A DNA stretch of 64,000 nt from an uncultured bacterium. GTDB lineage: Bacteria; Chloroflexota; UBA5177; JANWHV01. The notes below the pieces were generated by a model. It ran no database searches and was not told the DNA's origin. It saw only the letters and a list, made by a program, of their open reading frames with translations. The position numbers and the translations under genes are program-made. This document shows, one piece after another, positions 1-64,000 of this stretch; position 1 is the first letter of the stretch; the number at the start of each line of letters is the position of its first letter. The DNA lies in assembly GCA_963729625.1 (NCBI GenBank), contig CAVSOU010000007.1, positions 256,001-320,000 of the forward strand. Reading direction: 5' to 3'.

Positions 1-38
1 CCGTCGGCGCCGGCGCCGTCACCAAGATCGAGAAGTAG
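1..38 (+). CDS. tuf: Elongation factor Tu, C-terminal end (partial)
   Basis: Reads VGAGAVTKIEK*, the typical EF-Tu C-terminus, directly upstream of rpmG-secE-nusG. Confidence 0.85.
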   Translation, partial: VGAGAVTKIEK

Positions 39-115
39 GAGGGCTGAGCTGCCGCGCATTGGAGTTGGGCTGAAGGCCCGAGCCGGGCATGGTGGCTTTC
101 TCTCGGGAGAGGGCA

Positions 116-286
116 ATGGCAAGCGCCAAGAAAGAGAACAGAATCTTCATCGTCCTGGCTTGTACCGAATGCAAGCGCCGCAATTACACCACAACGAAGA
201 ACCGCCGGAACGATCCTGACCGGATGGAGCTGAGCAAGTACTGTAGGTGGTGCAGGTGCCACCGTTCGCATCGGGAAACGAAGTAA
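116..286 (+). CDS. rpmG: 50S ribosomal protein L33 (Zn-binding CxxC form)
   Basis: [33 protein letters not shown]; start placed at ATG 116. Confidence 0.95.
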
Positions 287-517
287 ATGGCAGGTACTAC
301 GGTCAAACCAACGACCGGTACGCCGGCAACCACGCGCCAGGCCAGCTTGCTGCGCTACCTTCGCGAGTCGCGAAGTGAGCTCCGCAAGGTGAACTGGCCG
401 ACGCGCGAGCAGACAACGAATCTCACAATTGTGGTCGTCGTGGTCTGCCTGGTAATCGCGTTCTTTATGTTCGGGTTTGATACCCTATTCGCAAAGATCA
501 TTACGTCGATTGACTAG
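287..517 (+). CDS. secE: Preprotein translocase subunit SecE
   Basis: ELRKVNWPTR motif followed by one TM helix; lies between rpmG and nusG. Confidence 0.95.
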   Translation: MAGTTVKPTTGTPATTRQASLLRYLRESRSELRKVNWPTREQTTNLTIVVVVVCLVIAFFMFGFDTLFAKIITSID

Positions 518-638
518 ATCTTCGCGAGCGCAAGTCCGTGATGTGTAGTCAACGGCTATCGCAGGCGGCGTGCCACGTCGGGCCGGAGTCGAGGCCTGAC
601 AGCGTAAGCGAGGCAATCGCATCGGAGAAAGGGCTGTC

Positions 639-1184
639 GTGACCACCGAAGCATCGGTTGACGCCCGGCAATGGTTCGTGATCCACACCTACGCGGGCTA
701 TGAGAATAAGGTGAAACAGAATCTCTTGCACCGCATCCAGTCAATGGGGGTGGAAGATCGCATTTTCCGCGTCGAGATCCCGGTCGAAGATGAGATCGAG
801 ATCAAGAACGGAAAGCGCAACACGGTCCAGCGGAAACTGTACCCAGGCTATGTGCTGGTCGAGATGCTGATGGACGACAATTCCTGGTCGGTCGTACGGA
901 ATACCCCGGGCGTGACCGGGTTCGTCAGCTCCGGTACCAAAGCCGTGCCGCTGCAGGACAGCGAGGTCAAGCAGATCCTGAAGCAAATGGGTGAGGAAGC
1001 GCCGAAAGTCAAGGCGACCTTCACCAAGGGTCAGAGCGTCAAGATCATCGACGGGCCGTTCCTCGAGTTTATCGGCGTGATCGATGAAGTGAGCCCCGAC
1101 CGCAACAAGCTCAAGGTTCTTGTAAGCATGTTTGGCCGGGAAACGCCGGTCGAGTTGGATTTCCTTCAGGTCGAGAAGCTGTAA
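639..1184 (+). CDS. nusG: Transcription termination/antitermination factor NusG
   Basis: [36 protein letters not shown] domain and [12 protein letters not shown]. Confidence 0.97.
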
Positions 1185-1243
1185 GTAGAGGAGGATGGGG
1201 GAAGCGAGCCCGGTCGAGGCCGGCTGGTCGCTACCCCGGTACC

Positions 1244-1669
1244 ATGGCAAAACGCGTACGAGCAATTGTGAAGCTGCAACTCCCTGCCGGCAAGGCGACC
1301 CCGGCGCCGCCGGTGGGTCCGGCGCTAGGGCAGCACGGCGTCAATATCATGGGCTTCGTTAAGGAATACAACGAGAAGACCGCCGCAAAAGCCGGCAGCA
1401 TCGTACCGGTCGAGATCACTGTCTACGAGGACCGATCGTTTACCTTCATTACGAAGACACCGCCGGCCTCGGAACTGTTGAAGAAGGCTGCCGGCATTAC
1501 GTCGGGTGCCAAGAATCCACTCAAGGACCGGGTCGGCACCATCTCCCGAGAAAAACTTCGCGAGATCGCCGAGACCAAGATGCCCGATCTCAACGCGAAC
1601 GACGTCGAGATGGCCATGCGTACGATTGCCGGCACCGCGCGGAGCATGGGCATCGAGATCACAGAGTAG
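1244..1669 (+). CDS. rplK: 50S ribosomal protein L11
   Basis: [31 protein letters not shown]. Confidence 0.98.
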
Positions 1670-1698
1670 CAGCCGGCCGGCTGTAACGCGCTGGCCTG

Positions 1699-1734
1699 CG
1701 TGGGAGGACCGTTCGCGGTCCGCTAGCGACCACA
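1699..1734 (+). promoter_or_regulatory. L1-binding autoregulatory mRNA site upstream of rplA
   Basis: GTGGGAG-(ggaccg ttcg cggtcc hairpin)-GCTAGCGACCAC just before the rplA SD; matches the layout of known L1 operator RNAs. Confidence 0.7.
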
Positions 1735-1747
1735 GGAGTAAGCACAC

Positions 1748-2455
1748 ATGGCAAAGCATGGCAAGAATTATGTAGCTGCCGCGAAGCTCGTCGATCCGAC
1801 CACTCTCTACCTACCTAAAGACGCTGTCTCACTCCTCAAGCGAACTTCGTACGTGAAGTTTGACCCCACTGTGGAACTACATTTCCGGCTTGGTGTAGAT
1901 CCTCGCCATGCCGACCAAATGGTGCGCGGCACAGCCGTCCTACCCCACGGAACCGGCAAGGTCGTCCGCATCCTGGTATTCGCCCAGGGCGACAAGGCTC
2001 GAGAGGCGGAACAGGCGGGCGCGGACTTTGTCGGCGCCGCCGATCTGGTCAAGCAGATCACCGAAGGATGGATCGGCTTCGATGTCGCAATCGCCACGCC
2101 GGATATGATGCAGGCGGTCGGCCGCCTCGGCAAGATCCTGGGACGCCGCGGCCTGATGCCAAATCCCAAGGCCGGCACCGTTACGTTCGACATCGAGCGC
2201 ACGATCCGAGAGGTACGAAGCGGGCGAGTCGAATTCCGTGTCGATCGGTCTGCCCTCGTCCACGTCCCCGTCGGCAAGCTATCCTTTGAAGAGCCGGCGA
2301 TCCTCGACAATGTCGCGGCGATGATCGACGCGCTTGTGGCTGCCAAGCCGAGCGGTGCAAAAGGACAGTACATCAAGACGATTACCCTGGCGTCGAGCAT
2401 GGGCCCTGGCATCCATCTCGACCTGAGCGCGTCCCAGTCGCTCAAGGCTAGCTAG
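1748..2455 (+). CDS. rplA: 50S ribosomal protein L1
   Basis: [44 protein letters not shown]. Confidence 0.98.
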
Positions 2456-2485
2456 GACCTGACGCATCTTCAGCTCACACTCAAT

Positions 2486-2519
2486 AGAGGAAGCGGTGAG
2501 GCGCCTCACCGCTTCCTCT
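2486..2519. repeat. Perfect 34-bp palindrome downstream of rplA (terminator- or REP-like)
   Basis: agaggaagcggtgaggcgcctcaccgcttcctct equals its own reverse complement; related copy at 3769-3813. Confidence 0.75.
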
Positions 2520-2542
2520 CACCTTGTAATGCGGACGACCAG

Positions 2543-2571
2543 TTGACGAATGTCGCCCGCCCGGCTACTAT
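2543..2571 (+). promoter_or_regulatory. Sigma70-type promoter for rplJL
   Basis: TTGACG-17 bp-TACTAT upstream of the L10 leader. Confidence 0.6.
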
Positions 2572-2597
2572 TACTTCCGGCATCAACGCCGGTACTG

Positions 2598-2738
2598 TCG
2601 CTGTAGACCGCGGGCGCGCCCTTGAGGCGCTTAAACGAGCAGCCTGCCGAGGCGATGGGCGCACTGATATGGGTCGCGCGACTCCTGTCACCTCGTCCGT
2701 CTTTCTCGGCCTCAGTGATTCGCTGGGGTCTTTTTTTG
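2598..2738 (+). promoter_or_regulatory. L10 leader with downstream attenuator-like terminator
   Basis: ctgtagaccgcggg...ttaa...cctgccgagg matches the L10 leader pattern; followed by hairpin cctcag/ctgggg and a T run before rplJ. Confidence 0.8.
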
Positions 2739-2772
2739 CCTACTGATCTTGATGGAAAGGAGGATTGAGAGC

Positions 2773-3303
2773 GTGCCGACAGCGAAGAAGATAGCCGAAG
2801 TTGCTGACTTAACCAAACGGTTTCAAGGCGCGAATGCCGCGGTGCTTTTGCACTACCGCGAGCTGAAGGTTAGCGAGCTCTCCGACCTGCGGAGAAAGCT
2901 TCGACCCAGCAACATCGAAGTGAAGATCACGAAGAACACGCTGCTGCGGATAGCTACGGCCAATGCCGGCAAACCCGGCCTGGACAAGCTCTTCACCGGG
3001 CCAACTGCCATCGCCTTCATATACGGAAGCGAGCCGCAGGGCGCGAAGGCCGTGAGCGACGCCGTGAAAGCGCTTCGCAAGGAAAACGTGAAGGTCACGG
3101 GCGGCATTCTGGGTGACGTAGGACTTGACGCCGCGGGCGTCGAACGTCTCACCACGATGCGGCCACGCGAAGAACAGATCGCCACCTTGCTCGGGGCACT
3201 GCAGGCATCGGCCGGAAACCTTGCGGCGACACTCAACGGTGGCATCCAGAACCTGCTCTACGCACTTTCCGCATACGAGGACAAACTCAAGGAACAGCAA
3301 TAG
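2773..3303 (+). CDS. rplJ: 50S ribosomal protein L10
   Basis: MPTAKK start (GTG after AAGGAGG), [17 protein letters not shown]. Confidence 0.95.
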
Positions 3304-3328
3304 TCAGTCAAGAAAGGGGTTGCACCCA

Positions 3329-3733
3329 ATGGCCAAGTTGAGCACCGAGGAGTTGGTTGACGCCATCTCCGGCCTCACCCTCCTGGAAGTGTCAGACCTG
3401 GTAAAGGCTATCGAAGACAAGTTCGGCGTCAAAGCCGCCGCTCCCGTGGCTGCCTTTGGCATGGCGCCGGTGGCCGCCGCGCCCGTAGCCGCCGAACCCG
3501 AGGCAGAGCCGACCGAGTTCACCGCCAGCCTCACAGTCGTTGGCCCGAACAAGATCAACGTGATTAAGGCCGTGCGCGAGCTCGTGCCCAGCCTCGGCCT
3601 GAAAGAGGCCAAGGATCTCGTGGACAACGCCCCCAAGCCGATTAAGGAAAACGTGAGCAAGGACGAAGCTGAGGCGGTAAAGACGAAGCTAACTGATGTC
3701 GGCGCCACAGTCACAATCGTCGCCGTAGGCTAG
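3329..3733 (+). CDS. rplL: 50S ribosomal protein L7/L12
   Basis: [45 protein letters not shown]. Confidence 0.97.
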
Positions 3734-3768
3734 GCTCCGTTCCACATCGCCGAATGTCGATGCTACAC

Positions 3769-3813
3769 GAGAAGAGCGGTGAGGCGCCGACATGGCGCCT
3801 CACCGCTCTTCTC
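3769..3813. terminator. 20-bp perfect stem-loop after rplL
   Basis: gagaagagcggtgaggcgcc-gacat-ggcgcctcaccgctcttctc. Confidence 0.7.
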
Positions 3814-3871
3814 CTGTCCATCAGGTATGCTGAAGGGCGAACACGGGACACGATTGGGAGCACGAGACACT

Positions 3872-5005
3872 ATGTCGACTGAGAGCGCGACCCAGAGCAT
3901 AGCATCTCGCCTGGCGCGGCCGGCCGTCCTGGGTATCGAGCCTTACATCTGGGAGATGTCGAACCTGGAGGTCGCGGCGCGCTACGGACTCGACGCCGCG
4001 CACGTCGTACGTTTCGATACGAACACGTCGCCGCTGCCGCCGGTTTCGTTCTCGAGTGCAATTCGCGACATAGAAGCGGTACCGTCCGTCAACGAGTACT
4101 TCGATAGCAGCTATGCCACCCTGGTGCGCGCGATAGGCCGCTACGCGGGCCTTCCAGGCGAGAATCTCGTCGTCGGCGCCGGTGCGGACGAGATTCTGCA
4201 CATCATTTCCCGGACTTTCGTCGATCCGGCTGATCATGTTGTCATCCCTCAACCTACGTATGCGATGTACCGGGTTGGCGCCCAGGAGAGTGGCGCACGC
4301 ATAACATCCGTGCCGATGAACCCTGACCTCAGTCTCGACGTGGACGCGCTAATCGAGGCAAGCGCTGGCGCAAAGCTTGTCTTTCTCTGCAACCCGAATA
4401 ACCCGACGGGCCTTCGCCTACCGACCGCCGAGGTCGAGCGCTTGGCTCGCGAGGCAGACGGCATCGTCGTCGTCGACGAGGCATACGCCGAGTTCTCAGG
4501 CGAGTCAGTGCTTCCCGCGCTGCACCGGTATCCACGTTTGGTCGTGGTGCGCACGTTCTCCAAGGCGTTCTGCCTGGCCGGGGCGCGCGTCGGCTATGCC
4601 GCGTGCTCGGCCGAGATCGCTGGACTGCTGAATCGCGTACGACCACCGCAAAGCGTGAGCTACATGAGCGTCGTAGTCGCCGAGAAAGCAGTAGGTGACG
4701 TGGCCGCGATGCGCGCGAACGTAGACGGCGTGCTTCGAGAGCGGACGATGCTCGCTGCGGCGCTAGAGGACCTCGGCCTGGCCCCCTACCCTTCGCATGC
4801 GAATTTCGTGCTTGCACGAGCATCCTCGGCGCAAATCGTGGCGCGCATGCGAGCTGCCTGCCTGCAGCACGGGCTGGTGCTGCGCACATTCGCTCCCGGC
4901 TCTCCCCTTGAGAGCTGCGTGCGCATTACCGTCCGCGCGCGTCAGGACAACGAGCGCCTTCTGGAGACCCTGCAGACGGTGCTGACAGGCCCTGCCCGGG
5001 CGTGA
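3872..5005 (+). CDS. hisC: Histidinol-phosphate aminotransferase
   Basis: GAGADE, CNPNNPTG, VDEAY, RTFSKAFCLAGARVGY (PLP lysine). Confidence 0.9.
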   Translation: MSTESATQSIASRLARPAVLGIEPYIWEMSNLEVAARYGLDAAHVVRFDTNTSPLPPVSFSSAIRDIEAVPSVNEYFDSSYATLVRAIGRYAGLPGENLVVGAGADEILHIISRTFVDPADHVVIPQPTYAMYRVGAQESGARITSVPMNPDLSLDVDALIEASAGAKLVFLCNPNNPTGLRLPTAEVERLAREADGIVVVDEAYAEFSGESVLPALHRYPRLVVVRTFSKAFCLAGARVGYAACSAEIAGLLNRVRPPQSVSYMSVVVAEKAVGDVAAMRANVDGVLRERTMLAAALEDLGLAPYPSHANFVLARASSAQIVARMRAACLQHGLVLRTFAPGSPLESCVRITVRARQDNERLLETLQTVLTGPARA

Positions 5006-5023
5006 TACTTCTTTGAAAGCTCG

Positions 5024-6298
5024 CTAGGCCGGGCGACCGATGACCTCCATGCCGAGGTACGGCTGAAGCGCCTTGGGCACGTGAATCGAGCCATCCGCCT
5101 GCTGATGATTTTCAAGCAGCGGCACCATGATGCGTGGTGAAGCGAGAGCGGTGTTATTCAGCGTGTGCACGTGGCGAACCTTGGCCGCGTCATCCCGATA
5201 TCGCAGATTTGCCCGTCGCGCCTGCCAATCGAAAAGAGCGGAGTCCGAGTGCGTTTCTCGATACCGGTTCTCGCTTGGCACCCAGCATTCAATATCGTAG
5301 CTCTTCACCTTGCCGTCGCCCATATCTCCGGTGCACACGAGCATGACACGATAGGGTAGCTCGAGGGCCTGCACGATCTCCTCCGCGTTCTGCAGCAAGC
5401 GCTCCAGCCACTCAAGCGACGTGGACGGATCGTTCTCGCAGATCACATATTGCTCGACCTTGGTGAACTGATGTACACGCATGACGCCCCGAACATCGCG
5501 CCCGAAACTGCCCGCTTCGCGTCTGAAACACGGAGAGAACGCCACCATTCTGATCGGTAGATCCGTGTAGCTGAGGATCTCGCCGGCATACATGCCGGTC
5601 ATGCTCACCTCCGCGGTGCCGACCAGGTAGAGATCGTCCTTTGGGATCTCGTAGATTTGCTCGCGGCCGGTTGGGAATTGCCCAGTGCCCACCAGAGCGG
5701 CTTCGCGCGTGAGCGCGGGCACGATCAGAGGCGTAAACCCTTTGGCAGTGATCCTGTCGAGGGCAAAACGAATCAGCGCGAACTCGAGCAATGCCCCGGC
5801 ATTGCGCAGAACGTAGCTGCGACTCCCCGCGATGCGGGTGCCGCGCGCAACATCCAGCATGTCGAGTTGCTCCATCAGCGCAACGTGGTCCTTTGGCTCG
5901 AACTCGAAATGCGTCGGCTCGCCCCAGTGTCGAATCGCAACATTCTCGTCCTCGCCGCCTCCCTCCGGGACGGATTCGTCCGGTATGTTGGGTACCCGCA
6001 GCAGCAGCGCCTGCAGCCTGTCGTCCACTACTTTCAGCTCGTTCTCGCGGCGAGATATCTCGTCGCCAAGCGCGCGGCCCTGCGCGACCATCTCCTGCTT
6101 CTGATCCGGCGTGCGCGCGTCGCGAACGCTCTTTGAGACGCGGTTCTGTTGCTCGCGTAGGTCCTGAATGGCCTGGCGCTCCGCCATGACCTCGCTATCC
6201 AATTCGAGGAGCTCATCGAGTGGGAGATCGCTGCGCTTCTTTCTTGCTGCTTCGCGAACGACCTCAGGATTCTCACGGATAAACTTCAGGTCGAGCAT
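5024..6298 (-). CDS. serS: Serine--tRNA ligase
   Basis: MLDLKFIREN start, coiled-coil arm, GTAEV, FRREAG, RVHQFTKVE, HTLNNTA. Confidence 0.97.
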   Translation of the reverse strand: MLDLKFIRENPEVVREAARKKRSDLPLDELLELDSEVMAERQAIQDLREQQNRVSKSVRDARTPDQKQEMVAQGRALGDEISRRENELKVVDDRLQALLLRVPNIPDESVPEGGGEDENVAIRHWGEPTHFEFEPKDHVALMEQLDMLDVARGTRIAGSRSYVLRNAGALLEFALIRFALDRITAKGFTPLIVPALTREAALVGTGQFPTGREQIYEIPKDDLYLVGTAEVSMTGMYAGEILSYTDLPIRMVAFSPCFRREAGSFGRDVRGVMRVHQFTKVEQYVICENDPSTSLEWLERLLQNAEEIVQALELPYRVMLVCTGDMGDGKVKSYDIECWVPSENRYRETHSDSALFDWQARRANLRYRDDAAKVRHVHTLNNTALASPRIMVPLLENHQQADGSIHVPKALQPYLGMEVIGRPA

Positions 6299-6508
6299 CT
6301 CTCTCTCTTCCTGGTTCTTACGGCGCACTTCGGCGATGCAGGAGCGCTCAAGATCATCGTGCCCACATGGCATGTATCGCTTACGACCCGGCGCCGTATA
6401 TCGATCCAGCCGCCGGTTTCAGTGTGGTTAAGTATAGCGGAAGCGGCCACCGTCCCCGCTAAATCATCGGTTACATGCCGTGCTGCTCAACTCATCCGCT
6501 TGGCGCGG

Positions 6509-6976
6509 TCAGCTCCGGTAGAGACGGTGGGTGCACACCTGGAAGCCGCGATTCCGCCAGAATGTCAGAGCGCGCGGATTATCCTCCACGACCGAGGCCG
6601 AGAGCGTCTGGGCGCCACGCCGGCGCAGCCATTGCATGCCCGAAGCAATCATATGGCTCGCGATGCCGCGACACCGGTATTCCGCCCGCACGTACACTTC
6701 CTCAAAGTGCCCGACGAGCAGCCTGGGGCGGTACCATTGCGCCTCGATTCGAAGTATCGCGAACCCGATGGGGCAGCCATCCTCTTCGGCCAGCAGCACC
6801 TTCAGCGTGCCGGCCGCCTCGGATGCAAGGCACGCGACATAGTAGTGGTCATCCCATATCTCCGCTGGATCGCAAGACGGATCGGATTCCAGCAGATACT
6901 CGTTCATCAAACGGCGCAGGATGGGAAGGTCATCCGGCAGTGCCGCGTCTCTCATTACCACCTTGCGCGCCCCCAA
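6509..6976 (-). CDS. GNAT family N-acetyltransferase
   Basis: VYVRAEYRCRGIASHMI acetyl-CoA motif A; NPRALTFWRNRGF. Confidence 0.85.
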   Translation of the reverse strand: MGARKVVMRDAALPDDLPILRRLMNEYLLESDPSCDPAEIWDDHYYVACLASEAAGTLKVLLAEEDGCPIGFAILRIEAQWYRPRLLVGHFEEVYVRAEYRCRGIASHMIASGMQWLRRRGAQTLSASVVEDNPRALTFWRNRGFQVCTHRLYRS

Positions 6977-7042
6977 TCCGGACCAGCCGTCGCCGCGACG
7001 CGACCACTACCTAGTTTATACGGTGTCGAGGTGCCTGATTAA

Positions 7043-7071
7043 TTGACACATCCCCTGAGCGTCACTATAAT
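7043..7071 (+). promoter_or_regulatory. Consensus sigma70 promoter of tRNA-Thr
   Basis: Exact TTGACA-17 bp-TATAAT. Confidence 0.85.
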
Positions 7072-7105
7072 TCCTTGCGCGGGACTCTGTTCCGCTCCGT
7101 CTTGC

Positions 7106-7181
7106 GCCGACGTAGCTCAGTTGGTAGAGCAGCTGTTTCGTAAACCGCAGGTCCGGGGTTCGAGTCCCCGCGTCGGCTCCA
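7106..7181 (+). tRNA. tRNA-Thr(CGU)
   Basis: Acceptor stem gccgacg/cgtcggc, D arm, anticodon CGT, GGTTCGAGTCC T arm, encoded CCA. Confidence 0.95.
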
Positions 7182-7188
7182 GCGTGGA

Positions 7189-7231
7189 CCGGCCCCGGCA
7201 ACAGGCGATAAGGGCCTGTTGCCGGGGCCGG
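7189..7231 (+). terminator. 18-bp stem-loop after tRNA-Thr
   Basis: ccggccccggcaacaggc-gataagg-gcctgttgccggggccgg. Confidence 0.65.
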
Positions 7232-7509
7232 CCGCTATCTTGCTCCTGTTATCGATGTGTAATGCCGTAATTCTGACCTTGTTCGCACTCTCACTCGATG
7301 ATCGCACTGTCCTGCTGCCGGCACCGCCTCTGTCGTCGGCAATGCTCGCCACCGCGACGGCCGTATGTTGATCCCCACACAGTTGGCGAGTCCTGGGTTG
7401 TTCTTCTCCAGGAAGCGGACTGGGTACTCCCCATTCCCTCTTGTCGCGAGGTGCGCGCGACCGTGATACATCGGGCCTAACGCATGTGTCGTCAATCTGT
7501 TGCCAAGCG

Positions 7510-7548
7510 ATCACATGTTTATCACTGACTTATCACAGAAGAGTCATC
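7510..7548 (+). promoter_or_regulatory. 11-bp-period direct repeats, OmpR-family-like operator
   Basis: ATCACA 7510, ATCACT 7521, ATCACA 7532, GTCATC 7543; possible -10 TACGAT at 7558. Confidence 0.5.
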
Positions 7549-7690
7549 ATCCGATTCTACGATCAGAGTGTGCTTGGCGAGACTACGAAGGTCAGCCCGG
7601 CGCGGACGACCGCAGAACGTGCGTACGCAACTACAGAGGCGAAGAATCGCAGACCGTGCGCGCGCAAGCCAAGGAAAGGATCACTCTTCT

Positions 7691-8788
7691 ATGGAGACCC
7701 AACAGACAACGGAGGGCGCTCAGATCACTGAGTCTCCCAGGACACGCGTAACACGACGTCGGTTGAGACCAGTGGCGGCGGTGGTGCTGGCAGTCGGCCT
7801 GGCAACGAGCGGCGTTGCGCTCGCGCACGGCAGCCAGTCTTCCGCGGCAACCCCTGACGCCGCTAGAAGCGTTTCGGCGGCGGCGGTGTCCAACGAATGG
7901 CAGGCCTCGTCTGCGCCGTCGTCATCGGCGAACGGCCGCTTCTCAGGCCCGATGAACGGCGGAGTTCGCGCCGGACGCTTCGGACGCGGACTGACCGTTT
8001 CGCGAATTAGCGGCAGTACGATCACCGCGACGGTACGCGGAAGCCAGACCATTACGATCACTGTCACGAGCAGCACGAAGTACACCAGGGCGGGCGCGAC
8101 TATCGCGCTGGGAGACCTCCGGCAAGGCGACCAAATTGCCGTTCAGGGCACTCGCTCCGCGCAGGGCACCGTCACGGCTACCGCAGTCGACGTGATACTC
8201 CCGCGCGAGTCGGGGGTCGTGACCGGTGTGAGCGGCTCGAATGTGACCATCACCAGTTTTGACGGAAGTATGCACACGGTGGTCTTGAGTCCAAGCACAA
8301 CGTACAAGCGAGCAGGCCACAGCGGGTCGCAATCGGATGTGACTGCAAACACGTCCATTGACGTCGTGGGCACTGCGAACGCCGATGGCTCGCTCAACGC
8401 ATTGCTCGTAAACATCCAGACGCCGCGTGTGTCGGGCCAGGTATCGACAGTGGCCGGCGGGTCGTACACGATCGCGAATCGCGCCGGAACGAGCTCCAAG
8501 ACGGTAGTCACGACGTCGAGCACTCTCTTCGTCGACATGTCGGGCGCTACGGTCAATGCCTCAACTATCGTGAAGGGCTCGGAGATCGTGGCGGAAGGCA
8601 CGCTCAGTGCCGACGGCAAGACACTGACTGCTCTGCGCATCACGGTCTTCGGTACCGCCCAGTCAGGCAGGCCTGGGCCGGGATTTGGATTCTTCGGGCG
8701 GAACGGTGGACGGTTCGGCTCAGGCAGTGGACAGCACGGCGCGTCGCCTAATGCCACTCCGGCCGCGACCGCCGGAACCGGGGTTTGA
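7691..8788 (+). CDS. Secreted protein with three DUF5666-like beta repeats
   Basis: Signal peptide (RRRLRPVAAVVLAVGLATSGVALA); three repeats of about 70 aa with pattern G.V..vsG..it......T.y.........G..i.V.G...dG.l.A..v. Confidence 0.7.
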   Translation: METQQTTEGAQITESPRTRVTRRRLRPVAAVVLAVGLATSGVALAHGSQSSAATPDAARSVSAAAVSNEWQASSAPSSSANGRFSGPMNGGVRAGRFGRGLTVSRISGSTITATVRGSQTITITVTSSTKYTRAGATIALGDLRQGDQIAVQGTRSAQGTVTATAVDVILPRESGVVTGVSGSNVTITSFDGSMHTVVLSPSTTYKRAGHSGSQSDVTANTSIDVVGTANADGSLNALLVNIQTPRVSGQVSTVAGGSYTIANRAGTSSKTVVTTSSTLFVDMSGATVNASTIVKGSEIVAEGTLSADGKTLTALRITVFGTAQSGRPGPGFGFFGRNGGRFGSGSGQHGASPNATPAATAGTGV

Positions 8789-8826
8789 CCATACGGTGAG
8801 CCGTGCTATGAACGGCCGTTTTCCCT

Positions 8827-8999
8827 AAATCCGGCAGTCATCCCAGCAGATCGGCCTGGCACAACGCGAATTCGGCTGTAGCCTCCCTCGTCTTGAATGG
8901 ATTTCTCGCATGAATCCGAAAAGGCGGGGGAGGCTTCGTCGTGCGTTGAGCGGGCGCAGCTGCAGGTCATGCACGCCGGCCTGCTGGGATAGCGGATTT
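8827..8999 (+). ncRNA. Candidate 173-nt rod-like structured RNA or inverted-repeat element
   Basis: Nested pairings aaatccg/cggattt, atcccagcag/ctgctgggat, caacgc/gcgttg, agcctccc/gggaggct, tcgtctt/aaggcgg, ggattt/gaatcc. Confidence 0.4.
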
Positions 9000-9165
9000 C
9001 GTCGCTCGCATGGTCAAGGTTCGCCCGCGGGGCATCCGTTGGGCGCCATGCCCATCGCTTTTTGTGTATGCTCCATGCTGGGTCCGCATGACTGCGCCGA
9101 GACGAGCGAGTTCCGCTTTCTACCTGTCGGCCGCAACAGATGACTCTCGCAGCGGAGATGAAGGC

Positions 9166-11606
9166 ATGCAATTTGGACATTTTGATGATCAGCAGCACGA
9201 GTATGTGATCACGCTGCCAGACACTCCACTACCCTGGATGAATTATCTTGGTTGCGAGACGTATTTCGGCTTGATCTCAAACACAGCCGGCGGCTACTCT
9301 TTCTATCGGGATGCACGACTTCGGCGCCTGACTCGCTATCGATACAACAATGTGCCGCTTGATTCCGGCGGCCGCTACATCTATCTCCGCGATAACGCCA
9401 GCAGTGAGTACTGGTCGCCCTCATGGCAGCCTACACGGACGCCGCTGATCGACTACTCGTGCCGGCACGGCCTGGGCTATACGATTATCGCTTCGACCCG
9501 AACCGGTATTCGTGCTGAGACGACCTATTTCGTCCCCTTGGGCGAAAACCTCGAAGTCTGGCGGCTCCGCATAACGAACCTGCGCACCGATACGGCATCG
9601 CTTTCGCTGTTCTCTTGCGTGGAGTTCTGCCTCTGGGAAGCGCAGGACGACATGACGAACTTCCAGAGGAACTTCAGCACGGGTGAGGTCGAAGTCGTCG
9701 ATGGCATCATCTATCACAAGACCGAGTACCGGGAACGCCGCGATCATTTCGCATTCTTCGCATGTTCCGAGCCGCTGGCCGGTTTCGATACGCAGCGAGA
9801 CACGTTTCTCGGCCCGTATCGAGACTGGGATCGCCCGGTTGCCGTGGAGCGCGGCGAGGCGTTTAATTCTCAGGCGCACGGCTGGGCGCCGATGGGCTCG
9901 CACCATGTGAAAGTGACACTTCAGCCGGGCGAAACCAAGCAAGTGCTGTTTGTCCTTGGTTACCACGAGAACGCCAGAGACGCCAAGTTCGACCCTCCGC
10001 GGTCGCAGGTGATCAACAAACGGACAGTTCGCCCAAGAATCAACCGCTACCTCGACGCCGGCACTGTGGCGGAATCTCTTGTATCTCTCCAGCACTATTG
10101 GGATGGCGCGTTGGCCAACTTGCAGGTCAACACGCCGGACGTGCATACGAATCGGATGGTCAACATCTGGAACGCGTACCAGTGCATGGCCACCTTCAAT
10201 ATGTCGCGCTCTGCTTCGTTCTTCGAGTCGGGTATCGGCCGCGGTCTGGGCTTCCGCGACTCGAACCAGGACCTGCTCGGTTTCGTCCACATTGATGCGG
10301 CGCGCGCGCGCGACCGAATTCTGGACCTCGCGGCTACTCAGATGGAGACCGGGGCTGCTTTTCACCAGTACCAGCCGCTGACCAAGCGGGGAAACGACGC
10401 CGTCGGTACGAACTTCAACGACGACCCACTGTGGCTGATAGTAGGTGTCTCGGCCTACATCAAGGAGACCGGTGATTGGGCGATACTCGACGAGCCTGTG
10501 CAGTATACGAATCGGCCAGGCACGGAGCAACCGCTTTTCGAGCACCTGCAGCGGAGCTTGCGCTATACACAAGACAACCTGGGCCCGCACGGACTTCCAC
10601 TCATCGGCCGCGCGGACTGGAATGATTGCCTGAACCTGAACTGCTTCTCGGAAACGCCTGGTGAGTCATTTCAGACTACCACGAGCCAGGACGGAAAGGT
10701 GGCCGAGTCGGTTTTCATCGCCGCATTGTTCGTGCTTGCGGCAGGCGAGATGGCTGATATTGCCGCGCGTACGGTGCGAACGTATGAGGCTGCCGTGTAT
10801 CGCGACAAGGCAGCCGAAATGGACCGCGCCGTTCATAACCACGGATGGGATGGCGAGTGGTTTCTCCGGGCCTATGATGCGTTCGGCCACAAGGTCGGCT
10901 CTCGTGAATGCGAGGAAGGCCAGATCTACATCGAGCCGCAAGGTTTCTGTGTGGTGGCCGGCATCGGCCTCGACGACAACCTGGCTCAAACCGCTCTCAA
11001 CGCTGTCCACGCCAGACTTGCCTCGCCCACGGCATTATGCTGTTGCAGCCGGCCTATTCGCGGTACTACCTGCACCTGGGCGAGGTCTCGTCGTATCCGC
11101 CCGGCTACAAGGAGAACGCGGGCATATTCTGCCACAATAATCCGTGGGTGATCATCGCCGAGGCGCGTGTCGGCAACGGAGACCGTGCTCACGACTACTA
11201 TCTCCGCATCAACCCCTCCGCGCGGGAGGCAATCAGTGACGTGCACCGGTGTGAGCCATATGTGTACGCACAGATGATCGCCGGACGGGACGCGCCATCA
11301 CACGGGGAGGCGAAGAACTCGTGGCTGACTGGGACCGCGGCCTGGAACTACGCTGCAATCACGCAGTGGATCCTCGGTATTCGGCCCACGCTAGACGGGT
11401 TGAGTATTGCTCCCACTATACCTACGAACTGGAACGGGTTCACAGCTACGCGCAAGTTCCGAGGTGTAACGTATCGCATCTCGGTGACGCGTGCGGGAAG
11501 CGGCAACTGCCTCACGATGGTGGTGGACGGCCGCCCCGTCGAAGGGAACATTATCCAGCCGCCTCGTGACGCGCGCGAGGTCGACGTGCAGGTTACGCTG
11601 ACGTAG
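9166..11606 (+). CDS. GH94 cellobiose phosphorylase-like enzyme (frameshift at about 11026-11028)
   Basis: [54 protein letters not shown]; adding one C to the ccc at 11026-11028 joins ORFs 9010..11151 and 10908..11606. Confidence 0.9.
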
Positions 11607-11632
11607 GTCACCCGCGGTCAGGGAGGTGTGCG

Positions 11633-13882
11633 TTGTTCGATCGCCTTGGCCGTGCCATGTATCGATGGCGCAAGGTAGTGCTTGTCGTTTGGTCCGTGGT
11701 GCTCCTGGTGAGCGTCCCGTTCGCGCCACGCGTTGAGACCGTGCTCAAGGGAGGCGGATTCGCCAATGGCGCAAGCGAAGCCGATCGCACTACCAATCTC
11801 CTGGTTCACAATCTGGGCTTCTTTCCAAGCAACCTGACAGTCGTCTTCACAAGCCCGACCCTCGTGGTTACGGATCCTCGCTTTCGGCAGGCCATGGAGG
11901 CCGCTCTCGCGCCGGTAGCCCGGCTGCCCAAGATCGCCCGTATCGACACCTTCTATCACCAACCACCTGGCCTGCAGAACCAGCGCATGGTATCTGTCGA
12001 CGGGCATGCCGCGCTGGCCGTACTCCAGTACTCGGTCAGTTTCGACCAGGTGCAGTCGCTGGTGCCGGCGGTGCACGCCGCGTTGCGGAGCGCTGCGCTG
12101 CAGATCTATGTGACCGGAGACGGCGCGGTCTTCGGCGATTTGCAGACGCTCTCCGGCCGGGATCTGCAGCAAGTTGAAAAGTTCACACTGCCGATCGCTC
12201 TGCTCCTGCTCGTTCTGGTGTTCGGCACGCTCGTCGCAGCTGGTGTTCCGATCATCACTGGATTGTTCTCGGTGACGCCTACACTGGCCCTCCTCTTCGC
12301 GCTGGGTCACGTGATCGATTTGTCGATATTCAGCCTGAACGTGACTACCATGATCGGGCTGGGCGTGGGCATCGACTACGCTCTGTTCGTGACCAGCCGT
12401 TTTCGCGAGGAAGTGCATCGCCGTCCCGTAGAGGATGCCGTGGCCATCGCGACGGCCAGTGCCGGCCGCGCGGTGATGTTCTCCGGTCTGACAGTGATGA
12501 TTGGCCTCTCGGGCCTGCTTATTTTCCATTCCATGGCCTTGCGCTCCATTGGGCTCGGCGGCAGCCTGGTCGTCTTCGTGTCCGTGCTCTCGGCGCTCAC
12601 ACTCCTCCCAGCAGTGCTCGGCCTGCTCGGTCCTCGCATCGATTCGCTCCCGGTTGTTCCATGGCGGCAGGCGGGGCGCAATCGTTTCTGGCACGGACTC
12701 GCGACTGCCGTCATGCGGCACCCCTGGTGGGTTATCGGCTCTGTTCTGGTCGCAATAGCGATTATCGCCTCCCCGTTTCGCGCGCTGCAGTTGAACGTGC
12801 CCGACGCTACCATGCTCCCCAAGAACGTGTCCTCGCGCGCCGGTTTCGACATCCTCGACCAGCGCTTCGAGCAGCGCCAGAACAACCCCGTCGTGATTGT
12901 CGTGCAGTCGTCGACAGATCTGCTTGCCCCGGCGGCGATGGGCGCGCTCTACGATTACGTCCATAGGCTCTTGCGCGACCCGAATGTCGACGCTACGCAA
13001 TCAAGGAGTCTTGTCACCCTGATGCCGTTCGGGCGCTCCCTGTACCAGCAAATCGAAAAGTACATGGGCAACCCTCAGGTCGCAACAGCTGTGAAGGAGT
13101 ACGTGGGGGACAACAGCACGGTCATCTCGCTGCAACTGCGACGCGGCCTCAGCACAGGTCAGATCGACCAGACGATTAAGCGCGCACGCGCCCTGCCAAT
13201 CGGCGCCAAGCTGCGGCATTCTGTCGGCGGATTCGACGCAGGAGTGATGGATTACCTGAACAATCTCTATTCGCAATTCCCCATCTGTATCTTGTTCGTC
13301 GTGGTCGTGACGTACTTCGTGCTTTTGGTCTTGCTCCGGTCGGCTGTCCTCCCTTTGAAGGCTGTGCTGATGAACGCGCTGAGCCTGCTCGGAGCCTACG
13401 GAGCGGTAGTGTGGATCTTCCAGCAGGGGCACCTCAGCACGATCTTCAACTTCAGCCCTACCGGGTATGTCGACGAGATCACGCCGATCATTACCTTCTG
13501 CACGCTCTTCGGACTCTCGATGGACTACGAGGTGTTCCTCCTGAGCCGCATCCGCGAACACTACCTGCAAACAGGCGACAACGCGGCCGGCATCGCGACC
13601 GGCTTGGAGCGTACGGGCAGGATTATCACAAGTGCGGCGCTTATCCTGGTCATCATAGCCGGGAGCTTTGCCTTCACAGACATCGTCCTTATCAAAGCCG
13701 TGGGATTGGGGCTCGCAATCGCAATCCTGCTCGACGCCACGCTGATCAGATGCCTGCTGGTGCCGGCGACGATGCGGGTGCTCGGCCAGTGGAACTGGTG
13801 GCTGCCTGCATGGCTGGGCCGCGTCCTCGGCGGTAACATGCCCCACAGCGAGCATGCAGACGTCAGCACCGCCGGGCAATGA
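11633..13882 (+). CDS. MMPL family (RND superfamily) transporter
   Basis: Two TM modules; [16 protein letters not shown] and [17 protein letters not shown] motifs. Confidence 0.92.
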
Positions 13883-13921
13883 TGCCGTAATCTGTCGCCC
13901 TCAGCCGTTCGGAGGCTCCAC

Positions 13922-14209
13922 ATGTATGTCGTGATGAATCGGCTCACCTGCCCTGCGTCGTACGCCGAGAATCTGGAGCGCGCCTTTCGGCACGCCGGCG
14001 CCATGAAGGGCGTACCCGGTTTCGCGAGCTTCAGGTTCCTGCGACTGGATTCGGACGAGCCGGAGCACAAACACTACGTGGCAGTCACCGAATGGGAGAA
14101 CAAGCAGAGCTACGATTCGTGGCTCAAGAGCGAGGCTTTCGACCGCATGCACGCCGGCTCCGAGGCAAGCCCAGTCATGTCGGAGTTGGAATGCTTTACA
14201 GATCCTTAA
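13922..14209 (+). CDS. ABM-fold monooxygenase, IsdG/HmoA heme-degrading type
   Basis: NRLT...GF...TEWENKQSYDSWLKSEAFDRMH, retaining the Asn/Trp/His pattern of IsdG. Confidence 0.75.
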   Translation: MYVVMNRLTCPASYAENLERAFRHAGAMKGVPGFASFRFLRLDSDEPEHKHYVAVTEWENKQSYDSWLKSEAFDRMHAGSEASPVMSELECFTDP

Positions 14210-14430
14210 CCTGCTTAACGGGCCGTTAACGATATCCCGCTGCCGGAGTAACCAAGCCCCCCGTGGACAGAAGCTCGGTCGTGAGCTCGACCCTGGCGGG
14301 GTCTCTGTGGCCTGATGGCGTGCGGAATGCGCGGGATCTGTCTTTGAGAGGGAACACCGTGTCCGCAATGCTATGCTTGCTGAAGGCATTCACGCCAGTC
14401 GGTTCGATAGATTAGGAAGGCACGAGAAGC

Positions 14431-15597
14431 ATGAGAGCTCTTTGTCTTGGGGGCGCCGGTAGGATTTGCCGGGAGTCAGTGCTCGATCTGCTAGAGTTTT
14501 CCGCCTTTGAGCAGATCACGATCGCCGACACCAATGAGCGGGAAGGGCGATCGCTGGTCGCGCAATGCGGCGATTCCAGGGTTGATTTCCAGCCAATCAA
14601 CATATACGATGCCGAGGCGGCCATCGACCTGATGCGCGGCTACACGATCGTGCTGGATGGTACGACGATCGCGCTTAACGGGCGGTCCACTGCTCTCATC
14701 GCGGCCGCCGGGTGTCATGGCATCAACCTCAACGGCTTTGGCGAAGAAGATGCCGCCGATCCTGTGTTCAGGCGTTATGGTCGCACCTGCGTGCCCGGCT
14801 TCGGGATGACACCCGGTGTGACCCAGATGATGGCCATGTTCGCTGCCAACCAATGCGAATCAGTCAATACCGTGCGTGTCAGTCATGGCGCGTACCGGCC
14901 GATCGCCTTCTCGCGCTCGATTGCCGAGACCACTACCTACGAGTACGACCCGGCCCTCTCCGACCGCGTCGTGTTCGAGGCCGGTCGGTTTGTGCAGGTG
15001 CCGCCGTTTGCCCGGCCACGCGAGGTTCGGTTGCCTAAACCGTACGGCCTCACGACCCAATACATCATTCCGCATGCTGAAACGAAAACTCTGGCGAAGG
15101 CGCTGGCGCCAAAAGGGGTGCAGCTGATCGAAGTGCGCGGCACGTGGCCCGAGAGGAACATGCAGTTGGTACGCGCTCTCTTCGATTGGGGCTTCATGCG
15201 CAACGATCCGATCGCCATCGGCGGAGTGACAGTAGGTGTGTTGGACTGCATCGCGGAGTATTTGCTGCATTCGCGCGAAGGCACCGAGACCGAGCTCTAC
15301 GGCTATGCGTTGCACGTGGAGGTAACTGGGATCCGGAATGGACGTCGGTGGCAGCACACGCTGACCCACCACCACCCGCCGTCCGACGGGTCGGTGCTCG
15401 GGTGGGAGCAGCTGCGTGCATACACGCGCAACGTTGGTATTCCCATGTCCATCGGCGCGCAGATCATTGCCGAGGGTAAGGTCGGGCGCGCAGGGGTGAT
15501 CACGCCGGAAGAAGCCTTTGAGCCGGAGGCAATATTCGCGCAATTGGCGCGTCGCGGCATCCTGATACATGAGCAGATCGTCGAGGTTGCCGTCTGA
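14431..15597 (+). CDS. Saccharopine dehydrogenase-like NAD(P)-dependent oxidoreductase
   Basis: Rossmann LGGAGRI, GFGMTPGVT, IPHAETKTL, C-terminal GVITPEEAF. Confidence 0.8.
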   Translation: MRALCLGGAGRICRESVLDLLEFSAFEQITIADTNEREGRSLVAQCGDSRVDFQPINIYDAEAAIDLMRGYTIVLDGTTIALNGRSTALIAAAGCHGINLNGFGEEDAADPVFRRYGRTCVPGFGMTPGVTQMMAMFAANQCESVNTVRVSHGAYRPIAFSRSIAETTTYEYDPALSDRVVFEAGRFVQVPPFARPREVRLPKPYGLTTQYIIPHAETKTLAKALAPKGVQLIEVRGTWPERNMQLVRALFDWGFMRNDPIAIGGVTVGVLDCIAEYLLHSREGTETELYGYALHVEVTGIRNGRRWQHTLTHHHPPSDGSVLGWEQLRAYTRNVGIPMSIGAQIIAEGKVGRAGVITPEEAFEPEAIFAQLARRGILIHEQIVEVAV

Positions 15598-15867
15598 TCC
15601 TTCGTAACGCCATTCGGGATCTCCATCGAACCGCACGATTTTCGGGGCGGACGTCCTCGTCCGCCGTGGACGCGCCGGCCATCCACGCCATCGCCAAGAC
15701 GTGACCACCCCGCGGCTCCAGCGTGGGCACCCCTGCAGGATACGACGGGTCGGCGATCGCCGTGTCGGTGCAGTGCGCACTCGCAGCCAGCCGCGAATGG
15801 CGGAACTCGGTTGCACGACCTGACGGTTACACCGCCTGCGGGCATGGAAAGGCCGGCGCGATCATGC

Positions 15868-15917
15868 TTAACACACTCTTAACACAGATTTAACACCCCC
15901 TTAGGGACCGCTTAACA
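15868..15917 (+). promoter_or_regulatory. Pho-box-like array of five 11-bp-spaced units
   Basis: TTAACA at 15868, 15879, 15890 and 15912, TTAGGG at 15901; about 100 bp upstream of the ABC binding-protein gene. Confidence 0.7.
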
Positions 15918-16019
15918 GCGTCACACGATGATGAGATGGACTGCTAAGTCCCGGGCGAGCACGCATAAGCGCGTGCGACTGCGTCCGTCGAGTGTTTTTT
16001 CTGGAGGGTGTAAGGACAC

Positions 16020-17165
16020 ATGGGTGACCGTCAGTTGAACCGGCGTGAACTTCTCAAGCGGGGCGCGGCAGGTGGACTGGGCTTGGCAGGCATTGGCTTG
16101 CTGAGCGGCCATGGTGTTTCCAGCGTATTTGCTGCGGCGTCCGAAGCATCGACCGGGTTCGACCCGATGCTCGTGGCGGCGGCAAAGAAGGAAGGGCACA
16201 TCAACCTGATCACGCTGCCACGCACCTGGGCGGATTACGGCGAGATCATGGATACCTTCAAGGCGAAGTTCGGCATCAGCATTACGGATGACATCCCGGA
16301 AGGCAGCTCCTCGCAAGAAATCCAGGCGATCCAGAATTTCAAGGGCCAGAGCCGGGGTCCCGACGCCCTCGACGTTTCACTTGCCTGGGCCATCAACGGC
16401 GCGCAGTCAAATCTCCTCGCCCCGTACAAGGTTTCCACGTGGGATACCATCCCGAGCAATTTTAAGGAGCCGACCGGTCTCTATGTCGGCGATTACTACG
16501 GCGTCGTAGCCTTCCTGGCGGTCGACAGCCTCGTGAAGCAGGCACCGAAGGATTGGTCGGACCTGACCAGCCCCAAGCTCAAGGGCATGATCGCTCTGGG
16601 CGACGATCCGCGCAAGGCAGGCGAGGCATTCGCAGCGGTGTTCGCTGCTTCTCTGGCAAACGGCGGCTCGCTCGATAACATCGAGCCGGGCATCAATTTC
16701 TTCTCCAAGCTCAAGGCTTCGGGCAACTTCATCCTCTCGCAGGCCCTCAACGGGAACATTGCAAAAGGTGTGACACCCATAGCAATCCGTTGGGACTACC
16801 TGTTGCTTGCCGCTCGCGATGAATACAAGGCCAACCAGCCCATGACGGTCAACATCCCGAAGACCGGACGCTACGCGGGACCGTACTATCAGGCAATCAG
16901 CAAGTACGCGCCCAATCCGAACGCGGCTAAACTCTGGGAAGAATATCTTTACAGCGACGCCGGACAGCTGATGTGGCTGAAGGGCTATACGCATCCGGCT
17001 CGGTTTGCCGACCTCGCGAAACGGAACGTCATTCCGCAGACGTTGCTCGACAAGCTACCGCCCCCAGACGCGTACAAGAATCTGCATTTCGCCAACGCAA
17101 AGCAAATCGCTGCGGCGCAGGCAGTTCTTACCGCGCAGTGGGGTCCCAAGGTCGCCGGCAGCTAA
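16020..17165 (+). CDS. ABC transporter substrate-binding protein (PotD/AfuA/PhnS-like), Tat-exported
   Basis: LNRRELLK twin-arginine signal; AAAKKEG, APNPNAAKLWEEYLYS. Confidence 0.88.
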   Translation: MGDRQLNRRELLKRGAAGGLGLAGIGLLSGHGVSSVFAAASEASTGFDPMLVAAAKKEGHINLITLPRTWADYGEIMDTFKAKFGISITDDIPEGSSSQEIQAIQNFKGQSRGPDALDVSLAWAINGAQSNLLAPYKVSTWDTIPSNFKEPTGLYVGDYYGVVAFLAVDSLVKQAPKDWSDLTSPKLKGMIALGDDPRKAGEAFAAVFAASLANGGSLDNIEPGINFFSKLKASGNFILSQALNGNIAKGVTPIAIRWDYLLLAARDEYKANQPMTVNIPKTGRYAGPYYQAISKYAPNPNAAKLWEEYLYSDAGQLMWLKGYTHPARFADLAKRNVIPQTLLDKLPPPDAYKNLHFANAKQIAAAQAVLTAQWGPKVAGS

Positions 17166-17187
17166 ACAGCAGCTTCAGCATCGGTGA

Positions 17188-17224
17188 AGCCAGTGGCGGG
17201 CGAAGCATACGCCCGCCACTGGCT
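17188..17224 (+). other. Intercistronic 15-bp stem-loop after the binding-protein gene
   Basis: agccagtggcgggcg-aagcata-cgcccgccactggct; typical mRNA-stabilising position. Confidence 0.55.
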
Positions 17225-17245
17225 ATGCTTTCGAGTGGAGGTGCC

Positions 17246-18169
17246 ATGGCCCAGGCAGTCCGCCAAGAGCCGCAGGCAGCGAGCGGTGCCGCGAGCCAAA
17301 GCCGCGGAGGCGAATCTCTGGCGCGCCGAAAAGCCCGGACTGCCTGGCTCCCGGTTCTGCCGTTCTTCCTCTTCGTCGGCATCTTTCTTCTCCTGCCGTC
17401 CGTGTGGCTGATCATCGGCGCCTTTCAGTCCGACTCCGGAAGCCTCACGGGCAGCAATGTGCGGGCGCTCTTCGACAGCGATATTCTCGATGCGTACAAG
17501 ACGAGCCTCGAGGTGAGCTTTGTCAGCGCCCTGGTCGGCGGGGTGTTCGGATTCTTTGTCGCCTACGCCATGATCAAGGGTAATCCGCCGCGTTGGCTCC
17601 GCCCGGTGCTTTCGACGTTCGCGGGAGTGGCCGCCAATTTTGCCGGCATTCCGCTCGCATTTGCCTTCGCCGCCACGCTTGGGCTCAATGGCGTGCTCAC
17701 CGTCTTCCTCAAGAGCCACGGTATAGACATCTACCAGAACGGCTTCACCCTCTATTCATTCACCGGACTCATCGTCGTCTATACGTATTTCCAGATGCCC
17801 CTGATGCTGTTAGTGATCAGTCCTTCCATCGATGGGCTACGCCGTGAATGGAAGGAAGCCGCGACAAGTCTAGGCGCCGACGCCTCGCAGTACTGGCGCT
17901 GGGTTGGCCTCCCGGTACTGTGGCCGGCAATCCTGGGAGCGACGGTCCTGCTCTTCGGGAGCGCGTTTGCCGCCTATGCCACGGCCTACGCGCTGGTCGG
18001 ATCGCAGTTCAACCTTGTGCCTCTGCTCATCGGTCGCAATGTCGAGAGCGACTTCGTCGGCAATCCGCACCAAGCCAACGCGCTCGCCTTCGGCATGATC
18101 GCGATCATCACCGTGGTTATGCTGATCTACATTCTTCTGCAGCGCCGGTCGAGCAGGTGGATGCAATGA
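17246..18169 (+). CDS. ABC transporter permease
   Basis: Multiple TM helices, EAATSLGA EAA loop; ATG after GGAGG. Confidence 0.9.
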   Translation: MAQAVRQEPQAASGAASQSRGGESLARRKARTAWLPVLPFFLFVGIFLLLPSVWLIIGAFQSDSGSLTGSNVRALFDSDILDAYKTSLEVSFVSALVGGVFGFFVAYAMIKGNPPRWLRPVLSTFAGVAANFAGIPLAFAFAATLGLNGVLTVFLKSHGIDIYQNGFTLYSFTGLIVVYTYFQMPLMLLVISPSIDGLRREWKEAATSLGADASQYWRWVGLPVLWPAILGATVLLFGSAFAAYATAYALVGSQFNLVPLLIGRNVESDFVGNPHQANALAFGMIAIITVVMLIYILLQRRSSRWMQ

Positions 18170-19029
18170 AGAAGCGACTATTGGTCAACCCATGGAACCT
18201 CATCTGGCTCATTCTCGCCGCACTCTACTTCTTGGTTCCGCTGTACGGAACGGCAGAGTTCAGCCTGGAGACGACGCCGGGGCATCATGGATTCGACGCG
18301 TACCAGGCCGTGCTTCAGCAGTCGCAATTCTGGAGCATGTTTTCGCTGTCGCTGGAGATTGCCGTCGGCACGGTGGTCATCAGCCTCCTGCTGATGCTTC
18401 CAACGGTCTTCTGGGTACATCTCAGATTACCGCGCCTCCGGCCCGTCCTTGATTTCATCGCCGTGCTGCCCTTCGTGGTGCCGCCGGTCACGCTTGCGGT
18501 CGGCATCCTGCGACTTTTCGGCGCCGGCAGCCAGCAGACATCCGGGTTGGGAAATGTGTTCATCGGTCAGCCATCCTCCTGGCTGCTCTCGGGAACGATC
18601 TTTGGCTTGCCTTCGGGCATTCAGCTATTGGCGCTGGCGTATGTGATTCTCGCACTGCCGTTCACTTATCGCTCGCTCGACGCGGGCGTGCGGGCCATCG
18701 ATTTGCGCACGCTGTCCGAGGCAGCTCAAAGCCTCGGGGCAGGTTGGGTGAGGGTTCTGGTGTGGATCATCTTGCCGAACATGCGCTCGGCCATGCTTTC
18801 TGCCGCGTTCCTGACGCTCACGTTGGTGATGGGCGAGTATACCATGGCCAGTCTCATGCTCCTCAATACCTTTCCCATCTACATGTTCCAGATCGGAAAC
18901 GAACAGGCATACCAGGCCGCCGCCCTGGCCGTGATCAGCCTGCTATTGACATGGGTCGCGCTGCTTGGCGTGCTCGTGCTCGGCAGGGGCGCAAATCAGC
19001 GAGAAGTTCAGATCGGAGGCGCGCGCTAG
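18166..19029 (+). CDS. ABC transporter permease
   Basis: EAAQSLGA loop; ATGA overlap with the preceding gene. Confidence 0.9.
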   Translation: MKKRLLVNPWNLIWLILAALYFLVPLYGTAEFSLETTPGHHGFDAYQAVLQQSQFWSMFSLSLEIAVGTVVISLLLMLPTVFWVHLRLPRLRPVLDFIAVLPFVVPPVTLAVGILRLFGAGSQQTSGLGNVFIGQPSSWLLSGTIFGLPSGIQLLALAYVILALPFTYRSLDAGVRAIDLRTLSEAAQSLGAGWVRVLVWIILPNMRSAMLSAAFLTLTLVMGEYTMASLMLLNTFPIYMFQIGNEQAYQAAALAVISLLLTWVALLGVLVLGRGANQREVQIGGAR

Positions 19030-19031
19030 AT

Positions 19032-20192
19032 ATGGCTGTACTAGAGCTTCAGTCATTGCACAAGAGGTTCGGAGACGTGGTCGCCCTTAACAACGTGGAT
19101 TTGGCGATTGAGTCCGGCGAGTTCGTCGCTTTCCTCGGCCCCAGCGGGTGCGGAAAAACTACCGCCCTGCGAATCGTGGCCGGCTTTGAGCATCCGGATT
19201 CGGGCCGCGTCGTCGTGCAGGGAAAGGACATCACGGCCGTGCCGGCAAGCCGGCGCGACATGGGAATGGTGTTTCAAGCATACAGCCTATTCCCGAATCT
19301 TTCCGCGTTGGACAATGTCGCCTTCGGACTCCGAGTGCGCGGCGTGCATCACGCGCAGCGCACGAAGCGGGCGTCTGACTTGCTCGACCTGGTAGGCCTG
19401 GGCAGCGCGGCCAGACGGTTCCCTCATCAGCTCTCCGGTGGCCAGCAGCAGCGGGTTGCCCTGGCGCGCGCATTGGCAATCGAGCCGCGTGTACTGCTAC
19501 TCGACGAGCCCCTATCCGCGCTCGACGCAAAGGTGCGCGTCCAGTTGCGAGAAGAGATACGCCGCATCCAGATGAAACTTGGCATCACGGCCCTCTTTGT
19601 GACGCACGACCAGGAGGAGGCACTCTCGATCTCCGATCGGGTAGTCATTCTCTCACAGGGTCAGATCGAGCAGGTCGGCACGCCGGCCGAAATCTACGGC
19701 AATCCGGCGACAGTGTTCGTTGCGGAGTTCGTCGGCACAATGAACCGCATCACCGGAACCGTGGCGGCGGACTCGACTGGCTTCATCGACACCGAGGCGG
19801 GGCTGCTTCGCGCGGAGGCCGCCAGAGGCCGGACCGCTTCCGAGCGAGTCGTGCTACTGGTGCGGCCGGAGACGATCGAGATTGCTCCGCTGAATGGAGC
19901 GGGCGCCCCTGCAGGAGGTCTCGCCGGGCGTGTCATATCACACACGTTCCTGGGCGCAGTCACCCGCTTGGCAATCGCCAGCTCTGTCGGCGACATCAAG
20001 GTCGACGTCGGCAGCGCGCAGGCATTCTCGCTCGCGACTGGCACGCCTGTTGCGCTGTCCTGGGATCCCGCGGCGCCGCGACTGATCGGCCTGGCAGCGG
20101 CGGAAGGCGGCATCACACATGCCCACCTTGACGGAGAAGATGGGCTGGACAACACGCCAACCGCCGCGTCCGCCCATCAGCGGGCTGGATAG
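19032..20192 (+). CDS. ABC transporter ATP-binding protein (PotA-like, TOBE domain)
   Basis: GPSGCGKTT, LSGGQQQR, LLLDEP, VTHDQEEA. Confidence 0.93.
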   Translation: MAVLELQSLHKRFGDVVALNNVDLAIESGEFVAFLGPSGCGKTTALRIVAGFEHPDSGRVVVQGKDITAVPASRRDMGMVFQAYSLFPNLSALDNVAFGLRVRGVHHAQRTKRASDLLDLVGLGSAARRFPHQLSGGQQQRVALARALAIEPRVLLLDEPLSALDAKVRVQLREEIRRIQMKLGITALFVTHDQEEALSISDRVVILSQGQIEQVGTPAEIYGNPATVFVAEFVGTMNRITGTVAADSTGFIDTEAGLLRAEAARGRTASERVVLLVRPETIEIAPLNGAGAPAGGLAGRVISHTFLGAVTRLAIASSVGDIKVDVGSAQAFSLATGTPVALSWDPAAPRLIGLAAAEGGITHAHLDGEDGLDNTPTAASAHQRAG

Positions 20193-20290
20193 CCAGCTGA
20201 ATCAAACCTGACCTTGCCGATCAAGCGGCGGCGGCGTTCGGCGCTCATCAGCGGTCGCGCCTGGGCCTTTCGACCTGACTCATGGTCGAG

Positions 20291-21743
20291 CTAGTCCCAC
20301 GGCAGCGTGTACAACTTGGTGAAGGTCATGGCGCGCATGGCTTCGATCACGCCCTCTTTCACGCCCAGTCCGCTATCCTTCGTCCCGCCGAAGGGCGTGA
20401 GCTCGGTCCTGTAACCCGGCACTTCGCGAATGTTCACGGAGCCGCAGCGAAGCTCGCGTATGCAACGATTGATCGCTCGCAGGTCGTTGGTCACAACGCC
20501 ACAGGAAAGGCCGAAAGCCGTCGAGTTGGCAGTGCCTATCGCCTCGTCAAGGTCGCGCACCCGGATGACGGGCGCGTACGGCCCAAACGTCTCGCTGGCC
20601 ACGAGCTCGCTTGACGGCGACACCCGATCGAGTACCGCGGGTGTGATCTGCGCTCCCCGTCGCTCACCTCCACACAGCAGCACGGCGCCATCGTCGCAGG
20701 CGGCACGCATGCGGCGCTCGAAGCTCTCGGCGTCGCGCTCGCTGATCACTGTACCCACGTCGGTTGCCGGATCCATCGGATCGCCTGCAACGAGCCTGCT
20801 CGCCGAGTCAGCCAGCTTCCGCGCAAACTGGTCCGCAATGGCGTTTAGTCACGATGATTCGCTTCACCGCCGTGCAGCGTTGACCCGAGTTCTTGAACGC
20901 GCCGTAGGCGGCCAGGCGAACCGCCTCGTCGATGTCCGCATCGTCCAGCACGATCAGTGGATCGTTGCCTCCTAACTCAAGTATGGCCCGCTTGTAGCCC
21001 ATCTCAGAAGCGATGCGCTTTCCGACCTGCGTGCTTCCCGTAAAGCTGATCAGATCTACATCCGGATGCCGCCAAAGCAAGGGGCCGATCTCTTCGGTAT
21101 CGGCGGGGGCGAGCGTGGCGATCGTAACCATGGCGTCAGGCAATCCAGCCATCCGCATCATCTGGGCAAGCGCGAGTGCGGCCAGCGGCGTGCGCCACGA
21201 CGGCTTCAGCACCATCGTGTTATTCGTGGCAATGGACGGCGCCACTTTGTGCGCAACCTGGTTCAGCGGGTGATTGAACGGCGTGATCGCCGTGACAAGG
21301 CGCAATGGCTCGCGCAGGGTGTACGCACGACGGCGCTTGCCGTTCGCCGACGTGTCGCAGGCGAAGACCTGACCATCGTCCCGAAGAGCTTCCATCCCAG
21401 CGAAACGAAACACATCCTGGGCGCGCCGCAGCTCATACGTCGTGTCCTTCATGCAGAGCCCCGACTCCCACGTAATGAGCTTTGCAAAAGCCGTTTCCTC
21501 AGCCTGGAGCTTGTCGGCGATGCGGAGGAGAATCTGCGAGCGCTCGTATCGCGTCAGATCGATGGTAGTCTCCCGCGCGTGCTCGAGGGCAGCCACTACG
21601 TCACTTTGAGTCAGCCGGGGTGCCGACCCGACGACTTCGCCGGTGTATGGATAGCGGACCTCCACATCGCCGCTACCCCAGGTCTCTTTCCCGGATACAT
21701 AGGCGGGCAGACGATATGGCGGGGCGGATTCGATGATATTCAT
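20291..21743 (-). CDS. phnY: Phosphonoacetaldehyde dehydrogenase (frameshift at about 20844-20846)
   Basis: ITPFNHPLNQVAHK, FTGS, LELGGND, KNSGQRCTA, ETFGP, PFGGTKDSG; adjacent to phnA; removing one A restores ...VTNAIADQF...GDPMDP. Confidence 0.85.
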
Positions 21744-22975
21744 TGGTCAACCACTCCGTTCAACAGAAGATCGTAGATGTCGGAGTTGCTCACGCCCTGC
21801 GCGTGCCGGGCAGCGTACTTGGGTGCAAGTGCATGGCTGACGATGACCGGGATAATCTGCTCGTGCCGGCCACCGTGCGAACGCAAGCCGCCGGCAATCG
21901 CCGCCAGGTCGTGTTTGGACGCCGACTTGCCCAGCGCGGTTCTCGCATCCGCCGCGACAGAGAGGTCGCCAATGCGGTCGATTGGGTGCTTGTATATCAC
22001 TGCCGCTTCCTCGCGACTGAACACCTCTTCCACTCCTTCGAGGGCGGCAAGGACGTCGCGCGCGCGATCGCGTTGTGCGGCGGGCACATGCACCCATGCA
22101 AACGAGCCAAGAGCGCCGTGATGTACCACGTACGGGTCGGTGATCGGAAGCACGACACGGTAGTCCCGCAATCCCGCGCCGTCGAACACGTCCTCGAGGT
22201 AATGCACCCGGGGCGAGCCGTCCGGGAGCTGTTTGGCGTTCATGCCGTGGTCCGCGACGATCCCGACGACATATCCGAGGTCCAGGTACTCGCCCAGCAG
22301 CCCGTCAAAGCGCTGGTAAAACGCGTCGGCCATGGTGCCGCCGGGAGCTTGCTTGTGCTGGACGAAGTCCGTCAGCGAGACGTACATGAGATCGATCGGA
22401 CCGACCTTTCGCGACACGGCCAGCCCGATCTCCATTGCATAGTGGCTCATATCCCACTCATATGGTCCCGGGTTTCTGCGGCCAACGAGCCCCACGACGT
22501 CGTCGACGCCGAAGGCTGGAAGGGCGTGCTCATGCGCCTTCTCGGCACTCATCGCCGGGACGCCGCCGGCTGCAAGCAGTCTGCGAAGTTTATCCTTGGC
22601 AGTCACACATAGTACCCGAACTCCTGCTCGATGCATCTCGGCGTGAATTGATGGCGCGCGCAGAAACTTCGGATCGGTGAGTTGCACTTCCTCGCCGGAA
22701 GGGTCCAAATAGTGATTGCCCGCGATGCCGTGGACGCTGGGAGGAACGCCCGTAACGATGGAGAGGTTGTTTGGATTCGTGAAGGATGGCATCTGGCTCA
22801 GGCCGAGATGATAGGCGCCACCGCCCGTCACCATTGCCTTTAGGCGCGGCATCAGGCCGCGGGACAGGCCATCGTCGATGTACTCCGGCGAACAGCCATC
22901 AATCGTGATGGCAACAGTGGGGCGCGTCGGAATGCGATAGTCCCGCGCATTGACTACGATACTCTCAGTCGGCAT
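21740..22975 (-). CDS. phnA: Phosphonoacetate hydrolase
   Basis: IDGC, MPSFTNPNNLSIVTG, TDFVQHK, ADHGMN, ITDPYVVHHGALG, LRSHGG. Confidence 0.93.
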   Translation of the reverse strand: MPTESIVVNARDYRIPTRPTVAITIDGCSPEYIDDGLSRGLMPRLKAMVTGGGAYHLGLSQMPSFTNPNNLSIVTGVPPSVHGIAGNHYLDPSGEEVQLTDPKFLRAPSIHAEMHRAGVRVLCVTAKDKLRRLLAAGGVPAMSAEKAHEHALPAFGVDDVVGLVGRRNPGPYEWDMSHYAMEIGLAVSRKVGPIDLMYVSLTDFVQHKQAPGGTMADAFYQRFDGLLGEYLDLGYVVGIVADHGMNAKQLPDGSPRVHYLEDVFDGAGLRDYRVVLPITDPYVVHHGALGSFAWVHVPAAQRDRARDVLAALEGVEEVFSREEAAVIYKHPIDRIGDLSVAADARTALGKSASKHDLAAIAGGLRSHGGRHEQIIPVIVSHALAPKYAARHAQGVSNSDIYDLLLNGVVDQ

Positions 22976-22985
22976 TTCAACAACC

Positions 22986-24572
22986 TCAAGCGCTAGCTGC
23001 CGCGAAACTGCCCGTCAGGGCGCGCTCCAGCGCCGCCACAAAACCGTGGAGTGCTTCGATCTTCAGCGCGCCGAGTGCACAGACCCGGAAACTGGTCTTT
23101 GCAGCCTCGCCCAGCCCGCCATAGATGATGTAGCCCTCTTTCTTCACCGCGTCATGCAGATAGTCGTACGTGACGCCCTGTGGCAACGGCAGTGAGCGCA
23201 CGCTGCGTGAACGATGCTCGCGCGCGACGCGCGGCTCAAGCCCGAGCCTGCTGAACTCGCGATCGAGGTACTCGACCCGCGCCTGGTAGTAGGCCTGTCG
23301 CGCACCGAGGCCCTCGTCAAGCAATTCGTCCAGCGCTGCCTCGAGCCCGTAGATCGCCGGAATGGCGGGCGTGTACGGGACCGTCCGCTTTGCCTGCGCC
23401 CGGAGATACGCGCCGAGGTCGAAGTAGAGCGAGCGAGGAGGCACGGCATTGATCCTCTCCTGTCCCAGGGGCGACACGAGCAGGAACGCCGCGCCCGGCA
23501 AGCCGTGAAGACACTTGTTCGAGGTGCAGGCTAGGAAGTCGATGCCCGAGTCGTCAAGCTGCAGGTCTTCGGCTCCAAACGAGCTTATGGCGTCCACCAG
23601 CGTGCGAACGCCACGCTTCCGCGCTTCCGCCGCAATCGCAGCCACCGGATTCATCAGGCCCGTCGTGGTCTCGTGATGGATAACGGCAACCGCGTCGATC
23701 CCATCGTCCGCGTCCAGAGCGGCGGCCACCCCGCCGGCATCGATAGGCTCGAGGTCTGGCGCGTCGACGATCACCACTTCAATGCCGGAACGCCGCGCTA
23801 TCGTCGCGATGCGCTCGCCGTAGATGCCATTACGACAGACGAGTAGTTTGCGTCCGGGCCTGGTGGAGCCGCACGTCATCGCCTCCATGGCCGACGTGCC
23901 ACTCCCGGCGATCATGACCATCGCCCAGTCATCACCCACGCCGGCAAGCGCCAGAAGCTTACCGCGCACGCGCTCCAGCATGGTCGAATACTCGGGCTCG
24001 CGATGGCAGAGGTCGGGACCGCCCACCGCTCGGTGCACACGGTCACTGACCACGGCCGGTCCTGGATTGAGGAGCACCCGTTGCCTGTGGGCCCTGGTGC
24101 TGGAGAATCGCTCGGCATCGAGCCCGCCGAATGTCGAAACCTCGACGATGAAGTCGGGCTGAGACTCCAGCAGCGACCTGCGTGCATCCCGCCCCGGGAC
24201 GGCAAGGGCAATAACCGCCCCCACACCGGCGCGATGGCCGGCTGCCATCGCGGCCGAGCTGCTCCCAACTACGCCCACACGCCGGACGTCGTCGATGTGC
24301 GCTGCCTGGAGGGCTTCGAACACGCCAAACGGCGAAGGAGCCGGCGCCCCCTGCACTATCAGGTCGGCGAGAGCGCGATCCGTTCTGTTGATCACGTCGT
24401 CCTTTGTGGCAACGAGTGCGATCCGGCCTCCGTCGGCGCGAATCGCCAAGACAGACGGCTCGAGAGCTTCCGCGTCTGCACGCGGCAGATCACCGGCAAA
24501 GAACACCCAGAGCAGGATTGACCGCTCTGTCGCCCATTCGTGGGCCGTGACAGCTGAAACGGCGAAAGGCAT
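22986..24572 (-). CDS. phnW: 2-aminoethylphosphonate aminotransferase with N-terminal degenerate HAD domain
   Basis: LLNPGP, DLCHRE, GSGT, NGIYGER, HHETTTG, DAISSFG, SNKCLHGLPG; about 160 extra aa at the N-terminus. Confidence 0.88.
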   Translation of the reverse strand: MPFAVSAVTAHEWATERSILLWVFFAGDLPRADAEALEPSVLAIRADGGRIALVATKDDVINRTDRALADLIVQGAPAPSPFGVFEALQAAHIDDVRRVGVVGSSSAAMAAGHRAGVGAVIALAVPGRDARRSLLESQPDFIVEVSTFGGLDAERFSSTRAHRQRVLLNPGPAVVSDRVHRAVGGPDLCHREPEYSTMLERVRGKLLALAGVGDDWAMVMIAGSGTSAMEAMTCGSTRPGRKLLVCRNGIYGERIATIARRSGIEVVIVDAPDLEPIDAGGVAAALDADDGIDAVAVIHHETTTGLMNPVAAIAAEARKRGVRTLVDAISSFGAEDLQLDDSGIDFLACTSNKCLHGLPGAAFLLVSPLGQERINAVPPRSLYFDLGAYLRAQAKRTVPYTPAIPAIYGLEAALDELLDEGLGARQAYYQARVEYLDREFSRLGLEPRVAREHRSRSVRSLPLPQGVTYDYLHDAVKKEGYIIYGGLGEAAKTSFRVCALGALKIEALHGFVAALERALTGSFAAASA

Positions 24573-24586
24573 AGAATGGTCCCCTT

Positions 24587-25372
24587 TCAGGCCATGTGGC
24601 GTGATACCCCGGGTTTCGACGCGCTGTTCTCGACCGCGAAGTCGACCTGGTCCGCCAGGTACCGATCTTCAGACCATTCCAGAGCGACGCCGGTCTGGGA
24701 GAATGCGTGACGGCGAATACGCAGAAGGGGGGTGTGTGCCGGCACGCCGAGGAGTTCCGCGTCGATCATCGACGCCTCCATGGCGCCGATGACGTGCCGC
24801 GCCGACGCGAAAACGACTCCTTGCCGCGCAAGCTCAGCGTAGATTGACGCGCTGTCGAGATCGACACCGATGAGCAATGCGCCGACACCGGACGGAAACG
24901 TCGCGCGCTCGACCATGAGCGGCCGACCGTCCGCTAGGCGCAGGCGCAGCAGGCGGTACACGGCGCTTCCAGGCGCGACCGCAAATGCGGCTGCCTCCTC
25001 CTCGTCGGCTTCACCGGTGGCATAGTCGACAACTCGGGCCGACGGATGCCCACCCAGTGCCTCGATCCAGGCCGAGAAGCTGATTAGCTCGCTCAGCGGC
25101 TGCGTCATGTGCGGGCCCCGCACCGAAAGCTGCCTGCCGCGCGAACCGGAGATGGTCCCATCCGCGCGCAGGGCCGACAAGGCCTGGCGAACGGTGCCGC
25201 GGGCAACGCCGTACCGGCCGACCAGGTCGTGCTCGGACGGCAAGAGCTGTCCGGGAAGCAGGTCGCCCGTCGCGATCTGCTGCCGTATGTCCGCCGCGAT
25301 CCGGCGATGGAGCGGCCGAGGCAAGGGTCCCGCAACCTGTGGTCCTGCGCTGACTGGATCAGACTTGCGCAC
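24587..25372 (-). CDS. GntR/HutC family regulator with UTRA domain (PhnF-like)
   Basis: LPSEHDL...GVARGTVRQAL wHTH plus UTRA domain; GTG start after GGAGAGG; heads the phnWAY operon. Confidence 0.88.
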   Translation of the reverse strand: MRKSDPVSAGPQVAGPLPRPLHRRIAADIRQQIATGDLLPGQLLPSEHDLVGRYGVARGTVRQALSALRADGTISGSRGRQLSVRGPHMTQPLSELISFSAWIEALGGHPSARVVDYATGEADEEEAAAFAVAPGSAVYRLLRLRLADGRPLMVERATFPSGVGALLIGVDLDSASIYAELARQGVVFASARHVIGAMEASMIDAELLGVPAHTPLLRIRRHAFSQTGVALEWSEDRYLADQVDFAVENSASKPGVSRHMA

Positions 25373-25391
25373 GAGGTTCCCCTCTCCAGCA

Positions 25392-25437
25392 ACTTGTCTA
25401 TACAAGTCATTGTGCAGCCACGTACATTGGTTGTCAA
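25392..25437 (-). promoter_or_regulatory. Promoter and HutC-type operator of the GntR-phnWAY operon
   Basis: Minus strand TTGACA-17-CACAAT, followed immediately by near-palindrome ACTTGTATAGACAAGT (GT-N-TA-N-AC core). Confidence 0.7.
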
Positions 25438-25516
25438 GCAGAATGCACCAACGCCAGGGTGATTGCGCGCGTGCATGAACCGGCGTAGACTAGCCGCACA
25501 ACTGCGTGCAGCCCAA

Positions 25517-27100
25517 GTGGTGAAGATGAACGCCGAAGAGATATTCGCCGGCCTGGCCGACAATGTGTTGCACGTCGTCGCCACCCTTGTGCCCGGCTGC
25601 TCGGCTGCCGCCGGCATCATGGTCGCAAGTACTCGGGCCATGCAGCGGGTCGGTGCGGTCGGCGCGCATGCGAGTCTGCTCCTGGAAGGAGCATCCCTCC
25701 TAAGCGCCTATCGTGCCATGAGCGAGCACGCTATGCTGACCACGTCCTTCGACACGGCCGAGACACCCTCCGGATGCCTCGCGTCGGTGCCGATCTGGGG
25801 CAGAAACCGCATTCCACTGGGCGCCCTTCAGGTGCTGGTCGATAGTGGCAGTTTCGATGCTCGCCTGCGAGGCACACTTGAGGCGCTCACTGAGCTGATA
25901 TCCGATGCCGTGTATCACCACAAACTCAATCTGGACCTCCAGCACAGCCTCAATCAACTCTTCCTCGTCTACGAAGTCGGCCGGCAGTTCAATCTGGTCA
26001 GCAGCATGGACGACGTGTTGCACGAGGTTCGGGTCCGACTTTCCGGCACGATGAACTTCCACCATTGCTGCATCATGCTGCTCAACGCCGAGCAGTATCT
26101 CGTGCCGGAAGCCGGCATTGGCATCGATCCGCAGTGGATGGCGGAAGCCAGACCAAAGCTCGAGCGCAGCGTCGCGGCGCTCGTTCTCGAGAGTGGGGTA
26201 GCCGAGCAGGTGACCGACCCCATCGAGCTGGCCGGACTGGATGCGCCGACGCTGGACACCGGGTTGCCGCCCGAAAGCGTTTTGTGCGCGCCCATGCGGG
26301 CAAGAATGGGGGTGATCGGCGTCCTCGAGCTGTACACGTCCGAACCGTACGCTTTCAGCCGAGACGAGAAGTTCCTGCTGTCGGTGCTCGCATCCGAGCT
26401 GGCTACCGCACTGGAAAACTCGCAACTTTACGCCAGCCTCCGGGAAAAGGAAGGCAGACTGACGGTACTGGCGCACAAGCTCATTCACTCGCAGGAGCAG
26501 GAGCGAAAGCGAATTGCGCGCGATATGCACGACGGCCTCGCGCAGATGCTTGTCAGCGCCTACCAGTATCTGCAGGCCCATGCCTACAGTGTTCCTTCCG
26601 GCAAGAGCCGCGAGTCGCTTGACGAAGGACTTTCCACGCTCGCGGAGTGCATCGACGAGTCTCGAAACGTGATCTTCGATCTCAGGCCTTCCACGCTCGA
26701 TGATTTCGGGCTCGTGCATGCGCTACGCCAGTTCCTGCAGCGTACGGAAGTCGAGGCAGGTTGGAACGCACAGCTGGATATCAAGGGTGACATTGGGCCA
26801 ATGCCCCCAGCAACGGAGACGGCGATCTACCGACTCGTCAAGGAAGCGGTGAGCAACGCCCGAAAGCACGCCCAGTCGCCGAGAATTCAGGTCCGGCTGG
26901 CGTCGCGCGCAGGAAACCAGGTCATTCTCGTGCGCGACTGGGGCAAAGGCTTCGACCCGAAGGCGGCACAGTCGCTCGGCAGCGGTCAGTTCGGGATCAT
27001 GGGCATGCGCGAGCGAGTATCATTGTTAAGCGGTTCATTCCGCCTGAGAAGCAGGACTGGCGCAGGCACCGTCGTTCGAATCGTTCTGCCGCTGGAGTAA
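25517..27100 (+). CDS. GAF-domain sensor histidine kinase (HisKA_3 type)
   Basis: ERKRIARDMHDGLAQ H-box, DLRPSTLDDFGL, EAVSNARKHA, DWGKGF, GIMGMRER; start uncertain. Confidence 0.88.
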   Translation: MVKMNAEEIFAGLADNVLHVVATLVPGCSAAAGIMVASTRAMQRVGAVGAHASLLLEGASLLSAYRAMSEHAMLTTSFDTAETPSGCLASVPIWGRNRIPLGALQVLVDSGSFDARLRGTLEALTELISDAVYHHKLNLDLQHSLNQLFLVYEVGRQFNLVSSMDDVLHEVRVRLSGTMNFHHCCIMLLNAEQYLVPEAGIGIDPQWMAEARPKLERSVAALVLESGVAEQVTDPIELAGLDAPTLDTGLPPESVLCAPMRARMGVIGVLELYTSEPYAFSRDEKFLLSVLASELATALENSQLYASLREKEGRLTVLAHKLIHSQEQERKRIARDMHDGLAQMLVSAYQYLQAHAYSVPSGKSRESLDEGLSTLAECIDESRNVIFDLRPSTLDDFGLVHALRQFLQRTEVEAGWNAQLDIKGDIGPMPPATETAIYRLVKEAVSNARKHAQSPRIQVRLASRAGNQVILVRDWGKGFDPKAAQSLGSGQFGIMGMRERVSLLSGSFRLRSRTGAGTVVRIVLPLE

Positions 27101-27125
27101 CGGCGAAGCAATAAGGAGTCCAACC

Positions 27126-27560
27126 ATGCAGCCGCCACAGCCCGATGCGCCATTGATTCTTGTGACCGAGGACAATCCCCTCCACATGAAGATATTTGCG
27201 CTCAACTTGACCTTCAAAGGATATCGCGTGCTCGAGGCTGAGAATGGGCTGAAGGGCCTTGAGCTCGCAAAGAAAGAAGTACCGGACTTGATGCTGGTCG
27301 ATCTTACCCTTCCCAAGATGGAGGGATGGGAGATGGTGCGCAGGATAAAGGCGGACCCGCAGACAGCCCACGTGCCGGTTATCGTCGTGTCCGCGCGGCG
27401 GCCGCAGGACGAAGAGCACGAAGCCCGCGAGCTAAAGATCGACCACTACGTCTCCAAGCCATTCAATCCGGAACATCTGATGGACCTGGTCGATCAGACG
27501 GTGCGGAAATCTCGCGCCAATCGAGCGGACCAGCACAAACACGAGCCCGCGGAGTCCTGA
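27126..27560 (+). CDS. Single-domain response regulator (CheY/DivK-like)
   Basis: LVTEDN, DLMLVDLTLPKMEG, SKPF; no output domain. Confidence 0.88.
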   Translation: MQPPQPDAPLILVTEDNPLHMKIFALNLTFKGYRVLEAENGLKGLELAKKEVPDLMLVDLTLPKMEGWEMVRRIKADPQTAHVPVIVVSARRPQDEEHEARELKIDHYVSKPFNPEHLMDLVDQTVRKSRANRADQHKHEPAES

Positions 27561-27671
27561 CCTGCGGCCGTGCCAGGTTGCCCGACACACTCCAATACGC
27601 CGCGTGCGTAGTATCGCGCATCCACAACGCGCTGGAAGGCGGTGCGAGAGAAAATGGGGATGTGATTCATA

Positions 27672-28430
27672 TCACGCCGTTTGGGTCAGGCGGCGATGCA
27701 CTTTCTGAAGCGGGTTCACAACCAACGCCTTCCCACTTTGCCGCACGTAGTCGCCTACTGGAACGCGGGGATGAGGCAGCGGTAGCTCGCCGGCGACCGT
27801 GCTCTTGGCTGCCAGGCTCGCTCGAAAGTCGGCACTGCTCGTGCCGTCGTACTCGGTGTAGGCAGTGCCGATGCGGCAGAGAAAATGCGCGTCACTGCCG
27901 CCTACCTCGGCAAGGCCCCACGCAGCGTTGAGATGCAGAAGCTTGGCACGCGAAAATCGTCCAGCGGGAGAGGGATTGAGCGTCTCAACCGCGGCAAGCG
28001 GGAATCCTCTGGCCAGCAGGCGCTCGATCTGGCGGCGGCCCATGCTCGGCGTCAGCGGACTGAGCGGGTGCGGCGCGATGACGATTCCGCCTTTGCGCAG
28101 TATCTCGTCGCACGTATGCTCTAGCGATCTGAGAGCAGGGATTCGCTCTTCGATGAACAATGCAAGCACGTGAACGCCAAACGCGGTAGTCACCTCCGTG
28201 CCGACAATAAGATCGAAATCGTAGTGCCCACGCGCATGCAACTCTCGCGCCGCGTGAGCCCCAGCCACACTGTCGTGATCGGTTATGGCGATGAGATCAA
28301 GCCCGTGGTTCTGAGCGAAATCCAGCACTTGCCGCGGAGTCGAAAGCCCGTCGCTGAACGTCGTGTGCACGTGGATATCGCCGCGGCTTCGTCGCGCCAC
28401 GGGAGGCGCGCCGATTTCCGAATCGCTCAT
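27672..28430 (-). CDS. PHP-domain metallophosphoesterase
   Basis: DIHVHT..SDG, ITDHD, PHP, GGSDAH. Confidence 0.85.
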   Translation of the reverse strand: MSDSEIGAPPVARRSRGDIHVHTTFSDGLSTPRQVLDFAQNHGLDLIAITDHDSVAGAHAARELHARGHYDFDLIVGTEVTTAFGVHVLALFIEERIPALRSLEHTCDEILRKGGIVIAPHPLSPLTPSMGRRQIERLLARGFPLAAVETLNPSPAGRFSRAKLLHLNAAWGLAEVGGSDAHFLCRIGTAYTEYDGTSSADFRASLAAKSTVAGELPLPHPRVPVGDYVRQSGKALVVNPLQKVHRRLTQTA

Positions 28431-28476
28431 CAAGCCATGCCTCTCTCACCACTCACCGCGCACAGAGGTTCGAGGG

Positions 28477-29832
28477 TCAGCTTTCGAGCATGATCGACAG
28501 CGGATCTTCGAGCAGCTCCTTGACCCGAACCAGAAATCTTACCGCCTCATTGCCGTCCACAATGCGGTGATCGTACGACAGCGCCACGTACATCATTGGG
28601 CGAATCACAACCTGACCGCTTACGGCGATTGGGCGCTCCTCGATCTTGTGCATACCCAGAATGCCGACTTGCGGCGTATTCAAGATAGGTGTCGAGAGCA
28701 ACGAGCCAAATACACCTCCATTGGTAATCGTGAAGGTGCCGCCGACCAAATCAGCCAGGCTGAGCTCATTGTTGCGCGCCCGCGTCGCCAGGTCAACAAT
28801 TTCGCGCTCGATCTGACCGAAACCCTTGAGTTCCGCGTCACGAAGGACCGGTACGACCAATCCCTCGGCAACCCCAACCGCAATGCCGATATCGTAGTAC
28901 GACTTGAGCACGATTTCGTCACCCTGAATCTCGGCATTCAGGTTTGGAAAGGCCTTCAGCGCCGCGACTACCGCCTTTGTGAAGAAACTCATGAAGCCCA
29001 GGTTCACGCCGTGCAAGGCCTTGAATGAGTCTTTCCTCTTGGATCGCGCCTCGATGATTGCGGACATATCGACTTCATTGAACGTCGTCAGCATGGCGGC
29101 TGCATGCTGCGCCTCGAGCAACCGCCTGGCGATCGTCTGCCGGCGACGAGACATGCGGACCCGCTTCTCACGCGCCCCACGATCTGCTGTCGTCGGCCCA
29201 GCCACGGTGGGTTGCGCCGGCGCCGCACCCGCCACGACACCTGCAAGCGTCTCAGTCGCCTTCGGCGGTGATGCTGGCGTGGACTGCCCCGAGCTCGCCA
29301 AACGCGGCGCCGCTGACGCGGGGGCAGGCGCCTGGTCGCCGTTCATGGCAGTGGCGACGTCAGACTTCGTGACGCGGCCGGAGATGCCTGTACCGCGGAT
29401 CGCGGCGATATCGACATTGCCTTCCTGCGCAATTCGTCTGGCCACAGGCGTGGCCGACACATGTGCGCCTACCGCATCAGGGAGCCCAGCCTCAGCGGCG
29501 CCGGCCTCCCGAACCCGCGGAGAAGTGCCTTCGGCATCCCTCACGGCGGGATCGACCGGGCGGATGACGGCAGCCGCGCCTTGCGGTACGTCAGATGTCG
29601 CATCCATCGTCCCCAAAACCGTTCCGACACCGACCGTTTCACCGGCAGTCCTGAGAATCTCCCCCAGTACACCGCCCTGCTCGGCCGGAACTTCGAGATT
29701 GACTTTCTCAGTCTCGAGCTCCACAATCGCTTCGCCCGGTGTGATCGTGTCACCGATACTCTTCAGCCACTTGCCGACGACTGCTTCCATCACGGATTCG
29801 CCCAGCACCGGCACCACGATCTCAACAGCCAT
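28477..29832 (-). CDS. sucB: 2-oxoglutarate dehydrogenase E2 dihydrolipoamide succinyltransferase
   Basis: Lipoyl ETEKV, E3-binding [30 protein letters not shown]. Confidence 0.95.
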
Positions 29833-29845
29833 ATTGCAGCACTCC

Positions 29846-32674
29846 CTATGACACTCCCAGTTGGGAAGCCGGGTCTTGCAGTCCGCTGAAGGCTTCGCTC
29901 ACGATTCGCGCCTGCTCGAGCTGATGGACGATTGGAGAACCTTCCGCTGGGCTGGCCCGCTCAGATCTTCCGATGTAGTCGACGTGTACGTCGCGATTGA
30001 CGATCTCGCGCAGCTGCGGCTGCATATAGCCCCAGGCGCCCATGTTTCGCGGCTCTTCCTGCAGCCAGATCACTTCGCGCGCCCGCGGATAGCTGGCGAG
30101 AACGTGGTGCAGCTCGGCGCGCGGGAACGGGTACAAGAGCTCGACTCTCACCACCGCTGCACGCTCGGCTTCAGCCTTCGCCTGGCTGCCGGCTAAATCC
30201 GCGTAGACCTTCCCCGCACAAAGAATGACTCGAGTCACGTCGCCCGCCCGGTGTCGCGCACGCTCGTCGTCGATCACTGGCTGGAACGAACCCTCTGCCA
30301 GGTCTCGCAGCGCGCTCGATGCGATCGGGTGGCGAAGCAAGCTCTTGGGCGCCATCAGAATCAGAGGCCGAGGATCGACTTCACGTAGGGCAACCTGCAG
30401 ACGCAGCAGATGGAAATACTGTGCAGCGGTCGTGCAATTGGCAACGCGCAGATTGTCGCTTGCGGAGAGCTGGAGGAAGCGTTCCAGACGGCCGCTGGAG
30501 TGCTCGGGCCCCATGCCCTCGTAGCCGTGCGGCAGCAACATGACCATCCATGGGAATTGGCGCCACTTCGCCCGTGCCGCGCTTATGAATTGGTCGATGA
30601 TCACCTGTGCGGCGTTGGCGAAATCGCCGTATTGCGCCTCCCACAGCAAGAGTGCCCCTGTCGCCTGGCCGACGTATCCGTATTCGAAACCAAGCGCCGC
30701 CGCCTCCGAAAGAGCACTGTTGTAAATGGCAAAGGACGCGCGTGCTTCCTTCAGCGAGTGCATTGGGATGTACGGCGATCCGGTCATCGCATCGTACCAG
30801 ACCATGTGGCGCTGACTGAAGGTTCCACGCTCGGAATCCTGACCAACCAGCCGAATTGGCGTGCCATCGGCAAGCAGCGAGGCAAACGCAAGCGACTCCG
30901 CATGCGCCCAATCAATTCCCCCGTCGCCCGTGACCGCATCGCGCCGCGTTTGCAGCAGTCTCTCCAACCGGGGATGCAGCATGAAGCCTAGCGGACGGTC
31001 CAGCAATTGCGTGTTGTACTGCACAAGATGGTCAGCCGGCACCGGCAGCACCGTCACTTCCGCCCGCACGCGCACTGTGCCCTCTTCACGCACGACCGGC
31101 TCTTCAGCAGTAGATAGGAGCGCCTGGAGCTCCGCCAGTGCCGACTGGAATAGCTGCTCGGAGTCCTCGAGAGGCACGATGCCGTCACGGGCGAGCGCCT
31201 TCACCCAGAGCTGCCGCACCGATGGATGTTGCCGGATGCGCTCGTACATGAGCGGCTGGGTGAACGCCGGCTCATCGCCCTCGTTGTGTCCCCAGCGCCG
31301 ATAGCCGACAAGATCGATCAAGAAATCCTTCTTGAATCTTCTTCGATACGCGCAGGCAAGACTCGCGGCGGCCAAGCAGGCTTCTGGGTCGTCTGCATTG
31401 ACGTGAACGATCGGGATCTCGAAGCCTTTCGCAAGGTCGCTCGCGTACAACGTCGAGCGTGCGTCCTTTGAGCCTGTCGTGAACCCGAGCTGATTGTTGG
31501 CGATGATATGTATAGTGCCTCCCGTGCGATACCCGGCCAGTCCCGACAGATTGAGCGTCTCACCGACAATCCCTTCGCCCGGGAACGCGGCGTCTCCATG
31601 AATGACGATGGATAGCGCGGCATCGAAGTCCTGCGTTGGGAAACCGGGCGCACTCCGCCGCTCCTGTAGCGCTCGCGTCATGCCTTGAATGACGGGATTC
31701 ACAAACTCCAGGTGACTCGGGTTGGGTGCGAGAGTCACTCGCACGTGCACCGATTCGCCGTCCGTTACTGTCGTCTGGTGCCCGAGGTGATAGCGCACGT
31801 CGCCAGTCCAGCCATAGTGAGCAAAGTGCTCGGTGGGCGAGGTCGTGGCACTGCCGGTGACGCGATGGAACTCCGAAAGGATCCGCGCGTATGGCTTGCC
31901 CAGCACATGCGCGAGCACGTTCAAACGTCCGCGATGCGCCATGCCCATGACGACCTCGGTCGTGCCGCCGGCAGCGGCGTTGCGGACAATGGAGTCGAGC
32001 ATCGGCACCAGCATATCGGCACCCTCGATCGAGAAGCGTTTCTGGCCCGGCAGCGCCCGATGCAGAAAAGCCTCAAAGGCCTCGATCTCCGTGAGCCTGT
32101 GCAGCAACTCTATTCGAGCCTCCGCATTGAGCGGCTGGCGGAATCGTCCGGACTCGATAGCGTCGCGAATCCAGGTCCGTTCCGCGTGAACCTGAATGTG
32201 GGCAATGTCGTAACCGGTGGTGCCGCAGTATATCTCGCGCAACGCAGTGATGACGTCCCCCGCGTTACGAGCCGAAAACGACACTGGGCCCTTGATCACC
32301 GAAGCTGGCATCTCGACCAGGTCGGCAGGCTCCACGCCGGAACCTTCGAGGTCCATGGTGGGATCGCCGGGCGGCTCGCTGCCGAGTGGATCGAGGTGAG
32401 CGGCAAGGTGCCCGCGGCTGCGAATCGTGCGCGCAATATGCGAGAGTCGGGTAATCCGGGCGATATCCCGTGGATCGGCGATCGACAGCGCGTGCCCGTT
32501 TGTTGCGGCATGGCCGTTGCCACTTGCTTGCTCGGTTGGCGCGTCGAGTGGGCTCCAATGGGCGAAGAGACTGCGATCGGCACTGTCTACCGACGAAGGA
32601 TCCGCGAGATAGCGATCGTAGAGCTCGAGCACATAGCCGGCATTTGGGCCGTGGAAGGATTCAAGTTTGTCCAT
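29846..32674 (-). CDS. sucA: 2-oxoglutarate dehydrogenase E1
   Basis: [58 protein letters not shown]. Confidence 0.96.
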
Positions 32675-32969
32675 GCATTATCTACCGATCTCGGCAGCGA
32701 GACTGGAACCATCGCGGCATCTCCGTACGCCGTCGAACTGCATCCATTCTACCAAGCATCATGCCACACAACCTGCGCGTTTGGGGCAGGAGTTGCCGAG
32801 CGCCCGCCAAATGCTGCATCATGTCGTGTGGAGCCGGGAAGTCTGTCTGTGCGCACTACATACGCGGAGCTCTCACAAGCCGGCGAGGGAGATCCGTGGC
32901 GCTGAGCGCCGCGGACTCACCGAGAATTGTTCTGTTTTTGCGGAGACGTTTTAGAAGGAGCAGTGTATC

Positions 32970-33983
32970 ATGTCGACTCGCATTGGTATTAACGGATTTG
33001 GCCGCATCGGGCGTCAGACGCTTCGCGCGGTTCTCGAGCGTCACCCAGAAGAGCTCGAGATCGTTGCGCTCAACGACCTGACCGACACCAAGACCAACGC
33101 GCATCTTTTCAAGTATGACACCACGTACGGAACGTTCCCTGGCCATGTCGCCGCCGAGGAAAGCTCCATCAGCGTCGACGGCAAGAGCATCGCGGTGTTG
33201 GCTCATCGCGATCCGGCTGAGATCCCGTGGAGCAAGTACGGGGTGGAGATCGTCGTCGAGTCCACTGGCCTGTTTACCGCTGCCGACAAGGCCAGGGCGC
33301 ACTTGCATGATGGCGTCAAGAAGGTGATCATCTCGGCGCCCGCCAAGGGCGAGGACCTCACCGTCGTGCTCGGCGTCAACGAAAACACCTATGATCCGGC
33401 GAAGCACAACATCATCTCCAACGCCAGCTGCACCACGAATTGCCTCGCGCCCGCCGCCAAGGTAGTGAACGACAACTTCACGATCGTTCGCGGCCTGATG
33501 AACACGATCCACTCGTACACGAACGACCAGAAGATTCTCGATCAGGTGCACCGCGATCTTCGCCGTGCCCGCGCGGCGGCCGCCAACATTATTCCCACGT
33601 CGACTGGAGCCGCGAAGGCTCTGGCCCTGGTGATTCCGGAGCTGAAAGGCAAGTTCGACGGCTTCTCGCTGCGCGTTCCTACGCTGACCGTGTCGGTTGT
33701 CGACTTCACCGCTGAGATCGAGAAGAGCGCGACGGTCGCGGATCTCAACGCCGCCTTCAAGGCAGCTGCCGAGGGCTCCCTCAAGGGTTATCTCGGCTAC
33801 AGCGACGAGCCGCTTGTGTCTTCCGACTTCCGTGGCGACTCGCGCAGCTCGATCATCGACGCCCTGTCGACCATGTCTCTCGGCGGCAATTTCATCAAGG
33901 TCATCGCCTGGTACGACAACGAGTGGGGCTATGCCTGCCGCGTCAGCGACCTCGCTTCGTTCATAGCCGGCAAGGGACTCTAG
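32970..33983 (+). CDS. gap: Glyceraldehyde-3-phosphate dehydrogenase, type I
   Basis: [28 protein letters not shown]. Confidence 0.98.
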
Positions 33984-34025
33984 GCATACCCTTCGAGTGA
34001 ATTCAGTTCAGAAGGGATCCTGATC

Positions 34026-35213
34026 ATGGCAAAGAAGAGCGTTCGCGATGTGGACGTGAGCGGCAAGCGTGTTCTCGTGCGCGCCGACCTCAATGCTCCC
34101 CAGCGCGAAGATGGCTCGGTATCAGACGATACCCGGCTGCGCGCCACGAGGCCCACGCTGCAGTACCTCCGCACGCACGGCGCGCGTATAGTTCTCATGT
34201 CCCATCTTGGCCGGCCGAAGGGCAAGGTAGACGAAAGATTCCGTATGGCGCCGATTGCCGCCAGGCTTTCCGAGATTCTCGGACAGGCAGTTATCACCGC
34301 GCCAGACTGTGTTGGACCTGAGGTCGAAGCTCTTGCCGCAAAGCTAGAGCCGGGCCAGGTGCTGCTACTGGAGAACCTGCGCTTCCATAAGGAAGAAGAG
34401 GCCAACGATCCTGAGTTCGCCAGGTCCCTTGCCAGGCTGGGCGACATCTATGTCAACGACGCGTTTGGCACCGCGCATCGCGCCCATGCGTCGACCGAAG
34501 GCGTGACGCACTATTTACCCTCCGTAGCAGGGCTGCTCATGCAGAAGGAGCTCGACGCGCTCGGCAATCTTGTCGAGAATCCTGCTCGACCGTTCGCGGC
34601 GGTCATCGGAGGCGCGAAGGTATCCTCGAAGCTGGCCGTCCTGAAGAATCTCCTCCAAAAGGTCGATATCTTGATCATCGGCGGCGGCATGGCCGGCACG
34701 TTCCTGAAGGCGAGGGGCCTCGAGATCGGCAACTCACTGCTCGAATCCGATCTCGTCGAGGAAGCAAGAGCCATTGAAGCGGCGGCGGCGGCGCGGGGAG
34801 TGAAGTTCTTGCTTCCGGTGGACACCGTGATTGGCAACAAGTTCGCTGCCGATGCTGAGTCGAAAGTTGTCCCCGCCGGTGAGGTGCCCGCGGGCTGGCA
34901 ACAGCTCGACATCGGACCTGAGACGATCCGGCTGTTCGAAGAAGCCCTTGCCGGGTGCAAGACCATTCTGTGGAACGGGCCGCTAGGTGTCTTCGAGTTT
35001 GCGCCGTTCGCCGTCGGCACCAACGCCATCGCGGCCTTTCTGGCACGGAGCAGCGCCGTGACGGTCGTTGGCGGTGGCGATTCGGTAGCAGCTCTGGAAG
35101 GTCAGGGGCTTGCCTCCAAGATGACGCATGTCTCCACGGGGGGCGGCGCCAGCCTGGAGTTCCTGGAAGGCCGGGTGCTGCCCGGCGTGGCGGCATTGGA
35201 GGACCACTCATGA
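34026..35213 (+). CDS. pgk: Phosphoglycerate kinase
   Basis: [38 protein letters not shown]. Confidence 0.98.
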
Positions 35214-35974
35214 GTGCTTCCACGCGGCGGCCGATCGTGGCTGCAAACTGGAAGATGAATACGTCACCGGCAGACGCGGGTGACCTCGCGAAGAAAATCG
35301 TGGAGGCAACCGCGGCTACCCGGCAGGTCGAGGTAGTCATCTGCCCGCCCGCCATCTCGCTTGTCGCCGTTCGCGACGCCGTCAATGGCGCCGTCGGGGT
35401 CGGCGCGCAGAACATACATTGGAAGGATTCTGGCGCCTTCACGGGCGAGATCTCCGCTCCGATGCTCAAGGGAGTAGCGACCTATACGATCATCGGCCAC
35501 TCCGAGCGGCGACAGTACTTTGGAGAGACAGACGAGACCGTGCACGACAAAGTGCGCGCCGCACTCACACACGGGATCAAGCCCATCGTGTGCGTCGGCG
35601 AAACTCTCAAGCAGCGCGAGGCCGGGATCACTGCCGACCTGGTCGCCTTGCAGGTGCGCAGCGCACTCCATGGCGTAACTTCTGAGGAGCTCGTAAGTAT
35701 CGTCGTCGCCTACGAGCCCGTATGGGCCATCGGCACGGGCCTCGCGGCCACCAGTACCGATGCGAATGCTGTGGCCATGGTCATCCGCAACGTCCTTGCC
35801 GACCTCGGGGGAAGTGCGGCTGCCGCGGCTGTCCGCATTCAGTATGGCGGCAGTGTGACTGCCGCTAATGGCCCGGATTACTTGCAGACGTCTGACATCG
35901 ACGGCGCCTTGGTCGGTGGCGCCAGCCTCAAACCCCTCGACTTCGCTGGCATTGTGAAGTCGGCCGCTCGCTAG
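35210..35974 (+). CDS. tpiA: Triosephosphate isomerase
   Basis: [35 protein letters not shown]. Confidence 0.98.
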
Positions 35975-35990
35975 GACCTCAGAGTATCAC

Positions 35991-36016
35991 GCATGCGGAG
36001 CGTGGGCTCCGCATGC
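35991..36016 (+). terminator. Stem-loop after tpiA
   Basis: gcatgcggagc-gtgg-gctccgcatgc; no U tract. Confidence 0.4.
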
Positions 36017-36111
36017 GTGATGGCCATTCACCGGTGAGACGCATGACACCCAATTCAGGCCATGTCTCCGGCCGTCCTGGAGACGTTTCGGCGCAACCAT
36101 GGCAGGCGCCC

Positions 36112-36873
36112 ATGCTTGCCGACGCTCAAATCAGGCAGTCGTTAGCGGCCGGCGCCGTGCCGCGTACGTCTGGGGCCGCAGTACAGGGACGACCGGCTTC
36201 CCGCGATCTGGGCGTGATCTGGGACCTCGACGGCACGCTCGCGGATACCGAATATACTCATTTCCTGGCCTGGCAGGCGATATGCCGCAAGTACGGCCAG
36301 GTCCTGACCTGGGAGACCTTCAAGCCGACATTTGGTCTGGGCAATCCGGATGCCCTGCGCCTGCTGATCGCCGGAGATCTGACGGACGACGACGTGCAGC
36401 GTCTGAGCGACGAGAAGGAAGCATTGTTCAGGGACAATGCCGGTGCCCTCGGGTCGATGCCGGGAGCCCTCGAATTGGCGCGACACCTGCACGCTCTCTC
36501 GATCCCTCAGGCCATCGGTTCGTCGGCCCCGCCCGAGAACATCCCGCACGTGTTGGGGATTCTCGAGGTTTCCGATCTCTTTGAGGCAACTGTCTCGCGC
36601 TGGGACGTTGAGAGAGGCAAGCCGGCGCCGGACATCTTTCTAGCTGCGGCCGATAAGATCGGCGTGCCGCCGATGGGATGCATCGTACTGGAGGATGCTC
36701 CGGCCGGTATAGCAGCAGCCCGCGCCGGCGGCATGCACTCTATTGCACTTGTAGGCACGTGGCCGGAAGACGCGCTGCACGCCGCCGACTACATGGTTCG
36801 TACGCTTGCGGATGTACTCTGGGACCGCGAGATGTACGCCAGGTTTGCAGCGGGGACCTGGAAGCCGTCGTAA
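36112..36873 (+). CDS. HAD-superfamily IA phosphatase (beta-PGM-like)
   Basis: WDLDGTLADT, GSS, GKPAPDIF, EDAPAG; start uncertain (36013-36112). Confidence 0.85.
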   Translation: MLADAQIRQSLAAGAVPRTSGAAVQGRPASRDLGVIWDLDGTLADTEYTHFLAWQAICRKYGQVLTWETFKPTFGLGNPDALRLLIAGDLTDDDVQRLSDEKEALFRDNAGALGSMPGALELARHLHALSIPQAIGSSAPPENIPHVLGILEVSDLFEATVSRWDVERGKPAPDIFLAAADKIGVPPMGCIVLEDAPAGIAAARAGGMHSIALVGTWPEDALHAADYMVRTLADVLWDREMYARFAAGTWKPS

Positions 36874-36961
36874 CCCCAAACCTGAAGCTGCAGTAGGGAG
36901 TCGCAGGCTCGACTGCTTCCAGATCGCGTGAGCGCTGACCGGCTGCTCGTGACGGACGCGA

Positions 36962-37573
36962 CTACTTCAAGCCCGCATAGCTGGGCTGATGCATGAGCGT
37001 TATGTCCGGCAACGGCCAGTACGAAAGCCATGCTCGGCCAATCACATTGCCGATCGGGAGAAGGCCCCACTCGTGCGAGTCGCTGGAGTTATTGCGATTA
37101 TCGCCCATCACGTAGAGGTCGCCCTTGGGCACCTGAACGTCGCAGTAATTGCACTCCGACATCGAGTAGTCGGGCTCGGCCGCGACATACGGTTCGCTCA
37201 GCTGCACGTTGTTCACGTAGACATGTGCGTTGCGGATCACCACATGATCTCCGGCGACGCCTATCACTCGCTTTATGTAGTCGAGGCTGGGGTCCCGCGG
37301 ATACTCAAATACCACGACGTCGCCGCGTTCCGGAGAGTGGAATCGGTAGGTCACCTTGTCGACGAGAATGTATTCACCATTGTGAAAGGTCGGCTCCATG
37401 CTCTGTCCTTCAACCGTGAAGGGCTGCAGCGAGAAGCGGGCGGCGAGAAACAAAGCCACCGTGATAAGCACGGTCTCGAGAAGTTCCACCACGATCTTCC
37501 GTCTTGGGGCACGCGAAGGAGGCGTGGCGGCGGGCTGGCTGGGGTAGGCGGGTGGCACGGGTACTATCGTCAA
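36962..37573 (-). CDS. lepB: Signal peptidase I
   Basis: One TM helix, GQSMEPT (Ser), DYIKRVIG (Lys), MGDNRNNSSDS. Confidence 0.92.
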   Translation of the reverse strand: MTIVPVPPAYPSQPAATPPSRAPRRKIVVELLETVLITVALFLAARFSLQPFTVEGQSMEPTFHNGEYILVDKVTYRFHSPERGDVVVFEYPRDPSLDYIKRVIGVAGDHVVIRNAHVYVNNVQLSEPYVAAEPDYSMSECNYCDVQVPKGDLYVMGDNRNNSSDSHEWGLLPIGNVIGRAWLSYWPLPDITLMHQPSYAGLK

Positions 37574-37653
37574 TCTCCTCGCAGCGTCAATCGGGCAGCT
37601 TGCGCGCTACCGTACGTTCGGGCCGGGCGCCAGCACAAGATCGATCCAGGCGG

Positions 37654-37726
37654 TGCTCCGGAAGGGACTCGAACCCCTGGCACACGGTTCCGAAGACCGT
37701 TGCTCTATCCACTGAGCTACCGGAGC
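37654..37726 (-). tRNA. tRNA-Arg(UCG)
   Basis: Minus strand gctccggtagctcagtggatagagcaacggtcTTCGGAaccgt...ggttcgagtcccttccggagca; loop CT-TCG-GA; A20 present; CCA not encoded. Confidence 0.9.
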
Positions 37727-37734
37727 ATGATGGA

Positions 37735-37763
37735 AGTATACTTGGCAAAAGGCCCACGGTCCA
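37735..37763 (-). promoter_or_regulatory. Promoter of tRNA-Arg
   Basis: TGGACC-17-TATACT ending 8 nt before the tRNA 5' end. Confidence 0.55.
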
Positions 37764-38133
37764 CCACGCTCGTCTCTCCCTCAACGCTCCTCCGGAGGCC
37801 GAAGGGCACGTAGTCGACTCTTAATCATTCAAACGCTACCTGTGCGAACCCCATCGTTTCGGCGATTCGGCCCTCTGCCGCATACACCAGGTTGTATTGG
37901 TAGTCTGTCTCATAGAGTGCCGGGATCGGTCACACCTGAGACCGCGGCCCCGTGGCAGCCGCTGTGGCACTGCGGTGCCGGGCGTGGAGGCCGACCGCAG
38001 CCGCGGATTGAGGTCAATTCTTTGGACGTCCGGAGCAGTCACCGCAGAGTGCCGGCGTTGCCATCCGCGAGCCGCTGGTGCAGGTTCCCCAATCGGGTGG
38101 CTGCCAAACAATCATAGCACCGACCACGGATAC

Positions 38134-38661
38134 CTAGTGCAGAAGTGTGACGTCTGGCACGGGCCAGTATGCGAACATCGCCCGTCCCTCGACGTTGCTT
38201 ATAGGCACGAAACCCCAGACGTGGGAATCACTCGAGTTGTCACGGTTGTCGCCGAGGACATACAGATAACCCTTGGGCACGCGAACGTCGCAGAAGCTGC
38301 ACTGCGACTGCGCGTAGTCAGGTGGGTTGGCGATATACGTTTCGGAAAGCTGTCGCCCGTTGACGTACACGTGGCCTCCGGAGACCACGACGTGGTCGCC
38401 GGCAATGCCAATCACGCGCTTGATATAATCCTGACTGGGATCCTTGGGGAACTTGAAGACGATGATGTCGCCGCGCTGCGGACTGTGCAGCATGTAGGAG
38501 ACCTTGTCGAGCATGACCCACTCGTTGTTATGCAGCGTTGGCTCCATACTCTGGCCGTCCACGATTCGGGGCGATATCGTGGAATGAACTCCCAGGTAGA
38601 TCAGCGTCGTGACAATCGCGATTTGCACAAGCTCTTTGATCGCCTTTGCGGATAATCTCAT
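38134..38661 (-). CDS. lepB: Signal peptidase I (second paralogue)
   Basis: GQSMEPT, DYIKRVIG, LGDNRDNSSDS; collinear with 36962..37573. Confidence 0.92.
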   Translation of the reverse strand: MRLSAKAIKELVQIAIVTTLIYLGVHSTISPRIVDGQSMEPTLHNNEWVMLDKVSYMLHSPQRGDIIVFKFPKDPSQDYIKRVIGIAGDHVVVSGGHVYVNGRQLSETYIANPPDYAQSQCSFCDVRVPKGYLYVLGDNRDNSSDSHVWGFVPISNVEGRAMFAYWPVPDVTLLH

Positions 38662-38996
38662 CGGTGTCAGCCCTCGTTTCGGTTTCGCGCCACCGTCAGA
38701 CGCGATAGTACCGCACCTTCCACTCTCAGACCGTAGCCCAATCGTCCGCATGCATCAAGCCGCGCAGGTTACCGTCTTGTTAAGCTTTGGCAATCTCAGG
38801 CCGCCACCTGGTTGCGAGCGGCACAGGCAAGAAGGCCGAACACCACAAACCGAGCTGTCCAACCGATGATGCCGAGCCACCCCAACTGTGCTGTACACTC
38901 CATAGAGGCTAATAGCCGACCGCGGGCGTCGCCACGCGCACGGTTATCGAGATCGTCGAGCTGCCGGTTCTTCAGGCAAATACGGAGCACGCCTAG

Positions 38997-40034
38997 ATGG
39001 CTCAGCGCATTTATCGCGTCCTCATTGCAGATGATTCCGCCGTGATGCGGCGCCTCTTGCTGACCACGCTCGAGGTCGAGCCGGACTTGCGTGTGGTCGG
39101 CGCCGCGCGTGATGGGGCGGAAGCTGTCCGCTTGTGTCTGTCGCTTCGCCCCGATGTGGTGATCATGGACATCAACATGCCTATCATGGACGGGCTGCAG
39201 GCCACGCAGAAGATCATGGAGACAGTGGCTGTACCGATTGTCGTTCTCAGTGGCTATGTCGGAGATCCGTCCTCGCAAATGGCATTCGAAGCGATACGCG
39301 CGGGAGCGCTCGCCGTGGTCGCAAAACCGACAGGCCCGGACGAGCCGGAGTATCGCCGCATGCACGATGAGCTGGTGCAGGCAGTGCGCAGCATGGCCGG
39401 GGTCAAAGTCGTTCAGCGCAAACCTGCGTCGACAAGCCCTATTGCCCCAATGGCGGCACACAGCACGCCAACTCACGTCCGAGCCGTCGGCGTCGTGGCT
39501 GCCACTGGAGGTCCTGCAGCCCTGCATTTCTTGCTTCGGAGGCTGCCGCACAATTTTCCGGCACCGATTCTCATCGTGCAGCACATCACCCTTGGGTTTG
39601 TACCCGGCCTCGTGGAGTGGCTTGGCAACGACACCAAGATGCAGGTGCGCCTGGGGCAAGCGGGAGTAGTTCCGCAACCCGGCCAGGTGCTGTTCGCACC
39701 CGACGACACGCACATGATTGTGGATAGTGGTGGGGTGCTCGCGTTTTCGGATGAGGGCCCGGTTGACGGGCACCGGCCTTCCGGGACAGTCTTGTTGCGC
39801 TCGCTGGCGCGTACCTACGGTGCGCAGGCGGTCGGTGTCGTACTTACGGGCATGGGCACCGATGGCGCCGACGGCTTGAACAGCATTCGCATTGCGGGCG
39901 GCCAGACTATTGCCCAGGATGAAGCTACCAGCGTAGTCTATGGCATGCCGCGTGAGGCCGTTGCGATTGGAGCGGCGCAGGAGATTCTGTCGCTCGAAAG
40001 AATTGTGGCACATCTGCTCTCCGTTGTTCCGTAA
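38997..40034 (+). CDS. cheB: CheB-type REC + methylesterase protein, catalytic Ser replaced by Ala
   Basis: REC (IADDS, MDINMP, KP) plus AATGGP, VQHI, LTGMGTDGA, QDEATSVVYGMP. Confidence 0.88.
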   Translation: MAQRIYRVLIADDSAVMRRLLLTTLEVEPDLRVVGAARDGAEAVRLCLSLRPDVVIMDINMPIMDGLQATQKIMETVAVPIVVLSGYVGDPSSQMAFEAIRAGALAVVAKPTGPDEPEYRRMHDELVQAVRSMAGVKVVQRKPASTSPIAPMAAHSTPTHVRAVGVVAATGGPAALHFLLRRLPHNFPAPILIVQHITLGFVPGLVEWLGNDTKMQVRLGQAGVVPQPGQVLFAPDDTHMIVDSGGVLAFSDEGPVDGHRPSGTVLLRSLARTYGAQAVGVVLTGMGTDGADGLNSIRIAGGQTIAQDEATSVVYGMPREAVAIGAAQEILSLERIVAHLLSVVP

Positions 40035-40251
40035 CACGATTCTAAAGATTACAATGTATTCTCTAGCGAACGTGTCTAGGTCGTAGTCCCTATGTCCCAA
40101 CAGATCAGACGTCGCGAGATGGGCGCGGCAAGGCGTACTATGAGAGACTGCGGCTGCGCGCTCGCGCTGGTCATGTGCGGTGCGACGAACCGCAGCACGA
40201 CGGGCGCGGCAACCTGCCACGCTTGAGCCGCATGAGGGGGAGGATACAAGA

Positions 40252-41688
40252 TTGCAGCACGGCTCACTAATCTGGCAGCGGGTACTTGCCGAACTGCAGA
40301 GCTTCATCACCCCAGAGAACTTCAAACAGTGGCTACAGAATACACGTTGCGTCTCGTACGAGGGCTCGGTGATTACGGTCGGTGTCCCCAACGCTTTCAA
40401 CAAACTCTATCTGGAACAGCGGCTCGCCAAACATATCGACAAGGCGATGCAAACCCTCGATTTTGGCCACATCAAATTGCAGTACTCAATTGTCGCAGAC
40501 GAGGCCGTTGCGCAGGATGCACTGAACGGACACAGACAGCGCGCCGGTGGCCTGCGGGGAGACTATGGCACCCCTGCCCGAGTTAGCCGGGCCGCTCGTG
40601 GTGAGCCCTCTCCCGGCGCCCCGATGCTGGCGCCGTTCTTCACCAATCAGGCCTCACAGCTTAATCCTCGCTACGTGTTTGAAACGTTCATTCAGGGCAG
40701 TACCAATCGGTTCGCGTACGCGGCAAGCATGAGCGTTGCCGAAAATCCCGCGCATCGCTACAACCCACTGTTCATCTGGGGAAGTGTCGGCCTCGGCAAG
40801 ACTCACCTGCTACACGCCATCGGCCACGAGGCCCTGAGAACACATGGACACCTTGAAGTGCTGTACACCTCGTCCGAACAGTTCATGAATGAAATGATCG
40901 CGGCAATTCAGAAGAGCAGAACGGAAGAGTTCCGCAGCCGTTATCGATACGTAGACATTCTGCTCATCGACGACATCCAATTCATCGCCGGAAAGGAAAG
41001 CACGCAGGAGGAATTCTTTCATACCTTCAATGCGCTGCATGAAGCCCAGAAGCAGATCGTGATGACCAGTGACCGGCATCCGAAGGCAATGACGACGCTC
41101 GAGGATCGGCTGCGGTCTCGCTTTGAATGGGGGCTGATCGCCGACGTACAACCACCCGACCTCGAGCACCGCATCGCAATTCTGCAGGCAAAGGCCGAGC
41201 TGCAGTCGGTCCCAATCCCGAAGAGCGTCATCGACTACATCGCGAAGCGTGTGCAGAACAATGTGCGAGAACTCGAGGGTACGCTCACACGAATCACGCA
41301 TATGGCAAGTGTCCAGGACGTGCCCGTGACGCTCGAGCTGGCCTCCAGCGCGCTGGAAGCCGCGTCTGGCGGTGTCCGCCGGTCGGCCCCCACCCTCGAC
41401 GAAGTGATGGACGCCGTCCTCAACTACTACAAGGTCGACCGTCAGAGCATGCTCGGCGCGTCTCGAGAGCGAGCGATCGCGCTGCCGAGGCAAGTTGCAA
41501 TGTTCCTGATGCGCGAAGAATCCAATTGCTCGTTGCCGAGAATCGGCGCGTACCTGGGTAATCGCGACCATAGTACAGTTGTGCATGGCTGTGACAAAGT
41601 AGCAATTGAGCTGAAGAATGAAAATGTGCAGATCCGCAAGGATGTCGCCGCCATTCGCGGCCTGCTCTACGAGTCGCGCGAACGCTGA
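40252..41688 (+). CDS. dnaA: Chromosomal replication initiator DnaA
   Basis: Domain I (W..VLAELQ...F.QW), YNPLFIWGSVGLGKTHL, LLIDDIQF, NVRELEG, domain IV RQVAMFL...RDHSTV; TTG start after GGAGG. Confidence 0.95.
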   Translation: MQHGSLIWQRVLAELQSFITPENFKQWLQNTRCVSYEGSVITVGVPNAFNKLYLEQRLAKHIDKAMQTLDFGHIKLQYSIVADEAVAQDALNGHRQRAGGLRGDYGTPARVSRAARGEPSPGAPMLAPFFTNQASQLNPRYVFETFIQGSTNRFAYAASMSVAENPAHRYNPLFIWGSVGLGKTHLLHAIGHEALRTHGHLEVLYTSSEQFMNEMIAAIQKSRTEEFRSRYRYVDILLIDDIQFIAGKESTQEEFFHTFNALHEAQKQIVMTSDRHPKAMTTLEDRLRSRFEWGLIADVQPPDLEHRIAILQAKAELQSVPIPKSVIDYIAKRVQNNVRELEGTLTRITHMASVQDVPVTLELASSALEAASGGVRRSAPTLDEVMDAVLNYYKVDRQSMLGASRERAIALPRQVAMFLMREESNCSLPRIGAYLGNRDHSTVVHGCDKVAIELKNENVQIRKDVAAIRGLLYESRER

Positions 41689-41693
41689 CGGTT

Positions 41694-42509
41694 ATGCCAG
41701 GCGAAATCGATGACCCGTATCGAGTTCTCGGCCTTTCGCGCACGGCAACGCCCGATGAGCTCAAGCGGGCTTATCGCCGTCTCGTTAAGGCATGGCATCC
41801 TGATCGTCACGCAAGTAGCCCCGACACGCAGCGCCGGGAAGCCGATCGCCGCTTCAAGCTAATCAACGCGGCCTATGTGGCTGTCGGGGAGATACTGCGC
41901 GAAAAGGCTCTTGTCGAGACTGCGGCCAGCCAAGAGGTGGCGGACCGATCGGATGTTCGGATCGAGGCTATCCGGTCGGTCGTAGCCAGCGCCGCGCTCC
42001 GCATTATCCCTAACGTGCCGCGACATACGTACCGTCGCATTGTCAGCGCTGTCGAAGCCCTGCTCATCGACACACTTGCAGTCGGTGACCGTGCGTTCGC
42101 CCAGGGTTTCGATCTCGCGGTTGCTGAGGCCATGGACTTCGTGGCGCTCGGCAGGCCTTCTCGCGACGAGGTGCTTCGCGTGCTCGACGCAGCCGCGGAC
42201 GACCTGCAGTGGCGGGGGAAAGGCGCCGACCCACAGACATGGCAGAGGTTGCTCCGGCCTCTCGAAGCGGCAATGCGGCCGCAAGCGTCTCGCTCCACGG
42301 ACGCTCAGGCGCCTGTCCCGACCGCATCGCCACCCGCGCATCTGGTTCGATCTGAGCCACAGCTACGAACGGCGCAGGCCGGACTGCTGGTCCTCTTCAT
42401 TCTGTGCATGATACCAGCGCTGCCACTGGGTGGACTGGAGCGCGGCATCGCGCTTGTTGTGGATCTTATCGCGCTTGGGTACGTCACCTTCGGCGTGAGT
42501 GTACCGTGA
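41694..42509 (+). CDS. J-domain protein with two C-terminal TM helices
   Basis: DPYRVLGL...LKRAYRRLVKAWHPDRH...FKLINAAY; hydrophobic C-terminus. Confidence 0.8.
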   Translation: MPGEIDDPYRVLGLSRTATPDELKRAYRRLVKAWHPDRHASSPDTQRREADRRFKLINAAYVAVGEILREKALVETAASQEVADRSDVRIEAIRSVVASAALRIIPNVPRHTYRRIVSAVEALLIDTLAVGDRAFAQGFDLAVAEAMDFVALGRPSRDEVLRVLDAAADDLQWRGKGADPQTWQRLLRPLEAAMRPQASRSTDAQAPVPTASPPAHLVRSEPQLRTAQAGLLVLFILCMIPALPLGGLERGIALVVDLIALGYVTFGVSVP

Positions 42510-42563
42510 GCCAGTGCAACGTATGCGTCGATGCGCATGGCAACGGACCGGAACGACGAAGAC

Positions 42564-43562
42564 TCAGTCCAGGGAGGCGGCGGCTAGCGTAGACGCGCGC
42601 TGTTCCAGCAGCCCACTCGCGAGCTCAGCCGCACCTCGAAGATCATCGCCGAGATAGGTAGCAATGCCCTCGAGAGGATCGCGCAACTGGTGATCCGTTT
42701 TGAAGGGCAAGCCGCCGTAGGTCAGTATGACGGAGCCCGCTTCCGGCAAACAGCGTACCTGCAAGAGCACGTCGACCAGTCCCGACACTGAGCCTGCAAC
42801 ACTAGCTGACAGGCACACCAGCTGAGGACGCTTTCGCACGATAGCATCGGAAAGATCATCGAACGGCATGCCGGTGCCAAGGAACACAACGTGCCAACCG
42901 CGCCTCCGCAGCAGCATTGTCAGCGCGAGCGGCGGAATCTCGTGCTGGTCGTCAGGCGCCGCTCCCACCAGCGCAACTATTCTCGGGTCACTCTTGGTCG
43001 CGCTTTCAAGCAACGAAACGAGCCATGCCCGGATCATACCGCTGGCAAAGTGTTCGGCCGCGACCGACGCCCGCCCCTCTTCCCAAGCGGTGCCGATCTC
43101 GGCGAGTGCAGGCAGCAACACATCCACGAGGGCCACTTCCGGGCCTAGTAGTTGCGTCACCTCGGCAAGAATGCGCCCAGCGCTATCCTCATTCAGTTCG
43201 GTGAAGGCCCGGACGAGCGCCCCACAGAGCTCACAGCCACGGTCTGGCGCGGGCGGCGACTCGACCTCGACGGCAGCCTGAGCTTCCATGTCTTCGGCCA
43301 TCACGTACGCACATGCTCTGCCTGGTGTGAGACCGCTCATGGTCAACTCTTGGACGCGCCGGATCGTAGCGATGTCGCTCGCATCGTAGAGGCGATGCGT
43401 GCCCGCCGAACGCGACGGCCGCGGCACTCCGTACCGCCGCTCCCACGCCCGCAGCGTATGCACGTTGATTCCCGTCATCTTGGATACTACCCGGATAGGG
43501 TACAAGCCAAGCTTACCGTAACCGTCTATGCAACCGTCGGCCAGAGTACGCTCGTTTACCAT
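42564..43562 (-). CDS. MerR-family regulator with cobalamin-binding domain (CarH/LitR-like)
   Basis: TLRAWERRYG HTH, W-x9-EH (WEEGRASVAAEH), DQHEI. Confidence 0.85.
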   Translation of the reverse strand: MVNERTLADGCIDGYGKLGLYPIRVVSKMTGINVHTLRAWERRYGVPRPSRSAGTHRLYDASDIATIRRVQELTMSGLTPGRACAYVMAEDMEAQAAVEVESPPAPDRGCELCGALVRAFTELNEDSAGRILAEVTQLLGPEVALVDVLLPALAEIGTAWEEGRASVAAEHFASGMIRAWLVSLLESATKSDPRIVALVGAAPDDQHEIPPLALTMLLRRRGWHVVFLGTGMPFDDLSDAIVRKRPQLVCLSASVAGSVSGLVDVLLQVRCLPEAGSVILTYGGLPFKTDHQLRDPLEGIATYLGDDLRGAAELASGLLEQRASTLAAASLD

Positions 43563-43685
43563 GCTGTTAAACAGATACCTGAGGGACGATCGTGAGTCAA
43601 CCTTGTGGCGTTCGGCAGAGGCAGCACGTCGCATCCAGGACAAGATCGTGCGGGTGCCGCTTGGCAACAGCGGCTCAGTCGAGCG

Positions 43686-44879
43686 CTACCCGAGCGTCGT
43701 TAGCGCGGCTTCGAGCGCCTTCGAGTCCTGCGCACGGCTATCCTCGTCGGAATCCTCCGCGAGGACGACCAGGTTGTCTCGATGGATGACTTCGTCCCCA
43801 TTATGGCGGCCGAGTATCGCTTGGATACATTCTGAATGGTTGCCTCTGATCTTGTGAGCGTCAAGCGACGAGTAGTTCGTCAAGCCGTAGGCAACCGTCT
43901 GCCCCTGTCGATCTCGTACTGCCACCGGATCGCCCTGGTCGAACTTTCCCAGCACCTGTGTCACGCCGATTGGCAGAAGGCTCCGTCCCAGGTATCGCAG
44001 AGCTCGCGATGCACCGTCGTCTACTACGACCGCACCTTTTCCACCCAGGTGGGCGCGCAGCCATCGCCGTCTCGCGTCCAGCCGATCAGCACTTGCCTGA
44101 AAGTACGTACCGATCTCTCGGGCAATCGCCCGCTGGATGGCTTGGACTTCTCTACCGTCGGCAATGACCGTGGGAATTCCGGCCGACGTTGCAAGGCGAG
44201 CAGCGCGCAGCTTGGTCACCATGCCACCGGTGCCGTGCCGCGAGCCGCTGCCACCGGCTTGGCGCTCCAGACGGGTCGTGAGGATGGGCACCTCGCGGAC
44301 CAGGGTCGCAGTGGGATCGCGTCTCGGGTCGGCGGTGTAAAGGCCGGCTATGTCGGTGAGTATCAGCAGAAGCTCCGCATCCACCAATCCAGCAACCACC
44401 GCGGAGAGCGTATCGTTGTCGCCGAATCTGAGTTCATCGGTAGCCACCACATCATTCTCGTTGATGATCGGTACAACGCGATTTCGGAGCAGTCCAAGGA
44501 GGGTGCTTCGGGCATTCAGGTATCCGTGGCGCCTACCCAGGTCCCCAGGAGACAGAAGAGCCTGTGCCACGGGAATGCGGTGATCGTTGAAAAATCGGTC
44601 GTACAGCTGCATGAGCCGGACCTGACCTATGGCCGCCAGCATCTGCCTCGCCGGAAGGTCGGGCCGATGGCGCAGGTCGGGGAATCTGGCCCGCGCCGCA
44701 GCTACGGCTCCAGACGAGACCACGACCACCTCGCTACCGGATCGATGCAGCTCAGCAAGCTGTTCCACGAGCTGGCGCATCGCTGAATGCACCAGCTCGC
44801 CCCGTTCGTTCGCCAGCAGGTTGCTGCCAAGCTTGACGACGAGGCGCTGGACGTTAATGTCCGATGCCACCGCGAGCAA
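43686..44879 (-). CDS. proB: Glutamate 5-kinase
   Basis: VKLGSN, VSSGAV, NENDVV, FGDNDTLS, GTGGMVTKL, PUA domain, EVIHRDNLV. Confidence 0.96.
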   Translation of the reverse strand: MLAVASDINVQRLVVKLGSNLLANERGELVHSAMRQLVEQLAELHRSGSEVVVVSSGAVAAARARFPDLRHRPDLPARQMLAAIGQVRLMQLYDRFFNDHRIPVAQALLSPGDLGRRHGYLNARSTLLGLLRNRVVPIINENDVVATDELRFGDNDTLSAVVAGLVDAELLLILTDIAGLYTADPRRDPTATLVREVPILTTRLERQAGGSGSRHGTGGMVTKLRAARLATSAGIPTVIADGREVQAIQRAIAREIGTYFQASADRLDARRRWLRAHLGGKGAVVVDDGASRALRYLGRSLLPIGVTQVLGKFDQGDPVAVRDRQGQTVAYGLTNYSSLDAHKIRGNHSECIQAILGRHNGDEVIHRDNLVVLAEDSDEDSRAQDSKALEAALTTLG

Positions 44880-44912
44880 CCTTTAGCAAGACTCGCGCAA
44901 CCAAACCAATCA

Positions 44913-46445
44913 CTATGAGATTCCAGGCCACATTGAAAGGTACGTCCAACATGCCGACCCAGCGAACAGAGCCAGGGCTAGAATACCCACGGTGAAGCAT
45001 AGCACGGCGACGTTGCCAAGCGGAACAAAGAACCGCTGCAGCGTCAGAGTATCCTGGTCGCGCACCGTCAGACTGACGGGCACGCTCCAGGTATTGCCGC
45101 CACCATGGACGCGCACCGCACCGTGATGGACCCCCGGCGGCGGGCTCTGCCACATCAGGCCAACGGTAAGGTCGAGCCTATCTCGCGGCTCTAGCCAGGC
45201 TGCCGGCCGATCCGGCCGAAGCCAGGGTACGTCGGCATCGAACGTGCAAAGCAGGCGCGTGGTGGTCCGGTTCTTTATGCGAACCGTGCGCCGATCGATG
45301 CTCGTGCGCACGACGTTATTCGAGCAGGCAATCACCAGGTCGCTTGGTCGCAGTCTGATGCTTCGATAGCCAACATGCACTGCGCTGCCGTCCGCCGAAT
45401 TCACGACCGCAGGCATCTGGCCCCTGAACGCGTGTCCAGCCATCACACCTGAACCGGTATGTGACCGCGCAAGCGAACCGGAGATGGTCAGCGGCGACGT
45501 ATCGGCAATTGGGGTCGCGTGGAGCACTCGACGCATGTCGGCGGCAGTGCCATGGCGACCTCGTGGGTCCAGCACCAGCGACCGGTCGATGGCGGATGCG
45601 ACCATAGGACTGATAGCAGGCGCGAGCGTACCCACTGGAGGAAAGTCGAAGGGGCGGTTCTTTCGCGGATCGCGACCGGTAAGCAAGTGGTGCATCGTGG
45701 CGCCCAGGGCGTACAAGTCGCTCGCCGGCTCGGCGAGACCCTGGTACTGCTCAGGAGGAGCGTAACCGGGAGTACCTATTGCCGTCCCTTGCGATTGCTG
45801 AGTGAATACGCGCGCGATACCAAAGTCAATAAGCCGGACCTGTCCCTGAGGCGTGAGCATAAGGTTCGCCGGTTTGAGGTCGCGAAAGATCAGCGGATCG
45901 GTTCGACCATGCAAGTAGCTCAGCACCTCGAGCACCTGATCCGCCCATCCGACGACCTGGCGTTCGGGCAGGCCGGGAGTGCCTTCATCCAGCATGACCT
46001 GTTCGAGTGAGCGTCCTTCGACGTAGTCCATCACCAGGTAGTGCCGCATACCTTCGCTAAAGGTATCGTGTATCTGCGGAATCGCCGGGTGCTGCAGGCT
46101 CATGAGAGTCTCGCCCTCGCGCTGAAACCACGTCTCTGCCTCGACGCGCTCCCGCGGCGTGCCCCAGTTCTGAAGAAGCTCCTTGAGCGCTCGCGGGCGT
46201 CCGCCGATCCGCATATCCTCGGCACGGTACACCGCGCCCATCGACCCGGCTGCAAGGGCTTCGACAATGCGATAGCGGCCACTGAGCACGGTCCCTGGCG
46301 GTAGGGGCACGAAACTTGGCGCGAGTGTCGCGCCTGGGGCCGGCGGCGGAACAGGTTGCTCGCGCACGAGGCGCATGCCGCAGTTGCCGCAAAACATCGC
46401 GGTAGCGGCCACGCTGCCACAGGAGGGGCACCGAATAGTGCTCAT
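44913..46445 (-). CDS. Hanks-type Ser/Thr kinase with zinc ribbon, Ig-like domain and C-terminal TM
   Basis: CPSCG..FCGNCG, GSMGAVY, RALKE, FRDLKPAN, DFG, GTPGYAPPE. Confidence 0.9.
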   Translation of the reverse strand: MSTIRCPSCGSVAATAMFCGNCGMRLVREQPVPPPAPGATLAPSFVPLPPGTVLSGRYRIVEALAAGSMGAVYRAEDMRIGGRPRALKELLQNWGTPRERVEAETWFQREGETLMSLQHPAIPQIHDTFSEGMRHYLVMDYVEGRSLEQVMLDEGTPGLPERQVVGWADQVLEVLSYLHGRTDPLIFRDLKPANLMLTPQGQVRLIDFGIARVFTQQSQGTAIGTPGYAPPEQYQGLAEPASDLYALGATMHHLLTGRDPRKNRPFDFPPVGTLAPAISPMVASAIDRSLVLDPRGRHGTAADMRRVLHATPIADTSPLTISGSLARSHTGSGVMAGHAFRGQMPAVVNSADGSAVHVGYRSIRLRPSDLVIACSNNVVRTSIDRRTVRIKNRTTTRLLCTFDADVPWLRPDRPAAWLEPRDRLDLTVGLMWQSPPPGVHHGAVRVHGGGNTWSVPVSLTVRDQDTLTLQRFFVPLGNVAVLCFTVGILALALFAGSACWTYLSMWPGIS

Positions 46446-46595
46446 GTGACCGCCCTAGCCCAAGCACACCCGGTAACTGGAGTTACGCACATACCAAAGT
46501 AGCCCCACCAGTCCGTCAGATACCGTTTCCGATGAAATGCAGCCCAGGGCGCCCCGCGTCATTACCTGTCTGGTCTGTGCGATATGCTACGAATA

Positions 46596-46810
46596 CCCTG
46601 ATTGCTTCTCCTGTTCTCTGATGGTACGACATCCACGCCTTCGTGCGAAGTACCCTCTAACCTCCCGTTACGGACGTCTTGCCTTGAGCGCGCGACTGAT
46701 ACAGACATGAACCTGCCGTCCACTTGGCGGCACGGAGACGCGTGGCCCGGTCGCCCGGTCCTTCGGCAGACGCGGATCCGTACGACGCCGTATGCTAGCA
46801 TGATCAGGGA
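46596..46810 (+). ncRNA. Candidate 6S-like structured RNA
   Basis: Possible -10 TATGCT at 46583; pairings tctcc/ggaga, tgtt/ggca, gatggta/tgccgtc and tcgtgcg/cgcgcga around a central bubble containing TGAACC; G-U pairs favour the + strand. Confidence 0.4.
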
Positions 46811-46918
46811 AGCGTTGCACGGGGCCGCCTGTAGTCTGGGCGCGGCGCCACAAGCTGGGCTTCAGGTCCATGTGCAGGCATGCGCGTCACCTGAAACGGT
46901 CATCGTACGTTCACACTG

Positions 46919-47857
46919 ATGGTTCCCGGTTACTCGCGTGGTGCTTTCGCGCCACGCAGCGAGGAGAACGAATTGCGGCGATCCGCCTCAACGCTCCTGG
47001 CGGCAATCGCCGCTGCGTCCGTCATTGCCTGCTCCGCGCTACCCGGCCGATGGGTACGCGGAGCCGACGCGGCGAACGACGGCGTGCCGGTCTACGGCGC
47101 GATCGGCGAGCCGCTCAAGCTGCCGGTAGTCTTGCCGAATCGTGTGCTCGGCATCCCCATCTTGATGTATCACCATGTGAGCTCTGCTCCCGCGGCTACG
47201 GCACTCAATTATGGGCTGACGGTCACCGACGGAGATTTTGAGGCGCAGCTGGCGTATCTCCGCGCTCATGGGTTCCACACCATTTCGTTGGCTCAAGTGT
47301 TTGGCGCGCTCTATCGCGACCAGCGCCTCCCGAGCAGGCCGATCGTGCTTTCGTTTGACGATGGCTATCGCGATAACTACACGGATGCGTTGCCCCTAAT
47401 GCAGAAGTTTGGCGCCCGCGGGGAGTTCAACATCATCAGCAGCTACGTCGGGCTGACGCTCGGCGTGAACAGCTACATGGATTGGAGCCAGCTCAAAGCA
47501 CTTGTCGCCGCCGGGATGGAGATCGGCTCCCATACGGTCGACCATCAAGATCTCGGTCTGCTGCCGATCGTCAAGGTCCGGTTTGAGCTTCGCGACTCCC
47601 GCAATGTCCTGCAGCAGATGTTGTCAGTGCCTGTACAGTTCCTTGCGTACCCGTCCGGCCAGCCGTTCGCACGTGGCGATCGCGCTCAAGAACAGGTTGT
47701 GCTGTCCCTCCTGCCTCAATACGGCTACGTTGGGGCACTCCTGGACGGGCCGCTAGACACAGGCAGACAGGACGCGCGCCAGCCTTTCCAACTCCAGCGA
47801 ATCAGAGTAGCGGGTGGCGAGGGCCTCGCCGCTTTCGTCGCCTCCTTGCGGAGCTAG
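46919..47857 (+). CDS. Secreted polysaccharide deacetylase (CE4/NodB)
   Basis: Signal-like N-terminus, PILMYHH, LSFDDGYRDNY, IGSHTVDH, LAYPSG; start may be TTG near 46973. Confidence 0.88.
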   Translation: MVPGYSRGAFAPRSEENELRRSASTLLAAIAAASVIACSALPGRWVRGADAANDGVPVYGAIGEPLKLPVVLPNRVLGIPILMYHHVSSAPAATALNYGLTVTDGDFEAQLAYLRAHGFHTISLAQVFGALYRDQRLPSRPIVLSFDDGYRDNYTDALPLMQKFGARGEFNIISSYVGLTLGVNSYMDWSQLKALVAAGMEIGSHTVDHQDLGLLPIVKVRFELRDSRNVLQQMLSVPVQFLAYPSGQPFARGDRAQEQVVLSLLPQYGYVGALLDGPLDTGRQDARQPFQLQRIRVAGGEGLAAFVASLRS

Positions 47858-47896
47858 CGACAAGCTGCCGCGGGATTTCCAGGTTATCAGCAAGAA

Positions 47897-50350
47897 TTAC
47901 GCCCGCTGGGCCGGCTCGAGCACGAGTCGTCCTCCCAGTTCACGCCGCACGTCCCCAGGAGCAAGCGACATTGGGTGGTATCGACCTGCCTTCCACGCCA
48001 CGAGCATATCGTCGTAGTGCTCGCTTGCTACGTGCCCAGATTGCCCGGTTGCGTGCATCGAGATGCACCGCGGAAGGTCGCCCATGTCGACGATCTGCCT
48101 GTACGATGAGGCCCAGCCGTTGCTGTCGAACGGGCTGTGCAGGGGAAGACACGCGGCCGCGACCGTGTTGTCGTCCCCTCCCATCTCCACGGGACCCAGA
48201 TTAAGCCAGCGAGCGAGCAGCGGCCGTGTGCCGAGTACATGGGCGAAACCTAGCTGATTGAGGCGTCCCCATCGCCAGCCGGATATGTCCGGTCCCAAGC
48301 GCCTGGTCAGGAATGCAAGCGTACCGGTAAAAGATCGACGGATGACGGCGTCCCATGAGCAATCTTGCGCGCCAAGTCGTTTGAACCAGCCGTCTTCGTG
48401 TCTTCGCGCCAGGTCATAGACGAATGGGATCGCTCTCGTGAAGAACCCGTTGCGGGGGGTTTGCGGTGATGACCCCGAGCCAAGATAGGTTTCAGTAAGG
48501 TCGCCAAGTACAGGCTCGAACACCGCCCGCAGCAGGTGATGCTGAAACGCGAGTGCAATACACCCTCCAACGGAGTCGGCAGTGAGATAGCCGTCCCATT
48601 CTCGTACCCTGGCAAGCGCACTGATTTCCAGGACAGTGCCTGGAGTTATGGCTCCAAGAAGTTCGGTCGCGTCCCGACCGGGCAATGAATAGAGGTCGAG
48701 CTGGATCTGCTGGAAATCTTCCACCGTCAGGCCGGTCCGGCTGCCGAGCAAATCGGTGATGCGCCGGGCCCGATAGCCGGGTAGCCACTCGTAACCGAGG
48801 TGGTATGGATAATTGGCCCCGACCAGGCGGTTGTTGGCGGTGACTACCTGGTGGGTATTGGGATTATGCGAATGCGGCAGGGTGTCGAATGGCACGTACC
48901 CCGTCCATTCGTATTCGCCGGTCCAGCCCGGCACCGGAAGCGTCCCATCACCCTTAGATCGAATTGGAACAGTGCCCGCGGCATGGTAACCGATATCACC
49001 GTCGACGTGCGCGCAGATGAAGTTCATGCACGGAGCGGTCCACAGGCGTAGGGCGTCTACGAAGGCGTTCCAGGTCTCGGCCCGGTTTATAGCAAGCGCT
49101 GCATCCGCGACGTTCCCTGGCTCAAGCGCTGTCCAGCGCAGCGCTATACCGCGGTGGCCAGGGTCGATCACAGGACTAATGATCGGACCGTGGTGCGTGA
49201 CAAGCACGTTCTCGACAACTGGGAACGACCTCCCCTGCACCTCGATTCTCTCGCGGACTACTGTTCCATCGCGCCAGCCGCCCTCGAAAAGGTATTGTCC
49301 AGCGTGGTCCGGGTTGACCTGCTCGATAACAAGATCCTGGGTGTCGATGAATGACGCCGTGATACCCCAGCTGATGTGTTCATTGTGGCCGATGAGCACG
49401 CCAGGCGTACCAGCGAGTCCGGCACCTGTGACAACCATGCCCGGACCGGTCAGCTCGACCTCATACCAGACTGAGGGCACTTGAATGCCGAGATGCGGAT
49501 CGTTCGCTAGCATCGGCTTGCCGGAGGCAGTCCTGGTACCGTCGACCACCCAACTATTACTGAATCCGCCAAGACCGATACCGGTGCCGGCTAGAAACGG
49601 CTCCAGCTCGGCATAGGCGTCAAACAGTCCCGAGGTTAGCAACGGCGATGCGAGCTCCCCAGGAACCACCAGCGGATGCTTCGTGCCAGCCCATGGTTCC
49701 AGAGCCGCGGCTCGCACCGGCCCAACCTTTTCCACGAGTGACGCACGCACTACTTCGCTGGTCCAGTTTGAGCTGAGGCCGAAGGCCAGCACCTTTCCGA
49801 TCACCAGCGTGTCGACGACGTCCCAGGGCTCGGGTCGCCAGCGGAACAGTGCAGGCCGCAGGAGGCGTAACAGCTCAAACTCGACAGGCGACTTTCCTCG
49901 AGCATGCGACATGTGGAAATTTACCCCGCGCGTGTAGGCTTCAAGTGCGCCGCGGACGGCTGGCGCGAGAAGCGCGACCTCACGCTCGGCCACGCGACGC
50001 AACCCGATGCGACGCATGAACCTGTCGGCCCGGACCGTGGTCTCTCCAAATAGCTCGGAGAGCCTCCCCGAGCCGACGCGACGAAAGAGCTCCATCTGCC
50101 ACAAGCGGTCCTGGGCATGCACGAATCCATTTCCGAAAATGAGGTCATCCGCCTGCGATGCGACGATATGTGGAATGCCCCAAGCGTCGCGATCGATCGT
50201 GACGACACTTTGTAGGCCCGGTACAGAGACCGTACCCGCGGTGTCGGGCAGGGAGCCGGCAACCATTCGCTTGATACCTGCCGTGCCTAAGCCTGCCACC
50301 GTCGCCGCCGTGACAGCCACGGAACCCGCTGCTCGCACCCACGATGCCAT
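47897..50350 (-). CDS. Penicillin acylase family Ntn-hydrolase
   Basis: RDAWGIPHI, AQDRLWQM, beta-chain SNSWVV, LANDPHL, TGQSGH. Confidence 0.92.
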   Translation of the reverse strand: MASWVRAAGSVAVTAATVAGLGTAGIKRMVAGSLPDTAGTVSVPGLQSVVTIDRDAWGIPHIVASQADDLIFGNGFVHAQDRLWQMELFRRVGSGRLSELFGETTVRADRFMRRIGLRRVAEREVALLAPAVRGALEAYTRGVNFHMSHARGKSPVEFELLRLLRPALFRWRPEPWDVVDTLVIGKVLAFGLSSNWTSEVVRASLVEKVGPVRAAALEPWAGTKHPLVVPGELASPLLTSGLFDAYAELEPFLAGTGIGLGGFSNSWVVDGTRTASGKPMLANDPHLGIQVPSVWYEVELTGPGMVVTGAGLAGTPGVLIGHNEHISWGITASFIDTQDLVIEQVNPDHAGQYLFEGGWRDGTVVRERIEVQGRSFPVVENVLVTHHGPIISPVIDPGHRGIALRWTALEPGNVADAALAINRAETWNAFVDALRLWTAPCMNFICAHVDGDIGYHAAGTVPIRSKGDGTLPVPGWTGEYEWTGYVPFDTLPHSHNPNTHQVVTANNRLVGANYPYHLGYEWLPGYRARRITDLLGSRTGLTVEDFQQIQLDLYSLPGRDATELLGAITPGTVLEISALARVREWDGYLTADSVGGCIALAFQHHLLRAVFEPVLGDLTETYLGSGSSPQTPRNGFFTRAIPFVYDLARRHEDGWFKRLGAQDCSWDAVIRRSFTGTLAFLTRRLGPDISGWRWGRLNQLGFAHVLGTRPLLARWLNLGPVEMGGDDNTVAAACLPLHSPFDSNGWASSYRQIVDMGDLPRCISMHATGQSGHVASEHYDDMLVAWKAGRYHPMSLAPGDVRRELGGRLVLEPAQRA

Positions 50351-50438
50351 GTGGACCTCCTTCTTCCCTTCCACGCTAATCGTTCATCCTGCCGTCAGTC
50401 AAGAGAGACACGCCACAAGGCTGTGTTACACTGAAGAT

Positions 50439-51173
50439 GTGAGCACAGTCACCACGACCGTCCCGATTCGAGAACGGCTCGATGCGGTTCAGCGGCGAAT
50501 CGATCGCGCGGCAAGTATCGCGGGCCGTAGTTCCGCCGGAGTGACGCTGATTGCGGTGACCAAGACGGTCGCTCTTGAAGGAGTCCGCGAAGCAATCCTG
50601 GCTGGAGTACACGACTTCGGGGAGAATCGAGTACAGGACCTGGTGCATCGGATGGCTGGCGCGCAGGACCTCGGGCCCTGCCGGTGGCATCTCATCGGGC
50701 ATCTGCAGCGTAACAAGGCAAAGAAGGCAGTACGCGTGGGCAGCATCATTCACTCGGTCGACTCGTTGGAACTGGCCCGCCTGGTCGGTTCGGAGGCAGC
50801 GCTCGTAGGGCGAACCGTCGACGTGTTCGCTCAGATAAACATCAGCGGTGAGCGGTCGAAGTTCGGGTTCAGTTCGAGTGAACTGATCGAGCACGCGGGC
50901 GATCTGGCGATGATTCCTTTCCTGCGCTGGCGAGGCCTGATGACGATCGCGCCGGAGCGTGCCGAGCAGCGCGAACTGCATTCGATGTTCGCGGACCTGC
51001 GTGTACTGCGGAACACATTGACAACGAAGTTCGACCCCGCGACATGGGACTCGCTGTCAATGGGCATGAGCAACGATTTCGAGATCGCCGTCGAAGAGGG
51101 CGCAACACACGTACGAGTCGGACGCGCGATCTTCGGCGACCGGCCCGCAGTACCGACTGGCGGATACCTATGA
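50439..51173 (+). CDS. yggS: PLP homeostasis protein YggS
   Basis: LIAVTK, FGENRVQ, WHLIGHLQRNK, LSMGMSNDF, VRVGRAIFG. Confidence 0.93.
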   Translation: MSTVTTTVPIRERLDAVQRRIDRAASIAGRSSAGVTLIAVTKTVALEGVREAILAGVHDFGENRVQDLVHRMAGAQDLGPCRWHLIGHLQRNKAKKAVRVGSIIHSVDSLELARLVGSEAALVGRTVDVFAQINISGERSKFGFSSSELIEHAGDLAMIPFLRWRGLMTIAPERAEQRELHSMFADLRVLRNTLTTKFDPATWDSLSMGMSNDFEIAVEEGATHVRVGRAIFGDRPAVPTGGYL

Positions 51174-51445
51174 GCACCGTAACTATCGGGCAGTTCATTG
51201 GGCAGTTTGTTCTCGTCACAAGCCAGATCCTGTTTTGGGCCATTCTTCTTCGAGCGTGCCTGAGCTGGTTTGCCGTGGACACGCGCGCGTCGGGTGCGGG
51301 CCGCTTGCTGGACGATGTCACCGAGCCGATTATGGCTCCCCTGCGGCGCATTATTCCGCCCATAGGCAGTATCGACGTGTCGCCGCTGGTCGCGATGCTG
51401 CTGATCCAATTTGCCGGGAACATCATCGCCGGCCAGCTTCATTAA
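51170..51445 (+). CDS. yggT: YggT family membrane protein
   Basis: LSWF...VTEPIMAPLRRIIP..GSIDVSPLV. Confidence 0.9.
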   Translation: MSTVTIGQFIGQFVLVTSQILFWAILLRACLSWFAVDTRASGAGRLLDDVTEPIMAPLRRIIPPIGSIDVSPLVAMLLIQFAGNIIAGQLH

Positions 51446-51465
51446 CTCCTGTCAGGGTGTCATTT

Positions 51466-52737
51466 GTGAGCTTTCAGACCCTCAAGGGTATGCGGGACCT
51501 TCTGCCGGAAGCCTGGCCGGTCTGGGACAAGGTTCTGGACAACGCCCGGCATATTGCCGAGATCTACGGGTATCGCCGAGTCAGCACGCCAATCCTCGAG
51601 CCAACCGCGCTATTCGCGCGCGGGGTAGGCGAAATCACTGACATCGTACAAAAGGAGATGTACACCTTCGAGGATCGAGATCGGTCATCCGTGACGATGA
51701 AGCCGGAAGGCACTGCCGGTGTCGTGCGAGCCTACCTCGAGCACGGGATGTTCACCGCTCCCCAGCCCGTGAAGCTGTACTATCTCGCGGAGCCGACGTT
51801 CCGGCACGAGAAACCGCAAGAGGGGAGGTTGCGCCAGCACCACCAATTCGGCTGCGAGGCGCTGGGTGAGATGAGCCCGCAGGTCGACGCCGAGCTCATC
51901 GCCATGGCATCGCAGTTCTACCAGACAATCGGGCTCGGCCACCTCTCATTGCAGTTGAACAGCATCGGCGACCGCGACTGCCGCCCGGCGTACCTTGACC
52001 GCCTGCGCTCGTACTATCATCCGCTACACGACGAGCTTTGCGACGAGTGCAGGCAGCGCCTGGCACGCAACCCGATGCGCCTCCTGGACTGCAAGAAGCC
52101 GCGCTGCCAGGAGCTGGCTGCCCAAGCGCCGCATATGGTTGACTTCCTCTGCGACGCCTGTCGCGACCATTGGCAAACGTTGCTGGTCACGCTTGACTCC
52201 ATCGCCGAGCCATATGCCATCAACTACACCCTGGTGCGTGGATTCGACTACTATACCAAAACCGTCTTTGAGTTCTGGCCAGCCGTACAAGGTAGCCAGA
52301 GCACTGTCGGGGGCGGGGGACGCTACGATCTTCTCGCCGAGATGATCGGCGGCCGCGCTACCCCAGGTATAGGCTTTGCCACGGGCATCGAACGCATTAT
52401 CAAGACCATGCAGAACGAGGGCGTGGCGCAGCCTGCCCAATACACGTGCCAGGCATATGTGGTCGGGCTGGGCGATCAAGGGCATCGCGCTGCGTTTCTC
52501 CTGGCGCAACGTCTCCGCACCGCGGGCGTTGTCACCGGAGTGGGTACGCCTGGACGCAGTCTGAAGGCCCAGATGCGATCGGCAAACGAGAGCGGATCTC
52601 GCTTTGCCCTGATCGTCGGCGAGAATGAGATTGCAGCGGGCACCATACAGACCAAGGACCTCCTGAGCCACACGGAGGAGCCGGTGGCCGACTCTGCCAT
52701 TGTCTCCTATATGGCCAGACTGCTCGAGACAAAGTAG
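51466..52737 (+). CDS. hisS: Histidine--tRNA ligase
   Basis: KGMRD, DIVQKEMYTF, PEGTAG, VRGFDYY, GGGRYD, GIER. Confidence 0.96.
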   Translation: MSFQTLKGMRDLLPEAWPVWDKVLDNARHIAEIYGYRRVSTPILEPTALFARGVGEITDIVQKEMYTFEDRDRSSVTMKPEGTAGVVRAYLEHGMFTAPQPVKLYYLAEPTFRHEKPQEGRLRQHHQFGCEALGEMSPQVDAELIAMASQFYQTIGLGHLSLQLNSIGDRDCRPAYLDRLRSYYHPLHDELCDECRQRLARNPMRLLDCKKPRCQELAAQAPHMVDFLCDACRDHWQTLLVTLDSIAEPYAINYTLVRGFDYYTKTVFEFWPAVQGSQSTVGGGGRYDLLAEMIGGRATPGIGFATGIERIIKTMQNEGVAQPAQYTCQAYVVGLGDQGHRAAFLLAQRLRTAGVVTGVGTPGRSLKAQMRSANESGSRFALIVGENEIAAGTIQTKDLLSHTEEPVADSAIVSYMARLLETK

Positions 52738-52744
52738 CCTGCCA

Positions 52745-53362
52745 GTGCTTGCCATCGTCGACTACGACGCAGGAAACCTTCGCAGCGTGGTGCGGGCGGT
52801 CGAGCACGCCGGCGGCGTGCCAACCATAGCTGTCGATCCGCGCGAGGTTCTGCGTGCCACAGCGGTCATCTTGCCTGGTGTGGGCTCGGCGCAGCAGGCC
52901 ATGGGGCGGCTCGCGCACCTCGGCATGGACGATGCCCTGAAGACAATCGCCGATCGCGGCGTGCCGCTGCTCGGCGTGTGCCTCGGACTGCAGGTTCTGC
53001 TCGGCCACAGCGATGAAGGCGGCCCGGACGGCACGCGGTGTCTGGACATCGTGCCAGGCACCGTGCAGCGCTTTCCCGAGGGCCGCAAGGTACCGCACAT
53101 GGGCTGGAATACTGTCGAGTTTCGCCGCCAATCGGCGCTGTTCGATGGAATCAGCGATGGCAGCTACTTCTACTTCGTGCACTCCTATTACGCCGTTCCC
53201 CCCGCCGACACGATCTATGGCGTGACCGAGTTCTTCGGCTCCTTCTGCTCCGTGCTTGCCCACAAGAACGTCGTCGCCACACAGTTTCATCCTGAAAAGA
53301 GCGGCGTGGATGGTCTGCGGATATACGCGAATTTTCTTCGCATGGCCGGCCAATGCTCCTGA
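52745..53362 (+). CDS. hisH: Imidazole glycerol phosphate synthase glutaminase subunit
   Basis: DYDAGNL, LPGVG, GVCLG, PHMGWN, YFVHSY, QFHPEKS. Confidence 0.96.
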   Translation: MLAIVDYDAGNLRSVVRAVEHAGGVPTIAVDPREVLRATAVILPGVGSAQQAMGRLAHLGMDDALKTIADRGVPLLGVCLGLQVLLGHSDEGGPDGTRCLDIVPGTVQRFPEGRKVPHMGWNTVEFRRQSALFDGISDGSYFYFVHSYYAVPPADTIYGVTEFFGSFCSVLAHKNVVATQFHPEKSGVDGLRIYANFLRMAGQCS

Positions 53363-54063
53363 TACCGGCAATCGATCTTCGAGGCGGCAGCTGCGTCCGC
53401 CTGGAGCAGGGCGACTTTGAGCGGGATACGCTGTACTCCGCGGATCCCCTGGAGGTAGCGCGGCGTTTTGAGGCGAGCGGAGCAACCTGGCTGCACCTGG
53501 TCGACCTTGACGGTGCGCGCGAAGGCGAGCCGCGCCACATCGAGTCTCTGGAGTGGATTACAGCAGGCACCGCGTTGAAAGTCGAGTATGGCGGAGGTCT
53601 CCGCACGCTCGCTTCCATACACCGGGCCTTTTCCGCGGGCGCCGCACGCGTCGTGCTGGGAACCGCGGCGCTGGAGAGTCGCGACGTGCTAGAGCACGCG
53701 TTCGAGATGTTCGGTGAGACGATCGCCATTGGGATCGACGCGAAGAACGGGCTTGCGGCCGTCAGAGGATGGGTTGAGACGAGTTCAAGGCGTGCAGTCG
53801 ACGTCGCGGTGGATGTTGTGCGCGCCGGCGCTCGCCGAGTCATCTACACCGATATCGCCACGGACGGGATGCTAAGAGGGCCGAATGTCGGCGGGCTGCA
53901 GGACGTGATCGCCGCGGCGAATGTCCCCGTCGTTGCCTCTGGAGGCATCGCGAACGAATGCCACCTCGAAGCAGTAGCCGCCGCTGGAGCCGAAGCGGCT
54001 ATCGTCGGCAGGGCGCTCTATACGGGCGCTCTCCCCTTGAGCGCGATGGCGCGATGGAGATGA
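53353..54063 (+). CDS. hisA: ProFAR isomerase
   Basis: [36 protein letters not shown]. Confidence 0.95.
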
Positions 54064-54067
54064 TGCA

Positions 54068-54847
54068 ATGCTGACGAAGCGAGTCATCCCCTGTCTGGAC
54101 GTGACCGGTGGCCGCGTCGTCAAAGGCACGAATTTCGTCGGTCTTCGAGATGCAGGCGATCCGGTCGAACTGGCAAGGATGTATGACGTACAGGGGGCTG
54201 ACGAGCTAGCCTTCCTCGACATTACCGCGTCGAGTGATGGGCGGGAGACGATGATCGACGTCGTAGCGCGAACGGCAGACCAGGTGTTCATGCCGCTCAC
54301 GGTAGGTGGGGGCATCCGGTCTGTCGGCGACATGCGACGGATGCTGCGCGCTGGGGCGGACAAGATCGCGATCAATACCGCGGCGCTCTCCAATCCCATT
54401 CTCGTCGTGGAGGGAGCATATGCTTTTGGCAACCAGTGCATTGTCGTCGCCATCGACGCGCGTCGCCGGCAGGATGGATCCTACGAGGTCTATTCCCACG
54501 GCGGCAGACGAGCGACCGGGCGTGACGCGGTCGAGTGGGCCCGGGAAGTCGTCGAGCGCGGCGCTGGGGAGATTCTTCTCACCTCGATGGATGCGGATGG
54601 CACTAAAGATGGCTTCGAACTCGTGCTCACAGCGGCAGTCGCGGAAGCCGTGTCAGTGCCGGTGATTGCCTCCGGCGGAGCCGGAAATGCCGGCCACATG
54701 GCCGACGCCGTGTCCCAAGGTAAAGCCGATGCCGTGCTGGCCGCGAGCATCTTCCACTATGGCGAGCTCACGATTGGCGACGTGAAGCTCGAAATGAGCA
54801 GGCGCGGCATACCGGTGCGACTACCGAAGCACGGCGGTTCGTCATGA
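54068..54847 (+). CDS. hisF: IGP synthase cyclase subunit
   Basis: [34 protein letters not shown]. Confidence 0.97.
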
Positions 54848-55518
54848 CGGCTGAAAGCCGGATTGAGGGGCTGAGATTTGACGACCGGGGACTGGTCCCG
54901 GCAATCGTGCAAGATGCGACTGACGGAACGGTGCTCATGCTCGGCTACATGAACGCAGACGCCGTCGAGCTCACGCTGTCCAGCGGAGACGTGTGGTTTT
55001 GGAGCCGAAGCCGAGCTGAGCTTTGGCACAAGGGCGACACTTCCGGCAACGTTCTTCGTGTCGTCGAGGTCAGGGCGGACTGCGATCGTGATGCGGTGTT
55101 GGTGCGCGCCGCGCCGGAAGGGCCAACTTGCCACACTGGAGCGCGTTCCTGCTTTTCGGCTGCGCTTCCAGCGAGCAACGTGCACCCAGCAGGCGATCGC
55201 AGCGGTGGGGTTGTGCTATCCGACCTGTTCGAGACCATCGAGGGACGGAGACATAACCCGGAACAGGGCTCGTACACGAATCATCTCCTGACACAGGGTG
55301 TTGACCGAATCGCGCGAAAGCTCGGCGAGGAGACCGCAGAAGTAATCATCGCCGCCAAGAACGGACATCCGGAAGAGCTTTCAGCTGAGGTGGCCGATCT
55401 GTTCTACCATGTGCTGGTGCTGCTCAGTGCGCAGGGCGTGTCACTGGACGATGTAGGCCGAGTGCTGCGGCTGCGCGAAGGTGCGCCGCGCCGCCACAAG
55501 GAGCCGGACGCCGGTTGA
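54844..55518 (+). CDS. hisIE: Bifunctional PR-AMP cyclohydrolase / PR-ATP pyrophosphatase
   Basis: WSRSR.ELWHKG.TSGN, DCDRD, GPTCHTG, SYT..L, KLGEE, ADLFYH. Confidence 0.95.
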
Positions 55519-55586
55519 CAATCTCCGCTGTTCGGCGAGTGCATAGCACGCACCGTGCCGCGATGGGAAGCGCTGCGGCAACCGAG

Positions 55587-56210
55587 CTATTGCCTCAGAA
55601 AGTACTCGCGCACCTTGATTCGCAACGCTGGCCACACCGTGTCGTACCGAGCAAGCTCCTCGTCACTCAAGTCGCGGTAGAGCTTGCCGGCCAGCGGCTG
55701 TATGCGAATGCTTTCAGTCCAGAACTCGTCGTCCGCTTCGCCCGCGACATACCGCTCCACGATCGCTCCGCCATTGCCTGATGACATCCACGTGCGAAGC
55801 AGCGTTCCGCCACACGCCAGCGCCAGAGCTTCGCACCAAACGGTGGATCGCTGTTCGCCGGACAACCCATCCATGAGGGCGAGGAGATGGCTGATTCGCT
55901 GTGGCGCACCGACGCCCTCGCCAGCGTTTCGTTTCGTCAAGAGCTCGCTCCACTTCTGCCCCAGCGCAGGAATACGCAGCCCCCCATCGCTGGCAAGCAC
56001 GAGAATGCCTGGGGCCAGGTCGGACCAAGCAATTGCCTTTGCGGCTGCGTTCTCCACGAAGCTGGTGCCGCGTTCGTGTACGTCCGGCGATCGAAGGCCC
56101 AAGTCGACTGGTACGAGGCAGGTGAGGGGCAGGCCCGCTACAAGCCAGGCCAATCTCTCCGCCTTAGCGGCATTCGTCGTCGCAAGAAGGATAGTCCTGA
56201 CCTTTATCAC
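55587..56210 (-). CDS. Divergent Ham1/RdgB-like NTP pyrophosphatase
   Basis: LATTNAAK, E.GTSFVENAAAKA, ASDGGL; lacks the FGYDP and SHR motifs. Confidence 0.7.
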   Translation of the reverse strand: MIKVRTILLATTNAAKAERLAWLVAGLPLTCLVPVDLGLRSPDVHERGTSFVENAAAKAIAWSDLAPGILVLASDGGLRIPALGQKWSELLTKRNAGEGVGAPQRISHLLALMDGLSGEQRSTVWCEALALACGGTLLRTWMSSGNGGAIVERYVAGEADDEFWTESIRIQPLAGKLYRDLSDEELARYDTVWPALRIKVREYFLRQ

Positions 56211-56216
56211 CTCTTA

Positions 56217-56588
56217 CTACCTGGTATCGTCACGATCCGCCGAATCGTTCTCCATGTCGATGTACAGTTCAAGCGCATGATAATCGACCCCGAGCCGCTC
56301 GCGCCACCAACCGGTCTCGCCATGCATCTGCAGCTCGTGCATTTCCCATATCCATCGCGCGTACGCCCCGCGCTGGCGAAAGAGTTGGCAAAGCGCATGG
56401 CCGTCCACTCGCCACCACGGGCGCGCCGATGGCAACGACGGCATGTAGAGGCCGAATGTCTCCAACCTCCAACGCGCCAGCCCCTTGAAGAGCAGCAGAT
56501 AGCCGTGCCGAACAAGGACGGCAGTGCGACAAAGGGCACGCGCGCGGACTGCGCGGGCGAGAGTCGCGGAGCGGCGGCGACGGCTCAT
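56217..56588 (-). CDS. Hypothetical Trp-rich protein
   Basis: ATGA overlap with the upstream gene, 6 nt before the Ham1-like start; RWRLETFG..P, WIWEM. Confidence 0.6.
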   Translation of the reverse strand: MSRRRRSATLARAVRARALCRTAVLVRHGYLLLFKGLARWRLETFGLYMPSLPSARPWWRVDGHALCQLFRQRGAYARWIWEMHELQMHGETGWWRERLGVDYHALELYIDMENDSADRDDTR

Positions 56589-57154
56589 CCGCGATAGTAG
56601 CGGTAATTTCGATTGCGCCTGGCTGCCTCGACCATGTCCACAAGCTGCTTGTGGCCAAACGCATCCTGCGCCATGTCGTGCGATTGGGCAAGCCGGAACA
56701 GATCTCGGCGAAGGTAGCCAGGGACCGGATACTGGTAGTTGATAATGAGGGTGTCGTCACGCTCAACCACAAGCACGGCCCGCGCCTTCATACGATCAAG
56801 GCGCGCTCCGATCGTGCGGAACGTTTCCTGATATCCATACGCACACACCGGGCGCCGCGGCGCGGACTTGGCTGGACGGGCCGCGCGGGTCGCGTGGCTC
56901 GGCAGGCGGTTCCGGCCTGTTCGCTCCGCTCTCAGTCGGCTTGACAGTCCGGCCAGATCCGCGTGCGATATCGTGTCACTCACCGGCCTGGTCAGATCGC
57001 CTCTGGCAAAGCAGTGCCAGATGTATCCCTCGTCTATCTCGCACAGAGTCACGTACGCGGCATGAATCGAGTCAAGGTGCCAACCAATCGTGCGGAGCAC
57101 TTCTCTGTATCGAGGCTCATCCTGTGTCATGAAGCCGATCGCCGTGCTAGCCAC
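56585..57154 (-). CDS. Hypothetical protein with internal duplication (paralogue of 57402..57992)
   Basis: YREVLRTIGWHLD...EIDEGYIW and YQETFRTIGARLD...ERDDTLII. Confidence 0.75.
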   Translation of the reverse strand: MASTAIGFMTQDEPRYREVLRTIGWHLDSIHAAYVTLCEIDEGYIWHCFARGDLTRPVSDTISHADLAGLSSRLRAERTGRNRLPSHATRAARPAKSAPRRPVCAYGYQETFRTIGARLDRMKARAVLVVERDDTLIINYQYPVPGYLRRDLFRLAQSHDMAQDAFGHKQLVDMVEAARRNRNYRYYRG

Positions 57155-57401
57155 TCAAGCATCCCTCGACCACCGATGAAGCGCAGGCCATGCGTACCAG
57201 TCCAGCATCGACCAAGCCGTGTCAGGGAAAATGCCCCAGCACAACAGCAGTGCGCGCGAACTCGGTCCCTCCCGCGTTCGTGACGGAACCAGAACAGCCT
57301 GCAGAAGATAGGTCAGGCCGCTCGCCAACGGCCCGATCCGCCGAGCAAACACCACAATCCCACAATGGCTGGCGAGCGCACCTATAGACTTCGACGGGCT
57401 C

Positions 57402-57992
57402 TCAACGGTAGAATTTCGTGCCACGGAAACTACGGACATGGCGGACCAGTGCAATGATGTCGTCCTGGTTCAATACATCCTCATGGAAGTAGGTGCTCGA
57501 GACGAACCGCTCCGGCTCCATTTGCACGTAGACAGGAACGGTCAGCGTAAACCTGATCAGAATCGAGTTGTCGTCTTCGTGGAGCACGAACGACGTTGCC
57601 GCTTCGCGATCGAGCCTGAAGCTCAGGGCCCGCAGCAACTCTTCATAGCCGAACGGACACACAGCGTCGCTGCGCACCTCGGGCGGAAGGGACGACTGAG
57701 TCGGACGCGATTGAAGAGCGCGGCCCAGCAGCCCTTGCCGCTCTACGACGGGCTCGTCAATAACCAGGTCCGGCACGCGGCCGATACGACTTGCTTTGAT
57801 CGACTCGATCATCTGCGGTATCTCGTCGTGGCCAATGACACCGTAGAGCAGCTGGGAGGGGTTTTCGCGTGCGAAGCACCGCCAGATGAAGCCCTGCTCG
57901 GTCTCGGCAAGCGTCAGGTTCCGCACGTTCAGGCTGTCAAGATATGCACCGATCGGACGAAGCAACGGTCGATATTTCGAATCTGTAGTCAT
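57402..57992 (-). CDS. Hypothetical protein with internal duplication (paralogue of 56585..57154)
   Basis: YRPLLRPIGAYLD...ETEQGFIWRCFAR and VCPFGYEELLRALSFRLD...EDDNSILI. Confidence 0.75.
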   Translation of the reverse strand: MTTDSKYRPLLRPIGAYLDSLNVRNLTLAETEQGFIWRCFARENPSQLLYGVIGHDEIPQMIESIKASRIGRVPDLVIDEPVVERQGLLGRALQSRPTQSSLPPEVRSDAVCPFGYEELLRALSFRLDREAATSFVLHEDDNSILIRFTLTVPVYVQMEPERFVSSTYFHEDVLNQDDIIALVRHVRSFRGTKFYR

Positions 57993-58252
57993 ACTCGTGG
58001 CGCTCACTTGCTGCAGTCTAGTGATCACAGTCAACCTCACGAGGCTGTCAACCGCTGTCCGAGTCACACGCAGTATAGTCGACCATAGCAGAGTCGGCAA
58101 GAGAGATTGCTGGGCCAGAGCCGTAAGATTCGCGCATCCGAGATCGGGCAGCTCATGGCGAGCCTGGCTTGCGTGCGCCGGTGGCCAGCCTGACTTCAGG
58201 CGCTGAACGGCTCAGCCGCACCTGCCAACACGCCGGCTCGCAGAAGATGACC

Positions 58253-59437
58253 TTAGGGAAGAACCTGGAGGTCGAATTCGAACAACCGATGGTATTCGCG
58301 CACGGCTGCGCGGTCCGTCATCTCCGCAAGATAGTCACAGATTGCACGTCGCATGCTGCAATCCGATCCTACACGCTTCTGTACCGCGGGCGGAAGTTGA
58401 GCGGGGTTCGACACGTATGAGTCGAACAGCGCGCGAATCAGCCGCTGAGCCTTGACCCACATTGTTTCCACGAGATGGTGCCGGTACAGCGCGACGGTCA
58501 AGTAGTCGTGCAGCGAATCTCTCAGAGCTTGCATCCGCGGCGAAAACGCGACGACCGCCGACTCCTGTCTGCGAATCTCGTCCGGACAGGCAGGAGCCAG
58601 TTCGTCCAAATTCGCGGCAGTGATAGCCACGGCGTCGTTCACCAGGACGTTGACGAGGTAGCGTTTGAGGCTGCGGCGCGCGAGGTCTTGAGGGAGACCT
58701 GACGTGCGCCGCAGGATCTCATCCCGCACCGCCAGCCACCACGCAGGGCGCAACTCATCGAACGTCTCCCGGCGTATCAGGCCCGCGGCCAGCCCGTCGT
58801 CGATGTCGTGGCAACCATAGGCGATTCCGTCCGCCATATCGCTGATCTGCGCCTCGAGGCTTGGCTGACTGAACTCGATGAACTCTCGCTCAGGTCCGGC
58901 GAGACGGTGGCTGCCGTGTTTGGCGATACCTTCACGGACCTCCCAAGTCAGGTTCAGTCCAGCTATGTCGGGATACTCCTCCTCGAGCAGATCAACGGTG
59001 CGCAGTGTCTGGGCGTTATGTTCGAAACCGCCCTCCTCGGCCATACACTCGGCCAGCACAGTCTCGCCGGCGTGCCCGAATGGCGCGTGGCCGAGATCGT
59101 GCGCTCGGCAAATTGCTTCCGTCAGGTCCAGATTCAATCCGAGCGTCTTGGCCATGGTCAGCGCTATTTGCGTCGCTTCCTCAGTGTGGGTCAGACGTGT
59201 TCGAAAGTACTCGCCCTCCAGCGTAATGAAGACCTGCGTCTTGTTTCCCAACCGCCGGTAGGCAGACGAATGGACAATCCTGTCCCTGTCGCGACTGAAG
59301 TCGGTGCGAAGCGGATCGTTCGACTCGCGATTGCGGCGACCCCGCGAAGCAGCGGAGCGCTCAGCATAACGCGCCAGACTCCGATCTTCGGATCCTTCAA
59401 GGTCCTCACGGCGCAACAGCATTGGGGACGGAAGCAC
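58253..59437 (-). CDS. dgt: dGTP triphosphohydrolase-like HD protein
   Basis: RDRDRIVHS.AYRRL..KTQVF, RTRLTH, HDLGHAPFGHAGE, FEHNAQ, HDIDDG, MTD. Confidence 0.93.
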   Translation of the reverse strand: MLPSPMLLRREDLEGSEDRSLARYAERSAASRGRRNRESNDPLRTDFSRDRDRIVHSSAYRRLGNKTQVFITLEGEYFRTRLTHTEEATQIALTMAKTLGLNLDLTEAICRAHDLGHAPFGHAGETVLAECMAEEGGFEHNAQTLRTVDLLEEEYPDIAGLNLTWEVREGIAKHGSHRLAGPEREFIEFSQPSLEAQISDMADGIAYGCHDIDDGLAAGLIRRETFDELRPAWWLAVRDEILRRTSGLPQDLARRSLKRYLVNVLVNDAVAITAANLDELAPACPDEIRRQESAVVAFSPRMQALRDSLHDYLTVALYRHHLVETMWVKAQRLIRALFDSYVSNPAQLPPAVQKRVGSDCSMRRAICDYLAEMTDRAAVREYHRLFEFDLQVLP

Positions 59438-59494
59438 CCTCTTCGCTAGGACATCCGCGCGAACCGCGGAATCGCCATTGCGAAAGGTAGCAGG

Positions 59495-61180
59495 TTACTG
59501 TGTATAGCTGCGCAGAACCCAACCATCTATGCTTGACGCCGGCAGCGCCACTTGCGCCCAGTGCGATGTCAGGGCGATGACCTGCAGCGTTGTACCCTGC
59601 TTTACCCGCGCGATCACGTCATGTTCCCGGCCAGGACCGTTCCGGATGTTCAGGATCGATGCTCCGACCGTGACGAATTGGGCATGCACGATGAGCGCGG
59701 TACCATCAGCCGTCAATTGCGCCCCGCCGTGTGGTTTCTGCACCGCACTGGCAACCTGAGCCTGCGACGCCGTCAGCGGCCTTGCAACCCAGCCCGTCGT
59801 GCCTCCGGGCAACACTACCGCAAACCAATGCGGCGTACTGCGCACCAGTTGCATCCGCGTCCCGCTATACACCGACCCGCTGACGGGATACTGCAGACCC
59901 GGACCGCTTCTGACATGAAGGAGAGGCACGGTCGGCACCACATACGCCGCCTTCGGCTTGAGGACACTCCCAGCCACAGTAATGTACTCAAGCAATACCC
60001 ACCCCTCCGATCCGTCGCGCGCCCTGATCCGCGCCCAGTGCGTCGTGAGGGACAGAACCTGTACTTTGTCGTGCTGGTAGACGGACGTGACTACCGAGTG
60101 ATTCTGCCCTGGCCCGGATCGCACGTTTAGACCGAGCACATCCACCGTGCCGATCGTCGAGCCCTTTGGTGGCCAGGCTGCACGGCCGGAAGTCGTGTTG
60201 CTGGTGGCGCCCCAGTCCTGGTAACCGGTCACATATTTCGTGTCGACCCAGCCCATGACGTTCTGCGGCAACGCGACGTTGATCCATGTCCCCTGCGTCT
60301 TGACGTAACCAAGCTTGGCGCCACGCAGGACGGTGCCGAGAATATGAGCCTGCAACCCCGGGCCTGAACGCACGTGCAGTCCGTCGCTCACCGAAACCAC
60401 GACGTAGTGTGCATAGCTCTGCAGGAAGCGGCGCAGTATCGCGTCGGACTCGAGGGAGAAGACCGGGCCCTGCGTGCCCGAGCTGGAGATGTAGCTCGCG
60501 GGCTGCAGTTGGTGAGCAGCGACAAATGCGAGGGGATCGAGATAGCCAACTATGAGGCTGTTGTTTCCAAACGTGTACCCCCAACCGTCCTCGTCGACGC
60601 TCTTGATCTCAAAATGGAGATGCACGCCGGTAGCAAAGCCCGTAGCGCCAACGAGCCCCAGCTCTTGACCCTGGGCCACCGCCTCTCCCGCATAGACGGC
60701 AAGGCTGCCATACGCCAGGTGCTCGTACTGTGAATACATGACACTTCCATCGGGCATGAAGTGCCGAATTCGCACCATGACACCATAGCTGCCGTTGTAG
60801 CCTGCCACCACAACAATGCCACTTGCCGTGGCATGCACCACCTCGCTGGCGGTCGCAGTGGCGAGGTCCACGCCAGTATGTCCGCAGTAGTAGAGGCCGT
60901 ACATGTAGTACCCTTGGCCTGCCGATGGGTCGCATGAGGTGTTGAAGCCTTGAGCAATATAGTAGCCGTTGCCGTTGTCCTGGCTCCACGTCGGTTGGAT
61001 GGAGCCGACTCCCACCGGATAGATGAACGAGGTAGCTTGAGATGCTCCGCCTGTGCTAGTATTGTCAAGCGACGGGGATGCCAGGGAAGTCAGCGGACCA
61101 AACGGTAGTGCCGTTGCGCACGACAGTACAAGCACTGCGGAGAGGCTTCTCAATCGCGATCGCGAGATCTGAAGTTCTAT
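59495..61180 (-). CDS. Secreted M23 peptidase with four SH3b domains
   Basis: HTGVDL and HLH M23 motifs; four LxVRSGPG-type SH3b repeats; signal peptide; probable ATA start at 61180 (alternative TTG 61153). Confidence 0.88.
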   Translation of the reverse strand: MELQISRSRLRSLSAVLVLSCATALPFGPLTSLASPSLDNTSTGGASQATSFIYPVGVGSIQPTWSQDNGNGYYIAQGFNTSCDPSAGQGYYMYGLYYCGHTGVDLATATASEVVHATASGIVVVAGYNGSYGVMVRIRHFMPDGSVMYSQYEHLAYGSLAVYAGEAVAQGQELGLVGATGFATGVHLHFEIKSVDEDGWGYTFGNNSLIVGYLDPLAFVAAHQLQPASYISSSGTQGPVFSLESDAILRRFLQSYAHYVVVSVSDGLHVRSGPGLQAHILGTVLRGAKLGYVKTQGTWINVALPQNVMGWVDTKYVTGYQDWGATSNTTSGRAAWPPKGSTIGTVDVLGLNVRSGPGQNHSVVTSVYQHDKVQVLSLTTHWARIRARDGSEGWVLLEYITVAGSVLKPKAAYVVPTVPLLHVRSGPGLQYPVSGSVYSGTRMQLVRSTPHWFAVVLPGGTTGWVARPLTASQAQVASAVQKPHGGAQLTADGTALIVHAQFVTVGASILNIRNGPGREHDVIARVKQGTTLQVIALTSHWAQVALPASSIDGWVLRSYTQ

Positions 61181-61223
61181 GGTGTCACCTCGCTCTGCCG
61201 TCGGAACGGGACGCTTTTTGCAA

Positions 61224-61252
61224 ACCGTAACAGGCGGGGCCAGCAGTGTCAA
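61224..61252 (-). promoter_or_regulatory. Sigma70 promoter of the M23-SH3b gene
   Basis: TTGACA-17-TACGGT with an extended TG. Confidence 0.6.
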
Positions 61253-61297
61253 TGGGTGGTGGTTAACAACCCGCCGCATACAAGATGGAGGGATGGG

Positions 61298-61486
61298 GTG
61301 GCAAAAAAGGATCCCGGGGCGGTGCAGAGGTGCAAAGCATGTGGTTCGCAGATGATCGTCGACGAGACCTTGGTCGCCGCACCTGGGAACAGGACGATCA
61401 AGCGACTGTTCTTCCACTGCGTGAATGGGCAGTGCGGCCACATAGAGCGGATACAAGACGTGCTGGTCCAGCAGACCGTCCCGTAG
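61298..61486 (+). CDS. Small Ogr/Delta-like zinc-finger protein
   Basis: GTG after GGAGGG; C-x2-C-x25-C-x4-C (CKAC...FFHCVNGQCGH). Confidence 0.65.
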   Translation: MAKKDPGAVQRCKACGSQMIVDETLVAAPGNRTIKRLFFHCVNGQCGHIERIQDVLVQQTVP

Positions 61487-61566
61487 CGGGTGTATTCGAT
61501 CTCCGCGGCCACACGTAGGTCCGGCGCGAGGTCAAGCGGACCGGCGAGAGCAGTGTTGACCCGGTG

Positions 61567-63096
61567 TCAGGCAATCAGGTCGGGTTCTCTGTTCAGGGGC
61601 GGCGTCACTGGAAGCACGAAGCCGAATGTACTGCCCCCGCTCTCACTGCTACGAACCCACATCTGCCCGCCGTGCTCTCGCACGATCGTGTGGCTGATGT
61701 ATAGCCCGACGCCAAGGCCAGAGAACCGATGCGCGCGCGCGCGACCTCGGTAGAATCGCTGGAACAACTGGCCTTGTTCATCGTATGGAATGCCGACGCC
61801 ACTGTCGGTCACGGTAACCGCGACCTCTGTGGTCGTGCTTTCGACGGTCACTGTCACCGGCCCCCCGTCAGGTGAGTACTTGACCGCGTTGTCGAGGAGG
61901 TTCGTGAGTACCTGTTCCAAACGCTCCGCATCGCCGAGAATCACGGTTGCGCAGCCACGATAGTCGAGGATGAAGCATCTTTCAGGATGCACGGCCCGCT
62001 GATAGTCAACAGCGTCGCGCACGAGGTCTCCAGTCTGCACGGGCGCCACGCGAAGGCTCATGCGACCGGCATGAATGCGAGAGACGTCAAGCAAATCGTT
62101 CACAAGATGTGACAACCTGTCAGCCTGGCGCACGATCTTCTCCGCGTTAGCGACGACTTCGGCTGGATTCATCCGGTCGGCGTTGGTCTGGGACAACTGT
62201 GCATAGCCCCGAATCGTGCTGATCGGCGACTTGAGCTCGTGGGTCGCCATTGAGACAAACTCGTCTTTCTGGCGTTCGCGATCTCGGAGCATCGTCACAT
62301 CCCGAAAGATGATCAGACCTCCGGCAACGACGTCCTGGCGTATCAACTTGGCCGCAGTGAACATGCAATGCACTTCGCACGTGTCCTCGCCCAACTGCAT
62401 GATCATCTCACCGGCGAGGGTATAGGGACCGCCAAGCGGCCAACCAGCTGGAATGGGCTCTGCAGACTGAGGCCGCCCCGCCACGAGATGGACGTTGAGT
62501 CCGCTCGCGAGGTCAGACCAGGGCCTGCCGGCATACAGATGTATGGCCGAACCGAGTAGCTTGGCCGCGCCAGGATTGATCTCCACGATTCGTCCGTTGA
62601 TGTCGAGCGTGAAGACAGCCTCGGGAAGCGAACGCAACATTTCCTGAAGCGAACAGAGACCGGCCTCCGCCATGGCAACCGCCGCGCGCGCTCGTACCGC
62701 AACGGTTTCCTGCGTGCGCAAGCGCGCGCGATCCCGCTCGCGTATCTGCAGTTGCTGTATGACCACGACTGCGGCAAGTCCCTGAGCCATGAGCGCCAGA
62801 ACTCGGTTGGCAAGGGCCGCCGTCGCATCCGTCGGCGGCGCGCCGAAACCGGCAATTGCCACCGTCGCCACCGACGTGACTACAAACACGAAATACGTCG
62901 CGCGGGGCGTGCCAAGCGCCAGCGTCAGCACGATCGGAACCACATAGAGTGCTGAGAAGACGATATCAGCCGGATGCCAGGCGTCACACGCAAACACCAG
63001 CGCGACAAGGACTGCTGGCGTGTAGGCGAGAACCGCAGTCCCAAGACTACCGCCTGCCGACGCAAGTACTTTCGTGCGCACCGCGTTCTGCTGCAT
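61567..63096 (-). CDS. Membrane PAS-domain sensor histidine kinase
   Basis: N-terminal TM helices, PAS (SLPEAVFTLDINGRI), ATHELKSP, NLLDNAVKYS, GLGVGLYI. Confidence 0.9.
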   Translation of the reverse strand: MQQNAVRTKVLASAGGSLGTAVLAYTPAVLVALVFACDAWHPADIVFSALYVVPIVLTLALGTPRATYFVFVVTSVATVAIAGFGAPPTDATAALANRVLALMAQGLAAVVVIQQLQIRERDRARLRTQETVAVRARAAVAMAEAGLCSLQEMLRSLPEAVFTLDINGRIVEINPGAAKLLGSAIHLYAGRPWSDLASGLNVHLVAGRPQSAEPIPAGWPLGGPYTLAGEMIMQLGEDTCEVHCMFTAAKLIRQDVVAGGLIIFRDVTMLRDRERQKDEFVSMATHELKSPISTIRGYAQLSQTNADRMNPAEVVANAEKIVRQADRLSHLVNDLLDVSRIHAGRMSLRVAPVQTGDLVRDAVDYQRAVHPERCFILDYRGCATVILGDAERLEQVLTNLLDNAVKYSPDGGPVTVTVESTTTEVAVTVTDSGVGIPYDEQGQLFQRFYRGRARAHRFSGLGVGLYISHTIVREHGGQMWVRSSESGGSTFGFVLPVTPPLNREPDLIA

Positions 63097-63181
63097 TTCC
63101 CTGTCTGCGTTCGGTTCCGGGCATAGGACTCGCGCGATCAGCGTACTTCGTCCGCTGACAATCAGATATAGGCATCTTTGG

Positions 63182-63682
63182 CTAGCTAAGCTCACCGCGA
63201 AGGTAGAGCAACGGAGGAACAGGCGTTGCAGAGGCCACGTAGAGGGCGTGGCCGATAAACAGCGTGTGGTCGCCTGCCGGATGTATGTCGACGATGCGAC
63301 AATCGATATACGCAAGTGCTCCATGCAAGAGCGGAGCCCCAGTGCGTGCTCGACGACAAGGGAAATGCAGGAATGCTCGTGCGTCATGCGGCGTGGAAGG
63401 GTCCGCGAAGTACTCCGCTACGTCCTTCTGCGTCGCCGAGAGCACGCTCAGAGCGAAGTTGTCACTGTTCTTCAGTGCCGCATCCATTCGCGAGCCTGCC
63501 TGAATGCTCAACGCAACGAGTGCCGGCTGAAGCGACACCGACATGACCGCGTTCGCGGTTACCCCATGCACTCCGCGTGGAGACGCGGTCGTTGCGACCG
63601 TCACGCCCGTAGCGAAGCACCCAAGAGCCAGCTTGAAATCCGCGACCGCGACGTCGGTATCGACGAATTCATCTGTATCCAT
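63182..63682 (-). CDS. Flavin reductase family protein
   Basis: FKLALGCFATGVTV, SVSLQPALV, AGDHTLFIG. Confidence 0.92.
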   Translation of the reverse strand: MDTDEFVDTDVAVADFKLALGCFATGVTVATTASPRGVHGVTANAVMSVSLQPALVALSIQAGSRMDAALKNSDNFALSVLSATQKDVAEYFADPSTPHDARAFLHFPCRRARTGAPLLHGALAYIDCRIVDIHPAGDHTLFIGHALYVASATPVPPLLYLRGELS

Positions 63683-63691
63683 CGACTCCGG

Positions 63692-64000
63692 TCAACCCGC
63701 CATCGTAGCCGGTGTGACCTTGCGAATGACGAACTCCTTTGTACGATCCAATCGTTCGACCTCGCGTCCCGCAAACAGGGTGTCATACCAGGCAATCAGC
63801 TCTCGCAGGCACGCGTCGAACACGTCGTCAGGAAGACGCCACGTCTGCGACCATAGCCGCCTCCGAATCGAATCAAGCTCCTCCGCCAGCGAGACTGTCG
63901 ACTGCCACGATACCGGCCTGAGCTCTTGAACAGAAAGGTTCGGCATAGTCGATTGTAGACCGTCGATAAGGCGTGCTACGGCCTGAGACGAGTTCGGCAC
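63692..64000 (-). CDS. Probable SAM-dependent methyltransferase, C-terminal part (truncated by window)
   Basis: Open to the window edge; RRLWSQTWRLPDDVF resembles class I methyltransferase C-termini; SAM motif not visible. Confidence 0.4.
   Translation of the reverse strand: MPNSSQAVARLIDGLQSTMPNLSVQELRPVSWQSTVSLAEELDSIRRRLWSQTWRLPDDVFDACLRELIAWYDTLFAGREVERLDRTKEFVIRKVTPATMAG

Follow-up and report, generated by a model that had tools for sequence, protein, structure and literature searches.

Positions 14431-25437 of the window, the whole 64,000-nt stretch of DNA that was analysed, probably form a locus for the utilisation of 2-aminoethylphosphonate (AEP) that is made of three units with different histories; we give this reading a probability of about 55%. 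The first unit would be a genus-conserved, self-regulated operon, gntR-phnW-phnA-phnY. The second would be a genus-conserved ABC importer consisting of a Tat-exported substrate-binding protein (SBP), two permeases and an ATPase, and the third a horizontally acquired saccharopine-dehydrogenase-like (SDH-like) NAD(P) enzyme lying behind its own TTAAC repeats, the family of which sits within AEP operons in other phyla. No natural phosphonate is more common than AEP, and when it is broken down phosphate and ammonium go back to ecosystems.

Results

Organization of the locus

The original prediction described an oxidoreductase and an importer converging on GntR-phnW-phnA-phnY, and both convergent units were found as described, with every part in its place. 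The minus strand carries gntR (of the HutC type), phnW, phnA and phnY with a conserved operator, and the plus strand carries the SDH-like gene and the importer with its Tat-type SBP, each preceded by phased TTAAC repeats. The host is a Chloroflexota genome from soil or sediment (G000; 5.41 Mb, 87% complete). In a survey of sequencing runs, the best holder contained 0.25 of the sampled words and all others at most 0.10.

The importer and its substrate-binding protein

The importer comprises four genes:

16020..17165, plus strand: SBP of the SBP_bac_6 family, with the twin-arginine motif NRRELLKRG at the N-terminus; clade typified by PDB 5T1P
17246..18169, plus strand: ABC permease 1, 307 aa; alternative start ATG at 17225
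18166..19029, plus strand: ABC permease 2, 287 aa
19032..20192, plus strand: ABC ATPase with a TOBE_2 tail

The SBP had been suspected to represent a new clade and, by the scores of curated models and by its position in a tree, it belongs to neither the AepX nor the PhnS family. It scored far under the cut-offs of TIGR03261 (phnS2/AepX; 18.9 bits, cut-off 392.75) and of the PhnS models TIGR03227 (40.5 bits, cut-off 395) and PRK15046 (44.6 bits, cut-off 310). Its identity with AepX of Sinorhizobium meliloti pSymB is 26% over 84 aa, and a long branch parts it from AepX in a FastTree phylogeny with SH-like support only. In the accessible text of Murphy et al. 2021 (PMC8316502), the AepXVW, AepSTU and PhnSTUV systems use SBP_bac_6 proteins as the host does, and in Pseudomonas putida BIRD-1 AepX is reported to be under Pho control. 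AepXVW has one fused permease (~550-585 aa) whereas the host has two separate genes. The ATPase is closest to the AepXVW type, its best NCBIfam model being PhnT2 (TIGR03265), yet its 410.9 bits lie below the cut-off of 457.7; PotA comes next with 359 bits.

The closest solved relative of the SBP is PDB 5T1P, a putative periplasmic solute-binding protein of Campylobacter jejuni (sequence E 1e-43, 31% identity, TM-score 0.89). A literature search returned no paper on 5T1P and so no ligand or function for it, and of the papers listed for Cj0727 none dealt with function by title or abstract start; the ESM Atlas returned generic "ABC/iron SBP" cluster names only. The fold neighbours that follow 5T1P are glucose-6-phosphate binders, pyridoxal phosphate binders and STM0429; PotD and iron-binding folds scored almost equal to these binders of phosphorylated ligands. 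The SBP probably takes as its ligand a small aminoalkyl phosph(on)ate, either AEP or a compound of the phosphoethanolamine or phosphocholine type. AEP import by this system is, from the sequences compared, plausible but unproven, and one ligand screen would tell whether the 5T1P-type clade takes phosphonates, phospholipid head groups or both.

Putative Pho boxes upstream of the importer and the SDH-like gene

Two sets of repeats precede the plus-strand genes:

14206..14230, plus strand: three TTAAC repeats with spacings of 9 and 11 nt, lying ~200 nt before the SDH-like gene
15868..15916, plus strand: five 11-nt-phased units (four copies of cTTAAC plus a degenerate CTTAGG) and, after them, a -10-like hexamer GATGAT, before the SBP gene

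TTAAC occurs 1006 times in the host genome, and clusters of at least three within 36 nt occur three times, two of them being the sets listed above; of 2000 simulations with random placement, 11 produced a cluster of this kind. The repeats before the SBP gene are kept in four congeners. The sister species (G001) has five sites with three TTAAC repeats, and a reversed control pattern gave no match there. One lies at pstS (a true pstS by TIGR00975, 330 bits against a cut-off of 205), one at a metallophosphoesterase gene divergent from that of a PhnD-type SBP, and one each at an SBP_bac_1 gene, the ABC operon and an unknown locus. Because the repeats precede pstS, the phosphoesterase/PhnD pair and other binding proteins in the sister species, they are probably Pho boxes, in support of the Pho-like boxes that had been predicted.

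The single PF12849 pstS of the host genome (C10:766828-767694) has no TTAAC repeats upstream; for the boxed pstS of the sister species the host has nothing closer than a 42% paralogue, besides a remnant of 100 aa, and the boxed phosphoesterase has no match in the host genome. PhoU (PF01895) was not found in the 87% of the genome that is covered. The third cluster (C10:657377, minus strand) is flanked by a RepO/DnaA_N-like ORF and murJ and has no phosphate gene in its vicinity, and the conserved sequence downstream of it gave no Rfam match. Sites with two boxes lead to SBP_bac_1, GH26 and DUF4032 genes and are uninformative.

At the importer promoter, the five 11-bp-phased repeats would replace the -35 box and would probably be read by a regulator of the PhoP/PhoB type under phosphate starvation. 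Folding of the SBP gene's 5' leader was no better than that of shuffled sequences (z -1.09).

Relocation of the importer in the host species

The adjacency of the importer and phnWAY is confined to the host species. In the sister species the two are ~90 kb apart, ABM and phnY are adjacent with nothing between them, and the ABC operon stands alone. The flanks of that operon are syntenic with C7:161162-177293 of the host genome, where the operon is missing, and the operon itself (L013 5999-10268) maps to positions 15867-20134 of the window. The repeats at 14206-14230 form the left edge of the segment that the sister species lacks. In the host species only, the whole importer operon moved ~105 kb with its promoter, together with the horizontally acquired SDH-like gene, and now lies tail to tail with phnY. 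The comparison of the two species thereby shows, in a clean and dated case, how an existing catabolic operon recruits a transporter and an accessory enzyme.

The linkage of the ABC genes to phnWAY in relatives, one of two points that the original prediction had named for its refutation, did not hold: the ABC operon adjoins phn genes in none of 11 related genomes and, beyond these, a phnA/phnY link was present in one of 80 wider loci. The other part of that prediction, that the SBP binds phosphonates rather than polyamines or iron, stands apart from this result. The single linked locus, L027, carries on one strand genes for the SBP, the two permeases, the ATPase, a FAD oxidoreductase (TIGR03364), PhnA and PhnY.

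The strongest competing explanation is that the importer scavenges phosphate esters under phosphate starvation (phosphoethanolamine, phosphocholine, glycerophosphodiesters) and takes up no AEP, its place beside phnWAY being an accident of rearrangement; we regard this as possible rather than probable. It is favoured by the lack of phn neighbours in the other 79 wider loci and in all 11 related genomes, and by the isolation of the operon in the sister species. The neighbours in the wider loci (aldehyde dehydrogenase, GS-like protein, Fe-ADH, choline kinase, DMGDH-like protein, MttB, GDPD, G3P dehydrogenase), among which choline/ethanolamine kinase, GDPD, G3P dehydrogenase and ethanolamine-catabolic genes recur, point to the use of ethanolamine, choline or glycerophosphodiesters, and in class-level relatives a TIGR03767 metallophosphoesterase gene lies behind that of the ATPase. 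However, the window and L027 represent two independent phnA/phnY links within one clade of 37 rows, the move placed the operon exactly between ABM and phnY along with a gene family tied to AEP operons, and the 87%-complete host genome contains no other recognisable AEP importer (no AepX, no GlpT-type MFS and no PhnD).

The gntR-phnW-phnA-phnY operon

In the established pathway, the PhnW reaction of AEP with pyruvate yields phosphonoacetaldehyde, which PhnY oxidises to phosphonoacetate, and PhnA cleaves the latter to acetate and phosphate. The operon consists of the following elements:

25393..25406, no strand assigned: operator CTTGTATAGACAAG, palindromic at 12 of 14 positions, immediately downstream of the promoter TTGACA-17 nt-CACAAT
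24587..25372, minus strand: regulator of the GntR/HutC subfamily with GntR HTH and UTRA domains, GTG start
22986..24572, minus strand: phnW, AEP-pyruvate transaminase, 528 aa; class-V aminotransferase domain at residues 162-520, preceded by a 160-aa N-terminal extension
PhnW residues 1-160, minus strand: capless HAD-fold domain without the nucleophile Asp
21740..22975, minus strand: phnA, phosphonoacetate hydrolase
20291..21743, minus strand: phnY, phosphonoacetaldehyde dehydrogenase, broken into two ORFs in the assembly by a single additional base

The predicted identity of PhnA was borne out, and that of PhnW and PhnY is probable. PhnA matched TIGR02335 over its full length above the curated cut-off (423.9 bits, cut-off 407.55). 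The best profile models of PhnW were all PhnW or AepZ, under cut-off (297 against 361 and 232 against 296); its top PDB matches were solved AEP transaminases (E 1e-41 to 1e-49), and it contains the SNK lysine motif. The two pieces of PhnY matched TIGR03250 at model positions 9-290 and 313-472 with 374 and 221 bits, the cut-off of 636 applying to the whole protein.

The regulator falls in the HutC/PhnF subfamily by its GntR (PF00392, 55.5 bits) and UTRA (PF07702, 113 bits) domains and scored below cut-off for the HutC, PhnF and PhnR equivalog models. The HutC-type operator that had been predicted was confirmed as a single occurrence in the window at up to two mismatches, and its sequence is unchanged in the sister species. 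The repressor would occupy this operator, which lies at the transcription start, and would leave it once its UTRA domain has bound a metabolite of the pathway. The sister species retains the operon together with the N-terminal extension of PhnW, and G003 and G004 retain it in part.

The same three enzymes are encoded on S. meliloti pSymB, where phnW-phnA-phnY lies beside aepXVW, so that an ABC importer stands alongside there too; the two PhnA proteins are 46% identical. The systems differ in their regulators (LysR in S. meliloti, HutC-type GntR in the host), in the probably inactive HAD domain borne by the host PhnW, and in the host importer, which is convergent, has a putative Pho-type promoter of its own and uses a different SBP family.

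As assembled, phnY carries a frameshift that the original prediction had overlooked: an additional base in an AAA run at 20844-20847 breaks it into two ORFs (21743-20808 and 20776-20291). Taken at face value, phnY would be a true pseudogene, the pathway would halt at phosphonoacetaldehyde and the cluster would be a decaying relic. The extra base relative to G001 and G003, where phnY is in frame, does split the protein eight codons past the catalytic-Cys motif GQRCTA. We nevertheless consider decay unlikely. A near-identical 280-nt short-read contig (one mismatch) lacks the extra base, which is therefore probably an assembly error, the intact reading resting on this single contig of depth 2.8; moreover, the base lies in a homopolymer, a typical site of long-read errors, and no other gene of either unit is disrupted.

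The N-terminal domain of PhnW

The HAD fusion that had been proposed for PhnW is real by fold. The AlphaFold model of the N-terminal domain (pLDDT 92.3) has the Rossmann-like HAD core, and a Foldseek search with it gave 111 matches at E ≤0.001, the top ranks among the matches listed being nearly all HAD-family hydrolases. Chains of PhnX, the phosphonoacetaldehyde hydrolase that has this core fold in common with the domain, stand at ranks 2, 3, 6, 10, 12 and 31, with titles that include K53 and D12 mutants; the match to the PhnX-like model TIGR03351 is weak (23 bits). PhnX has a cap, which bears the Schiff-base lysine, whereas the PhnW domain is capless. After strand 21-25 the domain reads A-G-D, and the 10 known members have A, S, G, R or T at position 26; none has the nucleophile Asp of HAD motif I (DxD) at this position, as set by topology and not by residue-level superposition. 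Because both the cap and the nucleophile Asp are absent, the modelled domain is probably not catalytic, and an extra enzymatic domain widening the substrate range, as originally suggested, is unlikely. A role as an active phosphonatase was considered and ruled out on the same two absences.

The SDH-like gene

The remaining gene of the plus strand is:

14431..15597, plus strand: SDH-like NAD(P) oxidoreductase, 388 aa, with Sacchrp_dh_NADP and Sacchrp_dh_C domains

The protein is a member of the saccharopine dehydrogenase family by two domains above cut-off (PF03435, 38.4 bits; PF16653, 59.3 bits). The family has more than 1100 relatives and retains 61-77% identity across phyla. By its distribution among genomes, the gene is horizontally acquired: it was found in none of 400 other Chloroflexota and in three of 401 genomes of another phylum. 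All three carry it within an operon aepX-aepV-aepW-phnX-phnW-SDH-deoR, and in 11 of 17 metagenome loci it has phosphonate genes alongside (PhnW, PhnA, PhnY, PhnX-like, PbfA, AepX or GlpT-type MFS), so that the proposed tie of the oxidoreductase to phosphonate catabolism stands. The enzyme most likely oxidises the C-N bond of an AEP-related amine to give phosphonoacetaldehyde, which would feed the pathway.

That the gene encodes an ordinary lysine or polyamine enzyme (of the lysine 6-dehydrogenase or carboxyspermidine dehydrogenase type) that arrived by chance is very unlikely: some sources label its relatives lysine 6-dehydrogenase and its best, weak PDB matches are saccharopine and carboxyspermidine dehydrogenases (E 1e-6 to 3e-8), but this reading is opposed by the AEP-operon contexts above, by the tight packing within such operons (in L147 the SDH-like gene begins at 9005 and phnW runs to 9008) and by the lack of lysine or polyamine genes among the neighbours scanned.

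The ancillary phosphonate breakdown factors, in the accessible parts of the reports on them, are PbfA, PbfB/C/D and PbfF (Zangelmi 2021, PMC8154272; Zangelmi 2023, PMC10590968; Ruffolo 2025, PMC12366243). They belong to other fold families (class-III aminotransferase for PbfA, PF01266 for PbfB-D, PF02826 for PbfF, against PF03435/PF16653 for the SDH-like protein), and the searchable part of this literature holds no report of an activity for the SDH-like protein. The term "PbfE" is absent from the accessible text of PMC12366243 and a literature search for it gave only lead-ferrite papers among the 10 listed; an enzyme so named may exist beyond the searchable literature. No published function for the SDH-like family was found in the literature searched.

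Jointly, and only tentatively, a more specific and rather doubtful scheme can be drawn. The 5T1P-like ABC system would add a fourth and so far undescribed family to the aminoalkyl-phosph(on)ate importers, with an SBP set apart by the comparison with AepX and PhnS, and would import AEP in phosphate-starved cells; the SDH-like protein would be an NAD(P)-dependent dehydrogenase, independent of oxygen and of an amino acceptor, that converts AEP or N-substituted or otherwise modified AEP to phosphonoacetaldehyde; and the cluster would have been caught in mid-assembly by relocation and horizontal transfer. An NAD(P)H assay of the SDH-like protein on a panel of aminophosphonates could assign its function. 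One of the AEP operons that carry an SDH-like gene encodes a PhnX near-identical to the solved Bacillus cereus enzyme.

Two convergent units with phnWAY genes

The source genome is represented by an assembly of 5.41 Mb in 21 contigs (87% complete). The layout put forward by the original prediction, an importer and an oxidoreductase converging on a GntR-phnW-phnA-phnY operon, was confirmed, and both units were found within 14.2-25.4 kb of the window, with a 422-nt gap on the plus strand between the saccharopine-dehydrogenase-like (SDH-like) gene and the gene of the substrate-binding protein (SBP).

Features of the two convergent units
14431-15597, plus strand: SDH-like gene
16020-17165, plus strand: SBP of the ABC importer
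17246-18169, plus strand: permease
18166-19029, plus strand: permease
19032-20192, plus strand: ATPase
25372-24587, minus strand: GntR+UTRA regulator
24572-22986, minus strand: PhnW
22975-21740, minus strand: PhnA
21743-20291, minus strand: PhnY

The phnWAY reading proved sound. PhnA scores 424 bits against a curated cut-off of 408; PhnW lies below its cut-off (297 against 361 bits), its best models are all 2-aminoethylphosphonate (AEP) transaminases and its top PDB matches are solved AEP transaminases. The PhnY model is matched by two ORFs (positions 9-290 and 313-472). Compared with the in-frame genes of the sister species (G001) and of a further congener (G003), phnY of the window carries one extra base in the AAA run at 20844-20847, eight codons past the GQRCTA motif. 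When contigs from four public runs were compared with the gene, the base at 20847 was absent from a 280-nt contig of run X1, which restores the frame (one mismatch, depth 2.8); on the basis of this one low-depth contig, the extra base is probably an assembly error in a homopolymer, or else a variant.

Between a TTGACA-17 nt-CACAAT promoter, just upstream, and the GTG start of gntR lies the putative operator CTTGTATAGACAAG (25393-25406). It is the sole match in the window at up to 2 mismatches, is identical in G001 despite differing flanks, and resembles GT-N-TA-N-AC, which we take to be the core of HutC-family operators. Divergent from gntR are a GAF-HisKA_3 histidine kinase (25463-27100, plus strand), found at the same position in G001 (79% identical), and nearby a response-regulator receiver (27126-27560, plus strand); their domain make-up is not that of a PhoR-type pair.

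The HAD-fold extension of PhnW

The HAD fusion of PhnW claimed at the outset is real as a domain and looks dead as an enzyme. For residues 1-160 no Pfam match was found, and TIGR03351, a PhnX-like model, matched only weakly (23 bits). The extension was found on only 10 proteins in a collection of 5.8 billion clusters, all PhnW-like and 502-535 aa long. An AlphaFold model built from the alignment of those 10 proteins (pLDDT 92.3, pTM 0.88) retrieved HAD hydrolases with Foldseek, among them chains of phosphonoacetaldehyde hydrolase (ranks 2, 3, 6, 10, 12 and 31; TMq 0.54-0.59). Since only ~25 residues separate strands 1 and 2, the fold has no cap, and the nucleophile site, placed after strand 1 by HAD topology, is occupied by A, S, G, R or T in each of the 10 proteins. 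Both features argue against catalysis, and the modeled domain appears to be the remnant of a PhnX-like protein that has lost its activity.

The SDH-like family and phosphonate genes

No SDH-like orthologue was detected in any congener searched or in 400 other sampled Chloroflexota genomes. The family has more than 1100 relatives, the best 120 of which are 65-77% identical; Brevibacillus and Paenibacillus contribute many of them, and a source labels some as lysine 6-dehydrogenase. Gene contexts were analyzed at 17 metagenome loci and in three genomes. The latter belong to another phylum, sampled around genome G401, in which 3 of 401 genomes carry the gene, each time directly after phnW in the order aepX-aepV-aepW-phnX-phnW-SDH-deoR; the PhnX of locus L147 matches the solved Bacillus cereus enzyme with 578 bits over 264 aa. 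Phosphonate genes adjoin the orthologue at 11 of the 17 metagenome loci, a sample that includes four contigs of at most 2.7 kb and apparent near-copies (L122/L123 and L129/L131/L134). Neighbours were assigned by a family-library scan of cluster representatives and, for the other members, via BLAST clustering.

Gene contexts of SDH-like orthologues on metagenome contigs
L129, L134: NPP-type esterase, PbfA (670 bits, cut-off 525), GlpT/PgtP-type MFS, SDH-like, PhnW (493 bits), PhnA (470 bits), PhnY (626 bits), 'HpnZ-proposed' alcohol dehydrogenase
L131: the L129/L134 order from PbfA to PhnW, where the contig ends
L122, L123: MFS, SDH-like gene, PhnX-like protein, PhnW-like protein, HAD protein
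L130: SDH-like gene, then PhnA
L136: true AepX (481 bits, cut-off 393) beside the SDH-like gene
L126, L127, L128, L138: similar phosphonate-gene context
L132, L137: no phosphonate gene by the SDH-like gene

On comparative evidence, the tie between the oxidoreductase and phosphonate catabolism goes well beyond adjacency. Saccharopine, carboxyspermidine and lysine 6-dehydrogenases oxidize or form C-N bonds in NAD(P)-linked reactions, and this family chemistry suggests that the SDH-like enzyme would make phosphonoacetaldehyde from AEP or substituted AEP. No publication tying the family to phosphonates was found in the open literature. The latest accessory enzyme described there, PbfF, belongs to PF02826.

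In L129 and L134, the gene ahead of pbfA (3201-4151, plus strand) belongs to the NPP/type-I phosphodiesterase family, and a gene for a large Ig/LamG surface protein also precedes pbfA; these proteins may release AEP from larger conjugates.

Position of the importer operon in the genus

Strong SBP orthologues were found in 13 of 41 related genomes, and the ABC genes are conserved at 12 loci from 11 genomes with an SBP orthologue. The expected linkage of importer and phnWAY did not hold in these relatives: no SDH-like, PhnW, PhnA, PhnY or GntR gene lies beside the ABC genes at any of these loci, some of which are on contigs of only 7-9 kb. PhnA is present in the congeners G001, G003 and G004 and was detected in none of 36 searched genomes outside the genus.

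In G001, the order is an ABM-like gene, phnY, phnA, phnW (with the extension), gntR and the histidine kinase. Its homology to the window breaks off where the ABM gene ends (~14200) and restarts at the phnY stop (~20291). The G001 ABC operon lies ~90 kb from the phn genes on the same contig, with unrelated genes on both sides; its flanks are syntenic with 161162-177293 of the same contig of the source genome as the window, where the operon is missing. The G001 operon (locus L013, 5999-10268) maps to 15867-20134 of the window and begins exactly at a set of TTAAC repeats. From these synteny breaks and the vacant site, sequence comparison places the operon with its promoter ~105 kb from its G001 place in the source genome, the SDH-like gene being extra; either order could be ancestral. 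The phn operon of G003 has a different flank again, with 4-hydroxyphenylacetate genes and an HNH gene. The inserted segment is bordered on the left by the gene of an ABM-fold protein of 95 aa (13922-14209, plus strand), 68% identical in G001, which scores weakly on the models for the heme-degrading proteins HmuQ/IsdG (53 bits, cut-off 130).

Candidate ligands of the importer

The SBP reaches 19 bits against the phnS2 model and 40-45 bits against those of PhnS, shares 26% identity over 84 aa with Sinorhizobium meliloti AepX and is separated in the tree from three AepX sequences by a long branch. By these sequence measures it is neither AepX nor PhnS, and its predicted position outside AepX was borne out. 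Its closest solved relative is an unassigned Campylobacter jejuni protein (5T1P). Next by fold come a glucose-6-phosphate binder (8x1a), STM0429 (4r6y; presumably the PhnS of Salmonella), AfuA and P5PA, which binds pyridoxal phosphate; binders of polyamines and iron rank only slightly below these phospho-ligand folds.

There are at least 517 SBP relatives in species-representative genomes, of which the best 80 loci were analyzed. One of these, L027 from a Gaiellales MAG, encodes on one strand the SBP, two permeases, the ATPase, a TIGR03364 FAD oxidoreductase, PhnA and PhnY. In a FastTree phylogeny, the window SBP and L027 fall in one well-supported clade of 37 rows, yet are not sisters, so that their phn links are independent. 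Other loci among the best 80 are repeatedly flanked by genes for the use of ethanolamine, choline and glycerophosphodiesters: aldehyde dehydrogenase (12 loci), GS-like protein, Fe-ADH, DAO+GCV_T and RpiR (8 each), MttB (7), choline/ethanolamine kinase (5), G3P dehydrogenase (4) and GDPD (3). Directly 3' of the ATPase, a TIGR03767 metallophosphoesterase of 547 aa (417 bits, cut-off 331, for the scanned representative L018) is present at L018, L019, L020, L040 and L093, from class-level relatives and two other lineages, which hints at a phosphoester substrate there.

We read the family as one that imports small aminoalkyl phosph(on)ates. The claimed tie of the importer to AEP is weak to moderate: the phn links of the window and L027 speak for it, and the ethanolamine, choline and glycerophosphodiester contexts against it. 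No AepX, PhnD-type protein or GlpT-type MFS of the kind in the metagenome SDH-like clusters was detected in the source genome (87% complete), and AEP is a plausible candidate ligand there.

TTAAC repeats as probable Pho boxes

TTAAC units lie 5' of the SBP gene at 15868, 15879, 15890, 15901 (degenerate) and 15912, followed by a GATGAT hexamer, and the same arrangement precedes the SBP orthologues of four congeners (G001-G004). Three further units at 14206-14230 lie ahead of the SDH-like gene. The source genome contains 1006 copies of TTAAC, against ~3900 expected from base composition. Clusters of at least three units within 36 nt number only three, and any such cluster arose in 11 of 2000 random-placement trials. 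In G001, TTAAC-N6-TTAAC-N5-7-TTAAC has five sites against none for the reversed control: 5' of a true pstS (TIGR00975, 330 bits, cut-off 205), of a metallophosphoesterase gene whose divergent neighbour encodes a PhnD-type binding protein (PF12974, 160 bits), of an SBP_bac_1 gene, of the ABC importer operon and of a conserved unknown locus. G002 has two sites, at an SBP paralogue and at the conserved unknown locus also found in G001. The G001 sites at pstS, phosphoesterase/PhnD-type and SBP genes make the repeats the probable Pho boxes of this genus; presumably they are like those of PhoP in Bacillus subtilis (TTAACA) and of SphR in cyanobacteria (CTTAAC). The Pho-box assignment of the original prediction thus gains backing from the sister species, but the sole pstS of the source genome has no TTAAC repeats.

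A ~100-aa remnant in the source genome (185017-185316 of the window's contig, minus strand), 40% identical to the C-terminus of the box-bearing G001 pstS, adjoins a two-box site at 185393; the copy of that gene may have been lost or broken. The third cluster of the source genome (contig C10, 657351-657377, minus strand; L115, ~7352-7378) adjoins no phosphate gene and is also found in G001 (L146) and G002 (L140). After it come a TACAGT -10-like hexamer and a stretch that all three species share in conserved form (…CCCCACGGATG.CCTC.GG.AG.AC.GG…); neither a Pfam-matching ORF nor an Rfam match was found 3' of the cluster, and the site may serve a Pho-controlled small RNA or leader. In the SBP leader (15930-16019, plus strand), a GC hairpin, to which G001 shows compensatory differences, is followed by a U-run ahead of the ribosome-binding site; the leader folds no more stably than shuffled sequences (z -1.09). 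On metagenome contigs L124 and L125, the nearest SDH-like relatives (75-76% identity) each carry two GCGTTAACC motifs, 22 nt apart and ~100 nt 5' of the SDH-like gene, so that the donor lineage of the gene may use the same box type.
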